In this document: in pieces, positions 1-64,000 of the stretch | Position numbering within the stretch: position 1 is the first letter of the stretch | Layout of the letters: each line of letters opens with the position of its first letter | From: Clostridiales bacterium | GTDB taxonomy: Bacteria; Bacillota; Clostridia; Saccharofermentanales; Saccharofermentanaceae | DNA length: 64,000 nt | Direction of reading: 5' to 3' | Assembly (NCBI GenBank): GCA_017940895.1 | Contig: JAGAXM010000020.1 | Span: 788-64,787 of the forward strand | Notes under the pieces: generated by a model | Databases searched by the model: none | Told to the model about the DNA's origin: nothing | The model's input: the letters and a program-made list of their open reading frames with translations, nothing else | Translations under genes and position numbers: made by a program

Positions 1-693
1 AAAGTCTATGAATCAAGACCTGAAAGCCCGGAGATGCTTGGAAAGTGCCTGAGCGAGAGTATGTTATTTGATATAGATGATAAAGCGAAGTTTTATTATG
101 AAAAACTGCTGCAGATCGATATATCTCAATATGGCTTTGAAGCGCTAAAAGCGAGAGCTGAGTATGAACTGGTTGATCCGGTCTTTTACCAAGAATCTTT
201 GGTTCCGATTATTACGCGGTTGAAAGAGAATTATTCTGAAGATGAAGAGGGATGGTTGATGGAGGCAGTGTTTGAGGAGAAACTGAAACACTATGACAAG
301 GCTTGCGAATTGTTGGAAACGGCAAAAGACAATGTAAGGAATCCGTCTCAAATTGTTAAGAAGTTGATTGAGTTAAGAAGAAAAAGAGGAGAATACTCAG
401 AATGTCATAAATTGATTATGGAGTATTGTGATCTTCCCTGCAGATCGGATGATCTGTCTGATCAAAATAATGAGTATGAGGATATGTTTGTAGATTTGGA
501 AAGAATAAAAACCGGAGAACTGTTATCCCGGGTTTCTCAAGGTGCGAAGGTGGATGAGACTTCATATCTGAACATAATCAGGCGCTATGAAGAATTGTTG
601 GGGACATCAAGATACAGTGGTGAATACAGTAGCAGAGAAGTAAAAGATGCGATAGAGAGTCTGGAGAACTTAATAGAAGTTTTCGCGAAGTGA
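1..693 (+). CDS. Hypothetical helical (TPR-like) protein, 5' partial
   Basis: Frame 1 is open from position 1 with no stop before the ATG at 34. Helical-repeat-like segments (AKFYYEKLLQID, KACELLETA). AT-rich. Confidence 0.6.
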   Translation, partial: KVYESRPESPEMLGKCLSESMLFDIDDKAKFYYEKLLQIDISQYGFEALKARAEYELVDPVFYQESLVPIITRLKENYSEDEEGWLMEAVFEEKLKHYDKACELLETAKDNVRNPSQIVKKLIELRRKRGEYSECHKLIMEYCDLPCRSDDLSDQNNEYEDMFVDLERIKTGELLSRVSQGAKVDETSYLNIIRRYEELLGTSRYSGEYSSREVKDAIESLENLIEVFAK

Positions 694-721
694 AAGAGAG
701 TATGAATCAGGAGGTTTAAGA

Positions 722-1108
722 ATGAGCGGGACTAAAATGGCTTCCACTGGTTTGTTGATAATAGCACAGAGAAGCGGCAGCATGATCTGTACTTCTGTAG
801 ATCTCAATAATCAAATCCCCGACTGTTCGTCAATATCGGAAAACATAGAGGATGTTGTATCCGTAGTTCTGGTAACAGATGTTTATCATACTGATCTGTT
901 TGCAAGGTCAGATATAGGCAAAGCAGTTGTTTTCAACAGTTCGGTGCTGATGGATAAAGACGGGAAATGCGTTGAAAGACTCGATATCTTTAGCGGGAAA
1001 CGTAGAGGAAATCTGATGTATCTGAAAGTTTATGAGAATTCCGATATTGATTACAAAGAGTATTTCCGCATCCATAATCTGCCGACACCCGGATTTTACA
1101 TTGTGTAG
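722..1108 (+). CDS. Hypothetical protein
   Basis: 128-aa ORF with RBS AGGAGG just upstream; no recognisable motif. Confidence 0.6.
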   Translation: MSGTKMASTGLLIIAQRSGSMICTSVDLNNQIPDCSSISENIEDVVSVVLVTDVYHTDLFARSDIGKAVVFNSSVLMDKDGKCVERLDIFSGKRRGNLMYLKVYENSDIDYKEYFRIHNLPTPGFYIV

Positions 1109-1126
1109 TGCCACAGGAGCAAAAGT

Positions 1127-1852
1127 ATGAGTAATCGTAATTATATAAAAGATGAACAACTGCTGGATTATGTAAAGTTCCAGGCAAATAGGATTGATAA
1201 CGGATTTACCGAGGAGGAGTTAAGTCGGGTAGATTCGGTTTTTATGGATTATCATGAGCCGGTCACTCCTTGTTGGTTGCACGAAACCAAGCCCCTGAAG
1301 AAACTCAAGGAAGTGACAATAAGGTTCGCCGGGATCTCTGATGTACACTATGATCAGTTTAAAGAACATGAGAATCTTGAAGAAGTGACTCTTGATAATT
1401 GCAGCGTTTGGAATCCGCATAGATTGGCAGAACTTAATCTTAAGAGTCTGACATTATACAATTGTCATATAGAGGATTATTCTTTTATTAGTAAGATGAG
1501 TGAATTGCGTCATCTGACGATAGTTCATGATAATGTTGATGCCGGTGTTATAAATACACTTAAAAATCTGGAGTATCTGAATATCTCGTCTTCAACGATT
1601 AATAATTATGAAGAATTGAATCTTCGTTCGTTGCGTGATTTATATATAGATGGTTCTAATATAAAGAATTTGAAGTTTTTAAGGAGGATGCCGAAGCTTG
1701 AGACTTTGGGTATTGATGAAGACCAATACTTTCAGAATAAGTTCCGAATCATCTTTATGGTTTTAAAAAGAGTTGAAGTCCTTCTGGACGGTCTGATAGA
1801 TTTGGGTTCTCTGATTCGAAGTGCTCCTTGGGATTGGTTGAAGTCAGCATGA
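1127..1852 (+). CDS. Leucine-rich-repeat protein
   Basis: Repeated LxxLxLxxC/N units (LEEVTLDNC, LKSLTLYNC, LRHLTI, LEYLNISS, LRDLYIDGSNI, LETLGID); RBS AGGAG. Confidence 0.75.
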   Translation: MSNRNYIKDEQLLDYVKFQANRIDNGFTEEELSRVDSVFMDYHEPVTPCWLHETKPLKKLKEVTIRFAGISDVHYDQFKEHENLEEVTLDNCSVWNPHRLAELNLKSLTLYNCHIEDYSFISKMSELRHLTIVHDNVDAGVINTLKNLEYLNISSSTINNYEELNLRSLRDLYIDGSNIKNLKFLRRMPKLETLGIDEDQYFQNKFRIIFMVLKRVEVLLDGLIDLGSLIRSAPWDWLKSA

Positions 1853-2538
1853 TATATTTGACAGGCGATAAACACGGATGGCTCGGGGTTCGCGACCTGG
1901 ATGCCGGAAACTGGCCTGAAGGGCAGTCTCTGACCAAGGATGATGTCCTGATAATCCTTGGCGAGATCGGTATAGGCATGTATAAGGATCCCGACAGGAA
2001 CAATAAGTTGATTCAGTATTACGAATCGCAGCCGTGGCTGACCGCTTTTGTTGACGGCAACCATGACGCTTTTCCTTTCATTAACAGTTTTCCTGTAAGC
2101 GAGTGGAACGGCGGCAAGGTGCACCGCATCGCAGATAACGTAATACATCTCAAGCGAGGGTAGGTTTTTACCATTGAAGGGAAAAAGCTTTTCGTTATGG
2201 GAGGCGCCCAATCTACTGACCGCTGCGAGGGTGAGTATTGGTTCCCGGAAGAATTGCCTTCGCAGGAGGAATATGACGAGGCGGAACGTAATCTTAAAAG
2301 TAACGGTTACAGTGTCGACTGCATACTGACACACACGTGCAGTGTTAATCAGCTTGCAAGCCTCTATGGAACACAAACGGCAATGAACTCGCCTGATCCG
2401 CTTTCGTGGTATTTCAGAGACCTCGAAAAGAAGGTGTCGTTCAGCATGTGGGCTTACGGGCACCACCACAGAGACGAGCGCGTGGATGATCGTCATGTTG
2501 CTTTGTGCCATAATATCTTCAGGTTAACGATACCTTAA
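1849..2538 (+). pseudogene. Calcineurin-like metallophosphoesterase interrupted by one in-frame TAG (2161-2163)
   Basis: Motifs GDKHG, GEIG (usually GD), DGNHD, THT and GHHH lie in one frame across ORFs 1828-2163 and 2197-2538. The sequence reads LKRG*VFTIEGKKLFVMGGA. The ATG at 1849 overlaps the upstream stop (ATGA). Confidence 0.8.
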
Positions 2539-2611
2539 TATATTGTTCACGTTGTGGACAGACGGGTTGCATATAATTCTCATAGGAATTTGATTATAAG
2601 GAGAATTTGTT

Positions 2612-3856
2612 ATGGACTACAGATCTATGGTCAACCCGACTTTTCTTACGGCCAAGTCTACACTTTATATGCTCGCGGCGGCGGGCAACGAGGATGCCAA
2701 GAAGGTAATAGAGGCTCTCGGTACACAGGATGTAATGAGCGCGGATTCCAAGAAGAACGAGGGAGAGAAGTCTCCGATGTCTGAGGCGGACAGTAATGCT
2801 TTCCTGGCGGGCGTCACACTCGCTGTTGAAGCCCGTTACGCGGCGCTGTCACACTATATAAACTCCAACGGTGTTAAGAATCTTCTCGATATAGCATGCG
2901 GGTACACTCCTCGTTCAGTATATTGCAGTAAGAACGGAGTCGACTATGTCGGCGTGGACGTTCCGGTAGTTGCAGAGGAGTTGCAGAAGTTCGCAGCCGA
3001 GGCGGGGATCGTAAAAGATCATCCCGTATATGTCGGAGGAGATGCGACGAACGAGGCTTCGCTTAAGGCAGCCGCGGATAATCTTGACGGTGAGATTCTG
3101 ATCTCTTGTGAAGGTCTTACGGGCTACCTTTCGTCAGATGAGGCGGATCAGTTCTTTAACGGTATCAGGGAGCTCCTTAAGGCTCACGGCGGCGCGTGGG
3201 TAACTTCGGATTTCGGCGTGGATTATGAGGCTTTTGCCACAGTCAACATGACAAGTCCAGATGCAGTTAAGATCTACCGGGAATCCAAGAATAAGTCCAT
3301 GAAGGCATTCAATGTCTATAATGACGGCGTGTCGTACTGGGACGAGGACAAGATTACGGCGTTCATTAATGATCACGGTCTTCTTGTGGAGAAGCTGCCG
3401 TTCTATTATGAAGGCGAGGATCTTAATATCTTAAGTCCGCTTCCGGAGCCGTGGAAGGACAGTTTCATGAATCTTCTTAAGTCTTCGACAGTTTGGAAGA
3501 TGACCGTGGATCCCGCTTTTAAGGGTGAGACGGCAGTTGAGGGTGCAACCGAAGTCGATAATCTCAAGATCGATTACGTTAAGCACGGTGGCGTGCTCGA
3601 GTGCAAGATCAAGGGTCGTATCGACACGATAAGTTCGCCTGCGCTGCTTGAGGTTTTTGATAAGAATTACGACGGCATTCACAAGATCGTGATCGACGGC
3701 ACGGAACTTCAGTACGTTTCTTCCGCGGGCTTGAGAGTTATGCTGATGGCGGTTAAGAGGCTCGGCGACGGATCTGTCAGCATCGATAATGCGTCGGATG
3801 AAGTAAAAGAGATCTTCGATACGACAGGCTTCAGCGAGCTGATAATATTTAATTAA
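2612..3856 (+). CDS. Class I SAM-dependent methyltransferase (LCM/TcmP-like) fused to a C-terminal STAS (anti-anti-sigma) domain
   Basis: Motif I LDIACGY, post-I YVGVDVPVV, ISCEGLTGYL. C-terminal IKGRIDTISSP...YVSSAGLR...VKEIFDTTGF is STAS-like. Confidence 0.75.
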   Translation: MDYRSMVNPTFLTAKSTLYMLAAAGNEDAKKVIEALGTQDVMSADSKKNEGEKSPMSEADSNAFLAGVTLAVEARYAALSHYINSNGVKNLLDIACGYTPRSVYCSKNGVDYVGVDVPVVAEELQKFAAEAGIVKDHPVYVGGDATNEASLKAAADNLDGEILISCEGLTGYLSSDEADQFFNGIRELLKAHGGAWVTSDFGVDYEAFATVNMTSPDAVKIYRESKNKSMKAFNVYNDGVSYWDEDKITAFINDHGLLVEKLPFYYEGEDLNILSPLPEPWKDSFMNLLKSSTVWKMTVDPAFKGETAVEGATEVDNLKIDYVKHGGVLECKIKGRIDTISSPALLEVFDKNYDGIHKIVIDGTELQYVSSAGLRVMLMAVKRLGDGSVSIDNASDEVKEIFDTTGFSELIIFN

Positions 3857-3873
3857 ACTAAGGAAGAATTGCT

Positions 3874-4161
3874 GTGGCGATAAAAGCAAATGAAACAGAC
3901 GGGAATCTCGTTATCAGCCTTGAGGGCTTTACTGAGGATGAGATCAGGCTGATCTGGGACGTATACCTTCGAAGCTATCTTGAGACTGATGATGGGGATA
4001 AGCTCGCTGCTGCCGAGCGCCAGATCTCCGCGGTGCCTGCGGCAAGATCACTGTTCGCATCAGTCTTCGAGCCCGGCGTGATAAGTCCCGAGAGGCTTGA
4101 AGTTCTTAAGGGCATCGCTTTATCATATGTTGACGAAGGTGTGGAGCCGATCGAATTCTGA
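3874..4161 (+). CDS. Hypothetical protein
   Basis: 95-aa ORF, GTG start, RBS AAGGA, co-oriented with neighbours. Confidence 0.55.
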   Translation: MAIKANETDGNLVISLEGFTEDEIRLIWDVYLRSYLETDDGDKLAAAERQISAVPAARSLFASVFEPGVISPERLEVLKGIALSYVDEGVEPIEF

Positions 4162-4179
4162 TACCCGGAGTGTTCTGAA

Positions 4180-4842
4180 ATGAGATTGATCTTTATCCGC
4201 CACGGCGATCCTGATTATGAGAAGGACGATCTGACGCCGGCAGGTGTGGTGCAGGCGCGACTTGTCGCTGAGAGACTGTGTGACGAAGGCATCGAAGAGA
4301 TCTGGACTTCGTCTCACGGTCGTGCGGTTAATACCGCGAAGTTCACTTCTGATCTGCTCGGGCTTCCGTTCAAGTCCGTTGATTTTATTCGTGAGGTCAC
4401 TTGGGGCAGCAGGGACGGCGATCCCGTATATGCGGACGGGCACCCGTGGGACATAGCCGACGAGATGGCGGTGCAGGGGATGAACCTGAACGATCCCGCC
4501 TGGCGCGATAATCCTTACTTTAAGAACAACACCGTACTTAACTCTGTGGATACCATCGAGACCGAGATTGACGCTTGGCTTGCGGACCACGGATACGTGC
4601 GCCGAGGTTTGTACTACGATCATGTCGTTGAGGAGGACCGCCACCGGACGATTGCCATGTTCTGCCACGGCGGATCGATGAGTGCCGCGATCGGTCATAT
4701 AATGAATCTTCCTTTCCCATATTGCTGCGCGATGCTTCATATGAATTTTACGGGCGTCACGATTCTCAGGTTTGATAAAGGGCTTGGGGCGTGCAAATTA
4801 CCGTGTCTGGAGCTTGTTAATGATGTTCGGCACTTGCTTTAG
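4180..4842 (+). CDS. Histidine phosphatase (phosphoglycerate mutase) family protein
   Basis: RHG motif (LIFIRHGDP), SSHGRA..TA, CHGG. Confidence 0.9.
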   Translation: MRLIFIRHGDPDYEKDDLTPAGVVQARLVAERLCDEGIEEIWTSSHGRAVNTAKFTSDLLGLPFKSVDFIREVTWGSRDGDPVYADGHPWDIADEMAVQGMNLNDPAWRDNPYFKNNTVLNSVDTIETEIDAWLADHGYVRRGLYYDHVVEEDRHRTIAMFCHGGSMSAAIGHIMNLPFPYCCAMLHMNFTGVTILRFDKGLGACKLPCLELVNDVRHLL

Positions 4843-4876
4843 TGCACCTTTTCGAGCAGTAAAGAAAAAGGTGCAC
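4842..4876. repeat. Palindromic hairpin, probable terminator; related copy at 31431-31462
   Basis: GTGCACCTTTT...AAAAGGTGCAC inverted repeat directly after the stop codon. Confidence 0.55.
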
Positions 4877-5066
4877 GGCGGCGCACCCACAGCAGTTTAT
4901 TGGTATAATGAAGGTTGTCAAAGTGTGAGAGGATCTTCAATGAGCAATAAGAAACTTTGTATAATCTCGCTTCTGTGTAGTTTTGTGTTGCCGATAGGCT
5001 CGAACTTCTGATTAGGTTTATCTTCCGTTGCATAATAAGTGATCGATAATTATAATTATTAGGCTC

Positions 5067-5149
5067 GCGGGTGTGATGGAATTGGCAGACATGCCAGATT
5101 TAGGTTCTGGTGAGCGATCGTGCAGGTTCGACCCCTGTCACCCGCACCA
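5067..5149 (+). tRNA. tRNA-Leu (anticodon UAG)
   Basis: GCGGGTG acceptor stem pairs with CACCCGC, followed by ACCA. D-loop GGAATTGGCAGAC; anticodon stem CCAGA/TCTGG with loop TTTAGGT; long variable arm; GGTTCGAC T-loop. Confidence 0.97.
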
Positions 5150-5183
5150 ACTCTTCATGATTATCGTCGTGGAGAGTTTTTTA
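5150..5183 (+). terminator. Intrinsic terminator after the tRNA
   Basis: ACTCTTCATGA-loop-TCGTGGAGAGT followed by a T-run. Confidence 0.7.
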
Positions 5184-5322
5184 TTGTTTACAACATCTTG
5201 ATGAATTCGATTGAAATATGATGCGATGTTTGAATTAATAATAGAATTGCAGGAAGTTCCAATGAAAAGAATTGTCGCTCTTGTAATGATTGAGTCAATT
5301 GGAATTGCTTGATTACTGAGAG

Positions 5323-5439
5323 TGTTCCCCATTAAGACCTCGATTCGAGGTCAAAACGAGTATTAGTTAGGGAATAGAGGGGGTCTATTCCCTATGAACC
5401 CGTCTATTTGGGGGCAAATCGGGCGGTGTGTGGGGAACA
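5323..5439. repeat. MITE/REP-like modular element, copy 1 (2 units)
   Basis: Terminal inverted repeats TGTTCCCCA/TGGGGAACA; internal palindromes GACCTCG..CGAGGTC and TAGGGAATAG..CTATTCCCTA; homologous to 9338-9516 and 53276-53390. Confidence 0.8.
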
Positions 5440-5484
5440 GGTGCATCCGGTGCTATAATGATTCCCGCAAGGGAGGATATTAGT

Positions 5485-5859
5485 ATGAGAATTGTCGGAA
5501 ATCTTCTGTGGTTTATTTTCGGCGGTTTTATCGCTTTTTTTGAGCTGCTGGTGGCGGGACTTTTGTGCTGCATCACGATCGTGGGCATTCCGTTCGGCGT
5601 TCAGTGCTTTAAGCTGGCGGGACTCGCGGCTGCGCCCTTCGGTAAGGACGTTAAGTATAACGTGGGCTTCACGGCGACGCTCGGCAACATCCTGTGGATC
5701 ATATTCGTAGGATGGGAGACTGCTCTGACGGACCTTGTTATCGGCGCGGTGCTCTGCCTTACGATCATCGGAATTCCTCTGGGAAAGCAGTTCTTCAAGC
5801 TCGCGGCAGTATCTTTCATGCCGTTCGGCTCGGACATCAGCGTTAAGCACGTGCTCTGA
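5485..5859 (+). CDS. yccF: YccF-domain inner membrane protein
   Basis: Two repeats of GN(L/I)LW..F.G...C.TI(V/I)GIP.G.Q.FKLA....PFG; RBS GGAGG. Confidence 0.9.
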   Translation: MRIVGNLLWFIFGGFIAFFELLVAGLLCCITIVGIPFGVQCFKLAGLAAAPFGKDVKYNVGFTATLGNILWIIFVGWETALTDLVIGAVLCLTIIGIPLGKQFFKLAAVSFMPFGSDISVKHVL

Positions 5860-5881
5860 TCTGTACGGGAAAGAGGTGAAC

Positions 5882-7606
5882 ATGGGCAGGAAGAAGCGCG
5901 AAAAGAAACCGCTCAGTAAAGGAAGAAGAATTTTTAGACGCATCCTGCTCATAACGGGTGCGGTATTCCTGTTTATCATTCTGCTGGCTGAGATCCTCTT
6001 TGGTCCGTTCCTTTACAGATATCTGTTCACCCAATACAGCTATAAAGTAAATACAGTCGAGACTTCGCTTACGGCGGAGCAAAGGCTTTCCGACTTCGAC
6101 TATATGTATGAGGTCGTCTGCAGGGAACATCCGAGCAGGGGATTGTATGAGCAGGCCTACGGGATCTCTTATGATGATGAGTATAACAGGTACCGTGAAC
6201 TGATCTTAAACTGCGACAGTGACTTCGAGTATCTTTCGTATCTTACGTGCTTCCTGAGGATCCTTCCCGGACAGCATAATTACATGACTATACCGAATTA
6301 TACTAACTGTGCCGTGAACGGAATGTTCTCACTCACGGATATATACGGCTGTCAGGATGTAAGAGACTACGCGTATTCCTGGCAGGCTGATTTTCGAGAC
6401 GATGTGGAAGGTTACCTTGATTACAATATCACGGGTTTCAAATATGTCGACGGTGTTTACATTAATGTGGATCTGTCAGCGGCAGTGAATAACAGCAGGG
6501 ATTATCCCTATGCTCAGCTTATAAGTCTTGACGGTAAAGATCCCGCGGATATGTGCTTTGAGTTTTTATCGACGCATGTGCCGCATTATGACAGCGGTAA
6601 TGAACGTTTCTACAGACCGGTTCTTTACTTTAATGACGGTATAGGTATCAGGCATGAGGCTGAACTTCTGTTGACGGACGGCGAGACGATTACCATTGAT
6701 CTGTATGAAGATCCGGCGTTCAATCTCGCGATCTCGGACGGCGCTTCATCGTATCCGGATCTTTTCGGGAGGGATGCAGGAGGATATTCTGAAGACGCGC
6801 AGGCAGAAGTTATAACGGATATCTGGGACAATAATTATGTCCCGTCGACTTACCGCATTTACACGGACGCAGGAAGGCATCTCGTATACCTCGATTCGCT
6901 GTCGTGCGATACGACAGAAGGTGAGAGGCTTGTAAGAGATCTTACGGACGCATTGAACGAGGTTGATGCAGATACTGTTATTCTTGATGTGCGTTCGAAC
7001 GGAGGCGGGTCGTCGAGCTTTGTCACGGATCAATTGCTTCCCGTGCTGTTTTCCCACGATGTCGAGTTCAGATATGAAGTTGTCGGCGATAAGAATGACA
7101 ATACAAGGCACTTCTATAATGTTCCGTTCTATTATTTTTATAATCTGCTTGCGTCCGGAAGTCCCGTAAGGACTGATGCCGATAACTTCTATGTAGAGGA
7201 GGACATGAGCATCGAAGGCCGTGCTGAAGGCGATTACAGGATATATGTGCTTACATCCCAGGATACATTCTCTTCCGGCGATATAATTGCACGTCTGTGT
7301 TTGCTGTACGATAATGCGACGGTCATCGGTACCAACACTGGAGGCGAGGGGATCTGCGGAAGTCCTTTCAACTGCTATCTTCCCGAGAGCCGGTTTATGT
7401 TCAATTACACGCCTTCGATGAATGTCGAATATCCCGAGGACAACGTATATGGTACAGAGCCTGATATCTATATTCCTTTTACTGTCGACGAGTGTATGCG
7501 CAGGGCGGAACTCAGGGGCGAGGGCGTTGATTATTACTCCTATGAGTCGCGGCTTGAGTGGGATCAGACTCTGATCGCTGCCGTGGAAATGGCTGACAAC
7601 TCATAA
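5882..7606 (+). CDS. Membrane-anchored S41 family peptidase
   Basis: N-terminal basic patch plus TM; ILDVRSNGGG, VLTSQDTFSSGD, IGTNTGG motifs; RBS GAGGTG. Confidence 0.8.
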   Translation: MGRKKREKKPLSKGRRIFRRILLITGAVFLFIILLAEILFGPFLYRYLFTQYSYKVNTVETSLTAEQRLSDFDYMYEVVCREHPSRGLYEQAYGISYDDEYNRYRELILNCDSDFEYLSYLTCFLRILPGQHNYMTIPNYTNCAVNGMFSLTDIYGCQDVRDYAYSWQADFRDDVEGYLDYNITGFKYVDGVYINVDLSAAVNNSRDYPYAQLISLDGKDPADMCFEFLSTHVPHYDSGNERFYRPVLYFNDGIGIRHEAELLLTDGETITIDLYEDPAFNLAISDGASSYPDLFGRDAGGYSEDAQAEVITDIWDNNYVPSTYRIYTDAGRHLVYLDSLSCDTTEGERLVRDLTDALNEVDADTVILDVRSNGGGSSSFVTDQLLPVLFSHDVEFRYEVVGDKNDNTRHFYNVPFYYFYNLLASGSPVRTDADNFYVEEDMSIEGRAEGDYRIYVLTSQDTFSSGDIIARLCLLYDNATVIGTNTGGEGICGSPFNCYLPESRFMFNYTPSMNVEYPEDNVYGTEPDIYIPFTVDECMRRAELRGEGVDYYSYESRLEWDQTLIAAVEMADNS

Positions 7607-7672
7607 AGTAAATTTAACGAAAATTAACAACCTCAAAACTTAATCAAAACATCATTTTGCTACTATTATGTT

Positions 7673-9130
7673 ATGAGTTTTGATCTGAGCTTAAGTAATC
7701 TCATAAATGTATTCTTTATTGCTGCCGGTATCGGAATATGCGGCATGAGTTTTCTTCATGTGAGCTCCGGCATACATATTCGTAAGGAAATTAAGAAGTA
7801 TTTCCAACTGTTCTTTACGCTTATAAATATCTATCTGATGATGCATTTCTTCCGCATGCTGATGGAGGGACATACCGAAGCGGCATATGTTTACGGCATC
7901 CGCACGGTAACTTTCCTGGAGTTCCTCGTATCGGGCTTCATGATATATATGCTGTCGCTGCTGATCCTCTTCATCGCGCAGCCGGGAAAACTCGGGAGGA
8001 TAATGAATTACAGCTTCCTGGGATTGCTCGTGGTGCACGTGATCGGCCTTATCATCTCGCAGTTTACGCACTTCTACTACTTCTTTGATGAGCTTAATTT
8101 CTACCAAAGAGGCAGGGGATACGCGATGTCGAATGTCATGCATATCCTGATGCTCGTGCAGAACATTTTCCTGCTGTCTAAGTACAGATCTAAGTTCGAC
8201 AAAAGGCTTTTCTCCGCGCTGTGGATATATCTTCTCGCGCCCTTGGGTGCCATCGCTGTTCAGCTTATCGTTCAGGACATTCAGTTCATCATCCTGATGA
8301 CGGTCATCTCCGCGGCGTACCTGTGCTACGTCATAATCCAGATCCAGACCGAGAAGTATGAGAGCCAGCAGAAGGAGAAGCAGAGGCTCGACACCGAGCT
8401 TACCATGGCCACCAAGATCCAGGCGGAGACGCTGCCGAGTATCTTCCCGGCCTTTCCTGACCGAAAAGAATTCAACATCTTCGCCTCCATGAAGCCCGCA
8501 AAGGAAGTCGGCGGTGACTTCTACGATTTCTTCCTTATCGATGAGAAGCACCTGGGACTTGTAATCGCGGACGTATCCGGCAAGGGCGTTCCCGCGGCTT
8601 TGTTCATGATGGTATCGAAGATTCTTATTCAGAACTGCGCGCTCATCGGCTATGAGCCCTCGAAGGTGCTTGAGCTTGTTAACCAGCAGATCTGTGCGAA
8701 TAACCCCGAGAGGATGTTCGTTACGGTATGGTACGGATGTCTTGATCTTGAGACGGGTAATCTCAAGGCGGCAAACGCCGGTCACGAGTATCCGGTATTA
8801 AAGACTCCGGACGGTCATTTCTCGCTGGTCAAGGATAAGCACGGTCTTGTTATCGGAGCGATGGCGAATAAGAAATACAGGGAGTATGAGCTTCAGATGG
8901 ATCCCGGGGCCAAGCTGTTTGTTTACACGGACGGTATACCCGAGGCTACTGATGCCAATAATGAGCTTTACGGTACGGACAGACTTGTGGAGGTGCTTCG
9001 CGCTAATGAGGACAAGAAACCGAACGAGATTCTTCCGGCTGTAACTTCTTCTGTGGAAAGCTTCGTGAAGGAAGCACCGCAGTTTGATGATATGACGATG
9101 TTATGTATCGAATATAAAGGTTGTAACTAA
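7673..9130 (+). CDS. Multi-TM sensor fused to a PP2C/SpoIIE (RsbU-like) phosphatase
   Basis: About 7 hydrophobic segments, then EVGGDFYD, IADVSGKG, NAGH, YTDG and DDMT motifs. Confidence 0.9.
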   Translation: MSFDLSLSNLINVFFIAAGIGICGMSFLHVSSGIHIRKEIKKYFQLFFTLINIYLMMHFFRMLMEGHTEAAYVYGIRTVTFLEFLVSGFMIYMLSLLILFIAQPGKLGRIMNYSFLGLLVVHVIGLIISQFTHFYYFFDELNFYQRGRGYAMSNVMHILMLVQNIFLLSKYRSKFDKRLFSALWIYLLAPLGAIAVQLIVQDIQFIILMTVISAAYLCYVIIQIQTEKYESQQKEKQRLDTELTMATKIQAETLPSIFPAFPDRKEFNIFASMKPAKEVGGDFYDFFLIDEKHLGLVIADVSGKGVPAALFMMVSKILIQNCALIGYEPSKVLELVNQQICANNPERMFVTVWYGCLDLETGNLKAANAGHEYPVLKTPDGHFSLVKDKHGLVIGAMANKKYREYELQMDPGAKLFVYTDGIPEATDANNELYGTDRLVEVLRANEDKKPNEILPAVTSSVESFVKEAPQFDDMTMLCIEYKGCN

Positions 9131-9337
9131 GGAGACACTATCGGGTACATCATCGCGATCTTCCTTCCTCTGACGGTCAAGATCATTAATAAGAGCGACG
9201 TTAAGTAACAAGGATAACCGTAAGATCATTTACTTCAGATTCGCAAGCCACGAACCTTTGATGCTTCGGAGTATCGTACAGCTCTGAGAATGGCGATCGA
9301 GACAAATATCGATGATCTGCTGCTTGATCGCTGAAAG

Positions 9338-9516
9338 TGTTCCCCAGAATGACATCATTTGGGGTCAAAGTGTGCATTGGTTAGGGAATAAGGGGGGTCT
9401 ATTCCCTAGAAAGACCTCGTTTTGAGGTCAAAATGAGCTCCAGTTAGGGAACAGAGGGGGGTCATTCCCCATAAACCAGTCAAAACGGAGCCGAATCGGG
9501 CACTAGTTGGGGAACA
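9338..9516. repeat. MITE/REP-like modular element, copy 2 (3 units)
   Basis: Same terminal IR TGTTCCCCA/TGGGGAACA; 62 bp longer than copy 1, i.e. one extra unit. Confidence 0.8.
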
Positions 9517-9585
9517 TGTTATAATATCTTCCTAAGCTAAGATATCTGTCCACATTACACTACAAGCAGGGTATGCCGCTTCTTA

Positions 9586-10965
9586 ATGATGTCTGATAAA
9601 GAAGACAAACGAATATATACCTTAAGTCAGGAAGAGCCTTACATAGCCGTGATCAGAATGGGACTGCCGCTGATCGCGGGTATGTTTATTATGGTGCTTT
9701 ATAACTGGGTCGATACTTACTTCATCGGCCTTACCAAAGACGACTATCAACTCGCCGCAGTCAACCTGTCGTACCCCGTAATGATGGTCATGATCGCTCT
9801 TGCCAACATGATCGGCACCGGTGCGTCTTCGTTCATCGCAAGATGCCTCGGCGCGAACAACCTCGCCAAGGCGAAGCACACTCTCACAACCGGATTCGTG
9901 CTTACTGTCATCAACGGAATTCTGGTATCGCTTATTGGTCTTGCATTATTAGATAAGATCGTAAGCGGACTCGGCGCTGAAGAATTCACATATGAATACA
10001 CTAAGCAGTATGTAAGCATTATTCTTATTGGCAGCGTCTTTACAATGGGAAGTTACACGTTCAGCGCGTTCTTAAGAAGCGAGGGTTCGGTCAAGATCTC
10101 AATGATTGGTATGGTCGTCGGAACGATAGTAAATATCATCCTCGATCCGATCTTCATCTTCACGCTTAACATGCAGATTAGAGGTGCCGCGATCGCGACC
10201 GTACTTGGCAATGTCGCGGGTGCGCTTGTCTCGGTCATATTTTATCTGTTGGGTAAGAGTCTTCTTAAGCCCTCGGCTGAGATGCTTCGTCCGACCGCGG
10301 AGATCATTAAAGAGATCTACTGGGTAGGTGTGCCGGCGTCGCTCGAGACTTTGCTTACGGCTGCGGCGTACACGGTCAACAATAATCTTGCCGTGACATA
10401 CGGTCCTCTGACAGTTGCCGCGACAGGTATCGCACAGAAACTTATATCCCTCGGAAGCTATGTATATCAGGGCTTCGCGTCCGGTGTGCAGCCTATCATG
10501 GGTTATAACTACGGTGCGAAAAACTACACAAGAATGAAGGCGGTTCTTAAGGCCGGCGTCATAACTGTAACAACGATGGAATTGATCCTCATGGCGGCAT
10601 ACGGCATCCTTGCGCCGACACTGGTCGATATATTCACCGATTCACCGGAAGTCATAAGGATTGGCGCGCAGGCGGTAAGAGCGATGATGCTGATACTGCC
10701 TTTCGTAGGTTCGGTATCGATGTGCCGTATGTCCTTCCAGGCGATGGGCAAGCCCGTATACGCTTTCTGCATCACGCTGGTGCGCCAGCTGATCCTGTAC
10801 ATCCCGCTTCTTATCATCTTCAATAAGCTCTTCGGATTTAAGGGACTTATACACGCTCAGCCCGTGACCGAAGCCGTCATGATGGCAGTCTCCATAATGT
10901 TTTTGTTAAGGTTTATTGATAGAATTAATGACGAGAACAGTTACGGAGGAAGTAATCATGAATAA
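9586..10965 (+). CDS. MATE family efflux transporter
   Basis: About 12 TM segments; GLPLIAGM, ILDPIFIF, GAAIATV, GVQPIMGYNYGA motifs. Confidence 0.92.
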   Translation: MMSDKEDKRIYTLSQEEPYIAVIRMGLPLIAGMFIMVLYNWVDTYFIGLTKDDYQLAAVNLSYPVMMVMIALANMIGTGASSFIARCLGANNLAKAKHTLTTGFVLTVINGILVSLIGLALLDKIVSGLGAEEFTYEYTKQYVSIILIGSVFTMGSYTFSAFLRSEGSVKISMIGMVVGTIVNIILDPIFIFTLNMQIRGAAIATVLGNVAGALVSVIFYLLGKSLLKPSAEMLRPTAEIIKEIYWVGVPASLETLLTAAAYTVNNNLAVTYGPLTVAATGIAQKLISLGSYVYQGFASGVQPIMGYNYGAKNYTRMKAVLKAGVITVTTMELILMAAYGILAPTLVDIFTDSPEVIRIGAQAVRAMMLILPFVGSVSMCRMSFQAMGKPVYAFCITLVRQLILYIPLLIIFNKLFGFKGLIHAQPVTEAVMMAVSIMFLLRFIDRINDENSYGGSNHE

Positions 10966-11422
10966 TTCGGCACCCTTAATCGGAGCAGCACTTGTAGTAG
11001 GTTTTATCGTAATCGTAGTTCTGTGCGTGCTCGCTGACAGCAAGTCAAAGAAGAAGTTCATGAATATGATCCAGGAGACTTACACGATCAAGGATAAGTC
11101 CGGTCAGATTATCATTACTTCCAACAATGAGATCATGTTCTCAGTTCCCTCCGGGACACTGCCCGGATACAAGAAATTCGCTCTCGAGGATATCGCTTAT
11201 GTAGGCTTCTACGTAAACCGCGGACAGAAGTCATTCAGTTTTCTCGACTCAAACAAGAAGGCGATGAAGGGTGAGTATCTTACACCTTCCAAGAAACCTT
11301 TGCTTCAGAAGGGTATGGCAGCTTTCCCCATGTCATCAGGAGAGCAGGATCAGATCTTCGAGTTTGTAAAGAAATATAAGTCAGACGTTCTTAAGATCGT
11401 AAACGGCAACGTCTCCGAGTAA
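10958..11422 (+). CDS. Single-TM hypothetical protein
   Basis: RBS GGAGGA before ATG 10958, overlapping the MATE stop; N-terminal TM. Confidence 0.7.
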   Translation: MNNSAPLIGAALVVGFIVIVVLCVLADSKSKKKFMNMIQETYTIKDKSGQIIITSNNEIMFSVPSGTLPGYKKFALEDIAYVGFYVNRGQKSFSFLDSNKKAMKGEYLTPSKKPLLQKGMAAFPMSSGEQDQIFEFVKKYKSDVLKIVNGNVSE

Positions 11423-11675
11423 TATGCCGGACCCTAAGGGCGACCTGCTGATCCTGATATCATGGATGAGTGGTATCACAATGGTGCATTAGTCCTGTGG
11501 ACCAATGAGGACAAATGGTTTAATCTGTTCTACAACTGGTTCGCGTTCGCAGTAAACGGTATCCTCGGCATGAATGTCCTGACGATCCGGATCTGATCTC
11601 TTATTAATATATTATTATAGAACGCGCGCCCGCCCTGTGTTATTATAAAAACGACTTGATAATTTGGGGTGTGTT

Positions 11676-14039
11676 ATGACCAAATGGATAATTGTTGTTG
11701 ATGATGATACCGCCAATCTTAAGATGGCGGGTCATATCCTGAGTAAGAACAATATGCGCGTTACGGCGCTGAAGTCAGGTAAGTCTTTCCTTGATTACGT
11801 TGATACCAACGGCATGCCGGATCTGGTGCTTCTTGATATCAAGATGCCGGAGATGGACGGCTTCGAGACTTTGCTTAAGTTAAGGGAGCTCGAGGAGAAG
11901 AAGGGACTCATGAAGACGCCGGTCATCTTTCTTACCGCAGACGAAGATGTTGATACAGAGACAAGAGGCTTCGAGGTCGGTGTATCCGACTTTATAAGAA
12001 AGCCTTTTAACCCGGACGTACTTCTTCGAAGACTTGATAATATCCTGTCGAGTACGCAGCAGATCATAAACCTTACAAGTGAGGCTACGATCGACAAGCT
12101 CACGGGATTCCTGAATAAGAGTGCGACCGGCGTGGAGCTGTCCAAGCAGTGTTCCGATACGACCGGGTGCCTCATGATGATCGACCTTGACTCATTCAAG
12201 CTCGTAAACGACATCTACGGTCACGAGATGGGCGATAAGGTGCTCATCGCTTTCGCGGATATCATAAGAGAGGCGCTCCCTGCGGGAAGTAAGCACGGAC
12301 GTATCGGAGGCGACGAGTTCGTCTCATTCGCGGCGGGCGTCACGACGGAAGACAGAGTCGCCGACATCACTGCAAAGATCAATGCGGATCTCGTGCGTAA
12401 GGCGAAGGAACTGATGGGCGACGATATGAGCATTCCTCTCGGTGCTTCCGTCGGAGGCATCTTTGTTCCGAGATTCGGTAACGAATATAATTCGCTTCTC
12501 AAGCTCGCTGATAAGTCCCTGTACATCGTAAAGAAGAACGGCAAGCACGGATATGAGCTTTACGATGACGATATGGAAGACGAGACCGAGGGTGCACAGG
12601 ATCTTGATATCAAAGCGTTATCCGAGATCCTGGGCGAGAGATCGATCCAGAATGTCGCACTGCAGTTGGACAAAGACTCGTTCTCTCCCGTTTACCGCTA
12701 TGTAATCCGCTACATCATCAGACATCACATCGATGCATGTAAGGTGCTGTTTACTCTTGCTCCTTCACGAGGCAATGCCGACGTCGAATACTACGAGAGT
12801 GTCGACGAGTTCGGCAACCACATAAGAGAGTCGCTTCGTAAGTCCGATATCTTCATGAGAAACAGGAAGAATCAGTACTTCGTATTCTTAACGGACATAA
12901 GAGCCGATTCGGTCGGTAAAGTAATCGGACACATAATGAATTCCTGGAAGAAGAAGGGGATCGATAATCTTGCCATCTCATATGAGACCGAGTTCATCGG
13001 CAACAACGCCGAGCAGGTCAAGGTAGAGAAGACCAAGAGAGTCTGTATCGTTGATGACGATGCGATCAATCTTCAGGTCGCAGGCAAGATCTTAAGCAAA
13101 GACGGGATCCATGTTACCGCGTTGAAGTCGGGAGAAGCTCTTTTCGAGCAGCTCGATAAGACGGACGTGCTGCCGGACCTTATCCTCCTCGACGTCAAGA
13201 TGCCCGGCATGGACGGCTACGAGACAATAAGGAGACTTCATTCGCTCGAGACACCCGCTTCGAAGATCCCTGTCATGTTCCTTACGGCAGACGAGAGCGA
13301 CGGCGCGGAGAGGGAAGGCCTCACGTTAGGCGCGATGGACTTCATACGTAAGCCTTTCGTGCCGGAGGTGCTGCTGCTTCGTGTGAACAACATAATCGAG
13401 CTCGTAACGCTTCAGAAGCAGCTGTACTTCGAGGTCGAGCAGAAAACACGTGAGAATAAGGAACTGTTCCTGCAGATCGTAAGCTCGCTTGTTGCCGCGA
13501 TCGAGACCAAGGACGAGTATACGAAGGGTCACAGCAGACGCGTGGCGCAGTACTCGAAGATGATCGCGAAAAGACTCGGGTACTCGGACGCCAGACAGGA
13601 CGAGATGTATATGATCGGCATCCTGCATGACGTAGGTAAGATCGGTATAAAGATCGACGTACTGAATAAGAAAGGCTCGCTCGATAAAGACGAGTACGAG
13701 CAGATCAAGACGCACGCTTTTAAGGGTGCATCGATCTTAAACAACATCGAGACGAATCCGAGGTTCGCTCTGGGCGCGAAGCACCATCACGAGCGCTACG
13801 ACGGCACGGGTTATCCCGAGGGTCTCAAGGGAGACAAGATCCCCGAGGAAGCGAGGATAATCGCAGTAGCCGATGCTTATGATGCGATGTCATCTGACAG
13901 AAGCTACAGAGATCATCTTCCTCAGGACGAGATAAGAAGGGAACTTATTGAAGGCAAGGGGACGCAGTTCGATCCCGTATATGCCGACATAATGCTCTCG
14001 ATTATGGACGAAGACAAAGACTACAGATTAAAGGGTTAA
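11676..14039 (+). CDS. REC-GGDEF-(degenerate domain)-REC-HD-GYP c-di-GMP cyclase/phosphodiesterase
   Basis: Two intact receivers (VVDDD..LLDIKMP..FLTA..KPF), RIGGDEF, HDVGK, HHERYDGTGYP. Confidence 0.92.
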   Translation: MTKWIIVVDDDTANLKMAGHILSKNNMRVTALKSGKSFLDYVDTNGMPDLVLLDIKMPEMDGFETLLKLRELEEKKGLMKTPVIFLTADEDVDTETRGFEVGVSDFIRKPFNPDVLLRRLDNILSSTQQIINLTSEATIDKLTGFLNKSATGVELSKQCSDTTGCLMMIDLDSFKLVNDIYGHEMGDKVLIAFADIIREALPAGSKHGRIGGDEFVSFAAGVTTEDRVADITAKINADLVRKAKELMGDDMSIPLGASVGGIFVPRFGNEYNSLLKLADKSLYIVKKNGKHGYELYDDDMEDETEGAQDLDIKALSEILGERSIQNVALQLDKDSFSPVYRYVIRYIIRHHIDACKVLFTLAPSRGNADVEYYESVDEFGNHIRESLRKSDIFMRNRKNQYFVFLTDIRADSVGKVIGHIMNSWKKKGIDNLAISYETEFIGNNAEQVKVEKTKRVCIVDDDAINLQVAGKILSKDGIHVTALKSGEALFEQLDKTDVLPDLILLDVKMPGMDGYETIRRLHSLETPASKIPVMFLTADESDGAEREGLTLGAMDFIRKPFVPEVLLLRVNNIIELVTLQKQLYFEVEQKTRENKELFLQIVSSLVAAIETKDEYTKGHSRRVAQYSKMIAKRLGYSDARQDEMYMIGILHDVGKIGIKIDVLNKKGSLDKDEYEQIKTHAFKGASILNNIETNPRFALGAKHHHERYDGTGYPEGLKGDKIPEEARIIAVADAYDAMSSDRSYRDHLPQDEIRRELIEGKGTQFDPVYADIMLSIMDEDKDYRLKG

Positions 14040-14046
14040 TGAAGTT

Positions 14047-16626
14047 ATGACCACGACTGTCGAAAGCAACGAATTATTCCAGACATCACACCTTACACTA
14101 CTCATAAGTTATACGCTGTTCTCGACGGCGCTTATAATCGAATCATTCCTGATGGGATGGGAGAAATGGATGCTCCTGCTTGTGGTCGCAGGCGTCATAG
14201 TCTCCTGGATACTTCACATCAGACATAACACTCCCGCGAATGTCAGGATCTGGATATATGCGGTCCTCATGATGGGAGAGTTCTTCTTCTACGGTACGCA
14301 TCAGACAAGCACATTCGATCTTGCCGTAGTCATTTCCGCACTTATCATGCTGTTTACGATGACGGGCATCAAGTCGCTCATAAGCCTGTGCCAGTTCACT
14401 TACTACGGTACCATGGCATACGAGATCGTTATGATGGTGCTTAACCACGAGCCGTTCGATGCTCTTATCATCTCCCGTTCGGTACTTCATGTCGTCATGG
14501 TATTCTTCATCGGAAGATTCGCGAAGATCATCATAGACAAGTGGCAGGAAGTTCTTAACAGATCCAAGGATGAGGTAATCCAGCTTAAGTACGCGACCGA
14601 GAAATTGAACGACTTTCTCGCGAACGTATCGCATGAGTTAAGAACTCCTGTCAATGCGATCATCGGTCTTTCTACGATCTGCATCGAGAAGAGCCGTAAC
14701 CGTGCGGTCGAAGGCGACATGATCGCCGTCCGTAATGCGGGCAGAAGAGTCGCCGAGCAGATAAGCGATATCCTTGATTATTCCGAGATCGACCGTCATA
14801 AGGCGGTCCGTAACAACGAAGACTATATGCTCTCTTCCGTACTTCACGACCTCGTAACCGAGATAAAGCAGTATAAGACCAAGGACGTAGAGCTCATCAT
14901 AGACGTTGATCCTTCAATCCCTGCTGTAATGAATTCAGACGTCAGCAAGTTGAAGAAGATCCTTAAGGCTCTGATCAGCAACGGCCTTAAGTACACACAG
15001 AAGGGCGGCGTCTATGTAAGGATCTCGACCGAGGACCAGGAATACGGCGTTAACCTGTGCATCGAGGTAACCGACACCGGTATCGGTATGTCAGAGTATG
15101 AACTCGAGAAGGTATATGAGAGCTTCTATCAGGCTGATTCTTCACGCACAAGAATGGGCGGCGGTTTAGGATTGGGTCTTGCGATCGTATCGGGATTCGT
15201 ATCTCTGCTCGGCGGTTTCATGACCATCGACAGTAAGCCTGACGTCGGAACTACGGTTCACGTAAGTATACCTCAGAAGGTAGTCGATCCCGTATCGTGC
15301 ATGTCTGTTGCAAATCCCGACAAGCTCTGCCTCGGTGCGTTCCTGCACTTCGAGAAGTACGAGAACCCAGCCGTACGTGATTACTACAACGCGATGGTGC
15401 TTAATATCGTTAAGGGCCTCGGGGTTCAGATGCACCGCGTTAATAACGCTAATAACCTGAAGCTTCTTCGTGACTCGATACACCTGACACATGTCTTTGT
15501 CGGTGAAGAGGAGTACCGCGATAACGTCGATCTTCTCGAGAAGCTCGCACGCGATATGGTAGTCGCTGTCGTCGCGAATGATGATCTCGTTCTCCCCAAG
15601 AACTCGCGCGTCAAGCTCCTGGAGAAGCCTTTCTACTGCTTCCCGGTAGTATCTGTTCTGAACTCGTCTGTCGGCGATGTTGCTGACACCGTTAAGAAGA
15701 TGCGCTGCAACGGCGTACGTGCGCTCGTAGTCGACGATGAGTCGATGAACCTCGTAGTAGCGAAGAGCATCTTCTCAAGATACGGCATGGAAGTCACGAC
15801 CGTTACCTCCGGACAGGAGTCTATCGACATCTGCCGCGAAAAGGTTTTCGACATCATCTTCATGGATCACATGATGAGCGGCATGGACGGTGTCGAGGCG
15901 ATGAAGAGGATACGTACGGATGTATCCGGTCTCAATGCTTCGATCCCGATCGTCGCACTGACTGCGAATGCTATGAGTTCGGCAAAGCAGATGTTCCTTG
16001 CGGAGGGCTTCGACGGATTCGTAAGCAAGCCTGTGGAGACTGAAGAGCTCGAGCGTGTATTGAAGCTTGTGCTTCCTAAGAAGTCAATCACATATGACGA
16101 CGGCAGTGCCCCGGAAGAAGATGATGATTATGCTGAGACTCCCAAGGCTCCGGCACTCGTTCCCGGAGATGTCGAGGCGGCTGATCCCATGGATAAGCTC
16201 GATGACGCGGGCATTAATACTGCAGCGGGTCTTAAGTACTGTGTGGATGATGTAGAGTTCTATAAGTCACTGCTTATACAGTTCGCATCCGAATACGATG
16301 AGAAGATCGAATCGATGAAGTCCTATTACGGTAAGAAGGACTGGCACAATTACGAGATCCTCGTACATGCGCTTAAGAGTACTGCGAAGATGATCGGTGC
16401 GGCGGATCTGTCCGAGAAAGCCAAGTCTCTTGAGATGGCTTCCAAGAACAATGACGAAGCATTTATTTTGAGTAATCACGATCAGACAATGATGGATTAC
16501 GGAAGGATATGCGGCGAGATCAAGGCGCAGCTTATGAATATCCCGGCAGATGCAGATGAAGACGATGATGAGGTCTTCGAATTCGTGCCGGAAGACGATT
16601 CTGCAAAGGGAGGTGATATGGCATGA
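14047..16626 (+). CDS. Hybrid sensor histidine kinase (TM-HisKA-HATPase-pseudoREC-REC-HPt)
   Basis: H-box SHELRTP, N-box SNGLKY, G-boxes DTGIG and GLGLGL, REC FMDHMM, HPt VHALKS. Confidence 0.92.
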   Translation: MTTTVESNELFQTSHLTLLISYTLFSTALIIESFLMGWEKWMLLLVVAGVIVSWILHIRHNTPANVRIWIYAVLMMGEFFFYGTHQTSTFDLAVVISALIMLFTMTGIKSLISLCQFTYYGTMAYEIVMMVLNHEPFDALIISRSVLHVVMVFFIGRFAKIIIDKWQEVLNRSKDEVIQLKYATEKLNDFLANVSHELRTPVNAIIGLSTICIEKSRNRAVEGDMIAVRNAGRRVAEQISDILDYSEIDRHKAVRNNEDYMLSSVLHDLVTEIKQYKTKDVELIIDVDPSIPAVMNSDVSKLKKILKALISNGLKYTQKGGVYVRISTEDQEYGVNLCIEVTDTGIGMSEYELEKVYESFYQADSSRTRMGGGLGLGLAIVSGFVSLLGGFMTIDSKPDVGTTVHVSIPQKVVDPVSCMSVANPDKLCLGAFLHFEKYENPAVRDYYNAMVLNIVKGLGVQMHRVNNANNLKLLRDSIHLTHVFVGEEEYRDNVDLLEKLARDMVVAVVANDDLVLPKNSRVKLLEKPFYCFPVVSVLNSSVGDVADTVKKMRCNGVRALVVDDESMNLVVAKSIFSRYGMEVTTVTSGQESIDICREKVFDIIFMDHMMSGMDGVEAMKRIRTDVSGLNASIPIVALTANAMSSAKQMFLAEGFDGFVSKPVETEELERVLKLVLPKKSITYDDGSAPEEDDDYAETPKAPALVPGDVEAADPMDKLDDAGINTAAGLKYCVDDVEFYKSLLIQFASEYDEKIESMKSYYGKKDWHNYEILVHALKSTAKMIGAADLSEKAKSLEMASKNNDEAFILSNHDQTMMDYGRICGEIKAQLMNIPADADEDDDEVFEFVPEDDSAKGGDMA

Positions 16627-19349
16627 GAGACATGTTCAGATATCTGTTCAGGCCGTCAACCAATGACCCCGAGGCAGTAAAGTCAACCTATTACGAATCA
16701 GTAGGACCTACCAAGGTCACGATGTACATATCGTTTGTAACGGCGGTCATATTCCTGACGCTTACATTCGTATATCCTCCGTACTTCGGAGGCACGACTG
16801 TGTTATATCACCAGCTGTGCTATATATGGCTGCTTCTTGTAGTTGTTATATGGTTCGCCGGAATGCATTATGCGATGAAGGATTACGCGACCAGATATAA
16901 GACTGTCTATGTTCTTAACCACTTCATGGGAATATCGCTTTATTTATGGGTTATGTCTCTCGTTATCGTCAACTCCCTTGCCAGAGGCACAGTTGATACG
17001 ACTCTGTTCATGACCGTAGCGCTGGTAGTTCCTTTGTGTGTTTACTTTAACCCGATAGCATATGTCATCGTCTCGCTGTCATCGAACTGCATCATGATGA
17101 CATTCCTCTATATCATGGTAAGCAAGGGTGCGATCGAGCCGAATGAGATGGCGAACTTCACGATCTTCTCCGTATTCCAGGTGCTGATGGGAATCATCAT
17201 GTCCTATACCAGATACAGGCTTAACGATCAGCTCGTTAAGGCGGAGAGACAGCATAAAGAGATCGAGATGCTGAATAAGGCTCAGAACAGTTTCTTCTCG
17301 AATATGAGCCATGAGATCAGAACTCCTATCAACACGATCATCGGTCTTAACGAGATGATCTTAAGAGAGGACGTAAGTGAGGAAGTAATCGAGGATGCGG
17401 TCAACATCAAGGCTGCGGGTAAACTTCTTCTTAACCTCATCAACGATATCCTCGATATGAGTAAGTTCCAGTCCGGACGCATGCAGCTTCTTATCGAGCC
17501 GTACCGAACGGGCGATATGCTCTCCGATATCGTAGGTATGCTCTGGATCAGAGCCAAGGATAAGAAGCTCGACTTTAATGTCGATGTATCTCCTGACATC
17601 CCCGCAGAACTCGTCGGCGATGAAGTAAGAATCAAGCAGATCCTGATTAACGTTATCAACAATGCAATCAAGTATACGAGCGAAGGTTCCGTATCGCTCT
17701 CCGTTCAGTGCGAGATGAAGGAAGACAAGATCTGCAACATGATCTACATGATCTCCGATACGGGTATCGGTATCAAGACTGAGGACATTCCTTATCTGTT
17801 CTCCGCGTTCAAGAGAGTGGATGAGACCGTCAACAAGCACATCGAAGGAACGGGTCTCGGTCTGTCGATCGTAAAGCAGCTCGTAGATCTCATGGGCGGT
17901 AAGATCACGGTCAACAGTGTCTATAAGAAGGGTTCCACATTCATCATCGAGATCCCTCAGAGAGTTGAGCGCGAAGGTTCCGTCGGACAGTATGACTTCG
18001 AGAATTCACACGGTGCGGCTAAGCGTAAGGAATATGCACCGAAGTTCGAAGCACCTGATGCACGTATCCTCGTCGTCGATGATAATGAAGCGAACCTCAT
18101 GGTTGTAAGTAAGCTCTTACGAAGCACCAAGGTCCGCGTCGATACCGTTACGAGCGGTGCCGAGGCATTGAGAAGAACGCTTAACGTTAAGTACGATGCG
18201 ATCTTCATGGATCACCTGATGCCCGAGATGGACGGTGTCGAGTGCCGCCGTAAGATCAAGGAGCAGACGGGAGGACGATGCCGCGAGACTGCGATCGTAA
18301 TACTTACCGCGAATGCCGATGAAGAGAACCGCGCTCTGTATGCACGCGAGAATTTCGACGGGTATTTAAGTAAGCCCGTAAGCGGCGAAGAGCTTGAGAA
18401 CGAACTTTATAATATTCTCCCGAAGGAGATCGTTAAGATCACGGGTCAGAGAAGTGAGATCGCAGAGGATTCGATCTCGTGGATGAACGGCAGCAACAAG
18501 CGTAAGAGCGTCATCATTACCACTGAGAGTGTCGCCGATCTGTCGCCCGAAGTTATCCGCAAGTATAAGATCGGTATCCTTCCTCATAAGGTACGCACCG
18601 CAGAGGGTGTCTTCAAGGACGGCAAGGAGATCGAGACGCTTGGTGTTCTTAAGTATATGGAAGATCCGACTAATGCGGTTATGCCTATGGGTCCTACCGT
18701 AAGAGAGGCAGAGGAGTTCTTTGCAAAGCAATTGTCTTATGCGAATAACGTAATCCATATCTCCATCTCGAGTAAGGTCGAGAATTCAGGTTTCCAGCCT
18801 GCTATCGATGCGGCAAGGTCTTTCGATAATGTATTTGTCATTGATTCGCAGCACCTGTCGAGCGGTCAGGGAATACTGGCACTCGAGGCTGCACGTATGG
18901 CAGATCTCGGCATGCCGCCCGAGAAGATCGTCGAGGAGCTCGAGAACGTCAAGAAGAAGATCCGCACGAGCTTTATCGTTGATAACCTCGACTTCCTCGC
19001 ACGTGCAGGACAGGTCGGCAATGGTATCGCGAATGTCGTTAAGTCGCTGATGGGCCGTCCCGTACTCGTTCTTCGCAAGGGTAAGATGGGCGTCGGCATG
19101 GCGTACTTCGGGACGCGCGAAAAGGCGTGGAAGAGTTATATCGCTTCCGCTTTGTCCACTCCGGCTGCGATCGATAACCGCGTATTGTTTGTAACTTATG
19201 TAGGACTTACAAAACGCGATACCGATTGGATAAGAGAGCAGATCGAGAAGAGGATGGACTTCGACCAGATCTACTTTAAACAGGCGTCACCTGCCATCGC
19301 AGTTAACTGCGGCGCGGGTACGTTCGGACTTCTGTATATGGAGAAATAA
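16623..19349 (+). CDS. Hybrid histidine kinase (TM-HisKA-HATPase-REC) with a C-terminal DegV/FakB-like domain
   Basis: SHEIRTP, NNAIKY, GTGLGL, REC FMDHLMP. From ~18507, DegV-like IITTESVADL, HISISS, VIDSQHLSSGQG, FIVDNLDFL and VNCGAGTFGL. Confidence 0.85.
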   Translation: MRDMFRYLFRPSTNDPEAVKSTYYESVGPTKVTMYISFVTAVIFLTLTFVYPPYFGGTTVLYHQLCYIWLLLVVVIWFAGMHYAMKDYATRYKTVYVLNHFMGISLYLWVMSLVIVNSLARGTVDTTLFMTVALVVPLCVYFNPIAYVIVSLSSNCIMMTFLYIMVSKGAIEPNEMANFTIFSVFQVLMGIIMSYTRYRLNDQLVKAERQHKEIEMLNKAQNSFFSNMSHEIRTPINTIIGLNEMILREDVSEEVIEDAVNIKAAGKLLLNLINDILDMSKFQSGRMQLLIEPYRTGDMLSDIVGMLWIRAKDKKLDFNVDVSPDIPAELVGDEVRIKQILINVINNAIKYTSEGSVSLSVQCEMKEDKICNMIYMISDTGIGIKTEDIPYLFSAFKRVDETVNKHIEGTGLGLSIVKQLVDLMGGKITVNSVYKKGSTFIIEIPQRVEREGSVGQYDFENSHGAAKRKEYAPKFEAPDARILVVDDNEANLMVVSKLLRSTKVRVDTVTSGAEALRRTLNVKYDAIFMDHLMPEMDGVECRRKIKEQTGGRCRETAIVILTANADEENRALYARENFDGYLSKPVSGEELENELYNILPKEIVKITGQRSEIAEDSISWMNGSNKRKSVIITTESVADLSPEVIRKYKIGILPHKVRTAEGVFKDGKEIETLGVLKYMEDPTNAVMPMGPTVREAEEFFAKQLSYANNVIHISISSKVENSGFQPAIDAARSFDNVFVIDSQHLSSGQGILALEAARMADLGMPPEKIVEELENVKKKIRTSFIVDNLDFLARAGQVGNGIANVVKSLMGRPVLVLRKGKMGVGMAYFGTREKAWKSYIASALSTPAAIDNRVLFVTYVGLTKRDTDWIREQIEKRMDFDQIYFKQASPAIAVNCGAGTFGLLYMEK

Positions 19350-19369
19350 CGCGTCGGGGGTCGTGTTAA

Positions 19370-21982
19370 ATGGCTGATTATGTAAGTATAAACCGTAACA
19401 ACAGAGCGATTAAGATAGCAGTTATCGGAAGTATACTTATCGCGATCATTCTGGTCGTAAGTACGCTTTGGATGGTGCAGACAGCCAAGCGCGATAATGA
19501 GATCGCGGTAAAGACCGTCAGCCTTATGTACCTGGATGAGCTTGCGGGAAGAAGAGAGCAGGTAGTAGATAATAATCTTCAGAACAGGATACGAGATCTG
19601 CGTACCGCGGTAGGACTTATGGATGAAGAGGACTTAAGCGACCTTGATCATCTTCAGGCTTATCAGTCCAGAATGAAGCAGCTATATGTACTCGATAGGT
19701 TCGCATTCGTCGACGAGAACGGACTTATCTATACGTCTTTGGGACCTCAGGATAATATCGCCGAGTATGCGTTCGACTATCTGACTATAAGTGAGCCTGA
19801 GATCTCCATATTCAATCTTAACAGCAGCGAGAAGAAGGTTGTTATCGCTGTGCCTGTTGATATTCCATTCGACGGGCATACGCTTATGGTGTGCTTCATG
19901 GAAATCGACATGGACGAGATGCTCTCGGGTGTGTCGATGGCTTCCGGTGAGGATGATACGACTTTCTGTAATATCTATACGCATGACGGCGTCGCGCTGA
20001 CGGATTCTATCCTCGGCGGTCTTGCTCAGGAGGATAACCTTATCGAAGCGATGAGGAACGCCGATTACGATGACGGTTATTCTTATGAGCGTTTCCTCGA
20101 TGAGTTCGAGAACGGCGTGTCGGGTGAAGTTTCTTTTACCTATAACGGTATAAGGGAGACGTTAAGCTATGTTCCCGTTGATAATACGGACTGGAATCTT
20201 ACTTATCTTGTAAGGGAGAGCGTCATCTCCGAGAATATCTCGGGGCTTACGAACGGCATGATCATAAGAGGTGTTATCCTGTCGATTCTGACAGTCCTTG
20301 CAGTAGCGGTTCTGTTCCTTGTTATCCTCTCGGAGACGAGGCGTAATACAAGGCTTCTCCTTGAGAGCCAGACTGCGCAGGCTGAAGTCAAAGCGGCAGT
20401 CGAGGCTAATAAAGCGAAGTCGGCATTCCTTTCTAATATGTCGCATGAGATAAGAACCCCGATGAATGCGATCATCGGTCTTGATAATATTGCGCTTAAC
20501 GATCCCGAAACGCCGGAAAGCACCAAGGAATATCTCCGTAAGATATCGAGCTCCGCGGAGCATCTTCTTAGTATCATCAACGACATCCTCGATATGTCCC
20601 GTATCGAGTCGGGAAGGCTGACGTTAAAGAATGAGGAATTCTCTTTCTCGAAGCTTCTCGAGACCATAAACGTGATGATATCCGGTCAGTGTAATGACAA
20701 GGGAGTCGAGTATCAGTGCCATATAAGTCCCGACATTGAAGACTATTATGTGGGCGACAACGTCAAGATCAGGCAGGTGCTCATTAATGTCCTCGGCAAT
20801 GCCGTTAAGTTTACTCCCGAAGGCGGACAGGTATCTCTCGATGTTAAACGTAAGGCGCACTACGACGGACATTCCACGATAGAGTTCACGGTAGCGGATA
20901 CGGGTATCGGAATAAGTGAGGACTTCATGCCGCACCTTTTCGACACGTTCGCGCAGGAAGACAGTTCAGCGACGAACCGATACGGCAGCTCGGGGCTTGG
21001 TCTTGCGATTACCAAGAATATTGTCGAGATGATGAACGGCGACATAAGCGCCGTAAGCACCAAGGGTAAGGGCACGACTTTTACGATCGTTATCACGCTT
21101 GATGACGCGGAGCACGAAGATGAGGATATGGTCGATAAGATCGATCCTTCGACAATGAGCGTGCTCGTTATAGATGATGACCCTGTCGCATGCGAGCATA
21201 CGAAGCTGATCCTCGGTAATGCGGGTATCGCATGTGAGATCGCATCTTCCGGCGCAGAGGCGGTCGAGAAGGTTAAACTGCGTCACGCAAGGCGAGATCC
21301 TTATAACCTGATCCTTGTCGACTGGCAGATGCCTGAGATGGACGGTATCGAGACGACAAGGAAGATAAGGGAGATCATCGGCAATGAGTCGGCGATCATT
21401 ATTCTTACAGCATACCGCTGGGATGACATCCTTGAAGAAGCTCTTTCTGCGGGTGTTGACAGCTTCATCGCGAAGCCCGTATTCGTCAACAGCGTTATCG
21501 ATGAGTTCAAGACTGCGCTTCGTAATAAGAATGCCATGCTCGAAGGACTGTCGAAGGTTGATCTTACGGGCAGACATATCCTTCTTGCAGAGGATGTCGA
21601 TGTCAATGCCGAGATCATGATGATGGTATTAAGCAGCAGGCAGATTGAAGTGGAACGCGCCGAGAACGGCAAGGTCGCCGTTGAGATGTTCCGTGAACAT
21701 GAAGAAGGCTACTACGATGCCATCCTTATGGATATGCGAATGCCCGAGATGGACGGTCTTGAAGCGACAAGGATCATCCGTGCCATGGACAGAAAGGATT
21801 CGAAGAAGATCCCGATCATCGCACTTACGGCCAATGCTTTCGACGAGGATGTACAAAGAAGCCTGCAGGCAGGTCTTAATGCACACTTAAGTAAACCGGT
21901 CCAGCCCGAATCATTATTCGAGACTTTGGAACTCTATATAGGAAAGAGGGAAAAGGAAGATGAAAAGATTCAGAACGATTAG
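19370..21982 (+). CDS. Hybrid histidine kinase with extracytoplasmic Cache-like sensor and two REC domains
   Basis: Two TMs flank ~270 aa; SHEIRTP; two intact receivers (LVDWQMP, LMDMRMP). Confidence 0.92.
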   Translation: MADYVSINRNNRAIKIAVIGSILIAIILVVSTLWMVQTAKRDNEIAVKTVSLMYLDELAGRREQVVDNNLQNRIRDLRTAVGLMDEEDLSDLDHLQAYQSRMKQLYVLDRFAFVDENGLIYTSLGPQDNIAEYAFDYLTISEPEISIFNLNSSEKKVVIAVPVDIPFDGHTLMVCFMEIDMDEMLSGVSMASGEDDTTFCNIYTHDGVALTDSILGGLAQEDNLIEAMRNADYDDGYSYERFLDEFENGVSGEVSFTYNGIRETLSYVPVDNTDWNLTYLVRESVISENISGLTNGMIIRGVILSILTVLAVAVLFLVILSETRRNTRLLLESQTAQAEVKAAVEANKAKSAFLSNMSHEIRTPMNAIIGLDNIALNDPETPESTKEYLRKISSSAEHLLSIINDILDMSRIESGRLTLKNEEFSFSKLLETINVMISGQCNDKGVEYQCHISPDIEDYYVGDNVKIRQVLINVLGNAVKFTPEGGQVSLDVKRKAHYDGHSTIEFTVADTGIGISEDFMPHLFDTFAQEDSSATNRYGSSGLGLAITKNIVEMMNGDISAVSTKGKGTTFTIVITLDDAEHEDEDMVDKIDPSTMSVLVIDDDPVACEHTKLILGNAGIACEIASSGAEAVEKVKLRHARRDPYNLILVDWQMPEMDGIETTRKIREIIGNESAIIILTAYRWDDILEEALSAGVDSFIAKPVFVNSVIDEFKTALRNKNAMLEGLSKVDLTGRHILLAEDVDVNAEIMMMVLSSRQIEVERAENGKVAVEMFREHEEGYYDAILMDMRMPEMDGLEATRIIRAMDRKDSKKIPIIALTANAFDEDVQRSLQAGLNAHLSKPVQPESLFETLELYIGKREKEDEKIQND

Positions 21983-23648
21983 TCATTTTAAGAAGAGAGT
22001 CCTGATCGTAGATGATGAGGATATCAACCGTCAGATCCTGGGTAATATGCTCGGTGGAACTTACGAAGTCGATCTTGCCTGTGACGGTAAAGAGGCTTGG
22101 GACAAACTGAATGAGGACGGCAGCGATTATTCGCTGATCCTTGCAGATCTTCTCATGCCTGTTATGGACGGGTTCGAACTTATAGAGAAAGTTAAAGCGG
22201 ATCCCGTTCTTAAAGCGGTACCCGTTATCGTCATTACTTCGGATAAAGAATCTGAGGTTAAAAGTATAAAGCTCGGAGCTGCCGATTTTATCAAGAAGCC
22301 GTTCGGTATGCCGGATGTTATTCTCGCCAGATGCGAGAGGATCATCGAGCTGTACGAAGACACCACGATCATCAGATCCGCCGAGAAGGACCACGTCACG
22401 GGGCTTTATACGAGAGATCTGTTCTTCGAGTATGTAAGGCAAATCGATGTTCATCAGAGAGAACTTAATATGGACTGCGTGGTCTTTAATATCGATCACT
22501 TCCATCTTGTCAATGAGATGTACGGACGTGAGGCGGGAGATTTGATCCTTAAGAAAGTTGCCGACGCCATAACCGGAGCCATGGAAGGACATGCATCACT
22601 GGCGTGCAGAACAGAAGGCGATTCGTTCTATCTTTACTGTGAGCATCAGGACGGGTATGAGGCTTTGATGGATCGTATAACGGAGACTGTGGGAAGCGAT
22701 CAAGGTCCCGCCAAGATCAGACTTCGCGCAGGTGTCTATCTGGATGCGGATCGTAGCATGGATCCCGAGACAATGTTCGACCGCGCGAAGCTCGCATGCG
22801 ACAGGATCAAGGGCGATTACACCGTTACAGTCGCATACTATAACAATGAACTTTATCAGAAAGCGATCTATCAGGAGCACCTGATCGAGAATATCGACCA
22901 GTCTATCGAGGACGAAGACTTCAAGGTCTATTTCCAGCCTAAGTATGACATCACGGGAGATACCCCGAAGCTTAGAAGCGCCGAGGCTCTCATAAGGTGG
23001 AATCACCCCGAACTCGGCATGATAAGCCCGGGCGACTTTATCCCGCTGTTCGAGAGCAACGGCCTTATCCAGAAGGTTGATAACTTTGTCTGGAATAAGG
23101 CTGCGGCATGCATAAGGGAGTGGAAGAATAAGTACGGATATTCCGTGCCTGTATCGGTCAATGTATCCAGGATCGACATCTTCGACAGCAAGCTCGAGGA
23201 GAAACTGCAGAATATCCTTAAGAACAACGGCATCACCGAGAAGGATCTGATGCTCGAGATCACAGAGTCCGCTTATTCAGACAATGCGGACTCACTTACG
23301 GAAGTCACGAACAGGTTAAGAGAAAGCGGCTTTATGATCGAGATGGATGACTTCGGTTCCGGGTACTCATCGCTGAACATGATCACGACACTTCCCATCG
23401 ATGTTCTAAAGCTCGATATGAAGTTCGTGCGTAATATGGAAAAGGACGAGAAGAGTCTCAAGCTCGTTGAGCTCATTATAGGTATCGCGGGCTTCCTTAA
23501 CGTTCCTGTGGTTGCAGAGGGCGTCGAGACCGAGAGTCAGCTTAAGAAATTAAAGGATATGGGATGTCAGGTAATCCAAGGCTACTATTTCTCGCGCCCC
23601 GTACCGGCATCGGAGTTCGAAGAATTCATTAAGAAGGAATGCGTATGA
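21960..23648 (+). CDS. REC-GGDEF(degenerate)-EAL phosphodiesterase
   Basis: The GGDEF position reads RTEGDSF; EAL is intact (AEALIRW, DDFGSGYSS, EGVET, QGY). Confidence 0.92.
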   Translation: MKRFRTISHFKKRVLIVDDEDINRQILGNMLGGTYEVDLACDGKEAWDKLNEDGSDYSLILADLLMPVMDGFELIEKVKADPVLKAVPVIVITSDKESEVKSIKLGAADFIKKPFGMPDVILARCERIIELYEDTTIIRSAEKDHVTGLYTRDLFFEYVRQIDVHQRELNMDCVVFNIDHFHLVNEMYGREAGDLILKKVADAITGAMEGHASLACRTEGDSFYLYCEHQDGYEALMDRITETVGSDQGPAKIRLRAGVYLDADRSMDPETMFDRAKLACDRIKGDYTVTVAYYNNELYQKAIYQEHLIENIDQSIEDEDFKVYFQPKYDITGDTPKLRSAEALIRWNHPELGMISPGDFIPLFESNGLIQKVDNFVWNKAAACIREWKNKYGYSVPVSVNVSRIDIFDSKLEEKLQNILKNNGITEKDLMLEITESAYSDNADSLTEVTNRLRESGFMIEMDDFGSGYSSLNMITTLPIDVLKLDMKFVRNMEKDEKSLKLVELIIGIAGFLNVPVVAEGVETESQLKKLKDMGCQVIQGYYFSRPVPASEFEEFIKKECV

Positions 23649-23989
23649 TCACTGTCGATAATCTTAAGAAGTTCGGTGCAAACACAGAAGAAGGTATAGC
23701 AAGATGCATGGGTAACGAGCAGTTTTACTTAAAGCTCGTCGCGACCGTACCCGGACAGAAGGCGTTCGATGTACTGCGCGAAAAAGCATCGGCGGGTGAC
23801 CTCGATGCCGCTTTCGAGGCGGCGCATGCGCTTAAGGGCGTGCTCGGGAACCTCTCGCTGACTCCGCTTTATGAGAAGGTGTGCGAGATAACCGAGCTTC
23901 TTCGTGCGAAGACAGATATGGATTATACGGAGATCTTAAGTGAGATTACGGCTTTGAAGGAAGCCTTGCAAGAAATATGCGAACAGTGA
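23645..23989 (+). CDS. Stand-alone HPt phosphotransfer protein
   Basis: AHALKGVLGNL; ATG at 23645 overlaps the upstream stop. Confidence 0.88.
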   Translation: MITVDNLKKFGANTEEGIARCMGNEQFYLKLVATVPGQKAFDVLREKASAGDLDAAFEAAHALKGVLGNLSLTPLYEKVCEITELLRAKTDMDYTEILSEITALKEALQEICEQ

Positions 23990-24001
23990 GGTGATTAAAC
24001 T

Positions 24002-27000
24002 ATGACTGTTATGCAGGATGCGATCTTTAAGAAGATAGCTGAGGCGCTGCTCGTTGACTATACGAGTGTTTACTATGTCAATGCGGTCACGAATGAATAT
24101 TACTGGTATTCCGTCAATCCGGAGTTTCATTCGTTGAGACTCGAGCAGGGCGGAGAAGATTTCTTCAAGAATCTCGAACGTGACTGCAGGCTTGCGATAT
24201 ACGAAGAGGACCAGCATATCTTCCTCGAGGATATGCAGAAGGAAACTCTCCTCGCGGCGATGAAGAAAGGAAGCATGCAGAATATCGAATACCGCCTGAT
24301 GATCAATGGTGTCCCGGTATGGCACACGCTTCGTATGATCAGAGGTCTCGATGAGAATAATGATTACTTTATCCTCGGTGTCATCAACATCAATGAGGAA
24401 TACAAAAGAAGGCAGATCGAGAAGGAGATCGCGCGTCAGAAGGTAGTCTATAACCAGATCACCGCAAGTCTCGCGGGTCAGTACGACACACTGTACTACA
24501 TCAACATCGAGAACAATACTTATGTCGAGATATCCTCGACGGATGAATATAAGAAGATGAACGTGCCTGCGACGGGAAGCGATTTCTTTGCAGAGAGCAG
24601 AAGAAGTATCCGTAAGTATGTCCATCCCGAGGATCAGGAGAAGATCCTTAAGTATCACTATAAGGATGTGATGCTTAATAACTTAAAGCACAGGAATTCC
24701 TTCTCTATCGCATACAGGCTTGTCGTTAATGATATGGTCAAGCACATAAGACATACCGAGATCATGGCAAGTGACGGCAAACATATCATCGTCTGTATCG
24801 AGAATATTGATGAAGAGGTAAAGGCGAGGCTTGAGCTTACACAGACGAAGCAGAAGAGCCAGACATATACGCAGATTGCAGAGACTCTTGCGTCTCATTA
24901 CGACCTGATCTACTACATCGATGCCCAGACGGATCATTATACCGAGTTCGCTACACATAAGCTCTACGGAGAGCTTGAGGTGCACGAGGAGGCGGATGAC
25001 TTCTTCGGTATATCCGAAATGAATATAGACAGAGTCCTCCATCCCGATGACAGGGCGAGAATGAAGCTGTTCCTTGATAAGGATAATTTCATATCCGGAC
25101 TCGACAATAACCGTCAGCTTGTCGAGGATTACCGAATGGTGCTCGCTGACGGTGAACCGCGTTATACGAGAATGACGGTCTCCTGGTCTTCGGATAAGAC
25201 GCACTTTATCGTCTGTATCGAGAACAAGGATGAGGATATCAAGAAGGAAAAGGAGCATGTCGAGGCTTTGACTCTTGCAAATGAGATGGCACGCCGCGAC
25301 AGCCTGACCGGAACTCGAAACAAGACCGCATATAATGAGCTGGAGAAAGATCTGCAGGCTTCCATCGACGGAGATGATAAGATCCCGTTCGGAATCGTTA
25401 TTTGTGATCTTAATGATCTTAAGCTCATTAACGACACACAGGGACATAAGGCGGGAGATGAGTATATCAAGGATGCCTGTAAGCTTATATGCAGACTGTT
25501 CGCTCACAGCCCTGTCTTCAGGATCGGCGGCGATGAGTTTGTCGTCGTTCTTAAGGACGGAGATTATGAGAGCCGCGAGACTTTGATCTCATCATTAAGA
25601 CGTCAGGTCGAGAATAATCTTCGTATAGATCAGGGTCCTGTCATTGCATCGGGTATGGCGGAATTTGATCCGGGTAAGGATAAGTCCGTCGAGGACATCT
25701 TTATGCGCGCTGATGACCTTATGTACGAGGATAAGGCGCATCTTAAGGATATGAAGAATATCCTCGAAAGCTATTCGTTTAAAGACGACGATGCTATTAA
25801 GACGATCACGGAAGAAAGACGCAGGATGCTCGACACGCTGTTTAAGTCTTACGATGTCGTATCTGAAGGCACATATGTCTATCTTTGTGATATGAAGTAC
25901 GACTACTCGAGGTGGTCGAAGAATGCGGTCGATACATACGGGCTTCCTGCCGAGTATATGTACGGCGCGGGCGATATTTGGGAGAATTACATTCATCCTG
26001 ATGACAGAGAGGCATACCACAAGGGTATAGAAGAGATATTTGCCGGAAATACTTTCGGTCATGATATGCAGTACCGTGCCCGTAAGCCAAACGGTGAGTA
26101 TGATGTATGCACATGCAAAGGTGTTGTTATAAGAGATATTTTCGGTGAGCCGGATTACTTTGTAGGTACCATCCGTAACCACGGCGCGCAGGGTCAGATC
26201 GACACACTGACGGGACTTCGTAATCAGTACGGATTCTTCGATGATCTTAACGGGTACATCAAGAGGCAGGCTTCGGTCTATGTCCTTCTTATCGGTATCA
26301 GCAAGTTCTCGGAAGTTAATGAGGTGATGAGGTACCATTTCGGTAACCGCGTGCTTCAGTTGTTTTCAAGAAAGCTGTTCGATACCGTCGGTAATACCGG
26401 AAGCTGCTACAGGATGGACGGAACCAAGTTTGCCATTATAAGCACTACCATTTCGACCGAAGAACTGCAGGAAAGGTATGATGATTTCCGTGATTACTTC
26501 AGAGAGGAATTTCAGGTCGATGATAAAAAGATCATGCTGGAGATCAACTGCGGTGTGCTGAAGCTGGACAGATTCGAGTTCGATACGCAGACCGTATATG
26601 CCTGCCTGAACTTCGCTTATTCTGAGTCGAAAACAAAATGCCAAGGCGATCTCGTATTCTTCGAGAATGACGTTAACGAAGACAACAGGCAGAGACTTGA
26701 GAAACTTCATGCGATCCGTGCGTCCATCATGCACGGCTACCGCGGATTCTATCTTCTTTACCAGCCCGTCGTCGATGCGCATACGGAGAAGCTTGTGGCT
26801 GCTGAGGCCCTGCTTCGCTGGAAGAACGACACCTACGGTATGGTCCCGCCGGATCAGTTCATACCGTTGCTCGAATCCGACCCGCTGTTCCCGGAACTCG
26901 GCGAGTGGATCATTAAGGAAGCGCTAATGTCGGCAAAGAAGATCCTTAAGAAGAATCCGGACTTTGTAATCAATATCAATCTGTCATACACACAGCTCGA

Positions 27001-27460
27001 GAAGCATGACTTCGTCGATATGGTATTCCGTATACTGAAGGATCTGGAGTATCCGCCGGAGCACCTGTGCTTCGAGGTAACAGAGAGGTGCAGACTTCTT
27101 GATATCGATCTTTTGAGAAACGTTGCCGTAAGCCTTAAGGCAAGAGGCATACTGATCGCACTCGATGACTTCGGAACAGGTTTCTCGTCCGTCGGTATCG
27201 TCAAGGAGCTGCCGTTCGATATTATCAAGATCGACCGCGGATTCGTCGAGAAGATCGAGGAAGATCTTGTAGACAGAGAGCTTATCAAGAACTTTGCGGG
27301 CATCGCGTCCATCTTCGGTGCTAAGGTATGTGTCGAAGGTATCGAGACGTCCGGCATGAGAGATATCCTGCAGCAGTTCAATGTCGGAAGTTTCCAGGGC
27401 TACTATTATGCGAAGCCTTTGAAGTTCGACGAGTTCGTCGAGTGGGAAGAGGGGCATTGA
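24002..27460 (+). CDS. PAS/PAS-GGDEF-PAS-GGDEF(degenerate)-EAL protein
   Basis: Repeated VHPED/LHPDD/IHPDD PAS signatures; RIGGDEF intact; second site RMDGTKF; AEALLRW and DDFGTG. Confidence 0.9.
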   Translation: MTVMQDAIFKKIAEALLVDYTSVYYVNAVTNEYYWYSVNPEFHSLRLEQGGEDFFKNLERDCRLAIYEEDQHIFLEDMQKETLLAAMKKGSMQNIEYRLMINGVPVWHTLRMIRGLDENNDYFILGVININEEYKRRQIEKEIARQKVVYNQITASLAGQYDTLYYINIENNTYVEISSTDEYKKMNVPATGSDFFAESRRSIRKYVHPEDQEKILKYHYKDVMLNNLKHRNSFSIAYRLVVNDMVKHIRHTEIMASDGKHIIVCIENIDEEVKARLELTQTKQKSQTYTQIAETLASHYDLIYYIDAQTDHYTEFATHKLYGELEVHEEADDFFGISEMNIDRVLHPDDRARMKLFLDKDNFISGLDNNRQLVEDYRMVLADGEPRYTRMTVSWSSDKTHFIVCIENKDEDIKKEKEHVEALTLANEMARRDSLTGTRNKTAYNELEKDLQASIDGDDKIPFGIVICDLNDLKLINDTQGHKAGDEYIKDACKLICRLFAHSPVFRIGGDEFVVVLKDGDYESRETLISSLRRQVENNLRIDQGPVIASGMAEFDPGKDKSVEDIFMRADDLMYEDKAHLKDMKNILESYSFKDDDAIKTITEERRRMLDTLFKSYDVVSEGTYVYLCDMKYDYSRWSKNAVDTYGLPAEYMYGAGDIWENYIHPDDREAYHKGIEEIFAGNTFGHDMQYRARKPNGEYDVCTCKGVVIRDIFGEPDYFVGTIRNHGAQGQIDTLTGLRNQYGFFDDLNGYIKRQASVYVLLIGISKFSEVNEVMRYHFGNRVLQLFSRKLFDTVGNTGSCYRMDGTKFAIISTTISTEELQERYDDFRDYFREEFQVDDKKIMLEINCGVLKLDRFEFDTQTVYACLNFAYSESKTKCQGDLVFFENDVNEDNRQRLEKLHAIRASIMHGYRGFYLLYQPVVDAHTEKLVAAEALLRWKNDTYGMVPPDQFIPLLESDPLFPELGEWIIKEALMSAKKILKKNPDFVININLSYTQLEKHDFVDMVFRILKDLEYPPEHLCFEVTERCRLLDIDLLRNVAVSLKARGILIALDDFGTGFSSVGIVKELPFDIIKIDRGFVEKIEEDLVDRELIKNFAGIASIFGAKVCVEGIETSGMRDILQQFNVGSFQGYYYAKPLKFDEFVEWEEGH

Positions 27461-27471
27461 GGTAATTAATT

Positions 27472-27864
27472 ATGTGTTTGTTTTGTGATATAGCCGCGCA
27501 TAAGTTTGACGCGAATATAGTCGATGAGACCGAGCGGACGATAACGTTCCTTGATATCGCGCCAGCGAATGAGGGGCATGTTCTGATTATCCCGAAGCTT
27601 CATGTCGATTCGATCCTCGATCTTCCGGATGAATATGTGCTGGAGATAACTGAAGTCGAGCGTCGTGTTATCAAGGCTTACTCGAAGGTTTACGGCGCCA
27701 CGGGTTACGGCGTGATGCAGAACGGCGGCACCAACTGCGAGTTCGGGCATTTCCATTTCCATGTTTTTCCGCGCCTTCCTGACGACGGCTACGACTGGAT
27801 CTACCCGGAGGGGGAGAAGGAAGTTTCCGCAGAGGTGGCAGCCAAGATAAAGGCTGCGATGTGA
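27472..27864 (+). CDS. HIT family hydrolase
   Basis: CLFCDI start, GHVLIIPK, HFHFH triad. Confidence 0.92.
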   Translation: MCLFCDIAAHKFDANIVDETERTITFLDIAPANEGHVLIIPKLHVDSILDLPDEYVLEITEVERRVIKAYSKVYGATGYGVMQNGGTNCEFGHFHFHVFPRLPDDGYDWIYPEGEKEVSAEVAAKIKAAM

Positions 27865-27891
27865 CAGTTGACTCCTCTGTTTATTACCTGA

Positions 27892-29511
27892 TCAACCCCA
27901 CAAAGCGGTGAGCATCGGGATGATCTGCTTCTTACGGCTCATGACGCCGGGGAGCCATACCTGATTGTCCTTCGGCTCGACGTTGAACGCGAACCTTATC
28001 GTGTCGTCGTTGCCCAGGTACAGAAGCTGCGTGCCTTCGATGAGAACGTCCGTGAGCATGAGGATAATCATGTCGTAGCCGTTCTTCTTGCGCATGGTCT
28101 GCATGGTCTCGAGGAATGCGTCTTTACGCTGCATCATCTTCTCGGAATCGACGCATATGATCTGCGATACACCGAGGATCTGACCTGCGATATGGAACTC
28201 CTTGAAGTCGCTTCCGATAAGCTGCTCTGCGGACTTCGAGTCTGACGCGGACGCGTCGAAAAGCTCTTTGCCGATATCTTCGATCGTAACTCCCGCGATC
28301 TTCGCGAGTCTCTCTGCCATCGCGATGTCGCGCTTGGTGCAGGTGGGACTTTTGAACATTACGGTGTCGGACAGGATGGCCGAAGCCATAAGACCTGCCA
28401 TCTGAGGGTAGGGGGTAACACCGTGTTCGCGGTAGATCTCGCCTACGATGGTGGTCGTGGATCCGACGGGTTCATTACGTACATATATGGGCTGGGTCGT
28501 CTGAATGTCTGCCAGACGGTGGTGGTCGATGATCTCGAGGATATCAGCCTGATCAAGTCCCGGAACAGCCTGTGCCGCCTCGTTGTGATCTACGAGGACC
28601 AGCTTCTTGTGGCGTGTCTTCAGCAGGTGATAGCGGGACAGGGTGCCGACTACCTTATCGTTCTCGTCGAGTACGGGGTAAGACCTGAAACGGCTCTTAA
28701 GAACGATCTCCTTAACGTCATCGATATAGTCGCTTAAGTGGAATGCCACCAGATTTCCGTGCGAACATGCTCTGGAGATGGGAGTAGCCTGATATATGAG
28801 CTTGCTTACCTTGAGCGGATCAAGAGGTGTCTGGATCACGCATGTGCGGGTATCGGAATACTGTTTTGCCGTGCCTGCCTGTATGTCGGAACCGCAGAGG
28901 ATAAGGCAGGATACTTCATTATCCAGCGCTCTCTTCATCATGTCGGGCTGGTCGCCGCAGATGACGATGTTATCTTTGCCCTTGAACATCAGTGACTCTT
29001 CGTTCGCGGGAAGCGCAATCACGATGTTGCCGGATACCGAGTCAGACATATCCGCAGGATCCTTGATTATGCGGCCCTCGATAACTCCGAGAAGGTTAAA
29101 AAGCGGAAGATCCGTGATCTGCGGCTGATCGATCGTGTTAAGGTTGAAAGTCGCGATATCGCCCGATGTAAGCGTTCCGAACAAGGTTCCGTCCGCGTTG
29201 ACTACGGGGATGGATGTCGTCTCGGTCTCCGTCATGACCTTCCATGCGCGGTCCAGCGTGACAGAAGGGTCCAGGGCCGTCGGCGTGTCGAAATCGATGT
29301 CGCTTACCTGTGTTCGTACGTCTTTAAGGCGCATCGGCGCGTCAAAACCGAACATTTTTAACATTCTCTTTGTCTCGTCCGAGATGTGGTCGAGTCTTGC
29401 AGCCTTGTATTCGCGGTCTCCGGAGGCATTTCGAAGGTTCGCATATGCCATTGCTGATACCACAGCGTCTGTGTCGGGGTTCTTGTGTCCTACTACAAAA
29501 ATATCGCTCAT
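27892..29511 (-). CDS. ppaC: Mn-dependent (family II, DHH) inorganic pyrophosphatase with CBS-DRTGG insert
   Basis: GHKNPDTDA, two CBS domains, ICGD, LVDHNE, IIDHH, SDT, SRKKQ. Confidence 0.92.
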   Translation of the reverse strand: MSDIFVVGHKNPDTDAVVSAMAYANLRNASGDREYKAARLDHISDETKRMLKMFGFDAPMRLKDVRTQVSDIDFDTPTALDPSVTLDRAWKVMTETETTSIPVVNADGTLFGTLTSGDIATFNLNTIDQPQITDLPLFNLLGVIEGRIIKDPADMSDSVSGNIVIALPANEESLMFKGKDNIVICGDQPDMMKRALDNEVSCLILCGSDIQAGTAKQYSDTRTCVIQTPLDPLKVSKLIYQATPISRACSHGNLVAFHLSDYIDDVKEIVLKSRFRSYPVLDENDKVVGTLSRYHLLKTRHKKLVLVDHNEAAQAVPGLDQADILEIIDHHRLADIQTTQPIYVRNEPVGSTTTIVGEIYREHGVTPYPQMAGLMASAILSDTVMFKSPTCTKRDIAMAERLAKIAGVTIEDIGKELFDASASDSKSAEQLIGSDFKEFHIAGQILGVSQIICVDSEKMMQRKDAFLETMQTMRKKNGYDMIILMLTDVLIEGTQLLYLGNDDTIRFAFNVEPKDNQVWLPGVMSRKKQIIPMLTALWG

Positions 29512-29630
29512 GAATTTAAACCTTTTATTAATAAAATATAGTTGTTATTATCGCACCTTGAAAGGAGTTTTCCAATATGATAGATTTTTAGGGTGATTTC
29601 AATCCCATCCAGAATTAATAGGAGGATAAT

Positions 29631-30323
29631 ATGATCTATTCTACAGAAGTCAAGAACATGTGCCCTGTTCATCAGGGAGTGCACCACGGTGCAGCTCCGA
29701 TCCCTGAGGAAGCTAAGTGGGTACAGGCTAAGCAGGTTACCGATATTTCCGGTTACACACACGGTATCGGCTGGTGCGCACCTCAGCAGGGTTGCTGCAA
29801 GCTCTCCCTCAACGTTAAGGACGGTATCATCCAGGAAGCTCTCGTTGAGACAATCGGATGCTCCGGTATGACACACTCCGCTGCTATGGCAGCTGAGATC
29901 CTTCCCGGACTCACAGTCCTCGAAGCTCTTAACACAGACCTTGTATGCGACGCTATCAACACAGCTATGAGAGAGCTCTTCCTCCAGATCGTTTACGGAA
30001 GAACTCAGTCCGCATTCTCCGAGGGCGGTCTCCAGATCGGTGCAGGTCTTGAGGACCTCGGTAAGGGAGCACGTTCCATGGTCGGTACAACATACGGTAC
30101 ACTCGAGAAGGGTCCCCGTTACCTCGAGCTCACAGATGGTTACATCACAGAGGTAGGACTTGACGAGAACGACGAGATCATCGGATATAAGTACGTTAAC
30201 TTCGGTAAGATGATGGACTTCATCAAGGCCGGTGATGATGCCGCTACTGCTTTCGAGAAGGCATCCGGTAAGTATGGAAGAGTTGCTGACGCAGTTCGTT
30301 TCATCGATCCCAGAAAAGAGTAA
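29631..30323 (+). CDS. NifU/IscU-like Fe-S scaffold family protein
   Basis: GWCAPQQGCCKL..ETIGCSGMTHSA..LVCDAIN; strongly biased codons. Confidence 0.75.
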   Translation: MIYSTEVKNMCPVHQGVHHGAAPIPEEAKWVQAKQVTDISGYTHGIGWCAPQQGCCKLSLNVKDGIIQEALVETIGCSGMTHSAAMAAEILPGLTVLEALNTDLVCDAINTAMRELFLQIVYGRTQSAFSEGGLQIGAGLEDLGKGARSMVGTTYGTLEKGPRYLELTDGYITEVGLDENDEIIGYKYVNFGKMMDFIKAGDDAATAFEKASGKYGRVADAVRFIDPRKE

Positions 30324-30341
30324 GAAAGGCAGGACATTACA

Positions 30342-31361
30342 ATGGCATTATTTGAATCATATGAAAGAAGAGAACCTCAGATCCTCGCTGTTCTGAAGGA
30401 ATACGGCATCTCCTCCATCGAAGAGTGCAAGGAGATCACAGAGGCTGCAGGTCTTGACGTTTATCACCTCATCGAAGGCATCCAGCCTATCTGCTTCGAG
30501 AATGCTAAGTGGGCTTACACAGTAGGTGCTGCTATCGCTATCAAGAAGGGCTGCCGCAAGGCTGCTGACGCAGCTGCTGCAATCGGTGAAGGTCTCCAGG
30601 CTTTCTGTATCCCCGGTTCTGTTGCTGATACACGTAAGGTTGGTCTCGGTCACGGTAACCTCGGTAAGATGCTCCTCGAAGAGGACACAGAGTGCTTCGC
30701 ATTCCTCGCAGGTCACGAGTCTTTCGCTGCTGCTGAGGGTGCTATCGGTATCGCTGAGAAGGCTAACAAGGTTCGTCAGAAGCCCTTGAGAGTTATCCTC
30801 AACGGTCTCGGTAAGGACGCTGCTCAGATCATCTCCAGAATCAACGGCTTCACATTCGTTGAGACAAAGTATGATCCTTATACAAACACAGTAGAGGAAG
30901 TTTCCAGAACATGCTATTCCAAGGATGCAAACTCTCCCCGTGCTAAGGTTAACTGCTATGGCGCAAACGATGTTTGCGAGGGTGTAGCTATCATGTGGAA
31001 GGAGAACGTTGACGTTTCCATCACAGGTAACTCCACTAACCCTACAAGATTCCAGCACCCTGTTGCAGGTACATATAAGAAGGAGAGACTCGAGGCAGGC
31101 AAGAAGTACTTCTCAGTTGCTTCCGGCGGCGGTACAGGTCGTACACTTCACCCTGATAACATGGCTGCAGGTCCTGCTTCCTACGGTATGACAGATACAA
31201 TGGGTCGTATGCACTCTGACGCTCAGTTCGCAGGTTCTTCTTCCGTTCCTGCTCACGTTGAGATGATGGGCCTCATCGGCGCAGGTAACAACCCGATGGT
31301 TGGTATGACAGTTTCCACAGCTGTTTCAATCGAGGAAGCTGCTAAGGCAGGCAAGTTCTGA
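30342..31361 (+). CDS. GGGtGRT family protein (function unknown)
   Basis: Signature SVASGGGTGRTLHPDN; MALFESYERR start. Confidence 0.92.
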   Translation: MALFESYERREPQILAVLKEYGISSIEECKEITEAAGLDVYHLIEGIQPICFENAKWAYTVGAAIAIKKGCRKAADAAAAIGEGLQAFCIPGSVADTRKVGLGHGNLGKMLLEEDTECFAFLAGHESFAAAEGAIGIAEKANKVRQKPLRVILNGLGKDAAQIISRINGFTFVETKYDPYTNTVEEVSRTCYSKDANSPRAKVNCYGANDVCEGVAIMWKENVDVSITGNSTNPTRFQHPVAGTYKKERLEAGKKYFSVASGGGTGRTLHPDNMAAGPASYGMTDTMGRMHSDAQFAGSSSVPAHVEMMGLIGAGNNPMVGMTVSTAVSIEEAAKAGKF

Positions 31362-31387
31362 TAGAACTTTAAACTTGGTTTATGAAG

Positions 31388-31416
31388 ACAGGGGTTCGTA
31401 AGAGCCCCTGTTTTTT
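31388..31416 (+). terminator. Intrinsic terminator
   Basis: ACAGGGGTTC-GTAA-GAGCCCCTGT followed by a T-run. Confidence 0.85.
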
Positions 31417-31742
31417 GTTGTGCGAATTCCGCACCTTACTCGAAAATTTAAGAAAAAGGTGCGGCGATGCCTCTGTGCCTTCCGCGGACGAATTTGCAGA
31501 ATCTGGAAAAAAATCCGCGGAATGAAGCAAAACCGCGTACGTAATCTGATAATTAGCAATTTTGTTCGCGGGAAAGGCGTTTTGAGGGATATTTTTCAAT
31601 AAATGGGAATTTAGTCCGTGATTATTAGCGTTTTCGAGGACGTAAATCGGAAATGGGCGATTCTGTACGCGGAGGGCGTGCGGGGTGGCATTGCAAGGAG
31701 AAGAATTATAGTATAATCATCTTGGTAAGGGAGGGTATTGCC

Positions 31743-32633
31743 ATGAAGTTAGTTAATCTTACGTGTCCCAATTGTACTGGTCTTCTCAAGAAGGAAGGTA
31801 ACAACCTGATCTGTCAGTCGTGCGGAGCGGCGTTCGCGGTCGATTATGATGAGTCCGACGTAGAGCATGAGAAGCTCGAGACTGAGGAGGAGCGCGAGGC
31901 GAGACGCCTGCAGCACGAGAAGGAGCTGCTTGCCGAGAAGCACCGACTTATGGAAGAGTCCAGAATCGCGGCGGAGAAGAGGGAACAGAGCAGACGCACG
32001 AAGAGTTATATCAGCAAATGGATAAGAGGTAAGGTCTCGGGTCTTATCGCGCTTGCCATCATCGCGTTGATTTGCTTCGGATGCTATAAGTTCGCGAGAA
32101 GACTGATGACCGATCCCGAGCTTGCGGAACAGTACGGTGTGGAGATCCCGACGACTACGACTACCGTTGTTTATGATGTGAGTCCTGACCGCATAAGCGA
32201 CGAATTGCTGGGTGAATTCATCGAGCAGGGTAAGTCGAGTATTCAAAACAGAAGACAGATCGAGTTTTATGATTATACAACGGGTTGGACAGACTACGAT
32301 GTTGCGCAGGTAACATTCGACAGCGCGTATCTTGTAACTGATATACAGAATCGCGGTGAGTACGATGCTGACAGCAGACTGGTGTTGATTTACCAGGTAG
32401 TATGGCACTCTGAGCAGGCTGAAGATGTGACGATCTACGATTGTGTTTATTTCAATGACTTGCAGGCAACAGAGACTTCTGTCATTAGCAGTTTCAGGTC
32501 TAACTTCGGAGACTTTAACGAAACTATGTGGCAATCGGTTGGCTACCAGAACAGAGCGGACTCGTACCGCATCAACGTAACGAGCTTAAGCGGTCAGGTA
32601 ACGGAGCTGAGAAACGACTTCGCGGAACAGTAA
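31743..32633 (+). CDS. Zn-ribbon/coiled-coil/single-TM hypothetical protein
   Basis: CPNC..CQSCG at the N-terminus, charged coiled coil, one TM; RBS GGAGGG before ATG 31743. Confidence 0.75.
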   Translation: MKLVNLTCPNCTGLLKKEGNNLICQSCGAAFAVDYDESDVEHEKLETEEEREARRLQHEKELLAEKHRLMEESRIAAEKREQSRRTKSYISKWIRGKVSGLIALAIIALICFGCYKFARRLMTDPELAEQYGVEIPTTTTTVVYDVSPDRISDELLGEFIEQGKSSIQNRRQIEFYDYTTGWTDYDVAQVTFDSAYLVTDIQNRGEYDADSRLVLIYQVVWHSEQAEDVTIYDCVYFNDLQATETSVISSFRSNFGDFNETMWQSVGYQNRADSYRINVTSLSGQVTELRNDFAEQ

Positions 32634-32662
32634 TAATCAATAAAAGAATAATATCAATAAGC

Positions 32663-32703
32663 AACATAAAAACGGGAGCGAATAATCACTCCCGTTTCTG
32701 TTA
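32663..32703. terminator. Bidirectional terminator between convergent genes
   Basis: AAAACGGGAG...CTCCCGTTT. Confidence 0.65.
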
Positions 32704-32724
32704 CCGAATAGTCTTAAGTTATGA

Positions 32725-33819
32725 TCAGAATCCGATGAAATTAGCGTCTGCAGGATTGATCTGTGTGCCGCCGCCCAATGCTTTGTCGAAGTCCTGAGGA
32801 TCGTTGGAAGCGTTGAGAGCAACCTTTCTGCTGATGCGTCCCTGACGATAGAGGTCGAGGAGGGATTCGTTCAATGTGTGCATGCCTTCCTTGTGACCAG
32901 ACTGGATGGAAGAGTTGATCATTACTGTCTTGTTCTCACGGATGAGGTTAGCGATAGCGTTGTTACCGATCATGATCTCAGTAGCAAGTACACGTCCCTG
33001 TCCGTCGATCGTAGGAAGGAGCTGCTGTGAGATAACGCCTCTTACGCTCATAGCGAACTGCTGACGGATTGTCTCCTGCTGATCCGTAGGTGAACCGTCG
33101 ATGATACGGTCGATTGTCTGTGCAGCACTTGTTGTGTGAAGTGTGGAAAGAACCAAGTGACCTGTCTCAGCAGCTGTGATAGCAGCGGAGATCGTAGCGA
33201 AGTCTCTCATCTCACCAACGAGGATGATATCCGGGTCTTCACGGAGAGCAGAGTGCAGAGCGTGTGCATAAGAAGGAGTATCCTTACCAAGCTCTCTCTG
33301 GTGGATCATAGCCATGTTATGAGGATAGATATACTCGATAGGATCCTCGACTGTGATAACGTGCTTAGCCTGTGTCTTGTTGATGTAGTCAACAACGGCA
33401 GCGAGTGTAGTTGTCTTACCGGAACCTGTAGGACCTGTAACGATGATGATACCGTTAGGTGCTTCAGCGAGCTGCTTGATGGCATGAGGGAGACCGAGCT
33501 CCTCGATATCAGGGATCTGTCTCATGAGGATACGGATAGAAGCAGCGAGGTTGTTACGCTGATGATATACGTTAACTCTGAGACGGATGTCGTCGTTGTA
33601 TGTAAGACCGAAGTCTACGTCCTGACCTTTCTCGATACGCTTTACATTCTCTTCAGAAAGAATGTCGTAGATCATCTTGAGAGACTCTTCTGCAGTGGGC
33701 TTGTCCTCGAGAATGTGGAGAGTACCGTATCTTCTTACGGCAAGGTTTGTTCCTACGGTAATATGTACGTCAGAACAATTCTCCGAAATAGCGTAATCCA
33801 TCAGTTCATTTAATGTCAT
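32725..33819 (-). CDS. pilT: PilT/PilU type IV pilus retraction ATPase
   Basis: GPTGSGKTT, EDPIE, QRE, LREDPD..LVGEMRD, AETGHLV.STLH. Confidence 0.93.
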   Translation of the reverse strand: MTLNELMDYAISENCSDVHITVGTNLAVRRYGTLHILEDKPTAEESLKMIYDILSEENVKRIEKGQDVDFGLTYNDDIRLRVNVYHQRNNLAASIRILMRQIPDIEELGLPHAIKQLAEAPNGIIIVTGPTGSGKTTTLAAVVDYINKTQAKHVITVEDPIEYIYPHNMAMIHQRELGKDTPSYAHALHSALREDPDIILVGEMRDFATISAAITAAETGHLVLSTLHTTSAAQTIDRIIDGSPTDQQETIRQQFAMSVRGVISQQLLPTIDGQGRVLATEIMIGNNAIANLIRENKTVMINSSIQSGHKEGMHTLNESLLDLYRQGRISRKVALNASNDPQDFDKALGGGTQINPADANFIGF

Positions 33820-33928
33820 AACTAATTCCTCCGGAAAGTAAATACATACCGAGATTATATAATAAATAAAATTTTAGCGCTATACATTTATTTTGTTCTT
33901 TACAACATAATTTCCCTGCTCGAAAAGC

Positions 33929-33957
33929 TTGACACGCAGTTTCAAAAAGAGTATAAA
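33929..33957 (+). promoter_or_regulatory. Sigma-A promoter of gltBD
   Basis: TTGACA-17 bp-TATAAA. Confidence 0.85.
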
Positions 33958-33980
33958 ATTTGTCAATTGAATAATTTGTA

Positions 33981-34034
33981 AGCAATGGCGCTTATTGATA
34001 CGAAGACCTCGTATCGGTAAGCGCCTTTTGTTTT
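33981..34034 (+). promoter_or_regulatory. ANTAR-type attenuator in the gltB leader
   Basis: Hairpin AGC-AATGGC-GCT overlaps the 5' arm of terminator GGCGCTTATTGATACGA/TCGTATCGGTAAGCGCC + TTTTGTTTT. Confidence 0.8.
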
Positions 34035-34057
34035 ACGAAGAAACAGGGGTAAACAGT

Positions 34058-37000
34058 ATGGAAGAGTTGAGAATTGACAACTACAGAGTTCAGGATGCCT
34101 TCTCCAAGAACGGACTGTATGATCCTTCCGAGGAGCACGAGAACTGCGGTATCGGTGCTGTTATCAAGATCGACGGCAAAGCTTCTTCTAAAGTTGTAGA
34201 TGATGCGCTTACAATTGTTGAGCAGCTCGAGCACAGAGCGGGTAAGGATGCTGAAGGTAAGACCGGTGACGGTGTTGGTTTCCTGGTTCAGATCTCACAT
34301 GATTTCTTCAGCAAGGCACTCGAATCCGACGGCATCAAGGTCGGTGGCAGAAGATCCTACGGTATCGGAATGTTCTTCATGCCGCAGACCGCCGAGAAGG
34401 CTGAGGCTGCCAAAAAAGTATTCGAAGAGTCATGTGCTAAAGAAGGACTTAAGTTCTTAGGCTGGCGTAAGGTTCCCGTTAACGAGGAAGTACTCGGTTC
34501 ACGTGCAAAAGAGAGTATGCCTACGATCCTGCAGGGTATCGTAGAGCGCCCCGCTGATGCTAAAGAAGATATTGATTTCGAGAGGAAGCTGTACTTTGCA
34601 AGAAAGCTTTTCGAGAAGGAAAACAACGACACTTATGTGTGCTCATGCTCATGCAGAACGATCGTATACAAGGGTATGTTCCTTGTAGGTCAGTTGAGAA
34701 CTTTCTATAAGGACCTCGCGGACGGCGCATACACATCCGCATTCGGTATCGTTCACTCAAGATTCTCCACGAACACTAACCCTACATGGCAGCGTTCACA
34801 TCCTTACCGTATGCTCGTTCATAATGGTGAGATCAACACGATCACGGGTAACATGAACAAGATGCTGTCCCGTGAGAATATCTTCAAGAGCGAGTATTTC
34901 GAGGGACGTTACGAGGATATCTACCCGATGCTCGACGTAACGGGTTCCGACTCCGCAAGACTTGATAATACGATCGAGTTCATGATGATGGCAGGTGTCC
35001 CGCTGCCGCTCGCGATCATGGTTACTATCCCTGAGCCCTGGCAGCACATGGATACGATGGACAGGGAGAAGAAGGCTTTCTATCAGTACTACGCTACTAT
35101 GATGGAGCCTTGGGACGGACCTGCTTCCATCATCTTCACAGACGGTGACAAGGTCGGTGCAGTGCTCGACAGAAACGGCCTTCGTCCCTCGAGGTATTAT
35201 GTAACTTCCGACGGATATCTTATCCTGTCTTCCGAGGTAGGAGTGATCGATGACCTTGATGAGAGCACGATCGTTAAGAAGGACCGTCTGCGCCCGGGCA
35301 AGATGCTCCTCGTAGATACAGTCGAGGGTGCGCTTATAGATGATGAGCACCTTAAGAATGAGTATGTCAGAAGGCAGCCTTATGGTGAGTGGTTAGATCA
35401 CATGCTCGTGGAGCTTCACGATCTCAAGATAGAGAATAAGAGGCCTGTCAGCCACCGAGACGAAGAACTCTACAGGCTTCAGCGTGCTTTCGGATATTCC
35501 TACGGAAATCTTAATAATGAGCTTATTCCTATGTGCCTTAACGGCAATGAGCCGACAGCAGCGATGGGTGTTGATGTGCCGGTACCTCCTTTGTCACAGC
35601 AGCAGCCCCCGCTGTTCGACTACTTTAAGCAGAAGTTCGCGCAGGTAACGAACCCGCCTCTGGACTGTATCCGCGAGGCTATTATCACTGATACGACAGT
35701 CTATCTTGGCGTTACAGGCAACATCCTCGAGGACCACGAAGAGAACTGCCGCGTGCTGAAAGTGCATAATCCTATACTTACTAATCTTGATCTCATGAAG
35801 ATCCGCGACAGCAGACTTGAGGGGCTGAAGACAGCTGATATCTCTATGCTCTATACGAAGGAGCAGGGGCTTGAGGATGCGCTTACATCTTTGTGCCGTC
35901 AGGCTGATGAGGCGCACAATAATGGTGCGACGATACTTATCCTTACTGACCGCGGAGTTGATGAAGAGCATATGGCGATCCCGTCGCTTCTTGCTGTAGC
36001 AGCGCTTGAGACATATCTTGTGCGCACACGTATGAATACGGCGGCATCGATAATCGTCGAGACGGGTGAGCCGATCGAGATTCATCATTTTGCTACATTG
36101 CTTGGCTTCGGTGCGAGTGCGGTTAATCCCTATCTTGCATTCGATACTATCCTTGATCTTATCCACCGCGGCGTGATCGATAAGGAGTTCACACAGGCTG
36201 CCGGCGCTTACATCAGCGCCATCGTAAGCGGAATCGTAAAGATCGCAGCGAAAATGGGTATCTCCACGATCCAATCTTACCAGGGCGCTAAGATCTTCGA
36301 GGCTTTGGGTATCGGTAAGGATCTCATGGATAAGTATTTCCCTGACACGGTAAGCCGCGTCGGCGGTATCACACTCGAGGATATCGCTAAGAGAACAGAG
36401 GCTCTGCACGATCATGCTTTCGATGTATACGGCAGAGGTTCTGCTGACGGTCTCGCAGTAAAGGGCTGGCACAAGTCCAGATCCGGCAAGGAAAAGCACC
36501 TCTACGATCCCGAGACGATCCACATGCTTCAGCTCGCTACAAGAAACGGCGACTACGCTACATTTAAGAAGTTTACTTCGCTTATCAATTCAGACGATCG
36601 CCACGTAACTTTGAGAAGTATGCTCGACTTCAATTACGATCTTTCTAAGGAGATCCCTCTCGAGGAAGTAGAGAGCGCAGAGTCGATCATGCACAGATTC
36701 AAGACAGGTGCTATGTCTTACGGTTCCATCTCACAGGAAGCACATGAATGCATGGCTATCGCGATGAACCGCATCGGCGGTAAGTCCAACTCCGGTGAGG
36801 GCGGTGAAGACTTGGAGAGAATCCGGACTGCGGGTTCCGAAGAGGACCGCTGCTCTGCGATCAAGCAGGTTGCATCGGGAAGATTCGGTGTTACTTCAAA
36901 GTACCTGATCTCTGCGAAGGAAATTCAGATCAAGATGGCTCAGGGCGCTAAGCCGGGTGAGGGAGGACATTTGCCCGCAGGTAAGGTTTATCCCTGGATC

Positions 37001-38635
37001 GCTAAGACAAGACACTCCACTCCGGGTGTTGCACTGATCTCACCTCCGCCGCACCATGATATCTATTCGATCGAGGATCTGGCGCAGCTGATCTATGACC
37101 TTCAGAATGCCAACTCCGATGCACGTATCTCCGTTAAGCTCGTATCCGAATCGGGCGTAGGAACTATCGCAGCAGGTGTTGCAAAGGCTGGTGCCAAGGT
37201 AATCCTCATCTCAGGTTATGACGGCGGTACGGGTGCTGCTCCGGCATCATCCATCCACCACGCAGGTCTGCCTTGGGAGATCGGTCTTGCAGAGACACAT
37301 CGTACATTGATCCGGAATAATCTGCGTTCACACGTACGTCTCGAGACTGACGGTAAGTTGCTCACAGGTAAGGACGTAGTAATCGCTGCTATGCTCGGTG
37401 CTGAGGAGTTCGGTTTTGCTACTGCACCGCTCGTAACCATGGGCTGCGTAATGATGAGAGTATGTAACCTCGATACATGTCCTGTAGGTGTCGCAACTCA
37501 GAACCCTGAGTTAAGAAAGAGATTCACGGGTAAGCCCGAGTACGTAATCAACTTCATGACATTCATCGCGAACGAGATGCGTGAGTATATGGCTAAGCTC
37601 GGTATCCGCACGGTTGATGAGCTCGTAGGCCGCGCAGACTTGCTCAAGGAAGCTGACTGCTCGCTCAAAGGTTCTGTTGATCTTTCAGAGATCATCCACG
37701 ATCCCGAGCTCGCACATCCTTCCGTCAAGAGACACTACGATGAGGCTGATGCTTACGACTTCAAGCTCGATGAGACTATCGACCGCCGTGAGATCATTCC
37801 CCAGATGGCAGATGCTCTTGAGAGCGGCTCTCACAAGGAGATCGAGATCAAGGTAAAGAACCTCGACCGTGCACTCGGTACGATCTTCGGTTCCGAGATA
37901 ACAAAGAGATACTACAACACACTTGAGGACGACACTTATGTAGTCAACGCGAAGGGTGCAGGCGGACAGAGCTTCGGTGCATTCATTCCTAAGGGCCTTA
38001 CGATCAACCTCGAGGGTGATACGAACGACTATTTCGGTAAGGGTCTGTCGGGCGGCGTGCTCACTGTATTCCCTTCCAAGAAGTGTGAGATCAAGCCTGA
38101 AGAGAACATCGTTGCGGGTAACGTAGCGCTTTTCGGTGCGACTTCCGGTAAGGCTTTCATAAACGGTCTTGCAGGCGAGAGATTCTGTGTAAGAAACTCC
38201 GGTGCCAAGGTCGTAGTCGAGGGCTTGGGAGATCACGGCTGTGAGTACATGACGGGCGGTGTCGCAGTAGTACTCGGTCCCGTAGGCAAGAACTTCGCAG
38301 CAGGTATGAGCGGCGGTGTCGCATATGTACTTGATGAGAAGAACAGCCTGTACACGAAGCTCAACAAGTCTCTCGTAGGTTTCGAGCATGTTGTGGACGA
38401 AGAAGACAGGAAGCAGCTTACAGACCTCATCGAAGAGCATGTAAGAAGAACAGGTTCGCCGTTAGGACAGAAGATCCTTAATTCCATTGACGAATATATC
38501 CCCCGCTTCAAGAAGGTCATCCCGCATGACTATAAGCGCATGATGAATTCCATCGCGACGCATATGGCTGCAGGCATGAGCGAAGATGAAGCAAAGATCG
38601 AAGCGTTCCACGAGAACACTTCAGCTAAGGCGTGA
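34058..38635 (+). CDS. gltB: Glutamate synthase large subunit
   Basis: ENCGIG N-terminal Cys, HNGEINT, MSYGSIS, KMAQGAKPGEGG, CNLDTCPVGVATQ; ATG at 34058. Confidence 0.97.
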   Translation: MEELRIDNYRVQDAFSKNGLYDPSEEHENCGIGAVIKIDGKASSKVVDDALTIVEQLEHRAGKDAEGKTGDGVGFLVQISHDFFSKALESDGIKVGGRRSYGIGMFFMPQTAEKAEAAKKVFEESCAKEGLKFLGWRKVPVNEEVLGSRAKESMPTILQGIVERPADAKEDIDFERKLYFARKLFEKENNDTYVCSCSCRTIVYKGMFLVGQLRTFYKDLADGAYTSAFGIVHSRFSTNTNPTWQRSHPYRMLVHNGEINTITGNMNKMLSRENIFKSEYFEGRYEDIYPMLDVTGSDSARLDNTIEFMMMAGVPLPLAIMVTIPEPWQHMDTMDREKKAFYQYYATMMEPWDGPASIIFTDGDKVGAVLDRNGLRPSRYYVTSDGYLILSSEVGVIDDLDESTIVKKDRLRPGKMLLVDTVEGALIDDEHLKNEYVRRQPYGEWLDHMLVELHDLKIENKRPVSHRDEELYRLQRAFGYSYGNLNNELIPMCLNGNEPTAAMGVDVPVPPLSQQQPPLFDYFKQKFAQVTNPPLDCIREAIITDTTVYLGVTGNILEDHEENCRVLKVHNPILTNLDLMKIRDSRLEGLKTADISMLYTKEQGLEDALTSLCRQADEAHNNGATILILTDRGVDEEHMAIPSLLAVAALETYLVRTRMNTAASIIVETGEPIEIHHFATLLGFGASAVNPYLAFDTILDLIHRGVIDKEFTQAAGAYISAIVSGIVKIAAKMGISTIQSYQGAKIFEALGIGKDLMDKYFPDTVSRVGGITLEDIAKRTEALHDHAFDVYGRGSADGLAVKGWHKSRSGKEKHLYDPETIHMLQLATRNGDYATFKKFTSLINSDDRHVTLRSMLDFNYDLSKEIPLEEVESAESIMHRFKTGAMSYGSISQEAHECMAIAMNRIGGKSNSGEGGEDLERIRTAGSEEDRCSAIKQVASGRFGVTSKYLISAKEIQIKMAQGAKPGEGGHLPAGKVYPWIAKTRHSTPGVALISPPPHHDIYSIEDLAQLIYDLQNANSDARISVKLVSESGVGTIAAGVAKAGAKVILISGYDGGTGAAPASSIHHAGLPWEIGLAETHRTLIRNNLRSHVRLETDGKLLTGKDVVIAAMLGAEEFGFATAPLVTMGCVMMRVCNLDTCPVGVATQNPELRKRFTGKPEYVINFMTFIANEMREYMAKLGIRTVDELVGRADLLKEADCSLKGSVDLSEIIHDPELAHPSVKRHYDEADAYDFKLDETIDRREIIPQMADALESGSHKEIEIKVKNLDRALGTIFGSEITKRYYNTLEDDTYVVNAKGAGGQSFGAFIPKGLTINLEGDTNDYFGKGLSGGVLTVFPSKKCEIKPEENIVAGNVALFGATSGKAFINGLAGERFCVRNSGAKVVVEGLGDHGCEYMTGGVAVVLGPVGKNFAAGMSGGVAYVLDEKNSLYTKLNKSLVGFEHVVDEEDRKQLTDLIEEHVRRTGSPLGQKILNSIDEYIPRFKKVIPHDYKRMMNSIATHMAAGMSEDEAKIEAFHENTSAKA

Positions 38636-38649
38636 GAGGAGATAAGACA

Positions 38650-40119
38650 ATGGGAAAATCAACAGGATTCATGGAATATCAAAGAGTAAATAACCCCGGG
38701 CTTGAGCCTCTCGAGAGGATCAAGAACTATCGTGAGTTCCATTCACCTTTGGATGAAGCGCGAAGGCGCGAGCAGGGTGCGCGCTGCATGAACTGCGGTG
38801 TGCCTTTCTGCCAGTACGGTAAGCCCATCTGCGGCATGGTCGCGGGCTGCCCCTTAAACAACCTCTGTCCCGACTGGAACGACCTCGTATACAAGGGCTT
38901 CTGGGACGAAGCACTTGAACGCCTTATGCTCACGAATGCGTTCCCGGAGTTCACGTCCCGCGTATGTCCCGCCCTGTGCGAAAAGGCATGCGTCTGCGGT
39001 CTTAATGACGAGCCGGTAACAACGAAAGAGAATGAGTATTCGATCATCGAGCACGGATATGAGTCCGGCACTATGAAGGCTCATGTACCTGCGAACCGTA
39101 CAGGTAAGAAGGTAGCGGTAATCGGATCCGGTCCTTCCGGTCTGTCGACTGCATACTGGCTTAATATGAGAGGCCACGAAGTAACTGTATATGAGAAGTC
39201 TGACCGTCCGGGAGGATTGCTGATGTACGGTATCCCGAACATGAAGCTCGAGAAGTCGGTTATCCTTCGCAGAGTTAAGATCCTCGAGGAAGAGGGAATC
39301 ACATTCAAGTGTTCGGTCAACGTTGGTGTCGATATCACATATGAGGAACTCAAGTCTTCATATGATGCGGTTGTTCTTTGCTGCGGTGCGGGTAACCCCA
39401 GAGATATCAAGGCTGAGGGTCGCGATGCGAAGGGCATCTACTTCGCAGTGGATTTCCTCCGTGCTACGACTCAGTCACTGCTTGCATCGAACATGGCTGA
39501 TACGAAGTATATCAGCGCTAAGTATAAGGACGTTATCATCATCGGCGGTGGTGACACGGGTAACGACTGTGTAGGTACATGTATGCGTCACGGATGTAAG
39601 TCCGTAACACAGCTTGAGATGATGCCTGCACCTCCTGTAGAGCGTGCTGCAAATAACCCTTGGCCTGAGTGGCCGAAGATCCTCAAGACCGATTACGGTC
39701 AAGAGGAAGCTGCTGCAGTATTCGGTCATGATCCCCGTGTTTACTGCACGACGGTTAAGAAGTTTATCAAGGATGAGAACGGTAAGTTGTCCGCTGTTGA
39801 GACAGTTGAACTTAAGAGCGTTAGGGATGAGACGACAGGCCGCTTCAATATGGTTCCCGTAGAAGGAACAGAGAAGACACTGCCCTGTCAGCTGGTTCTC
39901 ATTGCTGCAGGATTCTTAGGACCCCAGTCTTATGTGGTCGATGCATTCGGAGTTGATACCAATGCAAGATCCAACATCGAGACAGGTTCAGGTCATGCCA
40001 CATCGGTTCCCGGCGTATTCGCCGCTGGTGACTGCAAGAGAGGTCAGTCGCTGGTCGTATGGGGACTTCGTGAGGGAAGAGATGCGGCAGCAGAAGTTGA
40101 TCAGTATCTGATGAAATAA
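38650..40119 (+). CDS. gltD: Glutamate synthase small subunit
   Basis: ARCMNCGVPFC, GCP, RVCPALCE, GSGPSG, GGGDTGNDC, AGD. Confidence 0.97.
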   Translation: MGKSTGFMEYQRVNNPGLEPLERIKNYREFHSPLDEARRREQGARCMNCGVPFCQYGKPICGMVAGCPLNNLCPDWNDLVYKGFWDEALERLMLTNAFPEFTSRVCPALCEKACVCGLNDEPVTTKENEYSIIEHGYESGTMKAHVPANRTGKKVAVIGSGPSGLSTAYWLNMRGHEVTVYEKSDRPGGLLMYGIPNMKLEKSVILRRVKILEEEGITFKCSVNVGVDITYEELKSSYDAVVLCCGAGNPRDIKAEGRDAKGIYFAVDFLRATTQSLLASNMADTKYISAKYKDVIIIGGGDTGNDCVGTCMRHGCKSVTQLEMMPAPPVERAANNPWPEWPKILKTDYGQEEAAAVFGHDPRVYCTTVKKFIKDENGKLSAVETVELKSVRDETTGRFNMVPVEGTEKTLPCQLVLIAAGFLGPQSYVVDAFGVDTNARSNIETGSGHATSVPGVFAAGDCKRGQSLVVWGLREGRDAAAEVDQYLMK

Positions 40120-40150
40120 GAAATCCCCTGTTTCTATTCATCATTATTGA

Positions 40151-40188
40151 ACCGCCCCTGCGAAGTGATTCGCGGGGGCGGTAGTTTT
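40151..40188 (+). terminator. Intrinsic terminator after gltD
   Basis: ACCGCCCCTGCGAA/TTCGCGGGGGCGGT followed by AGTTTT. Confidence 0.85.
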
Positions 40189-40200
40189 GTTAAATGTGAT

Positions 40201-40313
40201 CCAGAGACAAAACCAGTGACAGTTTTTGAATTTTGTCTCTGGCTTTGTCACTGAGCGCTCTGTAGAGACAAAAACAGTGACAAATCTCGATTTTTGTCAC
40301 TGGATTTGTCACT
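40201..40313. repeat. Two ~61-bp units built from CCAG(A/T)GACAAA half-sites and their complements
   Basis: Eight half-sites in an AA..A'A' pattern, visible directly. Confidence 0.75.
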
Positions 40314-40329
40314 GGGCAAGTAGAGATCC

Positions 40330-40540
40330 TTAATCCAGGTCGTTCTGGAAGCGGGACAAGTGCTCGAAAGGCATGATCTGCCTGCCTCGGAACAGGCCGC
40401 AGCCGTCGTTGATCAGTTGGTTGTTAAGAGCGGTGAACATATTGACGTCTACGGCACTTAACGTAATCCCTGTAGTCGGACTCGGGTGTGAAGCCGCGCT
40501 CTTTAAGGAAGTTCGGCATGATCTCGGCTATCTCATATAA
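40330..40540 (-). pseudogene. Frameshifted 3' remnant of a lost gene (possibly an asparagine synthase C-terminus)
   Basis: LYEIAEIMPNFLKERGFTPESDYRDYVK / one extra base / AVDVNMFTALNNQLINDGCGLFRGRQIMPFEHLSRFQNDLD*. Host-like codons, no start. Identity is from recollection only. Confidence 0.55.
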
Positions 40541-40618
40541 GATTGATTATACAAAATGAGCTCCCCGGCGAATAGGGAGCCCACTCTGTTGAGTTTATGA
40601 ATAACGGAAAGAGGTAAC

Positions 40619-42385
40619 TTATCCGTGATCCTGTAATGCTGCGAAGCCTGTCTCTCCGGTTCTGATACGTACGACGTTCTCAACGTTGTAGACGAAGATC
40701 TTACCGTCGCCGATGTGACCTGTGTACAGAACTTTCTTAGCTGTGTCGATAACAGTGTCTACAGGTACCTTGGATACGATGATATCCACTTTGATCTTAG
40801 GCAGCAGTGATGCCTCTACAGGTACACCTCTGTAGTACTCCTGACGACCCTTCTGTGCGCCGCAACCGAGTACGTGTGAAACTGTCATACCGGTTACGCC
40901 GACGCCCATGAGGGCTTTCTTGAGGGAGTCGAGCTTACTCTCTTTGCAGATGATCTCGACCTTTGTATACTTCTTGCCGTCTGCTGTAGGAGGTACGATA
41001 GTGGTAACGTTCGTAACTTCGACTGCGGACTCGACGGGAACCTCACCGACAACTGCGGGAGCCTCTACGTCAGCCATCTCAACGATAGCCTGAGGTCTCA
41101 TAGAGAAGCCGGCGTATGCTGCAGGGAGACCGTGCTCTGTAGGATCGAGACCTTCGATCTCTTCTTCACGTGATACACGGAGACCGTGAACCTTCTTGAT
41201 AACTGCGAATGTGATCGTCATAAGAACTGCTGTCCATGCAACGATAGATGTGATACCGAGGCACTGTACACCGAATACCTTAAGACCTGCGTTGAAATCT
41301 GATCCGTGGATCAAAGCGTAGATAGGACCGTCCACTCCGTAGGAGGATGTGCTTGTAGCGAAAAGACCGGCGCAGAGAGTACCTACGATACCGTTAGCGA
41401 GGTGAACGCCGCAGGCACCGACAGGGTCGTCGATGTGAAGCTTGAGGTCGAGCCACTCAACTACGAGAACTACCAGGATACCGGAGATAAGACCTTCAGC
41501 GAAAGCACCTGCTGCATCGATACAGTGGCAGCCGGCTGTTACGTTTACGAGACCTGCGAGGGAAGCGTTGATGCACATGGATACATCAGGCTTACCGTTC
41601 TTGAGCCAAGTGAAGATCATACATGTAACTGTAGCAACTGCAGGAGCGATTGTTGTTGTAAGGAAGATAGCAGCGAGCTGTGAACCGGAAGTTGCAGCCG
41701 CACCGTTGAATCCGTACCAGCCGAACCAGAGGATGAAGCATCCTAATGCTCCGATCGGGATGTTGTGACCCTGAATAGCGTTAACCTTGATGACCTTACC
41801 GGAATCGTCTCTTATATACTTACCGATACGGGGACCGACCATGATCGCACCGATGAGAGCGGCAACACCGCCGACTGTATGGATACAAGCAGAACCTGCG
41901 AAATCGATGAAGCCTAAGTTAGCAAGCCATCCTGCGGGGTTCCATGTCCAGCCTGCCTCGATAGGATATACGATGAGGGAGAGGACTGCGGAATAGATGC
42001 AGTAAGAGCTGAACTTTGTTCTCTCTGCCATAGCACCTGAAACGATAGTGGCTGCCGTGGCACAGAATACGAGGTTGAATACGAAGCTTGAAGCGTTGTT
42101 CTCCATAAAGCCCGTAAAGTCTGTGAAGATAGAGAGGTTCGGGATTCCGATGAATCCTGCGATCATATCTTCACCCATCATGAGACCGAAGCCCAAGAAG
42201 ATAAAACATACTGTTCCAATACAGAAGTCCATGAGGTTCTTCATGAGGATGTTACCTGCGTTCTTGGCGCGGCAGAAACCAGCTTCGAGCATTGCGAATC
42301 CGGCCTGCATGAAGAATACCAGCGCAGCTCCGATAAGGAACCAGATTCCGAAGACCTCCTGTGTGATTAATTCGGTGACATTCAT
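40619..42385 (-). CDS. amt: Ammonium transporter fused to a C-terminal P-II domain
   Basis: FMQAGFAMLEAG, DFAGS..IH, HIDDPV..VHL. P-II part: LGCGAQKG..YYRG, KIKVDI, TGHIGDGKIFV..RIRTGE. RBS AGGAGG before ATG 42385. Confidence 0.95.
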   Translation of the reverse strand: MNVTELITQEVFGIWFLIGAALVFFMQAGFAMLEAGFCRAKNAGNILMKNLMDFCIGTVCFIFLGFGLMMGEDMIAGFIGIPNLSIFTDFTGFMENNASSFVFNLVFCATAATIVSGAMAERTKFSSYCIYSAVLSLIVYPIEAGWTWNPAGWLANLGFIDFAGSACIHTVGGVAALIGAIMVGPRIGKYIRDDSGKVIKVNAIQGHNIPIGALGCFILWFGWYGFNGAAATSGSQLAAIFLTTTIAPAVATVTCMIFTWLKNGKPDVSMCINASLAGLVNVTAGCHCIDAAGAFAEGLISGILVVLVVEWLDLKLHIDDPVGACGVHLANGIVGTLCAGLFATSTSSYGVDGPIYALIHGSDFNAGLKVFGVQCLGITSIVAWTAVLMTITFAVIKKVHGLRVSREEEIEGLDPTEHGLPAAYAGFSMRPQAIVEMADVEAPAVVGEVPVESAVEVTNVTTIVPPTADGKKYTKVEIICKESKLDSLKKALMGVGVTGMTVSHVLGCGAQKGRQEYYRGVPVEASLLPKIKVDIIVSKVPVDTVIDTAKKVLYTGHIGDGKIFVYNVENVVRIRTGETGFAALQDHG

Positions 42386-42419
42386 AATGTGCACCCTCCT
42401 TCTCGAAAAATTTTTGTAG

Positions 42420-42464
42420 AAAAACAGCCCGTCCTCTTATCAAGGGAACGGGCTGCCATAGACC
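42420..42464 (-). terminator. Terminator/attenuator between glnN and amt
   Basis: CAGCCCGTTCCCTT-GATA-AGAGGACGGGCTG followed by TTTTT (minus strand), preceded by GGTC-TATGGC-AGCC. Confidence 0.8.
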
Positions 42465-42482
42465 GTGAATTGTATGTGCGGT

Positions 42483-44546
42483 TTATCTTACTGCGAACAG
42501 AAGATCTCCGTATGTAGGGAATGGCCAGTATTCTGCTGCTGTCTCTTCCTCGAGCTTATCGCATGATGCGCGAAGCTCTGTCATGTCCTTGATGATCTCA
42601 TCCTTGAAGAAGTCAGCCTTCTCTACGAGGTCTTCGATCTCATCGGACTTCTCAACGGCTGCCTTCAAAGCCTTGTAGGAACCGTATGCGTTTGTAAGAT
42701 CTGCCGTGATCTCGTCGAGTGTTTCTTTAGCGAATACGTTCTCTGTGCTTGATGCAAGCTCTGAAGAATAGGCGTTGACTGCAGGGAGGATATCCTGCTT
42801 TGCCATCTCGAGCATTGTCTTTGCTTCGATGTCGATAAGCTTGGTGTACTTCTCGAGGAATACTTCGTGTCTGGACTGCATCTCGATCTCGGAGTAAACC
42901 TTGTGTGAAGTGAAGAGAGCAACGTTCTTCTCATCCATATAGTGCTTAACTGCATCAGGCAGTGTGCGCAGGTTGGAAAGACCTCTCTTCTCAGCTTCTT
43001 CGATCCATGCATCGTCGTAACCGTTACCGTTGAAGATGATTCTCTGGTGAGCTGTGATCTCTTCCTTGATCAGATCGTGAAGGGCAGTTGTGAAATCAGA
43101 TGCGCCCTCGAGCTTATCGGCGAACTGCTTTAAGGACTCTGCTACAGCTGTGTTAAGAACTGTGTTGGGAAGAGCAACGGATGCTGCGGAACCTAACATT
43201 CTGAACTCGAACTTGTTGCCTGTGAAAGCGAACGGTGAAGTTCTGTTTCTGTCTGTAGTGTCCTTAGGGAACTTAGGAAGTACGTGTACGCCTACCTTGA
43301 GAAGTTCCTTCTCCTTAGCACCGTAAGGCTCATCCTTTACGATAGCCTCGAGGATCTCTGTGAGCTCGGATCCCAAGAAGATGGAGATTACAGCCGGAGG
43401 AGCTTCGTTAGCACCGAGTCTGTGGTCGTTACCTGCGGATGCTACTGAGATACGGAGCATATCCTGATAATCGTCTACAGCCTTGATAACTGCTGTGAGC
43501 ATGAGGAGGAACTGAGCGTTCTCATAAGGTGTCTCACCGGGCTCAAGGAGGTTAGCGCCTGTATCTGTGCTCATGGACCAGTTGTTGTGCTTACCGGAAC
43601 CGTTAACACCTGCGAAAGGCTTTTCGTGCAGGAGACAGACGAGGCCGTGCTTCTGTGCTACCTTCTTCATGATCTCCATTGTTAACTGGTTGTGATCTGT
43701 AGCTATATTAGTTGTAGTAAAGATAGGTGCGAGCTCGTGCTGTGAAGGTGCAACTTCGTTATGCTCTGTTGTAGCGAGGATTCCGAGCTTCCACAACTCA
43801 TCGTTAAGATCCTTCATGAAAGCCTGTACGCGGGGCTTGATGGCACCGAAGTAGTGATCTTCCATCTGCTGACCCTTCGGAGGAACCGCACCGAAAAGTG
43901 TTCTTCCTGTATAGATAAGGTCTCTTCTTGCGTTGTATCCCTTCTCATCGATGAGGAAGTACTCCTGCTCGGGACCTACTGTTGTCTTAACACTTGATAC
44001 GTCCTCGTTGCCGAAGAGCTTCAGAACTCTCATTGCCTGCTTGTTCAAAGCTTCCATGGAACGGAGAAGAGGAATCTTCTTGTCGAGAGCCTCACCGCCG
44101 TAAGAGCAGAATGCTGTAGGGATGCACAGGACTCCTTCCTTGATGAAAGCGTAGGATGTAGGATCCCATGCTGTATAGCCTCTTGCTTCGAATGTTGCAC
44201 GAAGACCGCCGGAAGGGAAGGAAGAAGCATCAGGCTCGCCCTGTGTAAGAGCCTTGCCAGAGAATCTCAGGATGATGTTGCCGTCATCTGTGGGATTAAC
44301 AAAGCTGTCGTGCTTCTCTGATGTGTAACCTGTCATAGGCTGGAACCAGTGGGTATAGTGTGTAGCACCCTTCTCGATAGCCCACTGCTTCATCTCGTTA
44401 GCGACAACGGAAGCTGCTTCGTCTGAAAGTCTCTTACCGTTATCGATGGCGGCCTTGACTTCCTTGAAAGTCTCCTTAGGCAGGCGTGCCTTCATGACGC
44501 TCAAACTGAATACATTCTCGCCGAAGATCTCAGATGTGTCTTTCAT
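42483..44546 (-). CDS. glnN: Glutamine synthetase type III
   Basis: [97 protein letters not shown]; start 44546 or 44552. Confidence 0.96.
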
Positions 44547-44614
44547 GTTCATAAACTCCTTGTCATTAGTTTTTGAATTAATCGAACGGCTAACTTGCAT
44601 TTTTGACTTTGTGC

Positions 44615-44709
44615 AAAAGAAAAGGCACCGAGGGTGTAAACCTTCGGCGCCTTTGCCTGTATCAATCATTTTCGACTGTGATGATAACCCTCTGCTAACC
44701 GCTTGTCAA
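44615..44709 (-). promoter_or_regulatory. glnN promoter plus ANTAR-type attenuator
   Basis: TTGACA(44709-44704)-17 bp-TATCAT. Hairpin GGC-AAAGGC-GCC (44657-44646) overlaps terminator AAAGGCGCCGAAGG/CCCTCGGTGCCTTTT. Confidence 0.85.
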
Positions 44710-44733
44710 GAGAAAATTTGCAAGAAGTTGCGA

Positions 44734-44830
44734 TTGACAATTCATAATCCGGAATGTTATCTTTTTTAAGAACAAAGGCGTTCATTCGGGTAAAAACCAA
44801 TCTGCCCGAATGGGCGCGTTTACTTTTTTG
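44734..44830 (+). promoter_or_regulatory. Promoter plus ANTAR-type attenuator of the glnA-like/ANTAR/pyrG operon
   Basis: TTGACA-18 bp-(TGn)TATCTT. Hairpin GAAC-AAAGGC-GTTC (44770-44783) overlaps stem GCGTTCATTCGGGTA/TGCCCGAATGGGCGC with a downstream T-run. Confidence 0.75.
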
Positions 44831-44862
44831 AGACGAAATCAATAACGTCAACGGAGGCAAAT

Positions 44863-46071
44863 ATGAATTGTTCTATTGATGAGTTCATGCAGTATATCGA
44901 AGAGGAGGACATCAAGTTCATAAGACTTCTGTTCTGTGATGTCTTCGGTAACCCCAAGAACATCTCCGCGATGCCGTCATATATCGAGAGAGCGTTTAAT
45001 GAAGGCGTCGGTATCAACCCCATGGGTATCGACGGATTCAAGGAAGAATCCAGATCGGAAGTCTTCCTTCATCCGGAGCCTGATACGGCGGCGCTCCTTC
45101 CTTGGAGACCTGATTCGGGAAGAGTCGTAAGACTGTTCTGTGATCTTAAATATCAGGACGGAACTCCTTTCGCAGCGGATACGAGAAATATCTTGAGAAA
45201 TGCAGTAAAGAAGGCTGCGCAAGAAGGAATTAAATTCACGATCGGCACTCGTATAGAGTTCTATCTTTTCAAGACGGACGAAGACGGCGAGCCTACGAAG
45301 GTTCCTTTCGACAAGGCGGGATATATGGATATCGCTCCTCTTGATAAGGGCGCGAACGTAAGAAGAGAGATCTGCCTTACGCTCGAACGCATGGGCATCC
45401 AGCCTTTCAATTCTCATCACGAAGCAGGTCCCGGACAGAACGAGATCGACTTCGTGTCGGCTGACCCCGTTAAGGCTGCCGACGATGTTGTTACTTATAT
45501 CTCTGTTGTTAAGACCATCGCTGCGCGTAACGGTCTTTATGCAGATTTCTCACCCAAGCCCCTGTCGGGACTTCCGGGTAACGGATTCCATGTAAATATC
45601 AGTGCGAGCCGCGACGGCGATACATCGGTTATGCCTTCCGTTATCGAGGGCATTATGCAGAAGATCTACGACATGACGATCTTCCTTAACCGCTGCGAAG
45701 ACTCGTATCAGAGAATCGGGAAGGGCGATGCGCCCAGATTTATATCGTGGTCCGGCGGCAACTTCGGACAGCTTGTCCGCGTACCCCAAAGCTCCGGTCA
45801 CCACTATGCTCAACTGCGTTCCCCTGACGCGTTCAGCAATCCGTATCTGACGTTCGCCCTTCTCATTTATGCAGGTCTGTACGGTATTAAGAATAACCTC
45901 GAGCTGCGTGCTCCGGTTGATCAGGATCTTACTTACATACCGTCGAATGTGGGAGACTTCAAGATGCTCCCGAGAACGATAGACGAGGCGAAAGAAGCGG
46001 CTAAGAGCAGCGACTTCCTTAAGGAGTATCTGCCCGAGTCAATCATAGAGGCGTACTGTGCGCAGGGATAA
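44863..46071 (+). CDS. Glutamine synthetase type I homologue, probably catalytically degenerate
   Basis: GS-I fold motifs (IRLLFCDVFG, HHEAGPGQNEIDF, PKP, NPYL) but GTRIEF, NFGQLVR and YAQLRS replace GPEPEF, NRSPLIR and RVEVRS; C-terminus is short. Confidence 0.85.
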   Translation: MNCSIDEFMQYIEEEDIKFIRLLFCDVFGNPKNISAMPSYIERAFNEGVGINPMGIDGFKEESRSEVFLHPEPDTAALLPWRPDSGRVVRLFCDLKYQDGTPFAADTRNILRNAVKKAAQEGIKFTIGTRIEFYLFKTDEDGEPTKVPFDKAGYMDIAPLDKGANVRREICLTLERMGIQPFNSHHEAGPGQNEIDFVSADPVKAADDVVTYISVVKTIAARNGLYADFSPKPLSGLPGNGFHVNISASRDGDTSVMPSVIEGIMQKIYDMTIFLNRCEDSYQRIGKGDAPRFISWSGGNFGQLVRVPQSSGHHYAQLRSPDAFSNPYLTFALLIYAGLYGIKNNLELRAPVDQDLTYIPSNVGDFKMLPRTIDEAKEAAKSSDFLKEYLPESIIEAYCAQG

Positions 46072-46645
46072 TGCATATTCTGTATTATTAGTATCGAGCA
46101 ATGAGAAGATGACCTCTTCTTTATCGGTATTTCTGTCCCGCGAAGACTACGGTCCCGTGGTTACTTCTGAGTCTGTCTCTGCGGCCAGAAGACTCGTGTC
46201 CCAGCGCGACTTCGATATCGTCATAATCAACACACCTTTGAAGGATGAGATCGGTATTAATTTCGCGATAGAGATCGCGGATTCATCGTCAAGTTCGGTC
46301 ATGCTTCTTGTTAAGGCCGATATGTTCGACGAGGTCTCGTATAAGATGCAGGACTGCGGAGTGTTCACGCTCGCGAAGCCTGTCAATTCCACTGTGCTCG
46401 GCTACTCGATGAAGATGATGTGCTCTACTCGTGAGAGGCTTCTTCGCATGGAGCAGAAGCAGAAGACATTCGAGGAGAAACTCGAGGAGATCAAGATCGT
46501 TAACCGCGCTAAGATCATACTCGTGGAGAACCTGTCGATGTCTGAAGAAGAGGCACATAAGTTTATAGAGAAGAACGCGATGAACGAGCGCAAGAGCAAG
46601 GTGTTCATCGCGAAGAAGATAATAAGCGAATATAAAAAACCATAA
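46058..46645 (+). CDS. Pseudo-receiver + ANTAR antitermination regulator (NitR/NasT/AmiR-like)
   Basis: C-terminal IVNRAKIILVENLSMSEEEAHKFIEKNAMNERK is ANTAR. The receiver has LLVSS and IIN in place of DD and the phospho-Asp. GTG start overlaps the upstream gene. Confidence 0.9.
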   Translation: MRRDNAYSVLLVSSNEKMTSSLSVFLSREDYGPVVTSESVSAARRLVSQRDFDIVIINTPLKDEIGINFAIEIADSSSSSVMLLVKADMFDEVSYKMQDCGVFTLAKPVNSTVLGYSMKMMCSTRERLLRMEQKQKTFEEKLEEIKIVNRAKIILVENLSMSEEEAHKFIEKNAMNERKSKVFIAKKIISEYKKP

Positions 46646-46670
46646 GTCTTAGAGGCGATCGGAGGAACAT

Positions 46671-48269
46671 ATGACCAAATACATTTTCGTTACGGGAGGA
46701 GTCGTGTCGGGTCTCGGTAAAGGGATAACCGCCGCTTCTCTCGGAAGACTTCTTAAGATGCGCGGATTCAAGGTCGCGGCGCAGAAGCTCGACCCGTATA
46801 TCAACGTGGATCCCGGTACGATGAGCCCTTATCAGCACGGCGAGGTTTACGTTACCGAGGACGGCTGCGAGACTGACCTGGATCTCGGTCACTACGAGAG
46901 ATTCATCGATGAGGACTTAAACCGCTTCTCGAACATCACCACGGGTAAGGTGTACTCGAATGTCATCTCCAAGGAGCGAAAAGGTGAGTACCTGGGTAAG
47001 ACGGTTCAGATCATTCCTCATATTACTGATGAGATTAAACAGTTCATTTATAACGTAGGTAAGACTTCCGATGCGGATATCGTAATTACCGAGGTCGGAG
47101 GCACGATCGGTGATATCGAGTCCCAGCCTTTCATCGAGGCGATCCGTCAGGTCGGTAATGAGGTGGGTCCGCATGATTCTTTGTATGTGCATGTTACTTT
47201 ATTGCCTTACCTCAAGGCTTCGGGCGAGCACAAGTCCAAGCCTACACAGCACTCCGTTAAGGAACTGCAGGGAATGGGAATATCGCCTGATATTATTGTG
47301 CTTCGTACCGACGAGCCGATCGAGGATAAGTCGATCATCAGTAAGATCGCTAACTTCTGTAATGTTAAGGAAGACTGCGTCATCGAGAACCAGACTCTGC
47401 CGATTCTTTATGAGGCTCCGCTGATGCTCGAGAAGGCAGGTCTGTCGAATGCGGTTCTTCGTAAGCTCGGCATCTTCTGCGGTCATCCGGATCTGGGCGA
47501 GTGGAAGAAGGTTATCGAGAATATCCGTAACCGTGAAGGCCATGTGAAGATCGGTCTGATCGGTAAGTATACACAGCTTCATGACGCATATCTGTCAGTT
47601 GCCGAGGCGCTCCGTCACGCAGGTTATGAGGAGCGTGTTTATGTTGATATCGACTGGATCGATTCCGAGACTATAACTGCTGATAATGTTGCTTCTATAC
47701 TCGGTAAGCTCGACGGAGTCATCGTGCCCGGCGGATTCGGTAACCGCGGTATCGAGGGTATGGTACAGACTGCCAAGTACTGTAGAGAGAATAATGTTCC
47801 TTATCTCGGTATCTGTCTCGGTATGCAGATCACGGTTATCGAGGCTGCACGTTCGTTGCTTGGGTTAACTGATGCGAATTCCGGTGAGTTCGATGCGAAG
47901 TGCGCACATAAGGTCATCGACTTCATGCCCGGCCAGAATGATGAGATCGAGAAGGGCGGTACACTCCGTCTCGGAAGTTACCCTTGTTCAGTAGTTGCAG
48001 GTACTAAGCTTGAAGAGCTCTACGGCGAGTCCGAGATCCGTGAGAGACACAGACACCGCTATGAGTACAACAACGACTACCGTGAGGACCTCGAGAAGGC
48101 AGGTCTTAAGATCTCCGGTCTGTCACCTGACGGAAGACTTGTCGAGACAGTCGAGTTCGAGAAGAATGACTTCTATGTAGGTGTTCAGTTCCACCCCGAG
48201 TTCAAGAGCCGTCCGAACAAGCCTCATCCTTTATTCCTGGGGCTTATCAGGGCTTCAATGAAGAAATGA
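46671..48269 (+). CDS. pyrG: CTP synthase
   Basis: [54 protein letters not shown]. Confidence 0.98.
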
Positions 48270-48289
48270 TTCTGTTTTATTCTTTGCAA

Positions 48290-48323
48290 TGTAAAAGGGC
48301 TGTCGGTCGACAGTCCTTTTTAC
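48290..48323. terminator. Bidirectional terminator
   Basis: TGTAAAAGGGCTGTC-GGTC-GACAGTCCTTTTTACA. Confidence 0.8.
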
Positions 48324-48362
48324 ATTGGAATGGAGTAGTTTATGAAGATGATCAACAAGTGA

Positions 48363-49190
48363 TCAGTCGTAAATACCGTAGAAGGCACAGAGGTTATTCC
48401 AAGCCTGGAGACCTGAGAAAGTCTCTACGAGCTGTGCTCTTGTTGTGCCGTTGTTAAGTGCGTTAACCCAGTTGTTAAGTCCTGCTGTATCAGCGCTTCT
48501 GTCGAGGAATGCGTTGTACAGAACCTTTACGAACTGCTCATTAGTGAGGTTTCTGTTATTGAACTCGGAGCAGTTAAGAAGACTGTTGATAACATCGTTA
48601 GCTGTCATTGTGCCGTTGATGATGCCGTCTGTGTATGTCTTGGAGCTCTGTGCATCAGCGTGTCTTCCGAGAATGTCCATATAAAGTCTGTCAACGAAGT
48701 TCTCGACAACCTTTGCTCTGATCATGTAACCGGGAAGATTACGGTTCGAAGAGTAGATAGAAGCTACCGTGTTTGCCGTATCTGCAGATACACCGTTAAC
48801 TCCGCTCTGGTTAGCTGCTGCTGTGCCCATTACGTGATGAGGAGCTGCTGATGTGTCAGCCTGACGGCCTTCCATGTAAGCTTCTGCAACCTCAAGCTGA
48901 ATTCTTAAGTTGGAGATCGCTGTTACGTGAGCGTCTGCTGAGTTAGTTCCGATTACGGGATAAGCCTGTGATCTGGATGTGTCGAGTGCTACGTAGATGT
49001 CGTTGGGAAGTTCATCACCGTAGGTTGCCAGGAATGCGCTTGCATCATCGTAGTATGCTGCGAGGTCTGCCTTTGTCTGGTCGTTTGCTGCCTCGTCTGC
49101 TCTGGATGACATTGCCGTCATGGGAATGAGCAGTGCGATGAGTGCTACTGTCAGTGCGATAGTTGTTGTAAATCTTGTTGTCTTTTTCAT
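48363..49190 (-). CDS. Secreted DUF4214-domain (surface) protein
   Basis: Signal peptide MKKTTRF..AMSSRA; FVDRLYMDILGRHAD, FVKVLYNAFLDRSADTAGLNNWV; RBS AGGAGG. Confidence 0.85.
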   Translation of the reverse strand: MKKTTRFTTTIALTVALIALLIPMTAMSSRADEAANDQTKADLAAYYDDASAFLATYGDELPNDIYVALDTSRSQAYPVIGTNSADAHVTAISNLRIQLEVAEAYMEGRQADTSAAPHHVMGTAAANQSGVNGVSADTANTVASIYSSNRNLPGYMIRAKVVENFVDRLYMDILGRHADAQSSKTYTDGIINGTMTANDVINSLLNCSEFNNRNLTNEQFVKVLYNAFLDRSADTAGLNNWVNALNNGTTRAQLVETFSGLQAWNNLCAFYGIYD

Positions 49191-49484
49191 TTTGCCTTCC
49201 TCCTTGAGTCTTTGCTCGTTTGTTATGGCTCTATTAAACCGTGCTTTCGGGGGCAAACCAATGATTAATGCGGGACCCGAATGTCGCTTATCCGACACTT
49301 TAGGCTGCGTGTGTTGCTTTTCGAGGAGGAAATTCAAGAAAGTGTTCCCGAAAAAGTCGTTTTCAAACGTAAAATTATGGAATTTTGAAACGTAAATTAT
49401 GATAATATCGCTGTGCGGTGACACGGCGATCAGGACACTGTCGCCCGACGAGTACACACTTGCGAATTGACAGGAGGTAAGCGT

Positions 49485-50198
49485 ATGAATGTGTTGGTAA
49501 CAGGCGCAGGTAAGGCTGTAGGACTCGGGTTCAATCTGGTGGTGCGTTACCTCGAGGCAGGCGATACGGTCGTCGCGACTATCCGTAAAGCGTGCCCGGA
49601 ACTCATGGAACTTAAGCAGAAGTACGGCGAAAAGCTTATTACGCTCACCATGGATATAGGTGATACTTCTTCTGTAGAGGGCGCAGCGACGGCACTACGC
49701 ATGAAACTTGATCATCTTGATCTCATTATCAATAACGCGGTGCAGGTGTCGCCTGACTGCGACAAAGGATTTTTCGAGGCGAATCTCGATTACATTCCGA
49801 ATACGGTTAACGTTACGTCTGTCGGTGCGATGAGAGTGGTGAAGGCGTTCTATCCCATGCTTATCAAAAGTCCCATGACGGCACTTGTCATCAATATCTC
49901 GTCGGAGGCGGGCAGTATCTCGCGTTGTTACCGCACGGCACAGATTGACTACGGTATGGCCAAGGCGGCGCTTAATATGGCGACCATGAATATCTACAAC
50001 ACTTTGAAAGATGAGCGTAAGGTTAATATCTTCTGCGTGCACCCCGGATGGATCCGTACGGACGGCCGTGAAGATAATCCGGCACCGCTTTCTTCTTATG
50101 AAGCAGCGGGGATATTAAAGGAGTTATTCGAGAAAAGGCGCGGGGACTTTGATGGTCACCGCTTTATCACTAATGAGAATGAGGATTATCCGTTCTGA
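49485..50198 (+). CDS. Short-chain dehydrogenase/reductase
   Basis: VLVTGAGK..G, INNA, NISS..GS, YGMAK (YxxxK), HPGWIRTD. Confidence 0.9.
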   Translation: MNVLVTGAGKAVGLGFNLVVRYLEAGDTVVATIRKACPELMELKQKYGEKLITLTMDIGDTSSVEGAATALRMKLDHLDLIINNAVQVSPDCDKGFFEANLDYIPNTVNVTSVGAMRVVKAFYPMLIKSPMTALVINISSEAGSISRCYRTAQIDYGMAKAALNMATMNIYNTLKDERKVNIFCVHPGWIRTDGREDNPAPLSSYEAAGILKELFEKRRGDFDGHRFITNENEDYPF

Positions 50199-50236
50199 TA
50201 TAATTGACTTTGTTACATATCTAAGGAGGACGGGAT

Positions 50237-50713
50237 ATGGCAGAGAAGAACAATAATTTACTTACGGGATTGGCACTGCTTGTAGGAGTGGCTGCGCTGG
50301 GCGTTTCTTTCGTGGCACTGGCAAGTATTCCTGATGTTAACAAGGCAGAGGAGACGGTCGCGGTTGCAGAGTGTCCGGCAGAACCTGAGCAGGGACAGGA
50401 TATTCAGTATGTACTGTTTTTGGGTACGAATGACAAGGATTCGAACGAGCCTGTGTTCAGTGAGGATGATGCGCGCGAGCATCTTGAGGCGATACTGACG
50501 GATCATTTCGGAGGATTCACGATCCAGGATGCAAGGGGCGGCTGGGTCAATGACGACGGTTCGATCGCGCATGAGTATACGCTTGTTGTTTATCTGTCAG
50601 ATACGACTATCGAAGAGATCCATGCAGCATGTGACGACATGATCGCCGAGTTCAACCAGAGCGCGATCCTTATCCAGCAGAATCAGACGACAACCGAGTT
50701 CTACGGCGGATAA
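50237..50713 (+). CDS. DUF3574-like membrane-anchored protein
   Basis: TM, then YVLFLG..FGGFTIQDARGGW..EY..QSAIL. Confidence 0.7.
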   Translation: MAEKNNNLLTGLALLVGVAALGVSFVALASIPDVNKAEETVAVAECPAEPEQGQDIQYVLFLGTNDKDSNEPVFSEDDAREHLEAILTDHFGGFTIQDARGGWVNDDGSIAHEYTLVVYLSDTTIEEIHAACDDMIAEFNQSAILIQQNQTTTEFYGG

Positions 50714-50746
50714 TTAATAAGCATTATATTTTGGAGGGGATTAAAT

Positions 50747-51679
50747 ATGAAAAAGAGAAGTATTATCGCTATGACACTTGCGGCGGCTATGGCGCTCGGA
50801 GCATGCGGAAAGGCTGAGGAGACTCAGGTAACAGAGCAGACGGCGGCAACGACGACTCAGGCGCAGACAATGATCATCACGTCTAACGGAGATGAGACTG
50901 AAGTGACAGGAGAAACAGAAGCGGCGGAGCTCGCAGGTCCCGTAGAACTTACACTTGATAACTACTTTGACACGGATCCCGCCAACACTGAGTGGGGACA
51001 GGGCGAAGGTGCGGATATCATCGATATGGTAGATCTTGATTATCTTGAGGCTTCTCAGAATGCTGAATTGTTCGAGGTCGACACGATCGAGCAGTTCGCA
51101 TCCCTTAACTACTATGTAAATACATATCCGCTTGCACGCGAATATGAGAGCCTGTCGGACGATCACTTCTTCATTAATGTAAATATCAACAGTGACTTTG
51201 ATCTGTCAGACTACGACTGGCCGTCGATGGGATATGAAGCAAATAATCATGAGCATTCATTCGCAGGTATCTATATCGCGAACGGCCATACGGTCACGGG
51301 CCTTGAGAACAGCCTTTTCGGAGATATCTACGGTTCTGCGGTCTGCGGTATCTATCTTGACGCAGGTGTTATCACGGATGACGCGCGCTGCCTGATTGCT
51401 GACAATATCGAAGATGTAAGATTCTTCGACTGCCACATCTCGGCTGAACTCGAAGAGGGCGAGCTCAATCCCGAGATCCTCTTTCAGATCTACAGCACAG
51501 ACGAAGTCAACAGATTCCTTGACTGCACGATAGATGTTGTTTGGCCGGACGGGGAGACGCATTCAGAGCAGATCCAGCTCAATCCTTACAGCACGGGCTC
51601 CAACAATACCATTATTGAGTTCTTTGATCCCGACCGTGACGGCGTATATGAGTACGGCGGGAATTACTTCGAGTCATAA
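50747..51679 (+). CDS. Lipoprotein of unknown function
   Basis: Lipobox LGAC, Thr/Glu-rich linker, acidic domain. Confidence 0.8.
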   Translation: MKKRSIIAMTLAAAMALGACGKAEETQVTEQTAATTTQAQTMIITSNGDETEVTGETEAAELAGPVELTLDNYFDTDPANTEWGQGEGADIIDMVDLDYLEASQNAELFEVDTIEQFASLNYYVNTYPLAREYESLSDDHFFINVNINSDFDLSDYDWPSMGYEANNHEHSFAGIYIANGHTVTGLENSLFGDIYGSAVCGIYLDAGVITDDARCLIADNIEDVRFFDCHISAELEEGELNPEILFQIYSTDEVNRFLDCTIDVVWPDGETHSEQIQLNPYSTGSNNTIIEFFDPDRDGVYEYGGNYFES

Positions 51680-51758
51680 ACTCAATTGAAAAGAAGATGT
51701 AACGCATCAGCCGGACCTTCCTGTTAAACTGTAAGAAGGAAAATAGGAGGTCCGGCTA

Positions 51759-52358
51759 ATGAAGAGATCAGTTATTGCCATTATTTTGACAGCATCGCTT
51801 CTGGTAAGCGTTTGTTCGTGTTCGCACGATCCGGAACCTTCTGTGACTGAGACACTGCCGCGCGTTACAACGACGACGGCTCCGTCGGCATCTGACGTTC
51901 CCGAGACTTCCGCACCCACGGAGACTATATTCCCCTCACGTGATATGAGAACCATGTCGATAAACGAGGTAGAGGCAGTTCTTCTTAATGCGGCGGGCAG
52001 AGGAGAGGCTTTGAGTGATTATAACTATGCCATCGAGGAGAATGCCGGTATCGGACTTATCGACGGCAGAACTTATTCATATAACATCATGGATGAGAAC
52101 CCCGATGTTTTCGGCGGGTTCAATATACTGCAGTTCGACACGGAGTCGGAGGCTTTTCGCAACATGCAGGTAGGCGACTACATCGAGGTGTACTTCCAGT
52201 TCGGAGACGAGATCATGAGCGGGCAGCAGGCTGTCACCGCGATCAACGGTCCGTACGTGTTCTCTGCGTGGGAGACGCCGAGGGGCGGCGGTTACAACAG
52301 CACACCTCCGTTCACGTGCGCCGAGATCCAGGCTGCATATCTTGCATTCTCCGCGTAA
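51759..52358 (+). CDS. Lipoprotein of unknown function
   Basis: Signal peptide ending VCSC, Pro/Thr-rich linker; RBS GGAGG. Confidence 0.75.
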   Translation: MKRSVIAIILTASLLVSVCSCSHDPEPSVTETLPRVTTTTAPSASDVPETSAPTETIFPSRDMRTMSINEVEAVLLNAAGRGEALSDYNYAIEENAGIGLIDGRTYSYNIMDENPDVFGGFNILQFDTESEAFRNMQVGDYIEVYFQFGDEIMSGQQAVTAINGPYVFSAWETPRGGGYNSTPPFTCAEIQAAYLAFSA

Positions 52359-52361
52359 GTA

Positions 52362-52940
52362 ATGTCCCGCGAACTCACACAGCAGGAGAGGCAGCTTCTT
52401 CTCGATAACCCTCAGTATGTAATGTTCAATCCTACCAAGGGTGTGACGGTGTTTATTAAGCACCCGATCCTGCTGGCGTTCCTGCCTTTTGCCATCTTCG
52501 CGGTGGTGATCCCGGTACTCGTGTTCACGTTCGAAGATTTTTTTATCGCTCACGACGTTGTGTGCAGTGTGGTGCTCTGCGTGGGAATGCTGCTCACGGT
52601 CATCATGATCCCGGTGGTCTTCTGTCTGCGCGACAAACGCGTGTGGGAAAAGGAACACAGCGACTATTACAGGATCCCGCTTAAGCGTGTGCTGCCTGAG
52701 CGCCTTACGGGGCGCGTCGTGACCATTACGAAGGTGGACTTTAAGAACCAGCAGGACATACAGTACGCGCTTCTTACCTGCGAGGAGGACGGCGTCGAAA
52801 AGAAATACAACTACTTCGGATTTGTTAACCGGTTCGAGTTGATTGAAGGGCAGGAGTTATTGGTTGTTAGTGACGGAGAGTTCTTCGCGTTCGTTCAGAG
52901 GGGGACGTTGAGCGAGGGGCTGTATAACAGTTGTAAGTGA
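52362..52940 (+). CDS. Two-TM hypothetical protein
   Basis: 192-aa ORF abutting the upstream stop; two hydrophobic segments. Confidence 0.7.
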   Translation: MSRELTQQERQLLLDNPQYVMFNPTKGVTVFIKHPILLAFLPFAIFAVVIPVLVFTFEDFFIAHDVVCSVVLCVGMLLTVIMIPVVFCLRDKRVWEKEHSDYYRIPLKRVLPERLTGRVVTITKVDFKNQQDIQYALLTCEEDGVEKKYNYFGFVNRFELIEGQELLVVSDGEFFAFVQRGTLSEGLYNSCK

Positions 52941-53078
52941 ATTTGTTGATAAACCAGACACTTTATGAGGCATCTGTTGCTTAAGCGACAGATGTCTTTG
53001 TTATTAATCATAGGTTTCTCCGTGCGGGTCTGAAATAATGTGCTTGGCAAACGAAAAGCAAGTAAAGGAGAAACGGTT

Positions 53079-53270
53079 ATGAAGAACTTTTTGGACAGAG
53101 AGAATATCGAATTCATGATGAGAGGCACAGAGGATAAGGAGACGCTTCGTAAGAAGATCCTGTATATGATCGAGCGCAAGAATGCAGTATCGCTTCAGGA
53201 CATGGTCGGTCGTCCGTCGATCGCACTTTCATCCGGCGCCCTCGGTCGCGTGGACTACCCCAGATTCTGA
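53079..53270 (+). CDS. Small hypothetical protein
   Basis: RBS AAGGAG before ATG 53079; 63 aa. Confidence 0.55.
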   Translation: MKNFLDRENIEFMMRGTEDKETLRKKILYMIERKNAVSLQDMVGRPSIALSSGALGRVDYPRF

Positions 53271-53275
53271 TCGAT

Positions 53276-53390
53276 TGTCCCCAGACACCTGCTGATTTGA
53301 GGTCAAATCGGTCATCGGTTAGAGAATAAGGGGGTGTCATTCTCTAACTTATGTATCAAAAAGGGTCGAATTGAACATCAGTTAGAGACA
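53276..53390. repeat. MITE/REP-like modular element, copy 3 (diverged, 2 units)
   Basis: TGTCCCCA...TTTGAGGTCAAA...GGTTAGAGAATAAGGGGGTGTCATTCTCTAAC...AGTTAGAGACA. Confidence 0.7.
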
Positions 53391-53531
53391 GAAACCAAGG
53401 AACGCTTAGGCGTTCTTTTTTATTGAGAAACAATAGGTTCATCCTTTGTCGTTTTTTGTCGAAAATTGTCGAGAATTGTCGAAAAATAAGAGGACTACGC
53501 GTTGTATTATGTAGGAGCAACCAACACACTT

Positions 53532-53572
53532 ATAGCAAATATGATATTGAACTGTAATAGCATATTTGTTAT
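53532..53572. promoter_or_regulatory. Palindromic operator over the TA promoter
   Basis: ATAGCAAATATG-17 bp-CATATTTGTTAT, directly followed by TATAAC. Confidence 0.6.
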
Positions 53573-53598
53573 TATAACTACGTAATCAAGGTGTACAA

Positions 53599-53967
53599 AT
53601 GTATGAGATTATTTTGTATGAAGATGAACACGGGAACAGCGATGTAAAGAGTTTTATTAAAGAACTGAAGTCAAAGTCAAAGTCAAGTAAGGATGCAAGA
53701 ATTAATTATACAAAAGTAGTGGCTTATATTGATCTCTTGGAGGAGATGGGAACACGAGTAGGTGAACCGGTAACCAAACATCTTGACGGTGAAATATGGG
53801 AATTGCGACCTATATCCAATCGCATTTTATACGCTTTCTTTACTGATAATAAGATAATACTTCTACATCACTTTCAGAAGAAAACTCAGAAGACGCCTTT
53901 AAGGGAGATCATAAAAGCCAAGAATGAACTGGAGGATTACTCAAGGAGGCATAAAACCGATGGCTAA
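53599..53967 (+). CDS. RelE/ParE-superfamily (HigB/Gp49-like) toxin
   Basis: KHLDGEIWELRP..NRILY..IILLHHFQKKTQKTP. Confidence 0.88.
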   Translation: MYEIILYEDEHGNSDVKSFIKELKSKSKSSKDARINYTKVVAYIDLLEEMGTRVGEPVTKHLDGEIWELRPISNRILYAFFTDNKIILLHHFQKKTQKTPLREIIKAKNELEDYSRRHKTDG

Positions 53968-54241
53968 CTGGAAAGAATTCAGACAAGAATTAGAACTTAC
54001 TCCTGAAGAGGAGTGTATTATAGAGCTTGAGAAAGATCTTATTCGTACGATGGTACAGATAAGAGAATCGCAGGGCTTATCTCAGGCAGAACTTGCACGT
54101 AAATGCAATGTCAAACAACCGATAATTGCACGTATGGAAAAGGATGTTCATTCTCCTCAAGTGGACAGCCTGCTTAAGATTTTGGTTCCTTTGGGATACA
54201 GGTTACAGATAGTACCCATAGATGAAGTTGAAACTGCCTAA
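53960..54241 (+). CDS. XRE-HTH antitoxin (HigA-like)
   Basis: IRESQGLSQAELARKCNVKQPIIARMEK..PQVDSL; RBS GGAGG; overlaps the toxin stop. Confidence 0.88.
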   Translation: MANWKEFRQELELTPEEECIIELEKDLIRTMVQIRESQGLSQAELARKCNVKQPIIARMEKDVHSPQVDSLLKILVPLGYRLQIVPIDEVETA

Positions 54242-54456
54242 TACTAACGCCCGGCGTTCTTATTGAATATTAGTATATTAATGATAAAGAGTTGTCGCTT
54301 TGGACTCTTAGAGGCTAACTGAAGAAATTGACTAGCGGTCATTGGCTGAAACGTTGGCTGATTTCAAATTTAGCCACTATTTCAGCCAATGAATGATGAA
54401 TTTCAGAAGATGCTATAATTTATTCCGCTTGTATATTTTTTGATAAGGAGAGATTT

Positions 54457-54939
54457 ATGTCTATTTTCAGTAAACTGTTTCATAAAGATGAGAAGAAGGA
54501 AGAAGCCGCGAAGACTGCGGATCCGAATGTTGTAGAGCTGCCGTGCGGGAAGTTTATTTACGCAGAGGATGATCCGGATGAGATCGGCTATGAAGGTGAG
54601 ATAGATTGGTACTATCAGCCGGTCGAAGTCTTTATAGAAGTAGATACCCCCGGAACGAAAGATGCCGGTCTCGGATTTGAGCGCTTTACACGACTCTATG
54701 AGGACAGGGAGCGGATAGACTTCAAAATGAAGCTGGCGGTAGCCGAAGTTGCGGATTACGCTGACAGGATGTCGAGGGACGAGTTCATCGAGAAATCGAA
54801 GATCGTGTTTATCTCGGTTTACAGCAGCGGAAAAAGAGTTTTCCATGTGGAGCATCCCAGAACACGTGACGGGAAAAGCGATGCCCAGGTTATCTACGAT
54901 GAACATGATAAAACGACCGTAACGGAAGGTATGATGTAA
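54457..54939 (+). CDS. Acidic hypothetical protein
   Basis: 160 aa; RBS AAGGAG; upstream TGCTATAAT. Confidence 0.7.
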   Translation: MSIFSKLFHKDEKKEEAAKTADPNVVELPCGKFIYAEDDPDEIGYEGEIDWYYQPVEVFIEVDTPGTKDAGLGFERFTRLYEDRERIDFKMKLAVAEVADYADRMSRDEFIEKSKIVFISVYSSGKRVFHVEHPRTRDGKSDAQVIYDEHDKTTVTEGMM

Positions 54940-55022
54940 TCAACAAAAGCTTAACAATTTACTCATTATTCTGTGACATAAAACCAATACAATTTGAGTA
55001 TACATAACAGGGGGATACGGTT

Positions 55023-55313
55023 ATGTCAGGGAATATGAGTATTAACGATATAAATATAGATCTTGAAGAACTTGATGCTGTTGTAGGCGGATATGAGAGA
55101 GTAACGGGTAATTTCGTCAGTTTGCGTCCTTACCTCAATACCGGATTAGCAAAAGTAACGATCATATGTCCCAACTGCCACAGCGTATTGAAAGTAAATA
55201 AAAAAAGTGAAAGCGGGCAGATTGCGTCCGGTCATACAAAGACATTCACATGTAAGAATTGCGGTCATCAATATGCCTGGCTTAATGATACCGGGAATGA
55301 TGTTTGTATATAA
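55023..55313 (+). CDS. Double-glycine-leader peptide with a zinc-ribbon-like core
   Basis: LEELDAVVGG, then CPNC...CKNCG. Confidence 0.65.
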   Translation: MSGNMSINDINIDLEELDAVVGGYERVTGNFVSLRPYLNTGLAKVTIICPNCHSVLKVNKKSESGQIASGHTKTFTCKNCGHQYAWLNDTGNDVCI

Positions 55314-55418
55314 AGGAGGACCCGGCATCATCACGTCGGGTCTTTTTCATCTATATTGAAGCGTCCTCCGGGCGCTTTTCGTTATACTGTTGGTATGATG
55401 ATTTGAAAGGTATATGAT

Positions 55419-55745
55419 ATGACAATGATAAGTTTTGAAGATTTCTCGATGTTATTCGATTCCATCCCCGGAGAGCCTGAATTTGAAATACTTTTTCGTG
55501 GTGTTAAGGCAAAATACATGATAATCAAATACGATGATCATGTGTCTTTCCAAAGGTGCGGTGTTAACGACGGAAGCGGGGAATACGATTACCCGTCTTT
55601 GCAGGAACTGTATCAGGCTGTCACGGTAGACGGGATCTGCCTGAAAGACTGTTGGGACACTATCGAAAACATAATAGCCGATTCTTCTTTTGACTTATCA
55701 GTACCGGATGACGTGGCCGGGTTTAAAGAAAGGTGGATGGCATAA
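55419..55745 (+). CDS. Acidic hypothetical protein
   Basis: 108-aa ORF, RBS GAAAGG. Confidence 0.65.
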   Translation: MTMISFEDFSMLFDSIPGEPEFEILFRGVKAKYMIIKYDDHVSFQRCGVNDGSGEYDYPSLQELYQAVTVDGICLKDCWDTIENIIADSSFDLSVPDDVAGFKERWMA

Positions 55746-55881
55746 CAAAAACACTTCACGCTTCGTTCCCAGGACTTGCTCGTCATGACATGAATACGGC
55801 TGCTGATGATGGATATAGTACTTTTTCACACGTTTTTACATGGGATGGATATGGTCCTTAATTAACAGGACGGATACTGAC

Positions 55882-56079
55882 ATGACACAGATTATCAATA
55901 AGAGACTGTACAGCCAAAGATCCGTATGCGGCTGCCCGAACTGCGGAGGAGACGTGATCTCGACTTACCTGATCCTCTCCGGCACGGAAGCACCTAAGGC
56001 TATCCCGTACAAATGCGAAGACTGCGACAGAAGCTACCTTGTATATAACGGACAGATAATATCGGAGATCATCGGCTGA
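55882..56079 (+). CDS. Small zinc-ribbon protein
   Basis: CGCPNCGG...CEDC; RBS AGGA before ATG 55882. Confidence 0.6.
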   Translation: MTQIINKRLYSQRSVCGCPNCGGDVISTYLILSGTEAPKAIPYKCEDCDRSYLVYNGQIISEIIG

Positions 56080-56181
56080 TAACACTCGAAAAGGAAACAT
56101 CTATGTGTGACAATAACGGGACACTTGCTTTCCTCGTGCCACGTATAATGTAGGTACAAGCATGGTGAAGGAGGTATCGTT

Positions 56182-56421
56182 ATGGGACTGTTTAATTTCT
56201 TTAATTCGGAAGGTCACTGGATAAGGAGCACACACTTCTTCGGAAGCGACACCTTCGAATGCTCCGAGTGCGGCAGGACATTCAAGTCAGCCACCCTCGA
56301 GTGTCCGCGCTGCCGCTCGAAAATGCGGGGCACCATCGACGACTGGGATCTTCGCATGCGCCGCGAAGCCCTGGAAGAAGACCTCGACGAGTACGAGGGG
56401 ATAGAGGATGCGGATTTCTGA
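56182..56421 (+). CDS. Small zinc-ribbon protein
   Basis: CSECG...CPRC; RBS AAGGAGG; own -10 TATAAT at ~56145. Confidence 0.75.
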   Translation: MGLFNFFNSEGHWIRSTHFFGSDTFECSECGRTFKSATLECPRCRSKMRGTIDDWDLRMRREALEEDLDEYEGIEDADF

Positions 56422-56478
56422 GAAAGAGCGAAAAGTGATGCGGGAAGTACATCTGTGTGATTTATCAGAGGTAATGAA

Positions 56479-56727
56479 ATGACAACGTATTATTTGATTT
56501 TGGATCGACAGCTCGGCAAGAAAGAAGACGGTAAGTACTACCTGTTTAAGAATTCAGAATGGATATCTGATACAGCTCACGAGATCAGTGACCGGCTCAT
56601 CGGTTATGATCCGAGTGAAGATCCCGATTCTCCGTATTGTATAGGTTGCCTGAGTATTATGAAGGAAATTAAGGAGATATCTGAAGAGCAGGTCAGGGGG
56701 ATAATCGATCAACAACATAATAGTTGA
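56479..56727 (+). CDS. Small hypothetical protein
   Basis: 82 aa, RBS GAGG. Confidence 0.65.
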   Translation: MTTYYLILDRQLGKKEDGKYYLFKNSEWISDTAHEISDRLIGYDPSEDPDSPYCIGCLSIMKEIKEISEEQVRGIIDQQHNS

Positions 56728-57065
56728 GTGCTGATTAGAGTTCCCCCGCTGCAGAACAAAGACGTGGACTATGAAGATTCAATGTTATAGTTATTTTATC
56801 CGAATATCGGGATTCTTTTGTAACGGTCGCAAAAACAATCAAACTGTGTGGATGGTTTAGAATAAATTTGACATATTAACACCAATTTCACAATATTTTA
56901 TTATAATTTAATTGGTCGTAATATGCAGTTTTGGAATGTTATGACTTATGGGAACTAAAGACTCGCGATAATGGCATTGTAGCATTTTTGACTCATAAGG
57001 AGGGCGAATTACTATGGGCGAGTTTCAGGTATATCCATAATCAATAAAAATAGAGGACCCAGTGT

Positions 57066-59621
57066 ATGAACAAACAACAACTTGCCAATAAAATATGGGA
57101 ATCTGCAAACAAGATGCGTTCGAAGATCGAGGCGAACGAATATAAAGACTATATCCTCGGATTCATCTTTTATAAGTTTCTTTCTGACAAGGAAGTCAAG
57201 TACTTAACAGGACTCGGTTATACAAATGAAGATATAGATACTGTAACCGAAGAAGATTCCGAGATCGTGGAAAATGTTCAGAAGAATATTGGATACTTTA
57301 TAGGCTATGACAACCTTTTCTCTACATGGCTTTCCAAGGGAAGTGATTTTAATGTTGCTGATGTTCGCGATGCTTTGTCTGCTTTTAACCGTTTGATCAA
57401 TTCTTCACATAAGAAAGTCTTCACCGGAATCTTCGATACGCTCCAGACCGGTCTTTCGAAGTTGGGCGATAGTTCGAATTCTCAGACCAAGGCGATCAGT
57501 GATCTCTTGTATCTTATCAAGGATATCCCAATGGACGGTAAACAGGACTATGACGTTCTTGGTTTTATCTATGAATATCTTATCTCCAACTTTGCTGCGA
57601 ATGCCGGAAAGAAAGCTGGTGAGTTCTACACACCTCACGAAGTATCACTTCTTATGTCAGAGATTGTTGCCGATCACCTTAAGGAAAGACCTGAGATCAA
57701 AATATACGATCCGACGAGCGGTTCAGGTTCGCTCCTGATCAACATCGGTAAGTCTGTTGCTAAGCACATGGGCGACAGCAATAAGATCAAATACTATGCT
57801 CAGGAGTTGAAGGAAAACACATATAACCTTACACGTATGAATCTGGTAATGCGCGGTATCCTTCCTGATAACATTGTCACAAGAAACGGAGATACGCTTG
57901 AAGAAGACTGGCCGTACTTTGAGGAAAGTGATCCCATCGGCACATATGAGCCTTTGTATGTAGATGCCGTTGTATCCAATCCGCCTTACTCGCAGAATTG
58001 GAATCCTTCCGATAAAGAGTCTGATCCGAGATATGCAAGATTTGGTTTGGCACCTAAAGGCAAAGCTGACTATGCTTTCCTTCTTCATGATCTGTTCCAT
58101 ATCAAAAGCGATGGAATCATGACTATCGTACTTCCTCATGGTGTTTTGTTTAGGGGTGGCGAAGAAGGCGAAATTCGAAAGAACCTTATCGAAAACAACC
58201 ATATTGATGCCGTTATCGGCTTGCCTGCAAACATCTTCTTCGGAACAGGTATTCCTACGATCATCATGGTGCTTAAGCAAAAACGCGATAATACCGATGT
58301 GCTGATTGTTGATGCGTCCAAAGGATTTGAGAAGGTTGGAAAGAACAATAAGCTTCGCGCATCCGATATAAAGAGAATCACTGATGCGGTTACAAAGAGA
58401 ATCAGCGTTGATAAGTTTTCTCGAGTTGTATCGCGCGATGAGATCAGAGCAAATGATTATAATCTGAATATTCCTCGTTATGTTGATTCTTCCGAGAAAC
58501 CAGAGAGCTGGGATATATATGCTTCTATGTTTGGCGGTATTCCGATCAAAGAGATCAATGAACTTAATGAATACTGGGGGGCTTTCCCGGGATTAAAGGA
58601 TGTATTATTCACAAAGACAAATGATTCCTATGCATCTCTTGTTGATACAGATATTCACAAAGCGGTTAAAGAACATCCTTCTGTCAAAGCATTCATAAAC
58701 AGATATGCTCAGGCTTTTGATAACTTCGACGGATACCTCAAAGAACAGTTATTATCTTCAGTCGAGAATATCAATGTGTCGAAGGAAGAGTCCGTCCTTA
58801 GTGAGAATATATTTGAGCGATTGAAAGATGTTCCTCTTGTTGATTCATACGGTGCATATCAGATATTGGATAATAGCTGGAACAAGGTTGCTGTTGATCT
58901 TGAAATAATCCAGACTGAGGGCTTCCAAGCATGCAAGCAAGTTGATCCCAATATGATCGTTAAGAAGAAGGATGGCAAAGAACAGGAAGTACAGGACGGT
59001 TGGATTGGTCACGTTATCCCGTTTGAACTTGTACAGAAGAAATATCTCTCTGAACAGGCAGATGCTCTTCACAATGCAGAAGACAGGCTTGTGGAGATCA
59101 CATCAAGGTATGAGGAGGCTCTCGACGAACTGCCTGAAGATGAGAAAGAAAAGAGTTTTGTTAATGATGACAAGACTGCTTTCGTCTGGGCTGAGGTGAA
59201 GAAAGCTATTAAAGCTCAAGAAGTTGAACCTGATATTATTGTGATTCTTAAAGACGTTCTGGCGAAAAATGACGAAGAAAAGAAGCTTAAGAAGAGCATC
59301 AAGGAACAATCTGCATCTCTTCACATGGAGACAAAGAAGTTCATTGAAGAACTTAGTGATGATCAGGTAATGGAATTGTTGGATGATAAGTGGATAGTTC
59401 CTATGACGGATAGCCTTGCAGGACTTCCGGATAGTATTATCAGCGATTTCATTTCAAAGATGGATAAGCTGTCACGCAAGTATGATACGACATTCTCTGA
59501 AGTTGAAGATCAGATTGTAGAGACAGAAAAAGAATTATCTTTAATGATTGATCAATTGACCGGAAACGAATTCGATATGCAGGGGCTTACGGAACTGAAA
59601 AATCTGTTGGGAGGGCTTTGA
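57066..59621 (+). CDS. hsdM: Type I R-M methyltransferase subunit (m6A)
   Basis: GEFYTP, YDPTSGSGSLL, NPPY, LPHGVLFRG. Confidence 0.96.
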   Translation: MNKQQLANKIWESANKMRSKIEANEYKDYILGFIFYKFLSDKEVKYLTGLGYTNEDIDTVTEEDSEIVENVQKNIGYFIGYDNLFSTWLSKGSDFNVADVRDALSAFNRLINSSHKKVFTGIFDTLQTGLSKLGDSSNSQTKAISDLLYLIKDIPMDGKQDYDVLGFIYEYLISNFAANAGKKAGEFYTPHEVSLLMSEIVADHLKERPEIKIYDPTSGSGSLLINIGKSVAKHMGDSNKIKYYAQELKENTYNLTRMNLVMRGILPDNIVTRNGDTLEEDWPYFEESDPIGTYEPLYVDAVVSNPPYSQNWNPSDKESDPRYARFGLAPKGKADYAFLLHDLFHIKSDGIMTIVLPHGVLFRGGEEGEIRKNLIENNHIDAVIGLPANIFFGTGIPTIIMVLKQKRDNTDVLIVDASKGFEKVGKNNKLRASDIKRITDAVTKRISVDKFSRVVSRDEIRANDYNLNIPRYVDSSEKPESWDIYASMFGGIPIKEINELNEYWGAFPGLKDVLFTKTNDSYASLVDTDIHKAVKEHPSVKAFINRYAQAFDNFDGYLKEQLLSSVENINVSKEESVLSENIFERLKDVPLVDSYGAYQILDNSWNKVAVDLEIIQTEGFQACKQVDPNMIVKKKDGKEQEVQDGWIGHVIPFELVQKKYLSEQADALHNAEDRLVEITSRYEEALDELPEDEKEKSFVNDDKTAFVWAEVKKAIKAQEVEPDIIVILKDVLAKNDEEKKLKKSIKEQSASLHMETKKFIEELSDDQVMELLDDKWIVPMTDSLAGLPDSIISDFISKMDKLSRKYDTTFSEVEDQIVETEKELSLMIDQLTGNEFDMQGLTELKNLLGGL

Positions 59622-59622
59622 T

Positions 59623-60903
59623 ATGGATAATAAAGAGCTAACTCCTAAGATTAGATTTAGTGGATTTACTGACCTTTGGGAACAGCGTAAGCTTGATGAT
59701 TTAGGAACTACATATACCGGATTGTCAGGCAAAACAAAAGAAGACTTTGGTCATGGAGCAGCTTCTTTTGTTACTTATATGAATGTCTTCCTGAATCCAG
59801 TAACTGATGCAAAGAGGGTAGAATCGGTAGAAATTGATAAAACACAAAACACTGTTAGATACGGAGATGTCTTTTTTACGACATCATCTGAAACTCCCGA
59901 AGAAGTTGGCATGTCCTCTGTATGGCTTGAAAATACTGAGGATACGTATTTGAATAGTTTCTGTTTTGGATATCGTCCGACTGCTGAAATTGATCCCTAC
60001 TATATGGCATATATGCTCAGATCAGAATCGGTTAGAAAGAAAATAATATATCTTGCACAGGGTATATCTCGATACAACATCTCGAAGAACGGAGTAATGC
60101 AAATTGAGATACCAATACCAAACAATGATGAACAAAAGAGTATTGGCAAATATTTCAAGCATCTTGATAACCTTATCACCCTTCACCAGCGTAAGTACGA
60201 GAAGCTTCAAAATATCAAAAAATCGATGCTGGAAAAGATGTTTCCGCGCGATGGAAGCAATATTCCAGAGGTAAGATTTGCTGGATTTACTGACCCTTGG
60301 GAACAGCGTAAGTTTAGTGAAGTCTTTGTTGGTTTGCAGAATAACACATTGTCACGAGCTGATCTGAACTATAATCAGGGCGACATTAAGAATGTCCATT
60401 ATGGTGATGTGCTTATTAAGTTTGGTGAGTATATTGATGCAGCTTCTGCAGAACTACCATATATAAATGACAGTTCGATAGAAAGCAAATTTACCAAATC
60501 ATTGTTAAAAAATGGGGATATCATCATTGCCGATACAGCAGAGGATGAAACTGTTGGCAAATGCTGTGAAATAACTAATTCTGACGGGATGAAACTATTA
60601 TCCGGATTGCATACTATTGCAGTTCGCCCACAACAGAAATATGCATCGAAATTCTTGGGATACTACCTTAATTCAAATGCTTATCACAGCCAGCTTCTAC
60701 CGTTAATGCAAGGAATAAAAGTAACATCTATTTCTAAGGGAGCGCTCCAAGATACAGTATTGACTGTACCAGTAAATCTTGATGAACAGGAAAAGATTGG
60801 TGAATGTTTATCTCACATCGACGACATTATCACCCTTCACCAGCGTAAGCTTGAGAAACTAAAAAATATAAAGAAATCCATGCTGGAAAGCATGTTTGTA
60901 TAA
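59623..60903 (+). CDS. hsdS: Type I R-M specificity subunit
   Basis: Two TRDs bounded by repeated conserved regions RF.GFTD.WEQRK and ITLHQRK. Confidence 0.96.
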   Translation: MDNKELTPKIRFSGFTDLWEQRKLDDLGTTYTGLSGKTKEDFGHGAASFVTYMNVFLNPVTDAKRVESVEIDKTQNTVRYGDVFFTTSSETPEEVGMSSVWLENTEDTYLNSFCFGYRPTAEIDPYYMAYMLRSESVRKKIIYLAQGISRYNISKNGVMQIEIPIPNNDEQKSIGKYFKHLDNLITLHQRKYEKLQNIKKSMLEKMFPRDGSNIPEVRFAGFTDPWEQRKFSEVFVGLQNNTLSRADLNYNQGDIKNVHYGDVLIKFGEYIDAASAELPYINDSSIESKFTKSLLKNGDIIIADTAEDETVGKCCEITNSDGMKLLSGLHTIAVRPQQKYASKFLGYYLNSNAYHSQLLPLMQGIKVTSISKGALQDTVLTVPVNLDEQEKIGECLSHIDDIITLHQRKLEKLKNIKKSMLESMFV

Positions 60904-60925
60904 CAAAATTGGAGTGAAAAGCACT

Positions 60926-63900
60926 ATGTTTGATAAAGAAGCCGACTTTGAACAAGCCTTAATTGATCTTCTCAAGACTAAAGGGTGGGAGAGTACCGTT
61001 CTTAAGAATTACACAGAAGAACAGTTGATTCGCAATTGGGCTGATATTCTGTTCGAGAATAACCGCGGAATTGACCGTCTGAATGATTATCCGCTCACAG
61101 ACAGTGAAATGCAGCAGATCATCGAACAAATCGAGACTCTAAAAACGCCCCTGCGCTTAAACGGTTTCATCAATGGCGGTAGTGTTTCTATCACTCGAGA
61201 TAATCCTGACGATGTAGCACACTTCGGCAAGGAAGTATCACTTAAAATATATGAGCGAAGAGAGATAGCTGCAGGTCAAAGTAGATATCAAATTGTTCAG
61301 CAACCTAAGTTTCCGACGAAATCGAAGATTCTCAACGATCGTCGCGGAGATTTGATGCTGTTGATAAATGGTATGCCGGTCATTCATATTGAGTTGAAGA
61401 AAAGCGGTGTATCAGTTCTTCAGGCGGCAAATCAAATCGAGAAGTATTCTTATGAGGGCATATTTACTGGGTTGTTCTCACTAGTGCAGATCTTTGTTGC
61501 AATGAATCCCGAAGAAACATTGTATTTTGCTAATCCAGGCCCAGAAGGGAAATTCAATCAGAATTATTACTTTCATTGGGCTGATTTTTACAATGAGCCT
61601 ATAAACGATTGGAAACAAATCGGCTCCACCCTTCTTTCAATTCCAATGGCACATCAGCTTATCGGTTTCTATACCGTCGCCGATGATTCCGACGGCGTGT
61701 TAAAGGTCATGAGAAGCTACCAGTATTATGCTGCTAATGCTATATCAGATAAGGTTGCAAAGACCAAATGGGAAGAAGGTAATCAGCTTGGCGGTTACAT
61801 TTGGCATACAACAGGATCAGGTAAGACGATGACTTCCTTTAAGTCGGCTCAGCTTATCGCAACCTCCAAGGATGCTGATAAGGTTGTCTTCCTTATGGAT
61901 AGAATCGAGCTTGGAACACAGTCATTGAAGGAATACCGCAATTTTGCAGGTGCCGGTCTCTCTGAAACTCAGAAGAACAATACCGTACAAGAGACAGAAG
62001 ATACGCACGTTCTGGTCGGCAAGTTAAAGAGCTCAGACCCGGCAGATACACTCATAGTTACATCGATACAGAAGATGAGTAATATCAGCGAAGAGAATGA
62101 TGGGTTGAAAGCTGCCGATATAAAGACGATCAACAGTAAACGAGTCGTTTTTATCGTTGATGAATGCCATAGATCAACGTTCGGAGATATGCTTCTTACC
62201 ATTAAAGAAACATTCCCGAGAGCAATATTCTTCGGTTTTACCGGTACTCCAATTCAAGAAGAGAACCAGAAAAAAATGAGCACCACCGCAACTGTATTCG
62301 GAAACGAACTTCACAGATATAGCATCGCAGATGGTATTCGTGACGAGAACGTATTAGGTTTTGACCCTTATTTAGTGCTTACATATAAAGATCAGGATCT
62401 TCGTCAGGCTGTAGCGTTGGAGATGTGCAAGTCTTCAACTGTCGAGGAAGCTTTTGCCGATGAGGCTAAGAAGAAGATATTCCTTCGCTTCATGAATGAG
62501 CTTCAGATGGGTGGTCACAGAGATTCTTCCGGTGACTATATAAAAGGTATAGAGGATTATATTCCAAATAGCCAATATCGCTCAGAAGAACATCAGTCGA
62601 TGGTAGTAAAGGATATTGTAGATAACTGGATCATTCTAAGTCAAAACGGCAAATTTCATGCCATATTTGCTACTAGTAGTATCCCTGAGGCTTTGGATTA
62701 TTACAGGAGATTTAAGGCATATTCTGACCGTCTTAAAGTAACGGCACTATTTGATCCTTCGATAGACAATAACGGTGGAGCCAAGTTCAAGGAAGACGGA
62801 TTAAAAGAATTAGTTGAAGACTATGATGAACGCTATCATCAGGATTATACAATCGCTTCCTTCGGCAAGATGAAGAAAGATATTGCCGCTCGTCTAGCTC
62901 ACAAAAAGCCTTATGAGCGTATCGAGAACGAACCTGAAAAGGAAATCGATATACTGATAGTTGTCGATCAGATGCTGACTGGCTTTGACTCAAAGTGGAT
63001 AAACACTTTGTATATGGATAAGATGCTCCGCTACGAGAATATTATTCAGGCATTCTCACGTACAAACAGGTTGTTTGGCAATGACAAGCCGTTCGGCACA
63101 ATAAAGTATTATAGACGTCCTCATACAATGGCAAACAATATTGAGGATGCAGTCAAGTTATACTCCGGTGATAAGCCTTTCGGTCTGTTCGTTCAGCGCT
63201 TGAAGCAGAACTTGGAGAATATGAATTTTGTCTACAAGCAGATCGGCGAACTTTTTGATGCCGCAGGTGTTCAGAATTATGAGAAACTCCCTGATGATGT
63301 TGAGAGTCGTAAGAAGTTTGCGGTTCTCTTCAGACAGTTTAACGATTTCCTTGAAGCCGCTAAAGTTCAGGGATTTAGCTGGAAAAAACTAACATATACA
63401 TTTACAGATGAAGAGACAGGTTCCAAGGAAAGTATTGATGTGGCACTTGATGAGACTACATATCTTATCTTTGTAAAGAGATATAAAGAACTCTTTGAGC
63501 CCGGCGGAGAGCCCGGTGGAGAAGACGATGTTCCGTATGATATCGATGGATATATCACAACAATCGATACGGATAAGATCGATACGGACTATATGAATGC
63601 CCGTTTTGAGAAGTATATGAAGTTATTATACGATGATGAAGTTTCTGCCGAAGAACTTCAGAAGGTAGAGGACGAGCTTCATCGAACATTTGCAACGTTA
63701 TCACAGGAAGAGCAGAAGTTCGCTAACATCATTCTTCACGACATACAGAGTGGAAATATAACTGTTACGCCCGGGAAGGCGTTCAGGGACTATATTCTTG
63801 AATATATAACGAAATCAAAGGACGATCAGATTCATAGATTGTCTGCTGCAATTGGTGTTGATGAGCAATCATTGAGAGATATTATGACTCAGCACGTTAC

Positions 63901-64000
63901 AGATGATAATATCAATGAATTTGGAAGATTCGACGCGCTTAAAGCAACAGTTGATCCTGCTATTGCTAAAGCTTACTTTGAACAATTAACCGGTATCAAG
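60926..64000 (+). CDS. hsdR: Type I R-M restriction subunit, 3' partial (missing from the ORF track because it has no stop in the window)
   Basis: ATG at 60926 after GGAG. RGDLMLLING.PVIHIELKK nuclease motif, HTTGSGKT, IVDECHRS, FTGTP, MLTGFDS. Confidence 0.95.
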   Translation, partial: MFDKEADFEQALIDLLKTKGWESTVLKNYTEEQLIRNWADILFENNRGIDRLNDYPLTDSEMQQIIEQIETLKTPLRLNGFINGGSVSITRDNPDDVAHFGKEVSLKIYERREIAAGQSRYQIVQQPKFPTKSKILNDRRGDLMLLINGMPVIHIELKKSGVSVLQAANQIEKYSYEGIFTGLFSLVQIFVAMNPEETLYFANPGPEGKFNQNYYFHWADFYNEPINDWKQIGSTLLSIPMAHQLIGFYTVADDSDGVLKVMRSYQYYAANAISDKVAKTKWEEGNQLGGYIWHTTGSGKTMTSFKSAQLIATSKDADKVVFLMDRIELGTQSLKEYRNFAGAGLSETQKNNTVQETEDTHVLVGKLKSSDPADTLIVTSIQKMSNISEENDGLKAADIKTINSKRVVFIVDECHRSTFGDMLLTIKETFPRAIFFGFTGTPIQEENQKKMSTTATVFGNELHRYSIADGIRDENVLGFDPYLVLTYKDQDLRQAVALEMCKSSTVEEAFADEAKKKIFLRFMNELQMGGHRDSSGDYIKGIEDYIPNSQYRSEEHQSMVVKDIVDNWIILSQNGKFHAIFATSSIPEALDYYRRFKAYSDRLKVTALFDPSIDNNGGAKFKEDGLKELVEDYDERYHQDYTIASFGKMKKDIAARLAHKKPYERIENEPEKEIDILIVVDQMLTGFDSKWINTLYMDKMLRYENIIQAFSRTNRLFGNDKPFGTIKYYRRPHTMANNIEDAVKLYSGDKPFGLFVQRLKQNLENMNFVYKQIGELFDAAGVQNYEKLPDDVESRKKFAVLFRQFNDFLEAAKVQGFSWKKLTYTFTDEETGSKESIDVALDETTYLIFVKRYKELFEPGGEPGGEDDVPYDIDGYITTIDTDKIDTDYMNARFEKYMKLLYDDEVSAEELQKVEDELHRTFATLSQEEQKFANIILHDIQSGNITVTPGKAFRDYILEYITKSKDDQIHRLSAAIGVDEQSLRDIMTQHVTDDNINEFGRFDALKATVDPAIAKAYFEQLTGIK

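Follow-up and report, generated by a model that had tools for sequence, protein, structure and literature searches.

A DegV-type domain at the end of a hybrid histidine kinase in a rumen Clostridium: a candidate FakA-independent module of a c-di-GMP phosphorelay

To our knowledge, DegV/FakB proteins are known only as the fatty-acid carriers of the Fak kinase system. In the window analyzed here, a stretch of 64,000 nucleotides from the genome of a rumen Clostridium (genome 99.8% complete), a DegV-type domain is found at the C-terminal end of a hybrid sensor histidine kinase. This raises the question of whether such a domain still serves as a FakB and, if not, what it does in a signaling protein. 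The gene is the open reading frame 16623..19349 on the + strand, which encodes 908 aa, and its ATG shares a 4-nt overlap with the stop codon of the upstream kinase gene. The gene and its domains are as follows.

16623..19349, + strand: hybrid sensor histidine kinase gene with a C-terminal DegV-type domain, 908 aa plus stop
16623..17237, + strand: N-terminal membrane module, aa 1-205, about six hydrophobic helices with short loops
17283..17477, + strand: HisKA dimerisation and phospho-acceptor domain, aa 221-285 (Pfam)
17616..17960, + strand: HATPase_c catalytic domain, aa 332-446 (Pfam)
18066..18404, + strand: receiver (Response_reg), aa 482-594 (Pfam)
18405..18509, + strand: linker between receiver and DegV domain, aa 595-629 (model and alignment)
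18510..19343, + strand: DegV/EDD-fold domain of the Asn-type clade, aa 630-907 (Pfam, NCBIfam, model and tree)

The helices of the membrane module lie roughly at aa 32-50, 60-78, 97-119, 124-142, 148-166, and 176-194. The module (aa 1-205) has neither a Pfam match nor an extracytoplasmic domain. The H-box SHEIRTP at aa 229-235 (nt 17307-17327) is intact with His230 as the phospho-acceptor, and the receiver phospho-acceptor Asp530 lies in an intact FMDHLMP motif at aa 528-534 (nt 18204-18224). The H-box His, the HATPase_c domain, and the receiver Asp identify the protein as a HisKA-type hybrid sensor histidine kinase. The linker is predicted to be disordered at aa ~609-625 (pLDDT <50). It carries an invariant Trp620 and a basic KRK motif directly before DegV strand 1. 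PF02645 (DegV) covers aa 630-907 at profile positions 2-279 of 280 (E 7.4e-42; 144 bits vs a cut-off of 27), and NCBIfam TIGR00762 (DegV) scores 152.9 bits vs a cut-off of 99.7. By this full-length profile match above the curated threshold, the protein is a member of the DegV family. An intact kinase and receiver followed by a full ~280-aa DegV domain had been described in the initial annotation, which proposed the DegV HMM match as a test of its own reading. The Pfam domains and the catalytic signatures agree with this layout, and the full-length PF02645 and the TIGR00762 matches passed that test. No Hpt domain was found in the protein or in its 78 orthologues.

The reality of the fusion was verified by comparison with other proteins and genomes. 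Because the four-domain architecture is common to 120 of the 120 closest database proteins and to 78 full-length orthologues in other genomes (860-930 aa, all motifs kept), the fusion is not an assembly artefact. The kinase and receiver motifs (H-box His, HATPase_c, and receiver Asp) are kept in 78/78 orthologues, and kinase-DegV fusions are present in more than 100 database clusters. Among the orthologues, the mean identity is 68% for the DegV domain vs 36% for the membrane module, which is less conserved than any other part of the protein. This difference indicates that the DegV domain is under purifying selection. The DegV domain has 39 invariant columns, and the membrane module has none. 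Database entries for these ~900-aa kinases currently read 'DegV family EDD domain-containing protein' and nothing more, a name that hides their kinase nature. Literature searches that paired DegV with terms for histidine kinases, receivers, sensors, or c-di-GMP returned incidental mentions only, and the DegV mentioned in PMC12688256 is an ordinary stand-alone gene. The earlier guess of an architecture annotated in rumen genomes yet uncharacterised thus agrees with the database annotations found and with a literature that held no paper on it.

The next question is whether the domain has the features of a functional FakB. Five conserved residues define this function, which are Thr61, Ser93, Arg170, Arg202, and His266 in FakB2 and T62, S95, R173, R205, and H270 in FakB1 (roles: PMC10848957, PMC8892158). 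The corresponding segments of the domain are listed below.

18684..18698, + strand: PMGPT, aa 688-692 (alignments)
18768..18791, + strand: SSKVENSG loop, aa 716-723, equivalent of the canonical SSG(I/L)SGT loop with Ser95/93
18843..18872, + strand: DSQHLSSGQG, aa 741-750 (orthologue alignment)
18996..19013, + strand: LARAGQ, aa 792-797, aligned with canonical L.RGGR
19104..19121, + strand: YFGTRE, aa 828-833 (alignments)
19302..19319, + strand: VNCGAG, aa 894-899, aligned with canonical H.G.G

The alignment of LARAGQ and VNCGAG was obtained by pairwise HMMER to 2DT8, 3FYS, 1PZX, and FakB1, and that of VNCGAG also by two multiple alignments. The FakB set of T, S, R, R, and H reads P, (E/N/S), Q, F, and N in this domain. 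Pro688 occupies the Thr position of the fatty-acid carboxylate site (FakB1 T62, FakB2 T61), which is Ser or Thr in the wider clade. The carboxylate Ser is ambiguous from sequence (E720, N721, or S722) because the loop has a one-residue insertion. The canonical GGR reads AGQ, with Gln797 instead of the catalytic 'latch' Arg (FakB1 R173, FakB2 R170). At the position of the Arg by which FakB docks FakA and is oriented at the membrane (FakB1 R205, FakB2 R202), the domain has Phe829, and Asn895 replaces the carboxylate-binding His (FakB1 H270, FakB2 H266). Two of these readings, AGQ in the G-R motif and Asn for the late conserved His, had been noticed in the initial annotation, and both are borne out by the alignments. 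Four of the five defining residues are therefore replaced (P688, Q797, F829, and N895), and the five positions, including the ambiguous loop, are shared by 20-21 of the 21 aligned close relatives. As judged by alignment, the domain does not carry the five-residue set of a functional FakB. Across the Asn-type clade, hydrophobic residues also take the place of the canonical basic patch K188/K203/R205. His744 is invariant among the orthologues, and Leu745 sits at the FakB1 tunnel residue Ala121.

These replacements differ in their spread. The change from His to Asn is a clade-wide trait found in 83% of ~126 diverse Asn-type members and is not a local quirk. The change from Arg to Gln is lineage-specific; ~45% of the wider Asn-type clade retain the Arg. 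The head-group site of the wider clade mostly retains Ser/Thr, Ser, and often Arg. As a separate observation, the remodelled head-group site in the window's own lineage (Pro, Gln, Asn, and possibly Glu) also resembles a decayed pocket.

A FakA partner, the second mark of a functional FakB, is missing as well. Searches with TIGR03599 (YloV/FakA) and PF02734 (Dak2) matched the control genomes but not the 99.8%-complete genome, and tblastn with a same-genus FakA found no match in the genome either. The only DegV match in the genome is the 16623..19349 gene itself. When a same-genus DegV that adjoins FakA was used as the query, only the 16623..19349 domain was matched, with 26.5% identity. The possibility of a recent duplication of the genus's own FakB was rejected on this identity and on the placement of the two sequences in different clades. 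The congener G006 (97% complete) has the fusion but has neither FakA nor a stand-alone DegV. These data bear directly on the reading that the domain is an ordinary FakB, which hands fatty acids to FakA and is fused to the kinase incidentally or through an assembly artefact. The full-length match to the DegV models is what this reading has in its favor. It is already contradicted by the present evidence, since FakA and the Dak2 domain are absent from both genomes, the catalytic Arg and the FakA-binding Arg are gone, and the fusion is kept in the >100 clusters and the 78 full-length genomic orthologues; there is next to no chance that it is correct. The replacement of four of the five residues, the absence of FakA, and the purifying selection together support the earlier proposal that the DegV domain has been repurposed away from the FakB role.

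The phylogenetic tree agrees with this separation. Branches with SH-aLRT of 98-99 part the canonical His-type sequences from the Asn-type clade, which is a group defined in the present analysis and not a curated family. In the clade signature, H.G.G is replaced by NCG(P/A)GTF, the G264 position is Ser, and the K203 and R205 positions are hydrophobic. The clade comprises 131-133 tree rows, and 110 of them have Asn at the His position. The 16623..19349 protein lies within a 16-row HK-REC-DegV sub-clade with a support of 99. The tree thus assigns the domain to a well-supported Asn-type clade, distinct from canonical FakB. Fusion to signaling domains is common in this clade: the 150 closest 50%-identity cluster representatives yielded 135 alignable domains, of which 87 are joined to HK, REC, or Hpt domains. 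The DegV domain is placed in at least three positions in the kinase fusions, which are after the receiver, between the receiver and the Hpt, and at the N-terminus. The N-terminus is the usual position of an input domain, as in the example DegV-dCache-HK-REC-Hpt. Of at least 580 ruminant-gut species genomes that encode a relative of the domain, 80 have the orthologous fusion. In a second family, ~14% of the sampled genera have such kinase fusions. Among 17 stand-alone Asn-type DegV genes, no adjacent FakA and no recurrent neighbour were found.

The fold of the domain was predicted by AlphaFold with a pLDDT of 91 and a pTM of 0.89. Foldseek aligned the model to 45 solved DegV/FakB chains with a TM of 0.81-0.86 and an rmsd of ~2.7 A, at 18-24% identity to the solved structures. 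The model indicates a complete two-lobed DegV/EDD fold. The Asn-type clade has no representative among the solved structures, and the comparison was made with S. aureus FakB1 (5UTO/6MH9) and FakB2 (4X9X), S. suis FakB2 (7W7H chain E), T. thermophilus DegV (2DT8), and G. stearothermophilus 1PZX. The tunnel and the lid were taken as defined for FakB (PMC8892158). The five mapped FakB1 tunnel positions are L745, T782, V786, L815, and C896 here; they are conserved and uncharged, and four are hydrophobic. Positions 121 and 158 are bulkier (Leu and Thr) than in FakB1, and the tunnel could therefore be narrowed or closed. The pLDDT falls to 72-73 around LARAGQ, the region that corresponds to the dynamic lid of FakB. 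The lid segment of the domain is placed at aa 790-809. The domain thus resembles FakB/DegV in the complete two-lobed fold, the uncharged tunnel positions, and the less confidently modelled lid segment. It differs from the stand-alone FakB/DegV proteins in its position as the C-terminal part of a hybrid kinase, and from FakB in the loss of the defining residues, the FakA-docking basic patch, and the genomic FakA, and in its separate clade.

When the receiver and the DegV domain were modelled together, both domains were confident, the overall pTM was 0.65, and the linker pLDDT was <50. This AlphaFold model contains no fixed receiver-DegV interface and therefore gives no structural hint for the coupling of the two domains. 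The result bears on a reading based on phosphoryl chemistry, in which a fatty acid or acyl-phosphate held in the tunnel exchanges a phosphoryl group with the receiver Asp, so that the domain acts as a FakA-independent fatty acid kinase or as an acyl-phosphate sensor. In its favor, receivers accept phosphoryl groups from small acyl-phosphates, the DegV domain is fused directly after the receiver, and FakB carries acyl-phosphate (PMC8892158). The lack of a predicted interface speaks against it, as does the replacement of the Arg essential for phosphorylation of the bound fatty acid by Gln and of the His and Thr by Asn and Pro; the FakB2 R170A and FakB1 R173A mutants are inactive (PMC10848957, PMC8892158). 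PlsX and PlsY, which make and use acyl-phosphate, were both undetected in the genome, and the lineage must use an unrecognised route in their place. This absence was down-weighted as an argument because PlsY is missing in 37/41 relatives, including those that bear FakA. Overall, the phosphoryl chemistry is highly improbable.

The genes around 16623..19349 are as follows.

11664..14039, + strand: response regulator REC-GGDEF-REC-HD-GYP with intact GGDEF, HDVGK, and GTGYP motifs
14047..16626, + strand: partner hybrid kinase with multi-TM region, HisKA, HATPase_c, unassigned ~150-aa region, REC, and Hpt (Pfam)
19370-21982, + strand: downstream HK-REC-REC, add-on gene
21960-23648, + strand: downstream REC-degenerate GGDEF-EAL, add-on gene
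23639-23989, + strand: downstream stand-alone Hpt, small ORF, add-on gene
24002-27460, + strand: downstream GGDEF-PAS-EAL, add-on gene

The conserved core consists, in gene order, of REC-GGDEF-REC-HD-GYP, HK-REC-Hpt, and HK-REC-DegV. In the 80 ruminant-gut loci, HK-REC-Hpt is directly upstream of the DegV kinase wherever the upstream sequence suffices, and in most of them the REC-GGDEF-REC-HD-GYP gene precedes it. The motifs of these regulators are intact in 46/46 for GGDEF and in 44/46 for HD-GYP. The three-gene core is also present in Hungate-collection isolates such as Ruminococcaceae bacterium AB4001 and Lachnospiraceae bacterium G41. This conserved synteny supports the link to c-di-GMP that had been suggested earlier. 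The 14047..16626 kinase is the presumed Hpt donor for the kinase pair, and the 11664..14039 regulator is the presumed output of the relay. The add-on genes (19370..27460) are restricted to the window's lineage and are partly present in the two closest genomes (L002 and L003). A promoter and terminator scan of 10900-28000 gave counts not above those of shuffled sequence, and no operon boundaries were obtained.

The distribution of the Hpt follows a consistent pattern. All 78 orthologues are without an Hpt and adjoin an Hpt-bearing kinase. In the second family, another hybrid kinase nearly always accompanies the DegV kinase. HK-REC-Hpt precedes the DegV kinase in 12/12 cases where the latter has no Hpt, and HK-REC without an Hpt precedes it in the 3/3 cases where it bears one. 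A single Hpt per pair was thus found in 15/15 clear pairs of this family. Four paired loci of the second family have a single-domain receiver only, with no c-di-GMP enzyme nearby.

From these data, a working mechanism is proposed. The domain is considered, at about even chances, to be a FakA-independent regulatory, and probably ligand-binding, module of a two-kinase c-di-GMP phosphorelay. After autophosphorylation, each kinase would hand the phosphoryl group to its own receiver, from which it would reach a single shared Hpt, carried here by the upstream kinase; the transfer to the neighbour's Hpt is read from gene order alone. The shared Hpt would then phosphorylate the receivers of the GGDEF/HD-GYP regulator and so set c-di-GMP synthesis against breakdown. 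The DegV domain, tethered to the receiver by the flexible linker near the membrane, would act as a cytoplasmic input or gating module. It most likely binds a putative hydrophobic ligand in the retained tunnel beneath a mobile lid, and the head-group chemistry of this ligand would differ from that of the fatty-acid carboxylate bound by FakB. The ligand state would modulate the receiver-to-Hpt transfer or the kinase/phosphatase balance.

The same locus can be read with the domain as a ligand-free scaffold, or pseudo-FakB, whose remodelled former FakA-docking face binds the partner kinase or the Hpt. Such a scaffold would hold the kinases together or control the access to the shared Hpt. The now hydrophobic docking patch, the largely dismantled carboxylate site in the window's own lineage, and the nearly constant pairing with a second hybrid kinase with one Hpt per pair are all in line with it, and an EDD-fold paralogue, DhaQ, offers a precedent as a macromolecular effector of DhaS (PMC4325133; 2IU6). 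However, DhaQ itself still binds a small ligand, and a pure scaffold would need neither the five conserved and uncharged tunnel positions nor a seemingly mobile lid. The retained head-group residues of the wider clade also argue against the scaffold, which is rather unlikely on balance.

Another reading keeps a ligand and makes it a non-lipid small molecule, such as c-di-GMP or another nucleotide, by which the relay would receive feedback from its own output. The output of the operon is c-di-GMP, the head-group site is remodelled, and EDD-fold relatives such as DhaK, found among the structural matches, bind small polar substrates. However, the domain has no recognised c-di-GMP-binding motif and few conserved Arg residues, its tunnel positions are still hydrophobic, and the four second-family loci mentioned above have no c-di-GMP enzyme nearby. 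A non-lipid ligand is therefore improbable.

Known systems offer parallels for the proposed regulatory module. In the RpfC-RpfG system of Xanthomonas DSF signaling, a fatty-acid-binding hybrid kinase controls an HD-GYP c-di-GMP phosphodiesterase (PMC5391125). By analogy, it is the most likely functional counterpart of the DegV kinase relay; both would combine a hybrid kinase in the membrane with an Hpt step and a receiver-HD-GYP output on c-di-GMP. RpfC senses DSF via its N-terminal membrane/periplasmic region and has no DegV domain, whereas the kinase here has one, and no sequence relationship was found between this membrane kinase and the RpfC sensor region. The two paired kinases, the dual GGDEF/HD-GYP regulator, and the Gram-positive rumen anaerobes as hosts are further differences from RpfC-RpfG.

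The reuse of EDD-fold kinase subunits as regulatory sensors is known from DhaQ-DhaS of Lactococcus lactis and DhaK/DhaL-DhaR of E. coli (PMC4325133). Like DhaQ, a paralogue of the same superfamily (Foldseek 2IU6, TM 0.55), the domain would have given up its kinase task and would signal its ligand state to a regulator. DhaQ acts on a TetR-type transcription factor as a separate protein with dihydroxyacetone as its ligand, whereas the domain here is covalently part of a phosphorelay kinase and comes from the lipid-binding DegV branch.

In the Vibrio relay, the hybrid kinases LuxN, LuxQ, and CqsS feed one Hpt protein, LuxU, and a common response regulator. A similar convergence of several hybrid kinases on one Hpt is suggested here by the gene order. 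Unlike in Vibrio, one of the two neighbouring kinases carries the Hpt as a fused domain, the bearer varies by lineage, and one kinase of the pair always has a DegV-type domain.

A more specific form of the regulatory reading is offered tentatively, as possible but somewhat short of probable. The Asn-type DegV would be an unrecognised class of cytoplasmic, membrane-proximal lipid-sensing input domain that couples the membrane fatty-acid or lipid status to c-di-GMP. In rumen and gut Clostridia, the kinase pair would then direct lifestyle decisions through c-di-GMP. Forage releases free unsaturated fatty acids that are toxic to these bacteria, and these would be a plausible signal. Whereas FakB handles a free carboxylate, the Asn-centred head-group site would select a different ligand.

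The finding shows that a large sister clade of DegV/FakB lives without FakA and has been repeatedly wired into hybrid histidine kinases. The adjacent kinases that appear to share one Hpt, borne by either member depending on the lineage, bear on how phosphorelays are constructed. If the domain still binds lipid, it would add a novel type of cytoplasmic input domain to two-component signaling. We know of almost no experimental entry point at present into lipid sensing and c-di-GMP in the rumen fibre-degraders. A lipid-binding DegV domain would provide a direct handle on lipid sensing and on the setting of c-di-GMP in these abundant bacteria.

The gene at 16623-19349 (+) is a single long ORF with a stop-free translation of 908 residues. 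It codes for a membrane hybrid histidine kinase (HK) with a receiver (REC) and a C-terminal DegV domain, herein called the DegV kinase. The first 4 nt of the gene are shared with the stop end of an upstream hybrid kinase gene.

Genes of the relay in the window.
11664-14039: REC-GGDEF-REC-HD-GYP regulator, upstream of the partner kinase
14047-16626: partner kinase; multi-TM, HisKA, HATPase, about 150 unassigned residues, REC, phosphotransfer domain (Hpt)
16623-19349 (+): DegV kinase
19370-27460: four downstream add-on genes; HK-REC-REC, REC-degenerate GGDEF (EGDSF)-EAL, a 116-aa Hpt, and a 1152-aa GGDEF-PAS-EAL

Regions of the DegV kinase by Pfam, and mean identity of the orthologues to the window protein.
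Membrane module: 36%
HisKA, aa 221-285: 90%
HATPase_c, aa 332-446: 83%
Receiver, aa 482-594: 78%
DegV PF02645, aa 630-907 (profile positions 2-279 of 280, E 7.4e-42): 68%
Linkers: 49-60%

The kinase-DegV feature is real and conserved. The initial annotation had described an intact kinase and receiver followed by a full DegV domain, and this description holds. The phospho-acceptor motifs are intact (H-box SHEIRTP, His230; receiver FMDHLMP, Asp530). The DegV domain is full length, scoring 144 bits with PF02645 (gathering score 27) and passing the NCBIfam DegV model TIGR00762 (152.9 bits vs 99.7). No Pfam family matched aa 1-205, which form about six hydrophobic helices with short loops between them; therefore, the sensor part is membrane-embedded and lacks an extracytoplasmic domain. 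No HAMP or PAS domain was found ahead of the kinase part.

A one-genome-per-species scan for DegV-domain relatives gave at least 580 genomes that encode one. The 80 best are 53-96% identical, and all come from the ruminant digestive tract by their record titles. They are MAGs and isolates of Saccharofermentans, Ruminococcaceae, Lachnospiraceae and unclassified Clostridiales. HK-REC-Hpt lies directly before HK-REC-DegV on the same strand in every one of these loci with enough upstream sequence, and in most of them the regulator gene precedes it. The regulator motifs are retained (GGDEF in 46/46, HD..GK in 44/46, GYP in all), as are the H-box and Hpt His of the partner kinase (77/82). The H-box and receiver Asp are present in every one of the 78 full-length DegV kinases, and an Hpt in none of them. 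The four add-on genes were seen only in the window and, partly, in its two closest genomes (L002, L003), and look like a recent relay expansion. Residues ~410-560 of the partner kinase, between HATPase_c and receiver, have no Pfam match and may form a docking domain or a degenerate receiver-like one, with relevance to the pairing.

Other features of the window were also recorded. A STAS-domain protein (2612-3856) and a SpoIIE-type PP2C phosphatase (7673-9130), both components of partner-switching modules, lie upstream of the relay. An ORF at 30342-31361 matches the uncharacterised GGGtGRT family PF14057 (E 7.5e-187). The G+C content is 0.40-0.42 at 1-2000 and 54000-64000 vs 0.46-0.52 in mid-window, and these ends may be islands of different origin.

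A second family was sampled at one genome per genus (121 genera), and fused DegV kinases were found in about 17 of them. Among the loci fetched, an Hpt-less HK-REC-DegV is preceded by HK-REC-Hpt in 12/12 cases, and HK-REC-DegV-Hpt is preceded by an Hpt-less HK-REC in 3/3. One DegV-HK-REC-Hpt lies behind an Hpt-less HK-REC with a further HK-REC-Hpt upstream, one HK-REC-DegV lies behind an Hpt-less HK-REC and a separate REC-Hpt gene, and one HK-DegV has no partner kinase. Nearby outputs are REC-HD-GYP, REC-GGDEF-REC-HD-GYP, REC-GGDEF or a single receiver. As a rule, two adjacent hybrid kinases have a single Hpt between them, and this speaks for the pair as one functional unit that feeds a single relay. 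The conserved relay context is two kinases with a presumed, mostly c-di-GMP output.

AlphaFold was used to model the DegV domain on 62 orthologous domains (pLDDT 91, pTM 0.89). In Foldseek, all solved DegV/FakB structures match the model at TM 0.81-0.86, followed by the FakA C-terminal domain, DhaQ and DhaK at TM ~0.45-0.55. Its fold and profile place the domain in the DegV family. In FakB, the fatty acid carboxylate is held by Thr61, Ser93 and His264/266; Arg170 (FakB1 Arg173) is a latch above the fatty acid, which stays unphosphorylated without this Arg; and Arg202 (FakB1 Arg205) serves FakA docking and FakB orientation on the membrane (PMC10848957, PMC8892158; the latter uses FakB1 numbering). 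These positions were mapped via a 160-sequence alignment and then a second, more careful alignment.

FakB1 working residues and their counterparts in the DegV kinase.
T62 (carboxylate): P688
S95 (carboxylate): E720, N721 or S722, ambiguous (SSKVENSG vs SSGISGT, one-residue insertion)
R173 (latch, catalysis): Q797
R205 (FakA docking, membrane): F829
H270 (carboxylate): N895

The AGQ and Asn substitutions proposed from the sequence were reproduced in HMMER alignments with 2DT8, 3FYS, 1PZX and S. aureus FakB1 (LARAGQ vs L(K/Q/A)RGGR; VNCGAG vs (S/T/A)H.G.G). The domain keeps the fold of FakB and lacks its machinery. That it does phosphoryl chemistry with a bound fatty acid is unlikely: Gln stands at the latch position, and Asn and Pro replace the carboxylate-binding His and Thr. 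The FakB1 tunnel residues A121, A158, V162, L191 and L271 align with L745, T782, V786, L815 and C896. All five are uncharged and kept among orthologues; L745 and T782 are bulkier than A121 and A158. The sole intra-domain soft spot of the model (domain residues 171-190, aa 790-809; pLDDT 72-73) corresponds to the dynamic lid of FakB (PMC8892158).

The Fak system was searched for in the window's own genome G000 (2.65 Mb, 99.8% complete). The only match to the DegV profile is the DegV kinase gene. The FakA model TIGR03599 and the Dak2 domain PF02734 have no match in G000, and both match control genomes. As an independent check, FakA and the adjacent DegV of congener G021 were used as tblastn queries; no FakA was found in G000, and the DegV query hit the fused domain only (26.5% identity). 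Over 25 genomes of the genus, presence of the fusion is independent of presence of the FakA/DegV pair. The two coincide in G002, G004, G005, G007, G008, G009, G017 (fusion frame cut short by the contig end), G020 and G021; the pair occurs without the fusion in G023; the fusion occurs without the pair in G000, G006 (97% complete) and three less complete genomes; and nine genomes have neither. The DegV kinase works without a Fak system. By function, it failed two defining tests for FakB, residues and FakA partner, and does not merit classification as a fatty acid kinase subunit. Residual FakB function is regarded as unlikely.

PlsX (PF02504) and PlsY (PF02660) have no match in the 99.8%-complete G000. 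PlsY is absent from 37/41 relatives, including FakA-positive congeners with a DegV protein; therefore, the Pls absence is a lineage oddity and no evidence about the DegV kinase. Phosphatidic acid synthesis, and the use of FakA-made acyl-phosphate where FakA is present, must follow an unrecognised route in the lineage. The stand-alone DegV of G021 (L082, G021:C2:124000-129500), two genes from FakA, keeps the Thr, Ser and GR motif and has Ser for the carboxylate His (NGSSIGPG), so that even the presumed true FakB of the genus is non-canonical. Three same-order genomes (L084, G026:C1:507800-510400; G029:C59; G035:C1) carry a single ORF of ~600-650 aa, with an N-terminal Dak2/FakA kinase domain (profile positions 1-295) fused directly to DegV. 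The product resembles a fatty acid kinase in one polypeptide. In its DegV part, Phe stands at the His position and the FakA-docking Arg is missing; PlsY lies within 2 kb in G026 and G035.

The DegV domain alone was scored against 1.84 billion cluster representatives, giving 6021 matches, 207 of them below 1e-30. The best 150 were annotated with the window's own domains as queries.

Architectures among the best 150 of 6021 representatives; the remainder are several other fused forms and partial proteins.
HK-REC-DegV: 47
HK-REC-DegV-Hpt: 8
DegV-HK-REC-Hpt, DegV N-terminal: 6
DegV alone: 60

Pfam confirmed the fusions in representatives P0163 (DegV-dCache-HisKA-HATPase-REC-Hpt) and P0149 (DegV-TM-HisKA-HATPase). 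Another, P0133 (889 aa), joins the back half of a partner-type kinase and its receiver to the HATPase end, receiver and DegV of a DegV kinase; it is either a natural fusion/deletion of two adjacent genes or a chimeric contig. Among the best 150, the His270 position is Asn in 71/87 fused and 34/48 stand-alone members, and the Thr62 position is Ser or Thr in most. Arg173 is retained in about one-third of the 87 fused members, and none has Arg at position 205. Proteins with the complete canonical set T-S-R-R-H are found only among the lowest-ranked of these matches. Only the window's own lineage has Pro688 and Gln797.

In a maximum-likelihood tree, the canonical His-type group (four PDB references and seven representatives) stands apart from the other clade, with SH-aLRT 98-99 on the separating branches. 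This clade, herein called Asn-type, comprises 131-133 rows with fused and stand-alone members intermixed. Asn occupies the His position in 110; therefore, His-to-Asn is a signature of the whole clade. None of its members is represented by a solved structure; for a stand-alone member, the top match in the PDB is the canonical 2DT8 (2e-21). The separating columns include H270 to N, G264 to S and L276 to F. The basic trio K188/K203/R205, the patch reported for FakB membrane orientation and FakA binding, becomes H/R, I/V/F and F/I/M. The main rival reading, a less likely one, is that the partner kinase or its Hpt docks on this remodelled face and that no ligand takes part. The best reading, with about an even chance of being right, is a ligand-binding input or gate, because the clade also occurs N-terminal of kinases, the usual place of input domains, and between receiver and Hpt, because the tunnel positions and lid are kept, and because most members keep a Ser/Thr-Ser-Asn head-group site. 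In the window's lineage, the putative ligand is less likely to be a free carboxylate, given the loss of Arg and Thr and a Glu that may stand in the Ser loop.

The literature search found no paper on a DegV-kinase or DegV-receiver fusion, in agreement with the initial annotation, which knew of no characterised example; databases name such proteins only 'DegV family EDD domain-containing protein'. For the fold reuse, the closest precedent is DhaQ, an EDD-fold kinase-subunit paralogue turned ligand-reporting co-activator (PMC4325133). In possible working mode, the closest system may be RpfC-RpfG, where the fatty acid DSF is bound by a hybrid kinase that drives an HD-GYP regulator (PMC5391125). 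In the DegV-kinase relay, each kinase would phosphorylate its own receiver first and the shared Hpt next, the Hpt being here on the upstream kinase. The Hpt would phosphorylate both receivers of the GGDEF/HD-GYP regulator and so set the balance of c-di-GMP synthesis and hydrolysis. Nucleotide feedback through the DegV domain is unlikely. The six-helix anchor would keep the DegV-type domain beside the membrane, with a flexible linker to the receiver (~17 disordered residues, pLDDT < 50 in AlphaFold), and the domain would serve as a regulatory module and not as a carrier.

Follow-up and report, generated by a model that had tools for sequence, protein, structure and literature searches.

Genes and leaders at the locus

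The window, the 64 kb stretch of DNA that was analysed, is from a rumen Clostridia genome and includes three sets of genes for making or using glutamine or glutamate. The gltB-gltD pair (34058–40119, forward strand) encodes the large and small subunits of glutamate synthase, and glnN (42483–44552, reverse strand; Pfam GSIII_N) encodes a type III glutamine synthetase (GS), with an amtB-glnK fusion gene (40619–42394, reverse strand) recognised from its sequence 3' of it. The third set, on the forward strand, consists of a type I GS paralogue gene (402 aa; 44863–46071), here called GS-like, the single ANTAR gene in the genome (195 aa; 46058–46645) and pyrG (46671–48269), which encodes CTP synthase, a glutamine amidotransferase; these three, like gltBD, were assigned with Pfam. 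The start of the ANTAR gene overlaps the stop of the GS-like gene by 14 nt. As pyrG begins 25 nt past the ANTAR gene with no intervening terminator, it is considered the third gene of this putatively autoregulated operon.

Near-consensus promoters followed by a short hairpin had been noted for the gltBD, glnN and GS-like/ANTAR/pyrG leaders, and all three elements lie at the coordinates given for them. Upstream of gltB, a predicted promoter read directly from the sequence (33929–33957, forward strand) has a TTGACA −35 box at 33929–33934, a 17 nt spacer and a TATAAA −10 box at 33952–33957, a geometry shared by 11 gltB leaders from the genus. The putative antiterminator hairpin of this leader, (GTA)AGC-AATGGC-GCT(TAT), is of the P2 type and lies at 33978–33995 (core 33981–33992, forward strand; sequence, folding and covariation). 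Alone, it has a ΔG of −4.7 kcal/mol. The 5' arm of the intrinsic terminator (33987–34034, forward strand) starts inside the hexaloop, and its 17 bp stem, GGCGCTTATTGATACGA...TCGTATCGGTAAGCGCC (33987–34025), is followed by TTTTGTTTT.

On the reverse strand, the predicted glnN promoter (44681–44709; TTGACA at 44709–44704, 17 nt spacer, TATCAT at 44686–44681) was the top promoter-like match in a scan of a 14.7 kb region (11/12 matches). The hairpin GGC-AAAGGC-GCC (44646–44657; CAGGCAAAGGCGCC including flanks), a putative antiterminator by sequence and conservation, is kept 5' of glnN in 23 related loci. Folding predicts a terminator at 44615–44652, with the stem AGGCGCCGAAGG...CCCTCGGTGCCTT at 44652–44622 and then a T-run. 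No attenuator of its own was found for amtB-glnK in the locus, and glnN's own terminator (about 42457–42420) stands between the two genes. Possibly, amtB-glnK is expressed via read-through from glnN, and it could be a regulon member in that way.

The predicted promoter of the GS-like operon (44734–44763, forward strand) ranked second in the same scan (10/12 matches, TG present). It has TTGACA at 44734–44739, an 18 nt spacer and an extended −10 box, TGtTATCTT, at 44755–44763, and its position is kept in related loci L001–L008. The putative antiterminator hairpin GAAC-AAAGGC-GTTC (44770–44783, forward strand), found from the sequence, starts 6 nt past the predicted −10 box, at about +1. The terminator predicted by folding (44778–44829, forward strand) has a 13 bp base helix, GCGTTCATTCGGG...CCCGAATGGGCGC (44778–44817), followed by GTTTACTTTTTT.

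In all three hairpins, a stem of 3–6 bp with C-G as the closing pair carries an AA(A/T)GGC hexaloop, and a compact intrinsic terminator has the 3' half of each hairpin as its base. Alone, the hairpins contribute only −1.6 to −4.7 kcal/mol, and the terminator fold beats the hairpin-enforced fold by 9–16 kcal/mol.

Recurrence of the element and absence of P1

Within the genome alone, a naive string count gives a weak signal (4 observed and 1.4 expected, for one string definition). A covariance model, R1, built partly from the three window leaders, scored the gltB leader (33976–34033) at 47.4 bits, the GS-like leader (44766–44826) at 44.6 bits and the glnN leader (44616–44662) at 38.6 bits with filters off, and nothing elsewhere in the window scored above 15.4 bits under the same setting. 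No Rfam family, the glutamine riboswitch included, matched the leaders at the gathering threshold or at E ≤ 10.

When the genome and its relatives were scanned with R1, a check proposed with the original prediction, the element recurred in both. Matches precede gltB, glnN, GS-like, carA, gdhA-like and amtB-glnK, as well as pyrG, asnB, purF, carB, gltD and dapL, and every located match precedes a gene that makes or uses glutamine or glutamate. Of these, the copy at carA scores lowest (32.4 bits, loop AATGGG) and is itself in the R1 training set. In the genome under study, the same element is found on another contig, C32, in the leaders of dapL (81099–81157) and carAB (minus strand, about 142274). 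The three operons do share an element as members of a proposed local nitrogen regulon, but the regulon is not merely local. Comparative evidence from sequence, namely recurrence with covariation in relatives and co-occurrence with the ANTAR gene, provides strong support for an element that did not arise by chance.

The eut leaders of Enterococcus faecalis, which are the targets of EutV/EutW, contain two hexaloops (Ramesh 2012, PMC3369931; Walshe 2022, PMC8934654). One hexaloop suffices as the minimal unit for ANTAR binding (PMC8934654). Antitermination in vivo in the eut system, however, depends on the upstream hairpin, P1 (PMC3369931; PMC8934654), which counts against taking the sufficiency of a single hairpin as established. 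A single-hairpin variant, with P1 weak or without room, had been suggested for the window leaders, and the wider set bears this out given the predicted start sites. The hairpin core lies 6–26 nt past the predicted −10 box in 47 distinct leaders, and in approximately 20 of them it is 6–10 nt past a consensus −10 box. No hairpin of at least 3 bp with an ANNGNN hexaloop was found in the predicted transcribed part upstream of the core in any of the 47. As the hairpin of the GS-like leader starts 6 nt past its −10 box, there is no space for P1 in that leader.

These could still be canonical dual-hairpin targets in which P1 has been overlooked, either because transcription starts further upstream or because a degenerate AT-rich box replaces P1. 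The need for P1 in EutV antitermination favours this, as do the conserved AT-rich stretch of approximately 13–16 nt that precedes the hairpin in the gltB and glnN leaders, where the candidate stand-in boxes are CAATTGAATA and TGATTGATA, respectively, and the ANNGNN strings seen in some copies, e.g. ATTGAA and ATTGAT. However, the AT-rich box does not keep its G (ATTAAA, TTAAAT in L089, L091 and L092), pairing is not maintained, and L001–L003 do not share the local GAAAAT hairpin of the glnN leader. Two hexaloops about 72 nt apart are present in Acutalibacteraceae glnN leaders, but each has its own terminator and they are therefore tandem units rather than P1/P2. Together with the 0/47 count and the short distances from the −10 box, this makes an overlooked P1 unlikely.

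The ANTAR gene and pairing in RNA

Matches to R1 were found in 15/16 ANTAR-positive and 0/9 ANTAR-negative genomes of the genus (Fisher 4.9e-6, a statistic that ignores phylogeny, and the ANTAR-negative genomes could all belong to a single clade). In a second sample of the genus, the counts were 18/20 and 0/14, respectively. Order-wide, an ANTAR protein is encoded by 23 of the 24 motif-positive genomes, compared with 70/151 overall (p = 3e-8, which likewise ignores phylogeny).

The receiver domain of the window ANTAR protein is degenerate, with SS in place of the acidic pair and Asn in place of the phospho-Asp (VIIN). The acidic pocket has been lost in 75/75 family proteins (first acidic residue absent), and the phospho-Asp is Asn in 47/75. 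The RNA contacts of EutV (Lys143, Lys147, Lys149, Glu160 and Met172) are conserved in the window protein and the corresponding residues are kept family-wide (K/R146, R150, K152, E163 and M175), while an invariant His is the counterpart of EutV Tyr164. Most likely, the hairpins are read by this protein.

Another reader (the GS-like protein, a PII protein, some other RNA-binding protein or, as in a riboswitch, a small molecule) would fit the linkage of the GS-like gene to the element, which is as tight as that of the ANTAR gene, and ANTAR binding in the window family is itself a proposal made from sequence. Nevertheless, we consider such a reader quite improbable. The element has the loop signature and closing pair of ANTAR targets, the ANTAR RNA-contact residues are conserved, and the element is missing from all of the ANTAR-negative genomes of the genus examined. 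In addition, Geobacter has an ANTAR protein that binds the glnN hairpin sequence, and the element has no Rfam match and is not large enough to form a ligand pocket.

The ANTAR gene lies directly 3' of the GS-like gene in 75/76 loci and 48 related loci have the element 5' of the GS-like gene, which supports the earlier suggestion that the regulator autoregulates. The GS-like protein scores 265.8 bits, under the GlnA equivalog cut-off of 429, and three of its catalytic residues are replaced. Loss of catalytic residues is confined to this subclade (9/47), and the GS-like protein elsewhere may therefore simply be an enzyme.

Alignment of 39 related leaders revealed no variation in the closing C-G pair or at loop positions A1 and G4, and conservation of A2 in at least 90%. 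The inner four hairpin pairs form in 37–39 of the 39 sequences, with compensatory changes, and the covariation score was reached by 0/500 shuffles. The stems thus vary yet still pair around a fixed loop, as had been noted from the three window copies. At one stem position, 18/39 sequences have G-U, which indicates pairing in RNA rather than a DNA palindrome. The terminator helix also covaries, with double changes in 10/12 pairs, and the two helices share alignment columns 15–20. Covariation of both over shared columns is characteristic of a two-state switch.

The inverted repeat might instead be a DNA operator for a repressor at the start site, for which the position of the GS-like leader repeat (about +1 to +14) would be typical, or the leaders might hold constitutive terminators with no regulated switch, but both are highly improbable, as the stem covaries instead of staying fixed (G-U would be G-T in DNA), the loop is asymmetric, the promoter distance ranges over 6–26 nt while the terminator register is fixed, and a competing hairpin would not be conserved ahead of essential assimilation genes if termination were constitutive.

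Known ANTAR systems and a model for the regulon

ANTAR nitrogen regulons are already established, and include an operon of GS and ANTAR genes (PMC3369931 Table S2). The new part here is the combination of a single hairpin and a GS partner. The window leaders resemble eut leaders in the A1/G4 hexaloop, the conserved closing pair and the overlap of the hairpin with the terminator 5' arm, so that, as originally predicted, they match P2 of ANTAR targets as defined in PMC3369931. They differ in lacking the P1 recruitment hairpin and in the conservation of loop A2, and the window ANTAR protein differs from EutV in the His at Tyr164 and in being without phosphorylation. Thus, of the features of dual-hexaloop targets (Ramesh et al. 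2012), the hexaloop, the P2–terminator overlap and an ANTAR gene in the genome are present and P1 is absent.

In Geobacter sulfurreducens, GnfK/GnfR control antitermination in the nif, glnK and amtB leaders (Ueki & Lovley 2010, PMC2995071). GnfR has a conserved RNA site, CAGGCAANGGCGCC, upstream of and overlapping the leader terminator, and in gel shifts it bound RNA with CAGGCAAGGGCGCC but not the mutated form (PMC2995071). As the window glnN site, CAGGCAAAGGCGCC, fits CAGGCAANGGCGCC exactly, the hairpin is not new; the gltB and GS-like leaders share C-AANGGC-G with the GnfR site and have different stems. In both systems an ANTAR protein is paired with nitrogen-gene targets. However, GnfR is a true response regulator with a kinase, GnfK, and RpoN-dependent promoters, whereas the window system has a pseudo-receiver without a kinase, a GS-paralogue partner, predicted sigma-A type promoters and a hairpin that can lie at +1.

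The closest gene arrangements are found in Clostridium saccharobutylicum, in its glnA-nitR-gltAB cluster (Stutz et al. 2007, as cited by PMC6316151), and in Clostridium thermocellum, where the Clo1313_2030/2031 pair is co-expressed with GOGAT (PMC4676874). In both, the ANTAR gene is directly 3' of a type I GS gene and beside GOGAT genes, and a role for the ANTAR protein in antitermination of GS/GOGAT genes under nitrogen limitation has been proposed, as in the window. Deletion of the GS-I gene of C. thermocellum reportedly deregulates nitrogen metabolism, a result attributed to Rydzak in 2017. No description of RNA targets was found for either system in the literature searched. The window system differs from both in that targets are defined here and catalytic residues have been lost from its GS partner.

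Pseudo-receiver ANTAR proteins under a co-encoded ligand-binding partner are found in AmiC/AmiR (Pseudomonas aeruginosa) and NasS/NasT (Paracoccus, PMC3795266). The window pair shares with these a degenerate receiver, an adjacent co-transcribed partner and, putatively, control without phosphorylation, but its partner has a glutamine-synthetase fold rather than a periplasmic-binding-protein fold, and a complex of the two proteins is proposed by analogy. The position of a pseudo-receiver ANTAR gene directly after a GS-I paralogue gene suggests AmiC/AmiR-like sequestration. As the receiver is non-phosphorylatable and the ANTAR protein is translationally coupled to the GS paralogue, the GS-like protein probably senses nitrogen status for the ANTAR protein, judging from synteny and analogy.

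We consider it likely that one-hairpin, ANTAR-type protein-dependent transcription attenuators control these glutamine and glutamate genes. By default, transcription would start at the strong predicted sigma-A promoter and stop 45–75 nt later at the intrinsic terminator. Alternatively, the first 14–18 nt would fold into the weak hairpin (3–6 bp, C-G closing pair, hexaloop A-A-N-G-R-N), sequestering the bottom 5–8 nt of the terminator 5' arm. ANTAR binding would stabilise the hairpin, leaving the remaining terminator helix shortened and parted from the U-tract, and RNA polymerase would read through. When glutamine is plentiful, the GS-like protein would keep the ANTAR protein inactive, and nitrogen limitation would release it, with positive autoregulation of the GS-like/ANTAR/pyrG operon. 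In Treponema relatives, pyrG is preceded by its own copy of the element. Most likely, the regulon in this rumen Clostridia genome comprises five operons, gltBD, glnN (perhaps with amtB-glnK), GS-like/ANTAR/pyrG, dapL and carAB.

The gltBD, glnN and pyrG region and its leaders

In this 2.65 Mb genome (G+C 47%), of which the window is C7:788–64787, Pfam identifies gltB (34058–38635), gltD (38632–40119) and, on the minus strand, an amtB-glnK fusion gene (40619–42394), whose 591 aa product combines AmtB and PII/GlnK domains, and glnN (42483–44552), which encodes a type III glutamine synthetase (GS). Divergent from glnN, on the plus strand, are genes for a 402 aa GS-I paralogue (44863–46071; here GS-like) and a 195 aa REC-ANTAR protein (46058–46645), followed by pyrG (46671–48269). 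As pyrG lies 25 nt behind the ANTAR gene with no intervening terminator, we consider it part of the autoregulated operon. The amtB-glnK gene sits behind the glnN terminator (about 42457–42420) without an obvious promoter of its own, and in the window it has no attenuator element of its own. The interval between gltD and amtB-glnK holds two strong convergent terminators, at 40151–40182 (plus strand) and 40302–40275 (minus strand), and these long hairpins account for the only weak Rfam matches, which are microRNA-like and false, near 40150–40300. The nearest public loci are found in rumen Clostridiales MAGs, Saccharofermentans, Mageeibacillus and 'Ruminococcaceae bacterium YRB3002'.

Direct reading of the sequence confirmed the leader elements of the original prediction at gltB (33981–33992), glnN (44657–44646) and the GS-like operon (44770–44783). 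In each leader a promoter close to consensus is followed by a short hairpin, in which a C-G pair closes an AA(A/T)GGC hexaloop, and by a compact terminator whose 5′ arm begins within the hexaloop. The terminator fold is better than the hairpin-enforced fold by 9–16 kcal/mol, and the hairpins on their own reach only −1.6 to −4.7 kcal/mol. Termination is therefore the expected default state, and the hairpin would need a factor to hold it. The −35 boxes of the divergent glnN and GS-like promoters flank ATTTGCAAG (44716–44724), which is kept in the related loci L001–L006 and might serve as an UP element or as a binding site for a transcription factor, adding DNA-level control to both promoters.

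Conservation of the element and its association with ANTAR genes

The leaders matched no Rfam family, whether the gathering threshold was applied or the cut-off was relaxed to E ≤ 10. Loose fold-based scans returned many false positives in coding regions. Two further candidates were discarded: C9:203347 (TTTAC-AATGAG-GTAAG), which is the terminator of the upstream gene and has no score with the covariance model described below, and C22:87690, which is inside a response-regulator gene. Within this genome alone, a string definition of the element found four sites where 1.4 were expected, a count too weak to stand by itself; that definition overlooked the copies at the GS-like gene and dapL, and we relied on comparative data instead. 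While the case from this genome is modest, the comparative case is strong.

When the sequence upstream of the GS-like gene was scanned for the generic loop ANNGNN in 78 related loci, 46 of them yielded one hairpin-plus-terminator each and no more, and the hairpins in all 46 match C-A(A/C)NGNN-G. Across 39 non-identical leaders the closing C-G pair, A1 and G4 never vary, A2 is kept in at least 90%, and the four inner stem pairs are present in 37–39 sequences with AU/GC/CG exchanges; the observed pairing score was not reached by any of 500 shuffles. The base helix of the terminator also covaries, with double changes in 10 of its 12 pairs, and shares alignment columns 15–20 with the hairpin 3′ arm. 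A regulated switch would be expected to show just this: two helices that exclude each other, each of them covarying. The element might otherwise be read as a DNA operator, but 18 of the 39 sequences have a G-U at one stem position, which indicates pairing in RNA rather than a DNA palindrome, and on account of these G-U pairs and the variable distance to the promoter we rejected the operator reading.

Only one ANTAR gene is present in this genome. The original prediction proposed a covariance model built from the leaders, and when ours (R1; 29 training leaders, with the terminator entered as structure and the hairpin 5′ arm and loop as sequence) was scanned over this genome and its relatives, its matches tracked the ANTAR-encoding genomes of the genus. 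The 41 relatives first scanned included 16 ANTAR-encoding members of the genus, of which R1 matched 15, and nine members that lack ANTAR, of which it matched none (Fisher 4.9e-6, phylogeny ignored). In a second, larger sample drawn from the order, the within-genus figures were 18/20 ANTAR-positive and 0/14 ANTAR-negative, again ignoring phylogeny. Order-wide, and likewise with phylogeny ignored, ANTAR was encoded in 23 of 24 motif-positive genomes and in 70/151 overall. Beyond the genus R1 is insensitive, matching only five of about 42 ANTAR-positive genomes of other families, and absence there is uninformative.

The ANTAR domain retains the equivalents of EutV Lys143, Lys147, Lys149, Glu160 and Met172, which contact the hexaloop in the EutV–RNA structure (PMC8934654), and at the Tyr164 position every one of the 75 family members examined has His. 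With its flanks, the glnN hairpin (CAGGCAAAGGCGCC) fits CAGGCAANGGCGCC. Binding to this site was demonstrated for the Geobacter ANTAR regulator GnfR, in leaders where a terminator overlaps it (PMC2995071). The hairpin sequence thus has an experimental precedent.

One hairpin in place of two

Canonical ANTAR targets have two hexaloop hairpins (Ramesh et al. 2012, PMC3369931). Although one hexaloop is the binding unit, antitermination by EutV needs the upstream hairpin, P1, and single-hexaloop sites were expected by Walshe et al. only in settings free of the time constraint that transcription imposes (PMC8934654). The single-hexaloop sites described here, in contrast, sit in attenuators. The suspicion that P1 is weak here or has no room was borne out: P1 is missing from all 47 distinct leaders, in none of which did the predicted transcript contain an additional ANNGNN hairpin of at least 3 bp, and the conserved hairpin follows closely behind the predicted promoter. 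The −10 box and the hairpin core are 6–26 nt apart, and in about 20 leaders the distance is 6–10 nt, which places the hairpin at about +1. In the GS-like leader of the window only 6 nt separate the end of the extended −10 box (44763) from the start of the hairpin (44770). The absence of P1 is read from predicted start sites, many of the promoters being a perfect TTGACA-17-TATAAT.

The gltB and glnN leaders retain a 13–16 nt AT-rich 5′ tail with a semi-conserved box (CAATTGAATA, 33964–33973, plus strand, and TGATTGATA, 44668–44660, minus strand, respectively) that lies 5–8 nt upstream of the hairpin, in relatives too, and shows no conserved pairing. The CAATTGAATA box was rejected as a P1 because, in 11 gltB leaders of the genus, neither the G nor any pairing is conserved. 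A second P1 candidate, the CAGTC-GAAAAT-GATTG hairpin of the glnN leader, was discarded: its loop is wrong, and L001–L003 do not conserve it. Two hexaloops do occur in glnN leaders of Acutalibacteraceae, but as each has its own terminator they are tandem units; such tandem single-hairpin attenuators, about 72 nt apart, precede glnN in L014, L020–L022, L026, L030, L033, L034, L048 and L074.

A probable GS-paralogue sensor and the wider regulon

The receiver domain encoded in the window has lost its acidic pocket (DD to SS) and has Asn in place of the phospho-Asp. The first acidic residue is absent from 75/75 homologues, and 47 of those have Asn at the phospho-Asp position. In 75 of 76 loci an ANTAR reading frame comes immediately after the GS-like gene, an arrangement that persists down to 47% identity and in two phyla; in the window the genes share 14 nt. 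AmiC/AmiR and NasS/NasT are organized in the same way, except that here the partner has a GS fold, and by analogy the GS-like protein is probably a sensor that gates the ANTAR protein. It scores under the GlnA equivalog cut-off and has R130, F301 and Q317 at the positions of Bacillus subtilis E132, the NRS arginine and E333. These catalytic-site substitutions are limited to its own subclade (9/47), and most ANTAR-linked GS proteins retain the residues; a His-to-Asn change in the QHE motif is common to all 46 relatives. As the residues were lost only in this subclade and the ANTAR linkage was kept, enzyme activity seems dispensable in the lineage and the linkage does not. Work by Rydzak in 2017 reportedly found nitrogen metabolism deregulated on deletion of the GS-I gene of an orthologous-looking Clostridium thermocellum pair, Clo1313_2031/2030. 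That pair adjoins GOGAT and is co-expressed with it (PMC4676874). For the present system, we infer that the ANTAR protein binds the leaders, that read-through occurs and that the GS-like and ANTAR proteins interact, and the direction in which the system responds to nitrogen is likewise an inference.

The regulon was originally described as local, but it extends to another contig, C32, where the element precedes dapL (C32:81099–81157, 38.6 bits; LL-diaminopimelate aminotransferase, TIGR03542) and, with a weaker 32.4 bits and the loop AATGGG, carAB (minus strand, near 142274). In relatives it is found upstream of gltB, glnN, the GS-like operon, carA, a gdhA-like gene, amtB-glnK and a C26 amidotransferase gene, and in other Clostridia and rumen Treponema additionally upstream of pyrG, asnB, purF, carA/carB, gltD and dapL. 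The common theme is making and using glutamine and glutamate. The same GS-like/ANTAR pair, at 47–51% identity, is present in rumen and gut Treponema MAGs (L038–L075; Spirochaetes), where hairpins with AAAGAG or AAAGGC loops precede pyrG, asnB, purF, carA/B, gltD and the pair itself; the module as a whole seems to have moved between phyla by horizontal transfer. In the ANTAR-less subclade of the genus (L096–L102) the gltB leader differs and carries a long inverted repeat, TGAAATCATAC...GTATGATTTCA, which suggests that a DNA-binding regulator took over from the RNA switch there.

ANTAR control of nitrogen genes is already established for GnfR (PMC2995071) and for NitR of C. saccharobutylicum (PMC6316151), as well as in the ANTAR nitrogen regulons of Ramesh et al., one member of which is a GS+ANTAR operon in Alkaliphilus (PMC3369931). 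Searches with a dual-hairpin model will overlook the single-hairpin class. That could be the reason why the list of Ramesh et al. has a single match, an ammonium transporter, for C. thermocellum (PMC3369931), the ANTAR gene of which lies within a GS/GOGAT cluster (PMC4676874). In the literature searched we found no description of the single-hairpin attenuator as a whole element, sometimes at +1, or of a pseudo-receiver ANTAR/GS-paralogue pair as its regulator.

Taken jointly, the data allow a reading that we consider plausible, if somewhat short of probable: that one hexaloop hairpin, even at the very 5′ end of the transcript, suffices for ANTAR antitermination, P1 not being a general requirement of the family, and that a GS paralogue, without catalytic residues in this genus, is a metabolite sensor gating a non-phosphorylatable ANTAR protein, the two together forming the main regulon for nitrogen (glutamine) in many Clostridia of gut and rumen and in rumen Treponema with the horizontally acquired module. 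Many Clostridia lack NtrBC, and their nitrogen sensing is only partly understood. The locus offers a compact, fully specified candidate circuit, with a GS-paralogue sensor, a pseudo-receiver ANTAR protein as RNA-binding output, five defined RNA targets of 14–18 nt each and a coherent glutamine/glutamate gene set. Because the single-hairpin attenuators make up a large natural family that leaves P1 no room, they render the P1 requirement directly testable.

Follow-up and report, generated by a model that had tools for sequence, protein, structure and literature searches.

The closest described systems are clostridial operons in which a gene for a type I-alpha glutamine synthetase (GS-I-alpha) is followed by one for a REC-ANTAR antiterminator. 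This is the arrangement of the glnA-nitR operon in C. saccharobutylicum and C. acetobutylicum, going by what PMC6316151 relates of Stutz et al. 2007, and C. thermocellum has its type I-alpha glnA (Clo1313_2031) beside the REC-ANTAR gene Clo1313_2030 and a GOGAT cluster (PMC4676874, PMC9888227). A 2018 review (PMC6316151) termed the mechanism by which NitR senses nitrogen not fully understood, and glutamine synthetase goes unmentioned in a 2025 review on antiterminators that bind RNA (PMC12591593). In operons of the glnA-nitR and Clo1313 type, the antiterminator induces GS/GOGAT genes under nitrogen limitation and GlnA is treated as the enzyme. C. thermocellum is of industrial interest, and deletion of its equivalent glnA gene reportedly changes nitrogen regulation and ethanol yield; the title of a 2017 paper by Rydzak is said to state that it 'deregulates nitrogen metabolism'.

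Pseudo-receiver ANTAR proteins with a co-encoded partner and a leader terminator as target are known from P. aeruginosa and Paracoccus denitrificans, where AmiR is controlled by AmiC and NasT by NasS; in both pairs a ligand-binding partner sequesters and releases the antiterminator, and phosphorylation plays no part. AmiC and NasS have a periplasmic-binding-protein fold and bind amides or nitrate/nitrite. In the GS-I-alpha of methanogens, 2-oxoglutarate, the signal of nitrogen limitation, occupies a pocket at the intra-ring interface, and its binding there brings about assembly and a large change of conformation. The GS of B. subtilis is a trigger enzyme: through protein contact, this Firmicute GS-I-alpha signals the nitrogen status to regulators of transcription. 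There, a catalytically competent, glutamine-feedback-inhibited GS (R62, E304 flap) acts on the MerR-type DNA-binding proteins TnrA and GlnR.

In the 64,000-nucleotide stretch of DNA analysed here (the window), a GS-I-alpha-derived gene is likewise followed by a REC-ANTAR gene inside a nitrogen-assimilation cluster. In contrast to GlnA of the clostridial operons, which is treated as the enzyme, its product has lost n2-metal ligands, ATP arginines, Asp50', flap residue and inter-ring helices, and sensing would therefore be its only role. Unlike AmiC and NasS, it would be a GS-fold oligomer that responds to a central metabolite, and unlike the B. subtilis trigger enzyme it lacks R62 and E304 and its partner binds RNA, not DNA. 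We consider it fairly probable that this GS-derived protein is a 2-oxoglutarate sensor that controls a NitR-type antiterminator. Such a sensor might also explain how clostridial NitR perceives nitrogen, a question that dates from the description of the glnA-nitR operon.

A glutamine synthetase homologue that has lost catalytic residues

The gene (44863..46071, plus strand; Pfam Gln-synt_N and Gln-synt_C) encodes a 402-aa protein of GS-I-alpha descent, a candidate 2-oxoglutarate sensor to which we refer as pseudo-GS. Residues were called from an unambiguous alignment that phmmer gave with B. subtilis GS (4lnf, E 7e-86), whose native numbering is used. Both acidic n2-metal ligands are replaced (E132 by R130 in GTRIEF, E333 by Q317 in YAQLRS), leaving H245 as the sole survivor of that site; the n1 site (E134, E189, E196) is complete, and R298 and R335 are kept along with H245. 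Among the ATP-phosphate arginines, R316 (now F301, in NFG) and R331 (Y315) are lost and R321 is kept. The Asp50' residue D53 has become N52 (INPMG), E304 of the Glu flap D289, R62 E61 and S56 G55. The alignment bears out the initial annotation of this DNA, which had named the losses of E132, E333, R316, the D53 loop and E304 and the retention of E134, E189, E196, H245, R298 and R335; the changes at R331, R62 and S56 are additional to it. A missing C-terminal inter-ring tail had also been claimed. Indeed, the protein ends ~25 residues before the M. mazei and B. subtilis enzymes and, because it does so, is without the C-terminal helices of inter-ring contact.

The GS fold is present, with a beta-grasp N-domain and a catalytic C-domain in the Pfam matches and in the AF2 model (pLDDT 90.4; TM 0.95 to M. 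mazei GS). As a catalytic GS-I, however, the protein falls short, both in its score against the GlnA equivalog TIGR00653 (265.8 bits, below the curated cut-off of 429.15) and in not combining two intact metal sites with the ATP arginines, Asp50' and flap residue. On this comparative evidence, pseudo-GS appears to be a GS-I-alpha look-alike without the residues for GS chemistry, in agreement with the non-catalytic status first assigned to it. The GS-III gene glnN, also recognised in the initial annotation, adjoins it on the minus strand (42483..44549; Pfam GSIII_N, Gln-synt_C, Gln-synt_C-ter) and encodes a catalytic GS that is probably a target of the switch described below. Elsewhere in the genome, a different contig carries an intact GS-I-beta, and there is one additional GS-domain gene.

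Retention of the 2-oxoglutarate pocket

In M. mazei GlnA1, 2-oxoglutarate is contacted by F24, R26, R87, R172', R173' and S189' (PMC11957540). In an ungapped alignment of pseudo-GS to this protein (8s59), all six residues are retained: F19 (codon at 44917), R21 (44923) and R82 (45106) and, on the side of the neighbouring subunit, R167 (45361), R168 (45364) and S184 (45412), all on the plus strand within 44917..45414. Fold and contact residues are the same as in the methanogen GS-I-alpha proteins (M. mazei GlnA1, 8s59/8tfb; M. thermolithotrophicus GS, 8ooq), but those are active enzymes whose catalysis is turned on by 2-oxoglutarate, whereas pseudo-GS has apparently lost catalysis and lacks the helices that join the rings. 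The positions that discriminate the pocket in B. subtilis GS are Y20, E36 and T83; pseudo-GS has S35 where the B. subtilis protein has E36, and no bulky or acidic residue stands at the blocking positions.

The pocket also persists in relatives with an eroded active site. Across 61 cluster representatives that have lost 6-13 of 13 catalytic residues, pocket retention was 5.69/6, and by conservation the pocket columns rank 5, 16, 18, 19, 34 and 73 of 371, against ranks 91-346 for the catalytic columns. An Arg at B. subtilis position 83, the key arginine for 2-oxoglutarate, was found in 25/25 ANTAR-linked and 4/16 unlinked GS of a first sample but in 14/17 of a second sample of unlinked GS genes, so that 18/33 unlinked, catalytic-looking clostridial GS-I-alpha genes carry it in both samples together. 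Specificity of R83 for ANTAR-linked GS was therefore given up as a claim, the residue being common among clostridial GS-I-alpha in general; a phylogenetically independent-pairs test of R83 against ANTAR linkage, underpowered because it had too few contrasts, gave p of at least 0.125. All GS conserve R169, R170 and S186. Since the pocket is shared with unlinked GS, its retention could be partly structural. The claim that survives is that, in these alignments, erosion of the catalytic site leaves the pocket in place.

The ligand originally proposed for the protein was Gln/Glu, and this proposal found no support in the form given. The determinants of B. subtilis-type Gln feedback are gone (R62 to E, E304 to D) and the archaeal-type pocket is selectively preserved instead, which makes 2-oxoglutarate the better candidate. 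Judged from these residues, 2-oxoglutarate would be the likelier signal, either alone or together with Glu/Gln bound at what remains of the n1 site.

An antiterminator with a pseudo-receiver

The pseudo-GS stop codon (TAA, 46069-46071) lies beyond the start of the next gene (GTG, 46058), and the resulting overlap of 14 nt agrees with the overlap first noted. This second gene (46058..46645, plus strand), preceded by AGAGG 6 nt upstream of its start, encodes a NitR-type REC-ANTAR antiterminator of 195 aa (PF03861, 50.2 bits; PF00072, 30.1 bits, just below the 30.2 cut-off) and is the only ANTAR match in the genome. In its AF2 model (pLDDT 92.4), the receiver domain is followed by a long helix (residues 111-159) and by an ANTAR domain of three helices, with EutV-RNA (TM 0.78), Rv1626 and AmiR as the best fold matches.

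Alignments to Rv1626 and NtrC-type receivers showed, as had been described, that the acidic pocket is missing (VLLVSS, with S13 and S14, in place of DD) and that Asn replaces the phospho-Asp (N58 in IIN, nt 46229). Of 79 partner ANTAR proteins, 76 have S at the first acidic position, and at the phospho-site 70 have N and one has D, whereas EutV-type ANTAR proteins of the same class retain DD plus D. Nor does a cognate histidine kinase gene lie beside the ANTAR gene, whose neighbours are the pseudo-GS gene and pyrG. Compared with the phosphorylation-controlled REC-ANTAR proteins EutV and Rv1626/PdtaR, the protein thus has the receiver fold, coiled-coil linker and ANTAR domain but neither the DD/phospho-Asp residues nor an adjacent kinase. 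With its receiver closed to phosphorylation, the protein would need a partner protein, as AmiR needs AmiC and NasT needs NasS, and the comparative evidence supports a requirement for non-kinase input, as the initial annotation had argued. The pair therefore combines, as far as sequence tells, a non-phosphorylatable receiver with a co-encoded candidate ligand-binding partner.

A common leader switch at nitrogen-assimilation genes

The pseudo-GS/ANTAR operon has a sigma-70-like, TG-extended promoter by consensus scan (TTGACA, 18 nt spacer, TATCTT; 44734..44763, plus strand), followed by a putative leader switch at 44770..44829 on the same strand, identified from the sequence and a genome scan. 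The 3' arm of its hairpin, GAAC-AAAGGC-GTTC (44770-44783), also belongs to the 5' stem arm of a terminator (GCGTTCATTCGGG ... CCCGAATGGGCGC, followed by a T-run). On the minus strand, the glnN leader (44622..44657), behind a promoter found by scan (TTGACA/TATCAT, 44709-44681), carries the hairpin GGC-AAAGGC-GCC, which overlaps the terminator GGCGCCGAAGG-TTTACA-CCCTCGGTGCC-TTTTCTTTT. A third switch, ahead of gltBD (33978..34035, plus strand), pairs the hairpin GTAAGC-AATGGC-GCTTAT with an overlapping 17-bp terminator. The genome scan found this combination at four sites, namely gltB, glnN, the pseudo-GS operon and contig C32, three of them in the window, in line with the antitermination of nitrogen genes envisaged at the outset.

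The hexaloops in these leaders have A at position 1 and G at position 4, and their hairpins compete with a terminator. Each leader has one evident hairpin, as against the canonical pair of ANTAR targets, and a search of the whole window with Rfam at gathering thresholds returned only a tRNA and no ANTAR-target family. In related loci, an atgaRc-AAnGGC-gttcat hairpin stands directly 5' of the GS-like gene in ~16/81. Half of the loci have the GS-like gene behind gltB-type genes in a longer operon, so absence of the hairpin there says little.

A candidate nitrogen switch

We propose that pseudo-GS is a former GS-I-alpha enzyme that has become the metabolite-sensing partner of the downstream antiterminator. 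It keeps the GS fold and the intra-ring interface, with the pocket formed by F19, R21 and R82 and by R167, R168 and S184 of the next subunit. When nitrogen is plentiful and 2-oxoglutarate low, pseudo-GS would hold the ANTAR protein inactive, and the terminators in the leaders of gltBD, glnN-amt, the pseudo-GS operon and a diaminopimelate-aminotransferase-like gene would stop transcription. A rise in 2-oxoglutarate would alter the oligomeric state or conformation of pseudo-GS and release the ANTAR protein, which would then bind the AA(A/U)GGC hexaloop hairpin, the competitor of the terminator stem, and permit read-through. Binding of 2-oxoglutarate, the physical complex of the two proteins and the direction of control are what we infer here. 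Of the original interpretation, the non-catalytic and conserved GS homologue, the pseudo-receiver, the gene pairing and the regulon are kept, and as ligand 2-oxoglutarate is preferred to Gln/Glu. The comparative data give one testable answer to how NitR senses nitrogen, namely by way of the adjacent GS-like protein, for which 2-oxoglutarate would be the signal, and they name the residues to mutate.

Coupling of the two genes, part of the initial annotation, proved near-obligate. The ANTAR gene lies directly downstream of the GS-like gene on the same strand in 77/80 loci, or 77/78 informative ones, since two of the three exceptions are cut by a contig end. It does so in 4/5 heavily eroded GS-like representatives; one eroded gene is followed by pyrG instead. 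Across 300 Clostridia genomes, raw counts that ignore kinship were 143 with both genes, 13 with the ANTAR gene only, 16 with GS-I-alpha only and 128 with neither, and the genus of the source genome has three genomes with both (the source included) and five with neither. Three NitR-type pseudo-receiver ANTAR genes (loci L137-L139) have no GS-I partner, so that, together with the pyrG-followed gene, the pairing is not absolute. Fully catalytic-looking glnA genes also precede pseudo-receiver ANTAR genes, and the partnership is therefore probably older than the loss of catalysis. The eroded GS keeps its pocket, and because a non-phosphorylatable antiterminator nearly always follows it, the two proteins together probably form the switch for nitrogen in many gut Clostridia. 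In the window, pyrG (CTP synthase, a glutamine amidotransferase; 46671..48269, plus strand) begins 25 nt past the ANTAR stop with no terminator between and is probably in the same operon; it also follows the pair in loci L005, L006, L173 and others.

Alternatively, pseudo-GS could be regulatory but act on another target (GS-III, GS-I-beta or other), with the ANTAR protein run by an Amt-PII fusion, by direct binding of a metabolite to its pseudo-receiver or by its own abundance. We think this unlikely. Several small regulators, among them GlnK1 and GlnR/TnrA peptides in the PDB list, are known to bind GS-I-alpha proteins, but the catalytic GS enzymes of this genome are of beta type and type III, and their assembly with a protein of alpha type is unlikely. 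The partnerless ANTAR genes speak for independent control, yet GS-like and ANTAR genes are gained and lost together, and their arrangement, spaced from -14 to ~70 nt apart, persists from one taxonomic order to another and despite extreme divergence of the GS-like gene. The operon's own leader switch implies that ANTAR abundance is autoregulated. The only PII domain in the genome, however, is tethered to an ammonium transporter (40619..42394, minus strand, by domain search), and there is no free PII protein.

Family, phylogeny and selection

Most members of the GS-like family retain all metal ligands and ATP arginines. The hallmark of this short family is E304K with the C-terminal truncation; at R62 and E304, most members have D/G and K. 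It is monophyletic and nested in a clade of ANTAR-linked, full-length GS, and the R/Q clade that includes pseudo-GS has a single origin within it (SH-aLRT 95 and 100). Loss of n2 ligands is a minority, derived state within the family. Related lineages have lost other catalytic residues, up to every metal ligand, and retain the ANTAR neighbour. In the 120 closest homologue clusters, R132 invariably occurs with Q or S at 333, and the coupled R132/Q333 substitutions are kept over >60 clusters. Conservation of the substitutions among orthologues, asked for in the initial annotation, holds for the R132/Q333 pair; most of the family keeps its n2 ligands.

This distribution bears on a further reading, in which pseudo-GS is still an enzyme of altered chemistry, either a gamma-glutamyl ligase for another amine or one with a one-metal mechanism and R130 in place of the n2 metal, and the ANTAR gene is merely a co-operonic nitrogen-regulated gene, as assumed for glnA-nitR. 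Some GS paralogues are known to act on other substrates (PDB matches include glutamate-methylamine ligase and gamma-glutamylputrescine synthetase-like models), and most family members, changed only at E304K and with metal ligands and ATP arginines complete, might still turn over substrate. Pseudo-GS itself retains the n1 ligands, H245, R298, R321 and R335, but the n2 site and two ATP-phosphate arginines are absent from its clade. That lineages lose different catalytic residues and yet keep the ANTAR neighbour does not fit a conserved reaction. Canonical, catalytic-looking glnA genes likewise precede ANTAR genes, as this reading would have it, but control of a receiver without a phospho-acceptor is left unexplained, and we hold the reading to be improbable.

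That pseudo-GS is a functionless, decaying glnA relic, dispensable given GS-III and GS-I-beta, is scarcely credible despite the loss of several catalytic residues and the other GS genes: the frame is open, the AF2 model confident and 26-80 alignment columns are invariant within the family, and simple decay is ruled out by dN/dS (0.107 against an 85%-identical orthologue) and the coupled substitutions, which point to conservation instead.

Returning to the GS-derived sensor, a wider reading can be put forward tentatively. In a large proportion of Clostridia from gut and rumen, and in some Erysipelotrichia- and Treponema-labelled MAGs, the master switch for nitrogen might consist of two proteins, a GS-derived 2-oxoglutarate receptor and a kinase-independent ANTAR antiterminator. 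This module would stand in for GlnR/TnrA, NtrBC and free PII in linking carbon/nitrogen status to gene expression. A GS-I-alpha lineage would have been converted stepwise from enzyme to dedicated receptor, whose 2-oxoglutarate-driven assembly releases, or captures, the antiterminator; this would be a clear case of evolution from enzyme to pseudoenzyme receptor with the intermediates still extant.

Clostridia of gut and rumen carry thousands of members of the GS-like family, and Anaerotignum lactatifermentans and [Eubacterium] hominis are among its cultured carriers. The few with a name in the searched databases are called 'glutamine synthetase', and metabolic reconstructions may therefore over-count GS enzymes.

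Overlapping genes for a GS-like and an ANTAR protein

The window carries a nitrogen-assimilation cluster made up of gltB (about 34058-38635, + strand), gltD (38632-40119, +), an amt-PII fusion (40619-42394, -), GS-III (42483 to about 44549, -), a GS-I-like gene (44863-46071, +), a REC-ANTAR gene (46058-46645, +) and pyrG (46671-48269, +). The overlap of the GS-like and ANTAR genes proposed in the initial annotation was confirmed: from the ANTAR start (GTG, 46058) to the end of the stop codon of the preceding gene (TAA, 46069-46071), the two share 14 nt, and the start is preceded by AGAGG 6 nt upstream. The 25-nt gap between the ANTAR gene and pyrG has no terminator (46646-48269 region). The operon, and with it the switch, may extend to biosynthetic genes that consume glutamine. 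A glutamine amidotransferase gene was repeatedly seen 3' of the ANTAR gene, namely pyrG in the window and in the related loci L173 and L170, and carA/carB in L165 and L171; a guaA-like gene holds this place in L137. Elsewhere in the same genome, contig C19 encodes an intact GS-I-beta with the full catalytic residue set and contig C3 one more GS-domain gene.

The 402-aa GS-I-like protein contains both GS Pfam domains but reaches only 265.8 bits against the GlnA equivalog model (cut-off 429). Its nearest solved structures are the GS-I-alpha enzymes of B. subtilis, M. mazei and Paenibacillus (E about 1e-85), and its confident AF2 model (pLDDT 90.4, pTM 0.92) superimposed on M. mazei GS with a TM of 0.95. 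Residue-by-residue phmmer alignment to B. subtilis GS bore out every substitution that had been listed from the sequence: the n2 metal ligands E132 and E333 are R130 and Q317, R316 (ATP phosphates) is F301, D53 (Asp50') is N52 and E304 (Glu flap) is D289, while E134, E189, E196, H245, R298, R321 and R335 are retained. Comparison with 30 canonical clostridial GS-I-alpha sequences added the losses R331 to Y315 (ATP phosphates), R62 to E61 and G54/S55/S56 to P/M/G. The C-terminus ends about 25 residues short of those of M. mazei and B. subtilis GS and therefore lacks helices H14/H15, through which the two hexamer rings make contact.

The genome has no second ANTAR gene. The AF2 model of the ANTAR protein (pLDDT 92.4) comprises a receiver domain, a long helix and an ANTAR domain, with RNA-bound EutV as the closest fold, followed by Rv1626 and AmiR. 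As initially described, the receiver has no acidic pocket, with VLLVSS at the canonical DD position, and carries Asn at the phospho-Asp position (IIN; N58, nt 46229). Among 79 partner ANTAR proteins, 76 have S at the first acidic position, and the phospho-site is N in 70 and D in only one; judged by sequence, the partners are uniformly pseudo-receivers. ANTAR proteins encoded 3' of canonical glnA also lack the DD pair, the majority of them the Asp as well. As a control, EutV-type ANTAR proteins of the same class retain DD and the phospho-Asp. Another ANTAR type, encoded between a prmC/hemK-like methyltransferase gene and mazG, was found at L125-L131 and L144 (family f37 of the class, with one locus of f7); its receiver has ARS in place of DDE and retains the phospho-site Asp.

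Conservation, origin and linkage of the family

Simple decay of the GS-like gene is ruled out, because its odd residues are kept among the closest orthologues and dN/dS is low (0.107 against an 85%-identical orthologue, dS 0.83). The value for the ANTAR gene was 0.071; comparison values against another relative were 0.059 for GS-III and 0.024 for pyrG. Throughout the best 120 homologue clusters (57-100% identity), every R132 sequence carries Q or S at 333 and every E132 sequence carries E333. The window's own sub-branch (69-100% identity) consistently has N53, R132, D, E or N at 304, F, Y, H or R at 316, and Q333. Between the window and L173, GS-III and PyrG are 92-94% identical, the GS-like protein 82% and the ANTAR protein 68%, which points to a far higher rate of evolution in the regulatory pair than in the enzymes encoded around it.

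A search of 1.8 billion cluster representatives gave 8603 matches, and the best 150 were mostly 370-440-aa GS-I-alpha-like proteins whose lineages differ in which catalytic residues went. In 80 species-representative loci (51-74% identity), the commonest state retains all metal ligands and arginines, with E304K in the flap, R62D or R62G, and a truncated C-terminus (72/81); the R/Q state of the window (R132, Q333) is a derived minority. GS-like stretches number 12 and 6, respectively, in two giant predicted proteins, P0121 (4424 aa) and P0136 (2757 aa), which may be fusions, repeats or artefacts of assembly or gene calling. In a maximum-likelihood tree, the short family forms one clade (SH-aLRT 100) inside a larger one (support 96), at the base of which stand full-length GS that look catalytic and whose genes all precede an ANTAR gene; the R/Q clade arose once (support 95). 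The window protein belongs, as a derived member, to a very large family descended from catalytic GS linked to ANTAR genes. At locus L124 (G178:C1:2277300-2281400), a canonical glnA, a GS-I-alpha paralogue with R62N that retains the E304 flap and full C-terminus, and a pseudo-receiver ANTAR gene stand in tandem, an arrangement that resembles a stage on the way from trigger enzyme to dedicated sensor.

In 77 of the 80 loci, the GS-like gene is immediately followed by an ANTAR gene on the same strand; of the other three, two end at a contig edge and one has a second GS-like copy with an ANTAR gene. Immediate linkage also holds for four of five heavily eroded representatives, one of them without any metal ligand, and the fifth is followed by pyrG instead. 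Of 300 genomes surveyed in the class, both genes occur in 143, ANTAR alone in 13, GS-I-alpha alone in 16 and neither gene in 128 (odds ratio 88, without correction for phylogeny). In the window's genus, three genomes including this one have both and five have neither. Exceptions to the pairing occur at the three loci L137-L139, where a NitR-type pseudo-receiver ANTAR gene is present although the genome has no GS-I-alpha gene; each belongs to a nitrogen cluster, its neighbour being GS-III/amt, a GOGAT GXGXG subunit or guaA.

A retained candidate 2-oxoglutarate pocket

The ligand had initially been taken to be Gln or Glu. This was not borne out, since R62 and the E304 flap, on which glutamine feedback depends in B. 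subtilis GS (PMC10799026), are both gone from the window protein. The signal is instead likely to be 2-oxoglutarate, read at a retained inter-subunit pocket. The cryo-EM structure of M. mazei GlnA1 defined six direct 2-oxoglutarate contacts (PMC11957540), and ungapped alignment to this enzyme (8s59; window residue = native M. mazei number minus 5) places F24, R26, R87, R172', R173' and S189' at window F19, R21, R82, R167, R168 and S184. This motif also marks the 2-oxoglutarate site in M. thermolithotrophicus GS; in B. subtilis GS, the discriminating positions are occupied by Y20, E36 and T83, with which the ligand would clash.

All six residues are invariant or almost so across the GS-like family. 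The strongest test came from 61 cluster representatives in which 6-13 of the 13 catalytic residues are gone. These retain on average 5.69 of the six, and in conservation over 371 columns the pocket residues rank 5, 16, 18, 19, 34 and 73 and the catalytic residues 91-346, so selection maintains the pocket and what surrounds it even as the active site erodes. Clostridial GS-I-alpha had this pocket ancestrally, and it also occurs outside ANTAR-linked genes: R83 (B. subtilis position) was found in 18 of 33 unlinked GS-I-alpha genes, and three of the six residues are conserved throughout all GS. The genome's single PII domain forms part of the ammonium-transporter fusion, which leaves no free PII protein in the role of the usual soluble 2-oxoglutarate sensor.

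Leader switches and a proposed mechanism

ANTAR regulons of nitrogen genes have been predicted in Firmicutes, and ANTAR targets carry A at loop position 1 and G at loop position 4 (PMC3369931). For NitR, the antiterminator known to act on GS/GOGAT genes in C. saccharobutylicum, the mechanism has been described as 'not fully understood' (PMC6316151). In C. thermocellum, the single type I-alpha glnA (Clo1313_2031) is flanked by a REC-ANTAR gene (Clo1313_2030) and the GOGAT cluster (PMC4676874, PMC9888227). This gene order is that of half of the loci examined here. Deletion of glnA in that species reportedly induced nitrogen-assimilation genes despite high glutamine, which would fit a negative regulator. 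A literature search of incomplete coverage found no proposal of a GS-like sensor for an ANTAR protein.

The initial interpretation, a non-catalytic GS paired with a kinase-independent antiterminator, appears right in outline, with 2-oxoglutarate probably replacing the ligand first named. From sequence, structure prediction and comparative genomics, we infer that the GS-like protein would sequester the ANTAR protein under nitrogen excess and release it on binding 2-oxoglutarate, and that the ANTAR protein on its hairpin would then prevent terminator formation.

When the whole genome was scanned for AA(N)GGC-hexaloop hairpins with a T-run behind them, three leaders in the window matched (gltB, glnN and the pseudo-GS operon), as did a fourth on contig C32 (81101-81160), outside the window. 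There, ATGAAC-AACGGC-GTTCAT and then a terminator follow a promoter-like TTGACA, upstream of a gene for a 412-aa LL-diaminopimelate-aminotransferase-like protein. All four switches lie directly after a promoter-like site, their hexaloops have A at position 1 and G at position 4, only one hairpin is evident in each leader, and in all four the terminator 5' arm includes the hairpin 3' arm. About 16 related loci, spread over different families, also have the atgaRc-AAnGGC-gttcat hairpin 5' of the GS-like gene. The interval from the GS-III stop to the amt-PII start (42395-42482, -) contains a terminator-like hairpin, CAGCCCGT...ACGGGCTG, with a T-run, which may be a second attenuator within the glnN-amt transcript; a TATGGC loop before it resembles the AA(N)GGC hexaloop without matching it.
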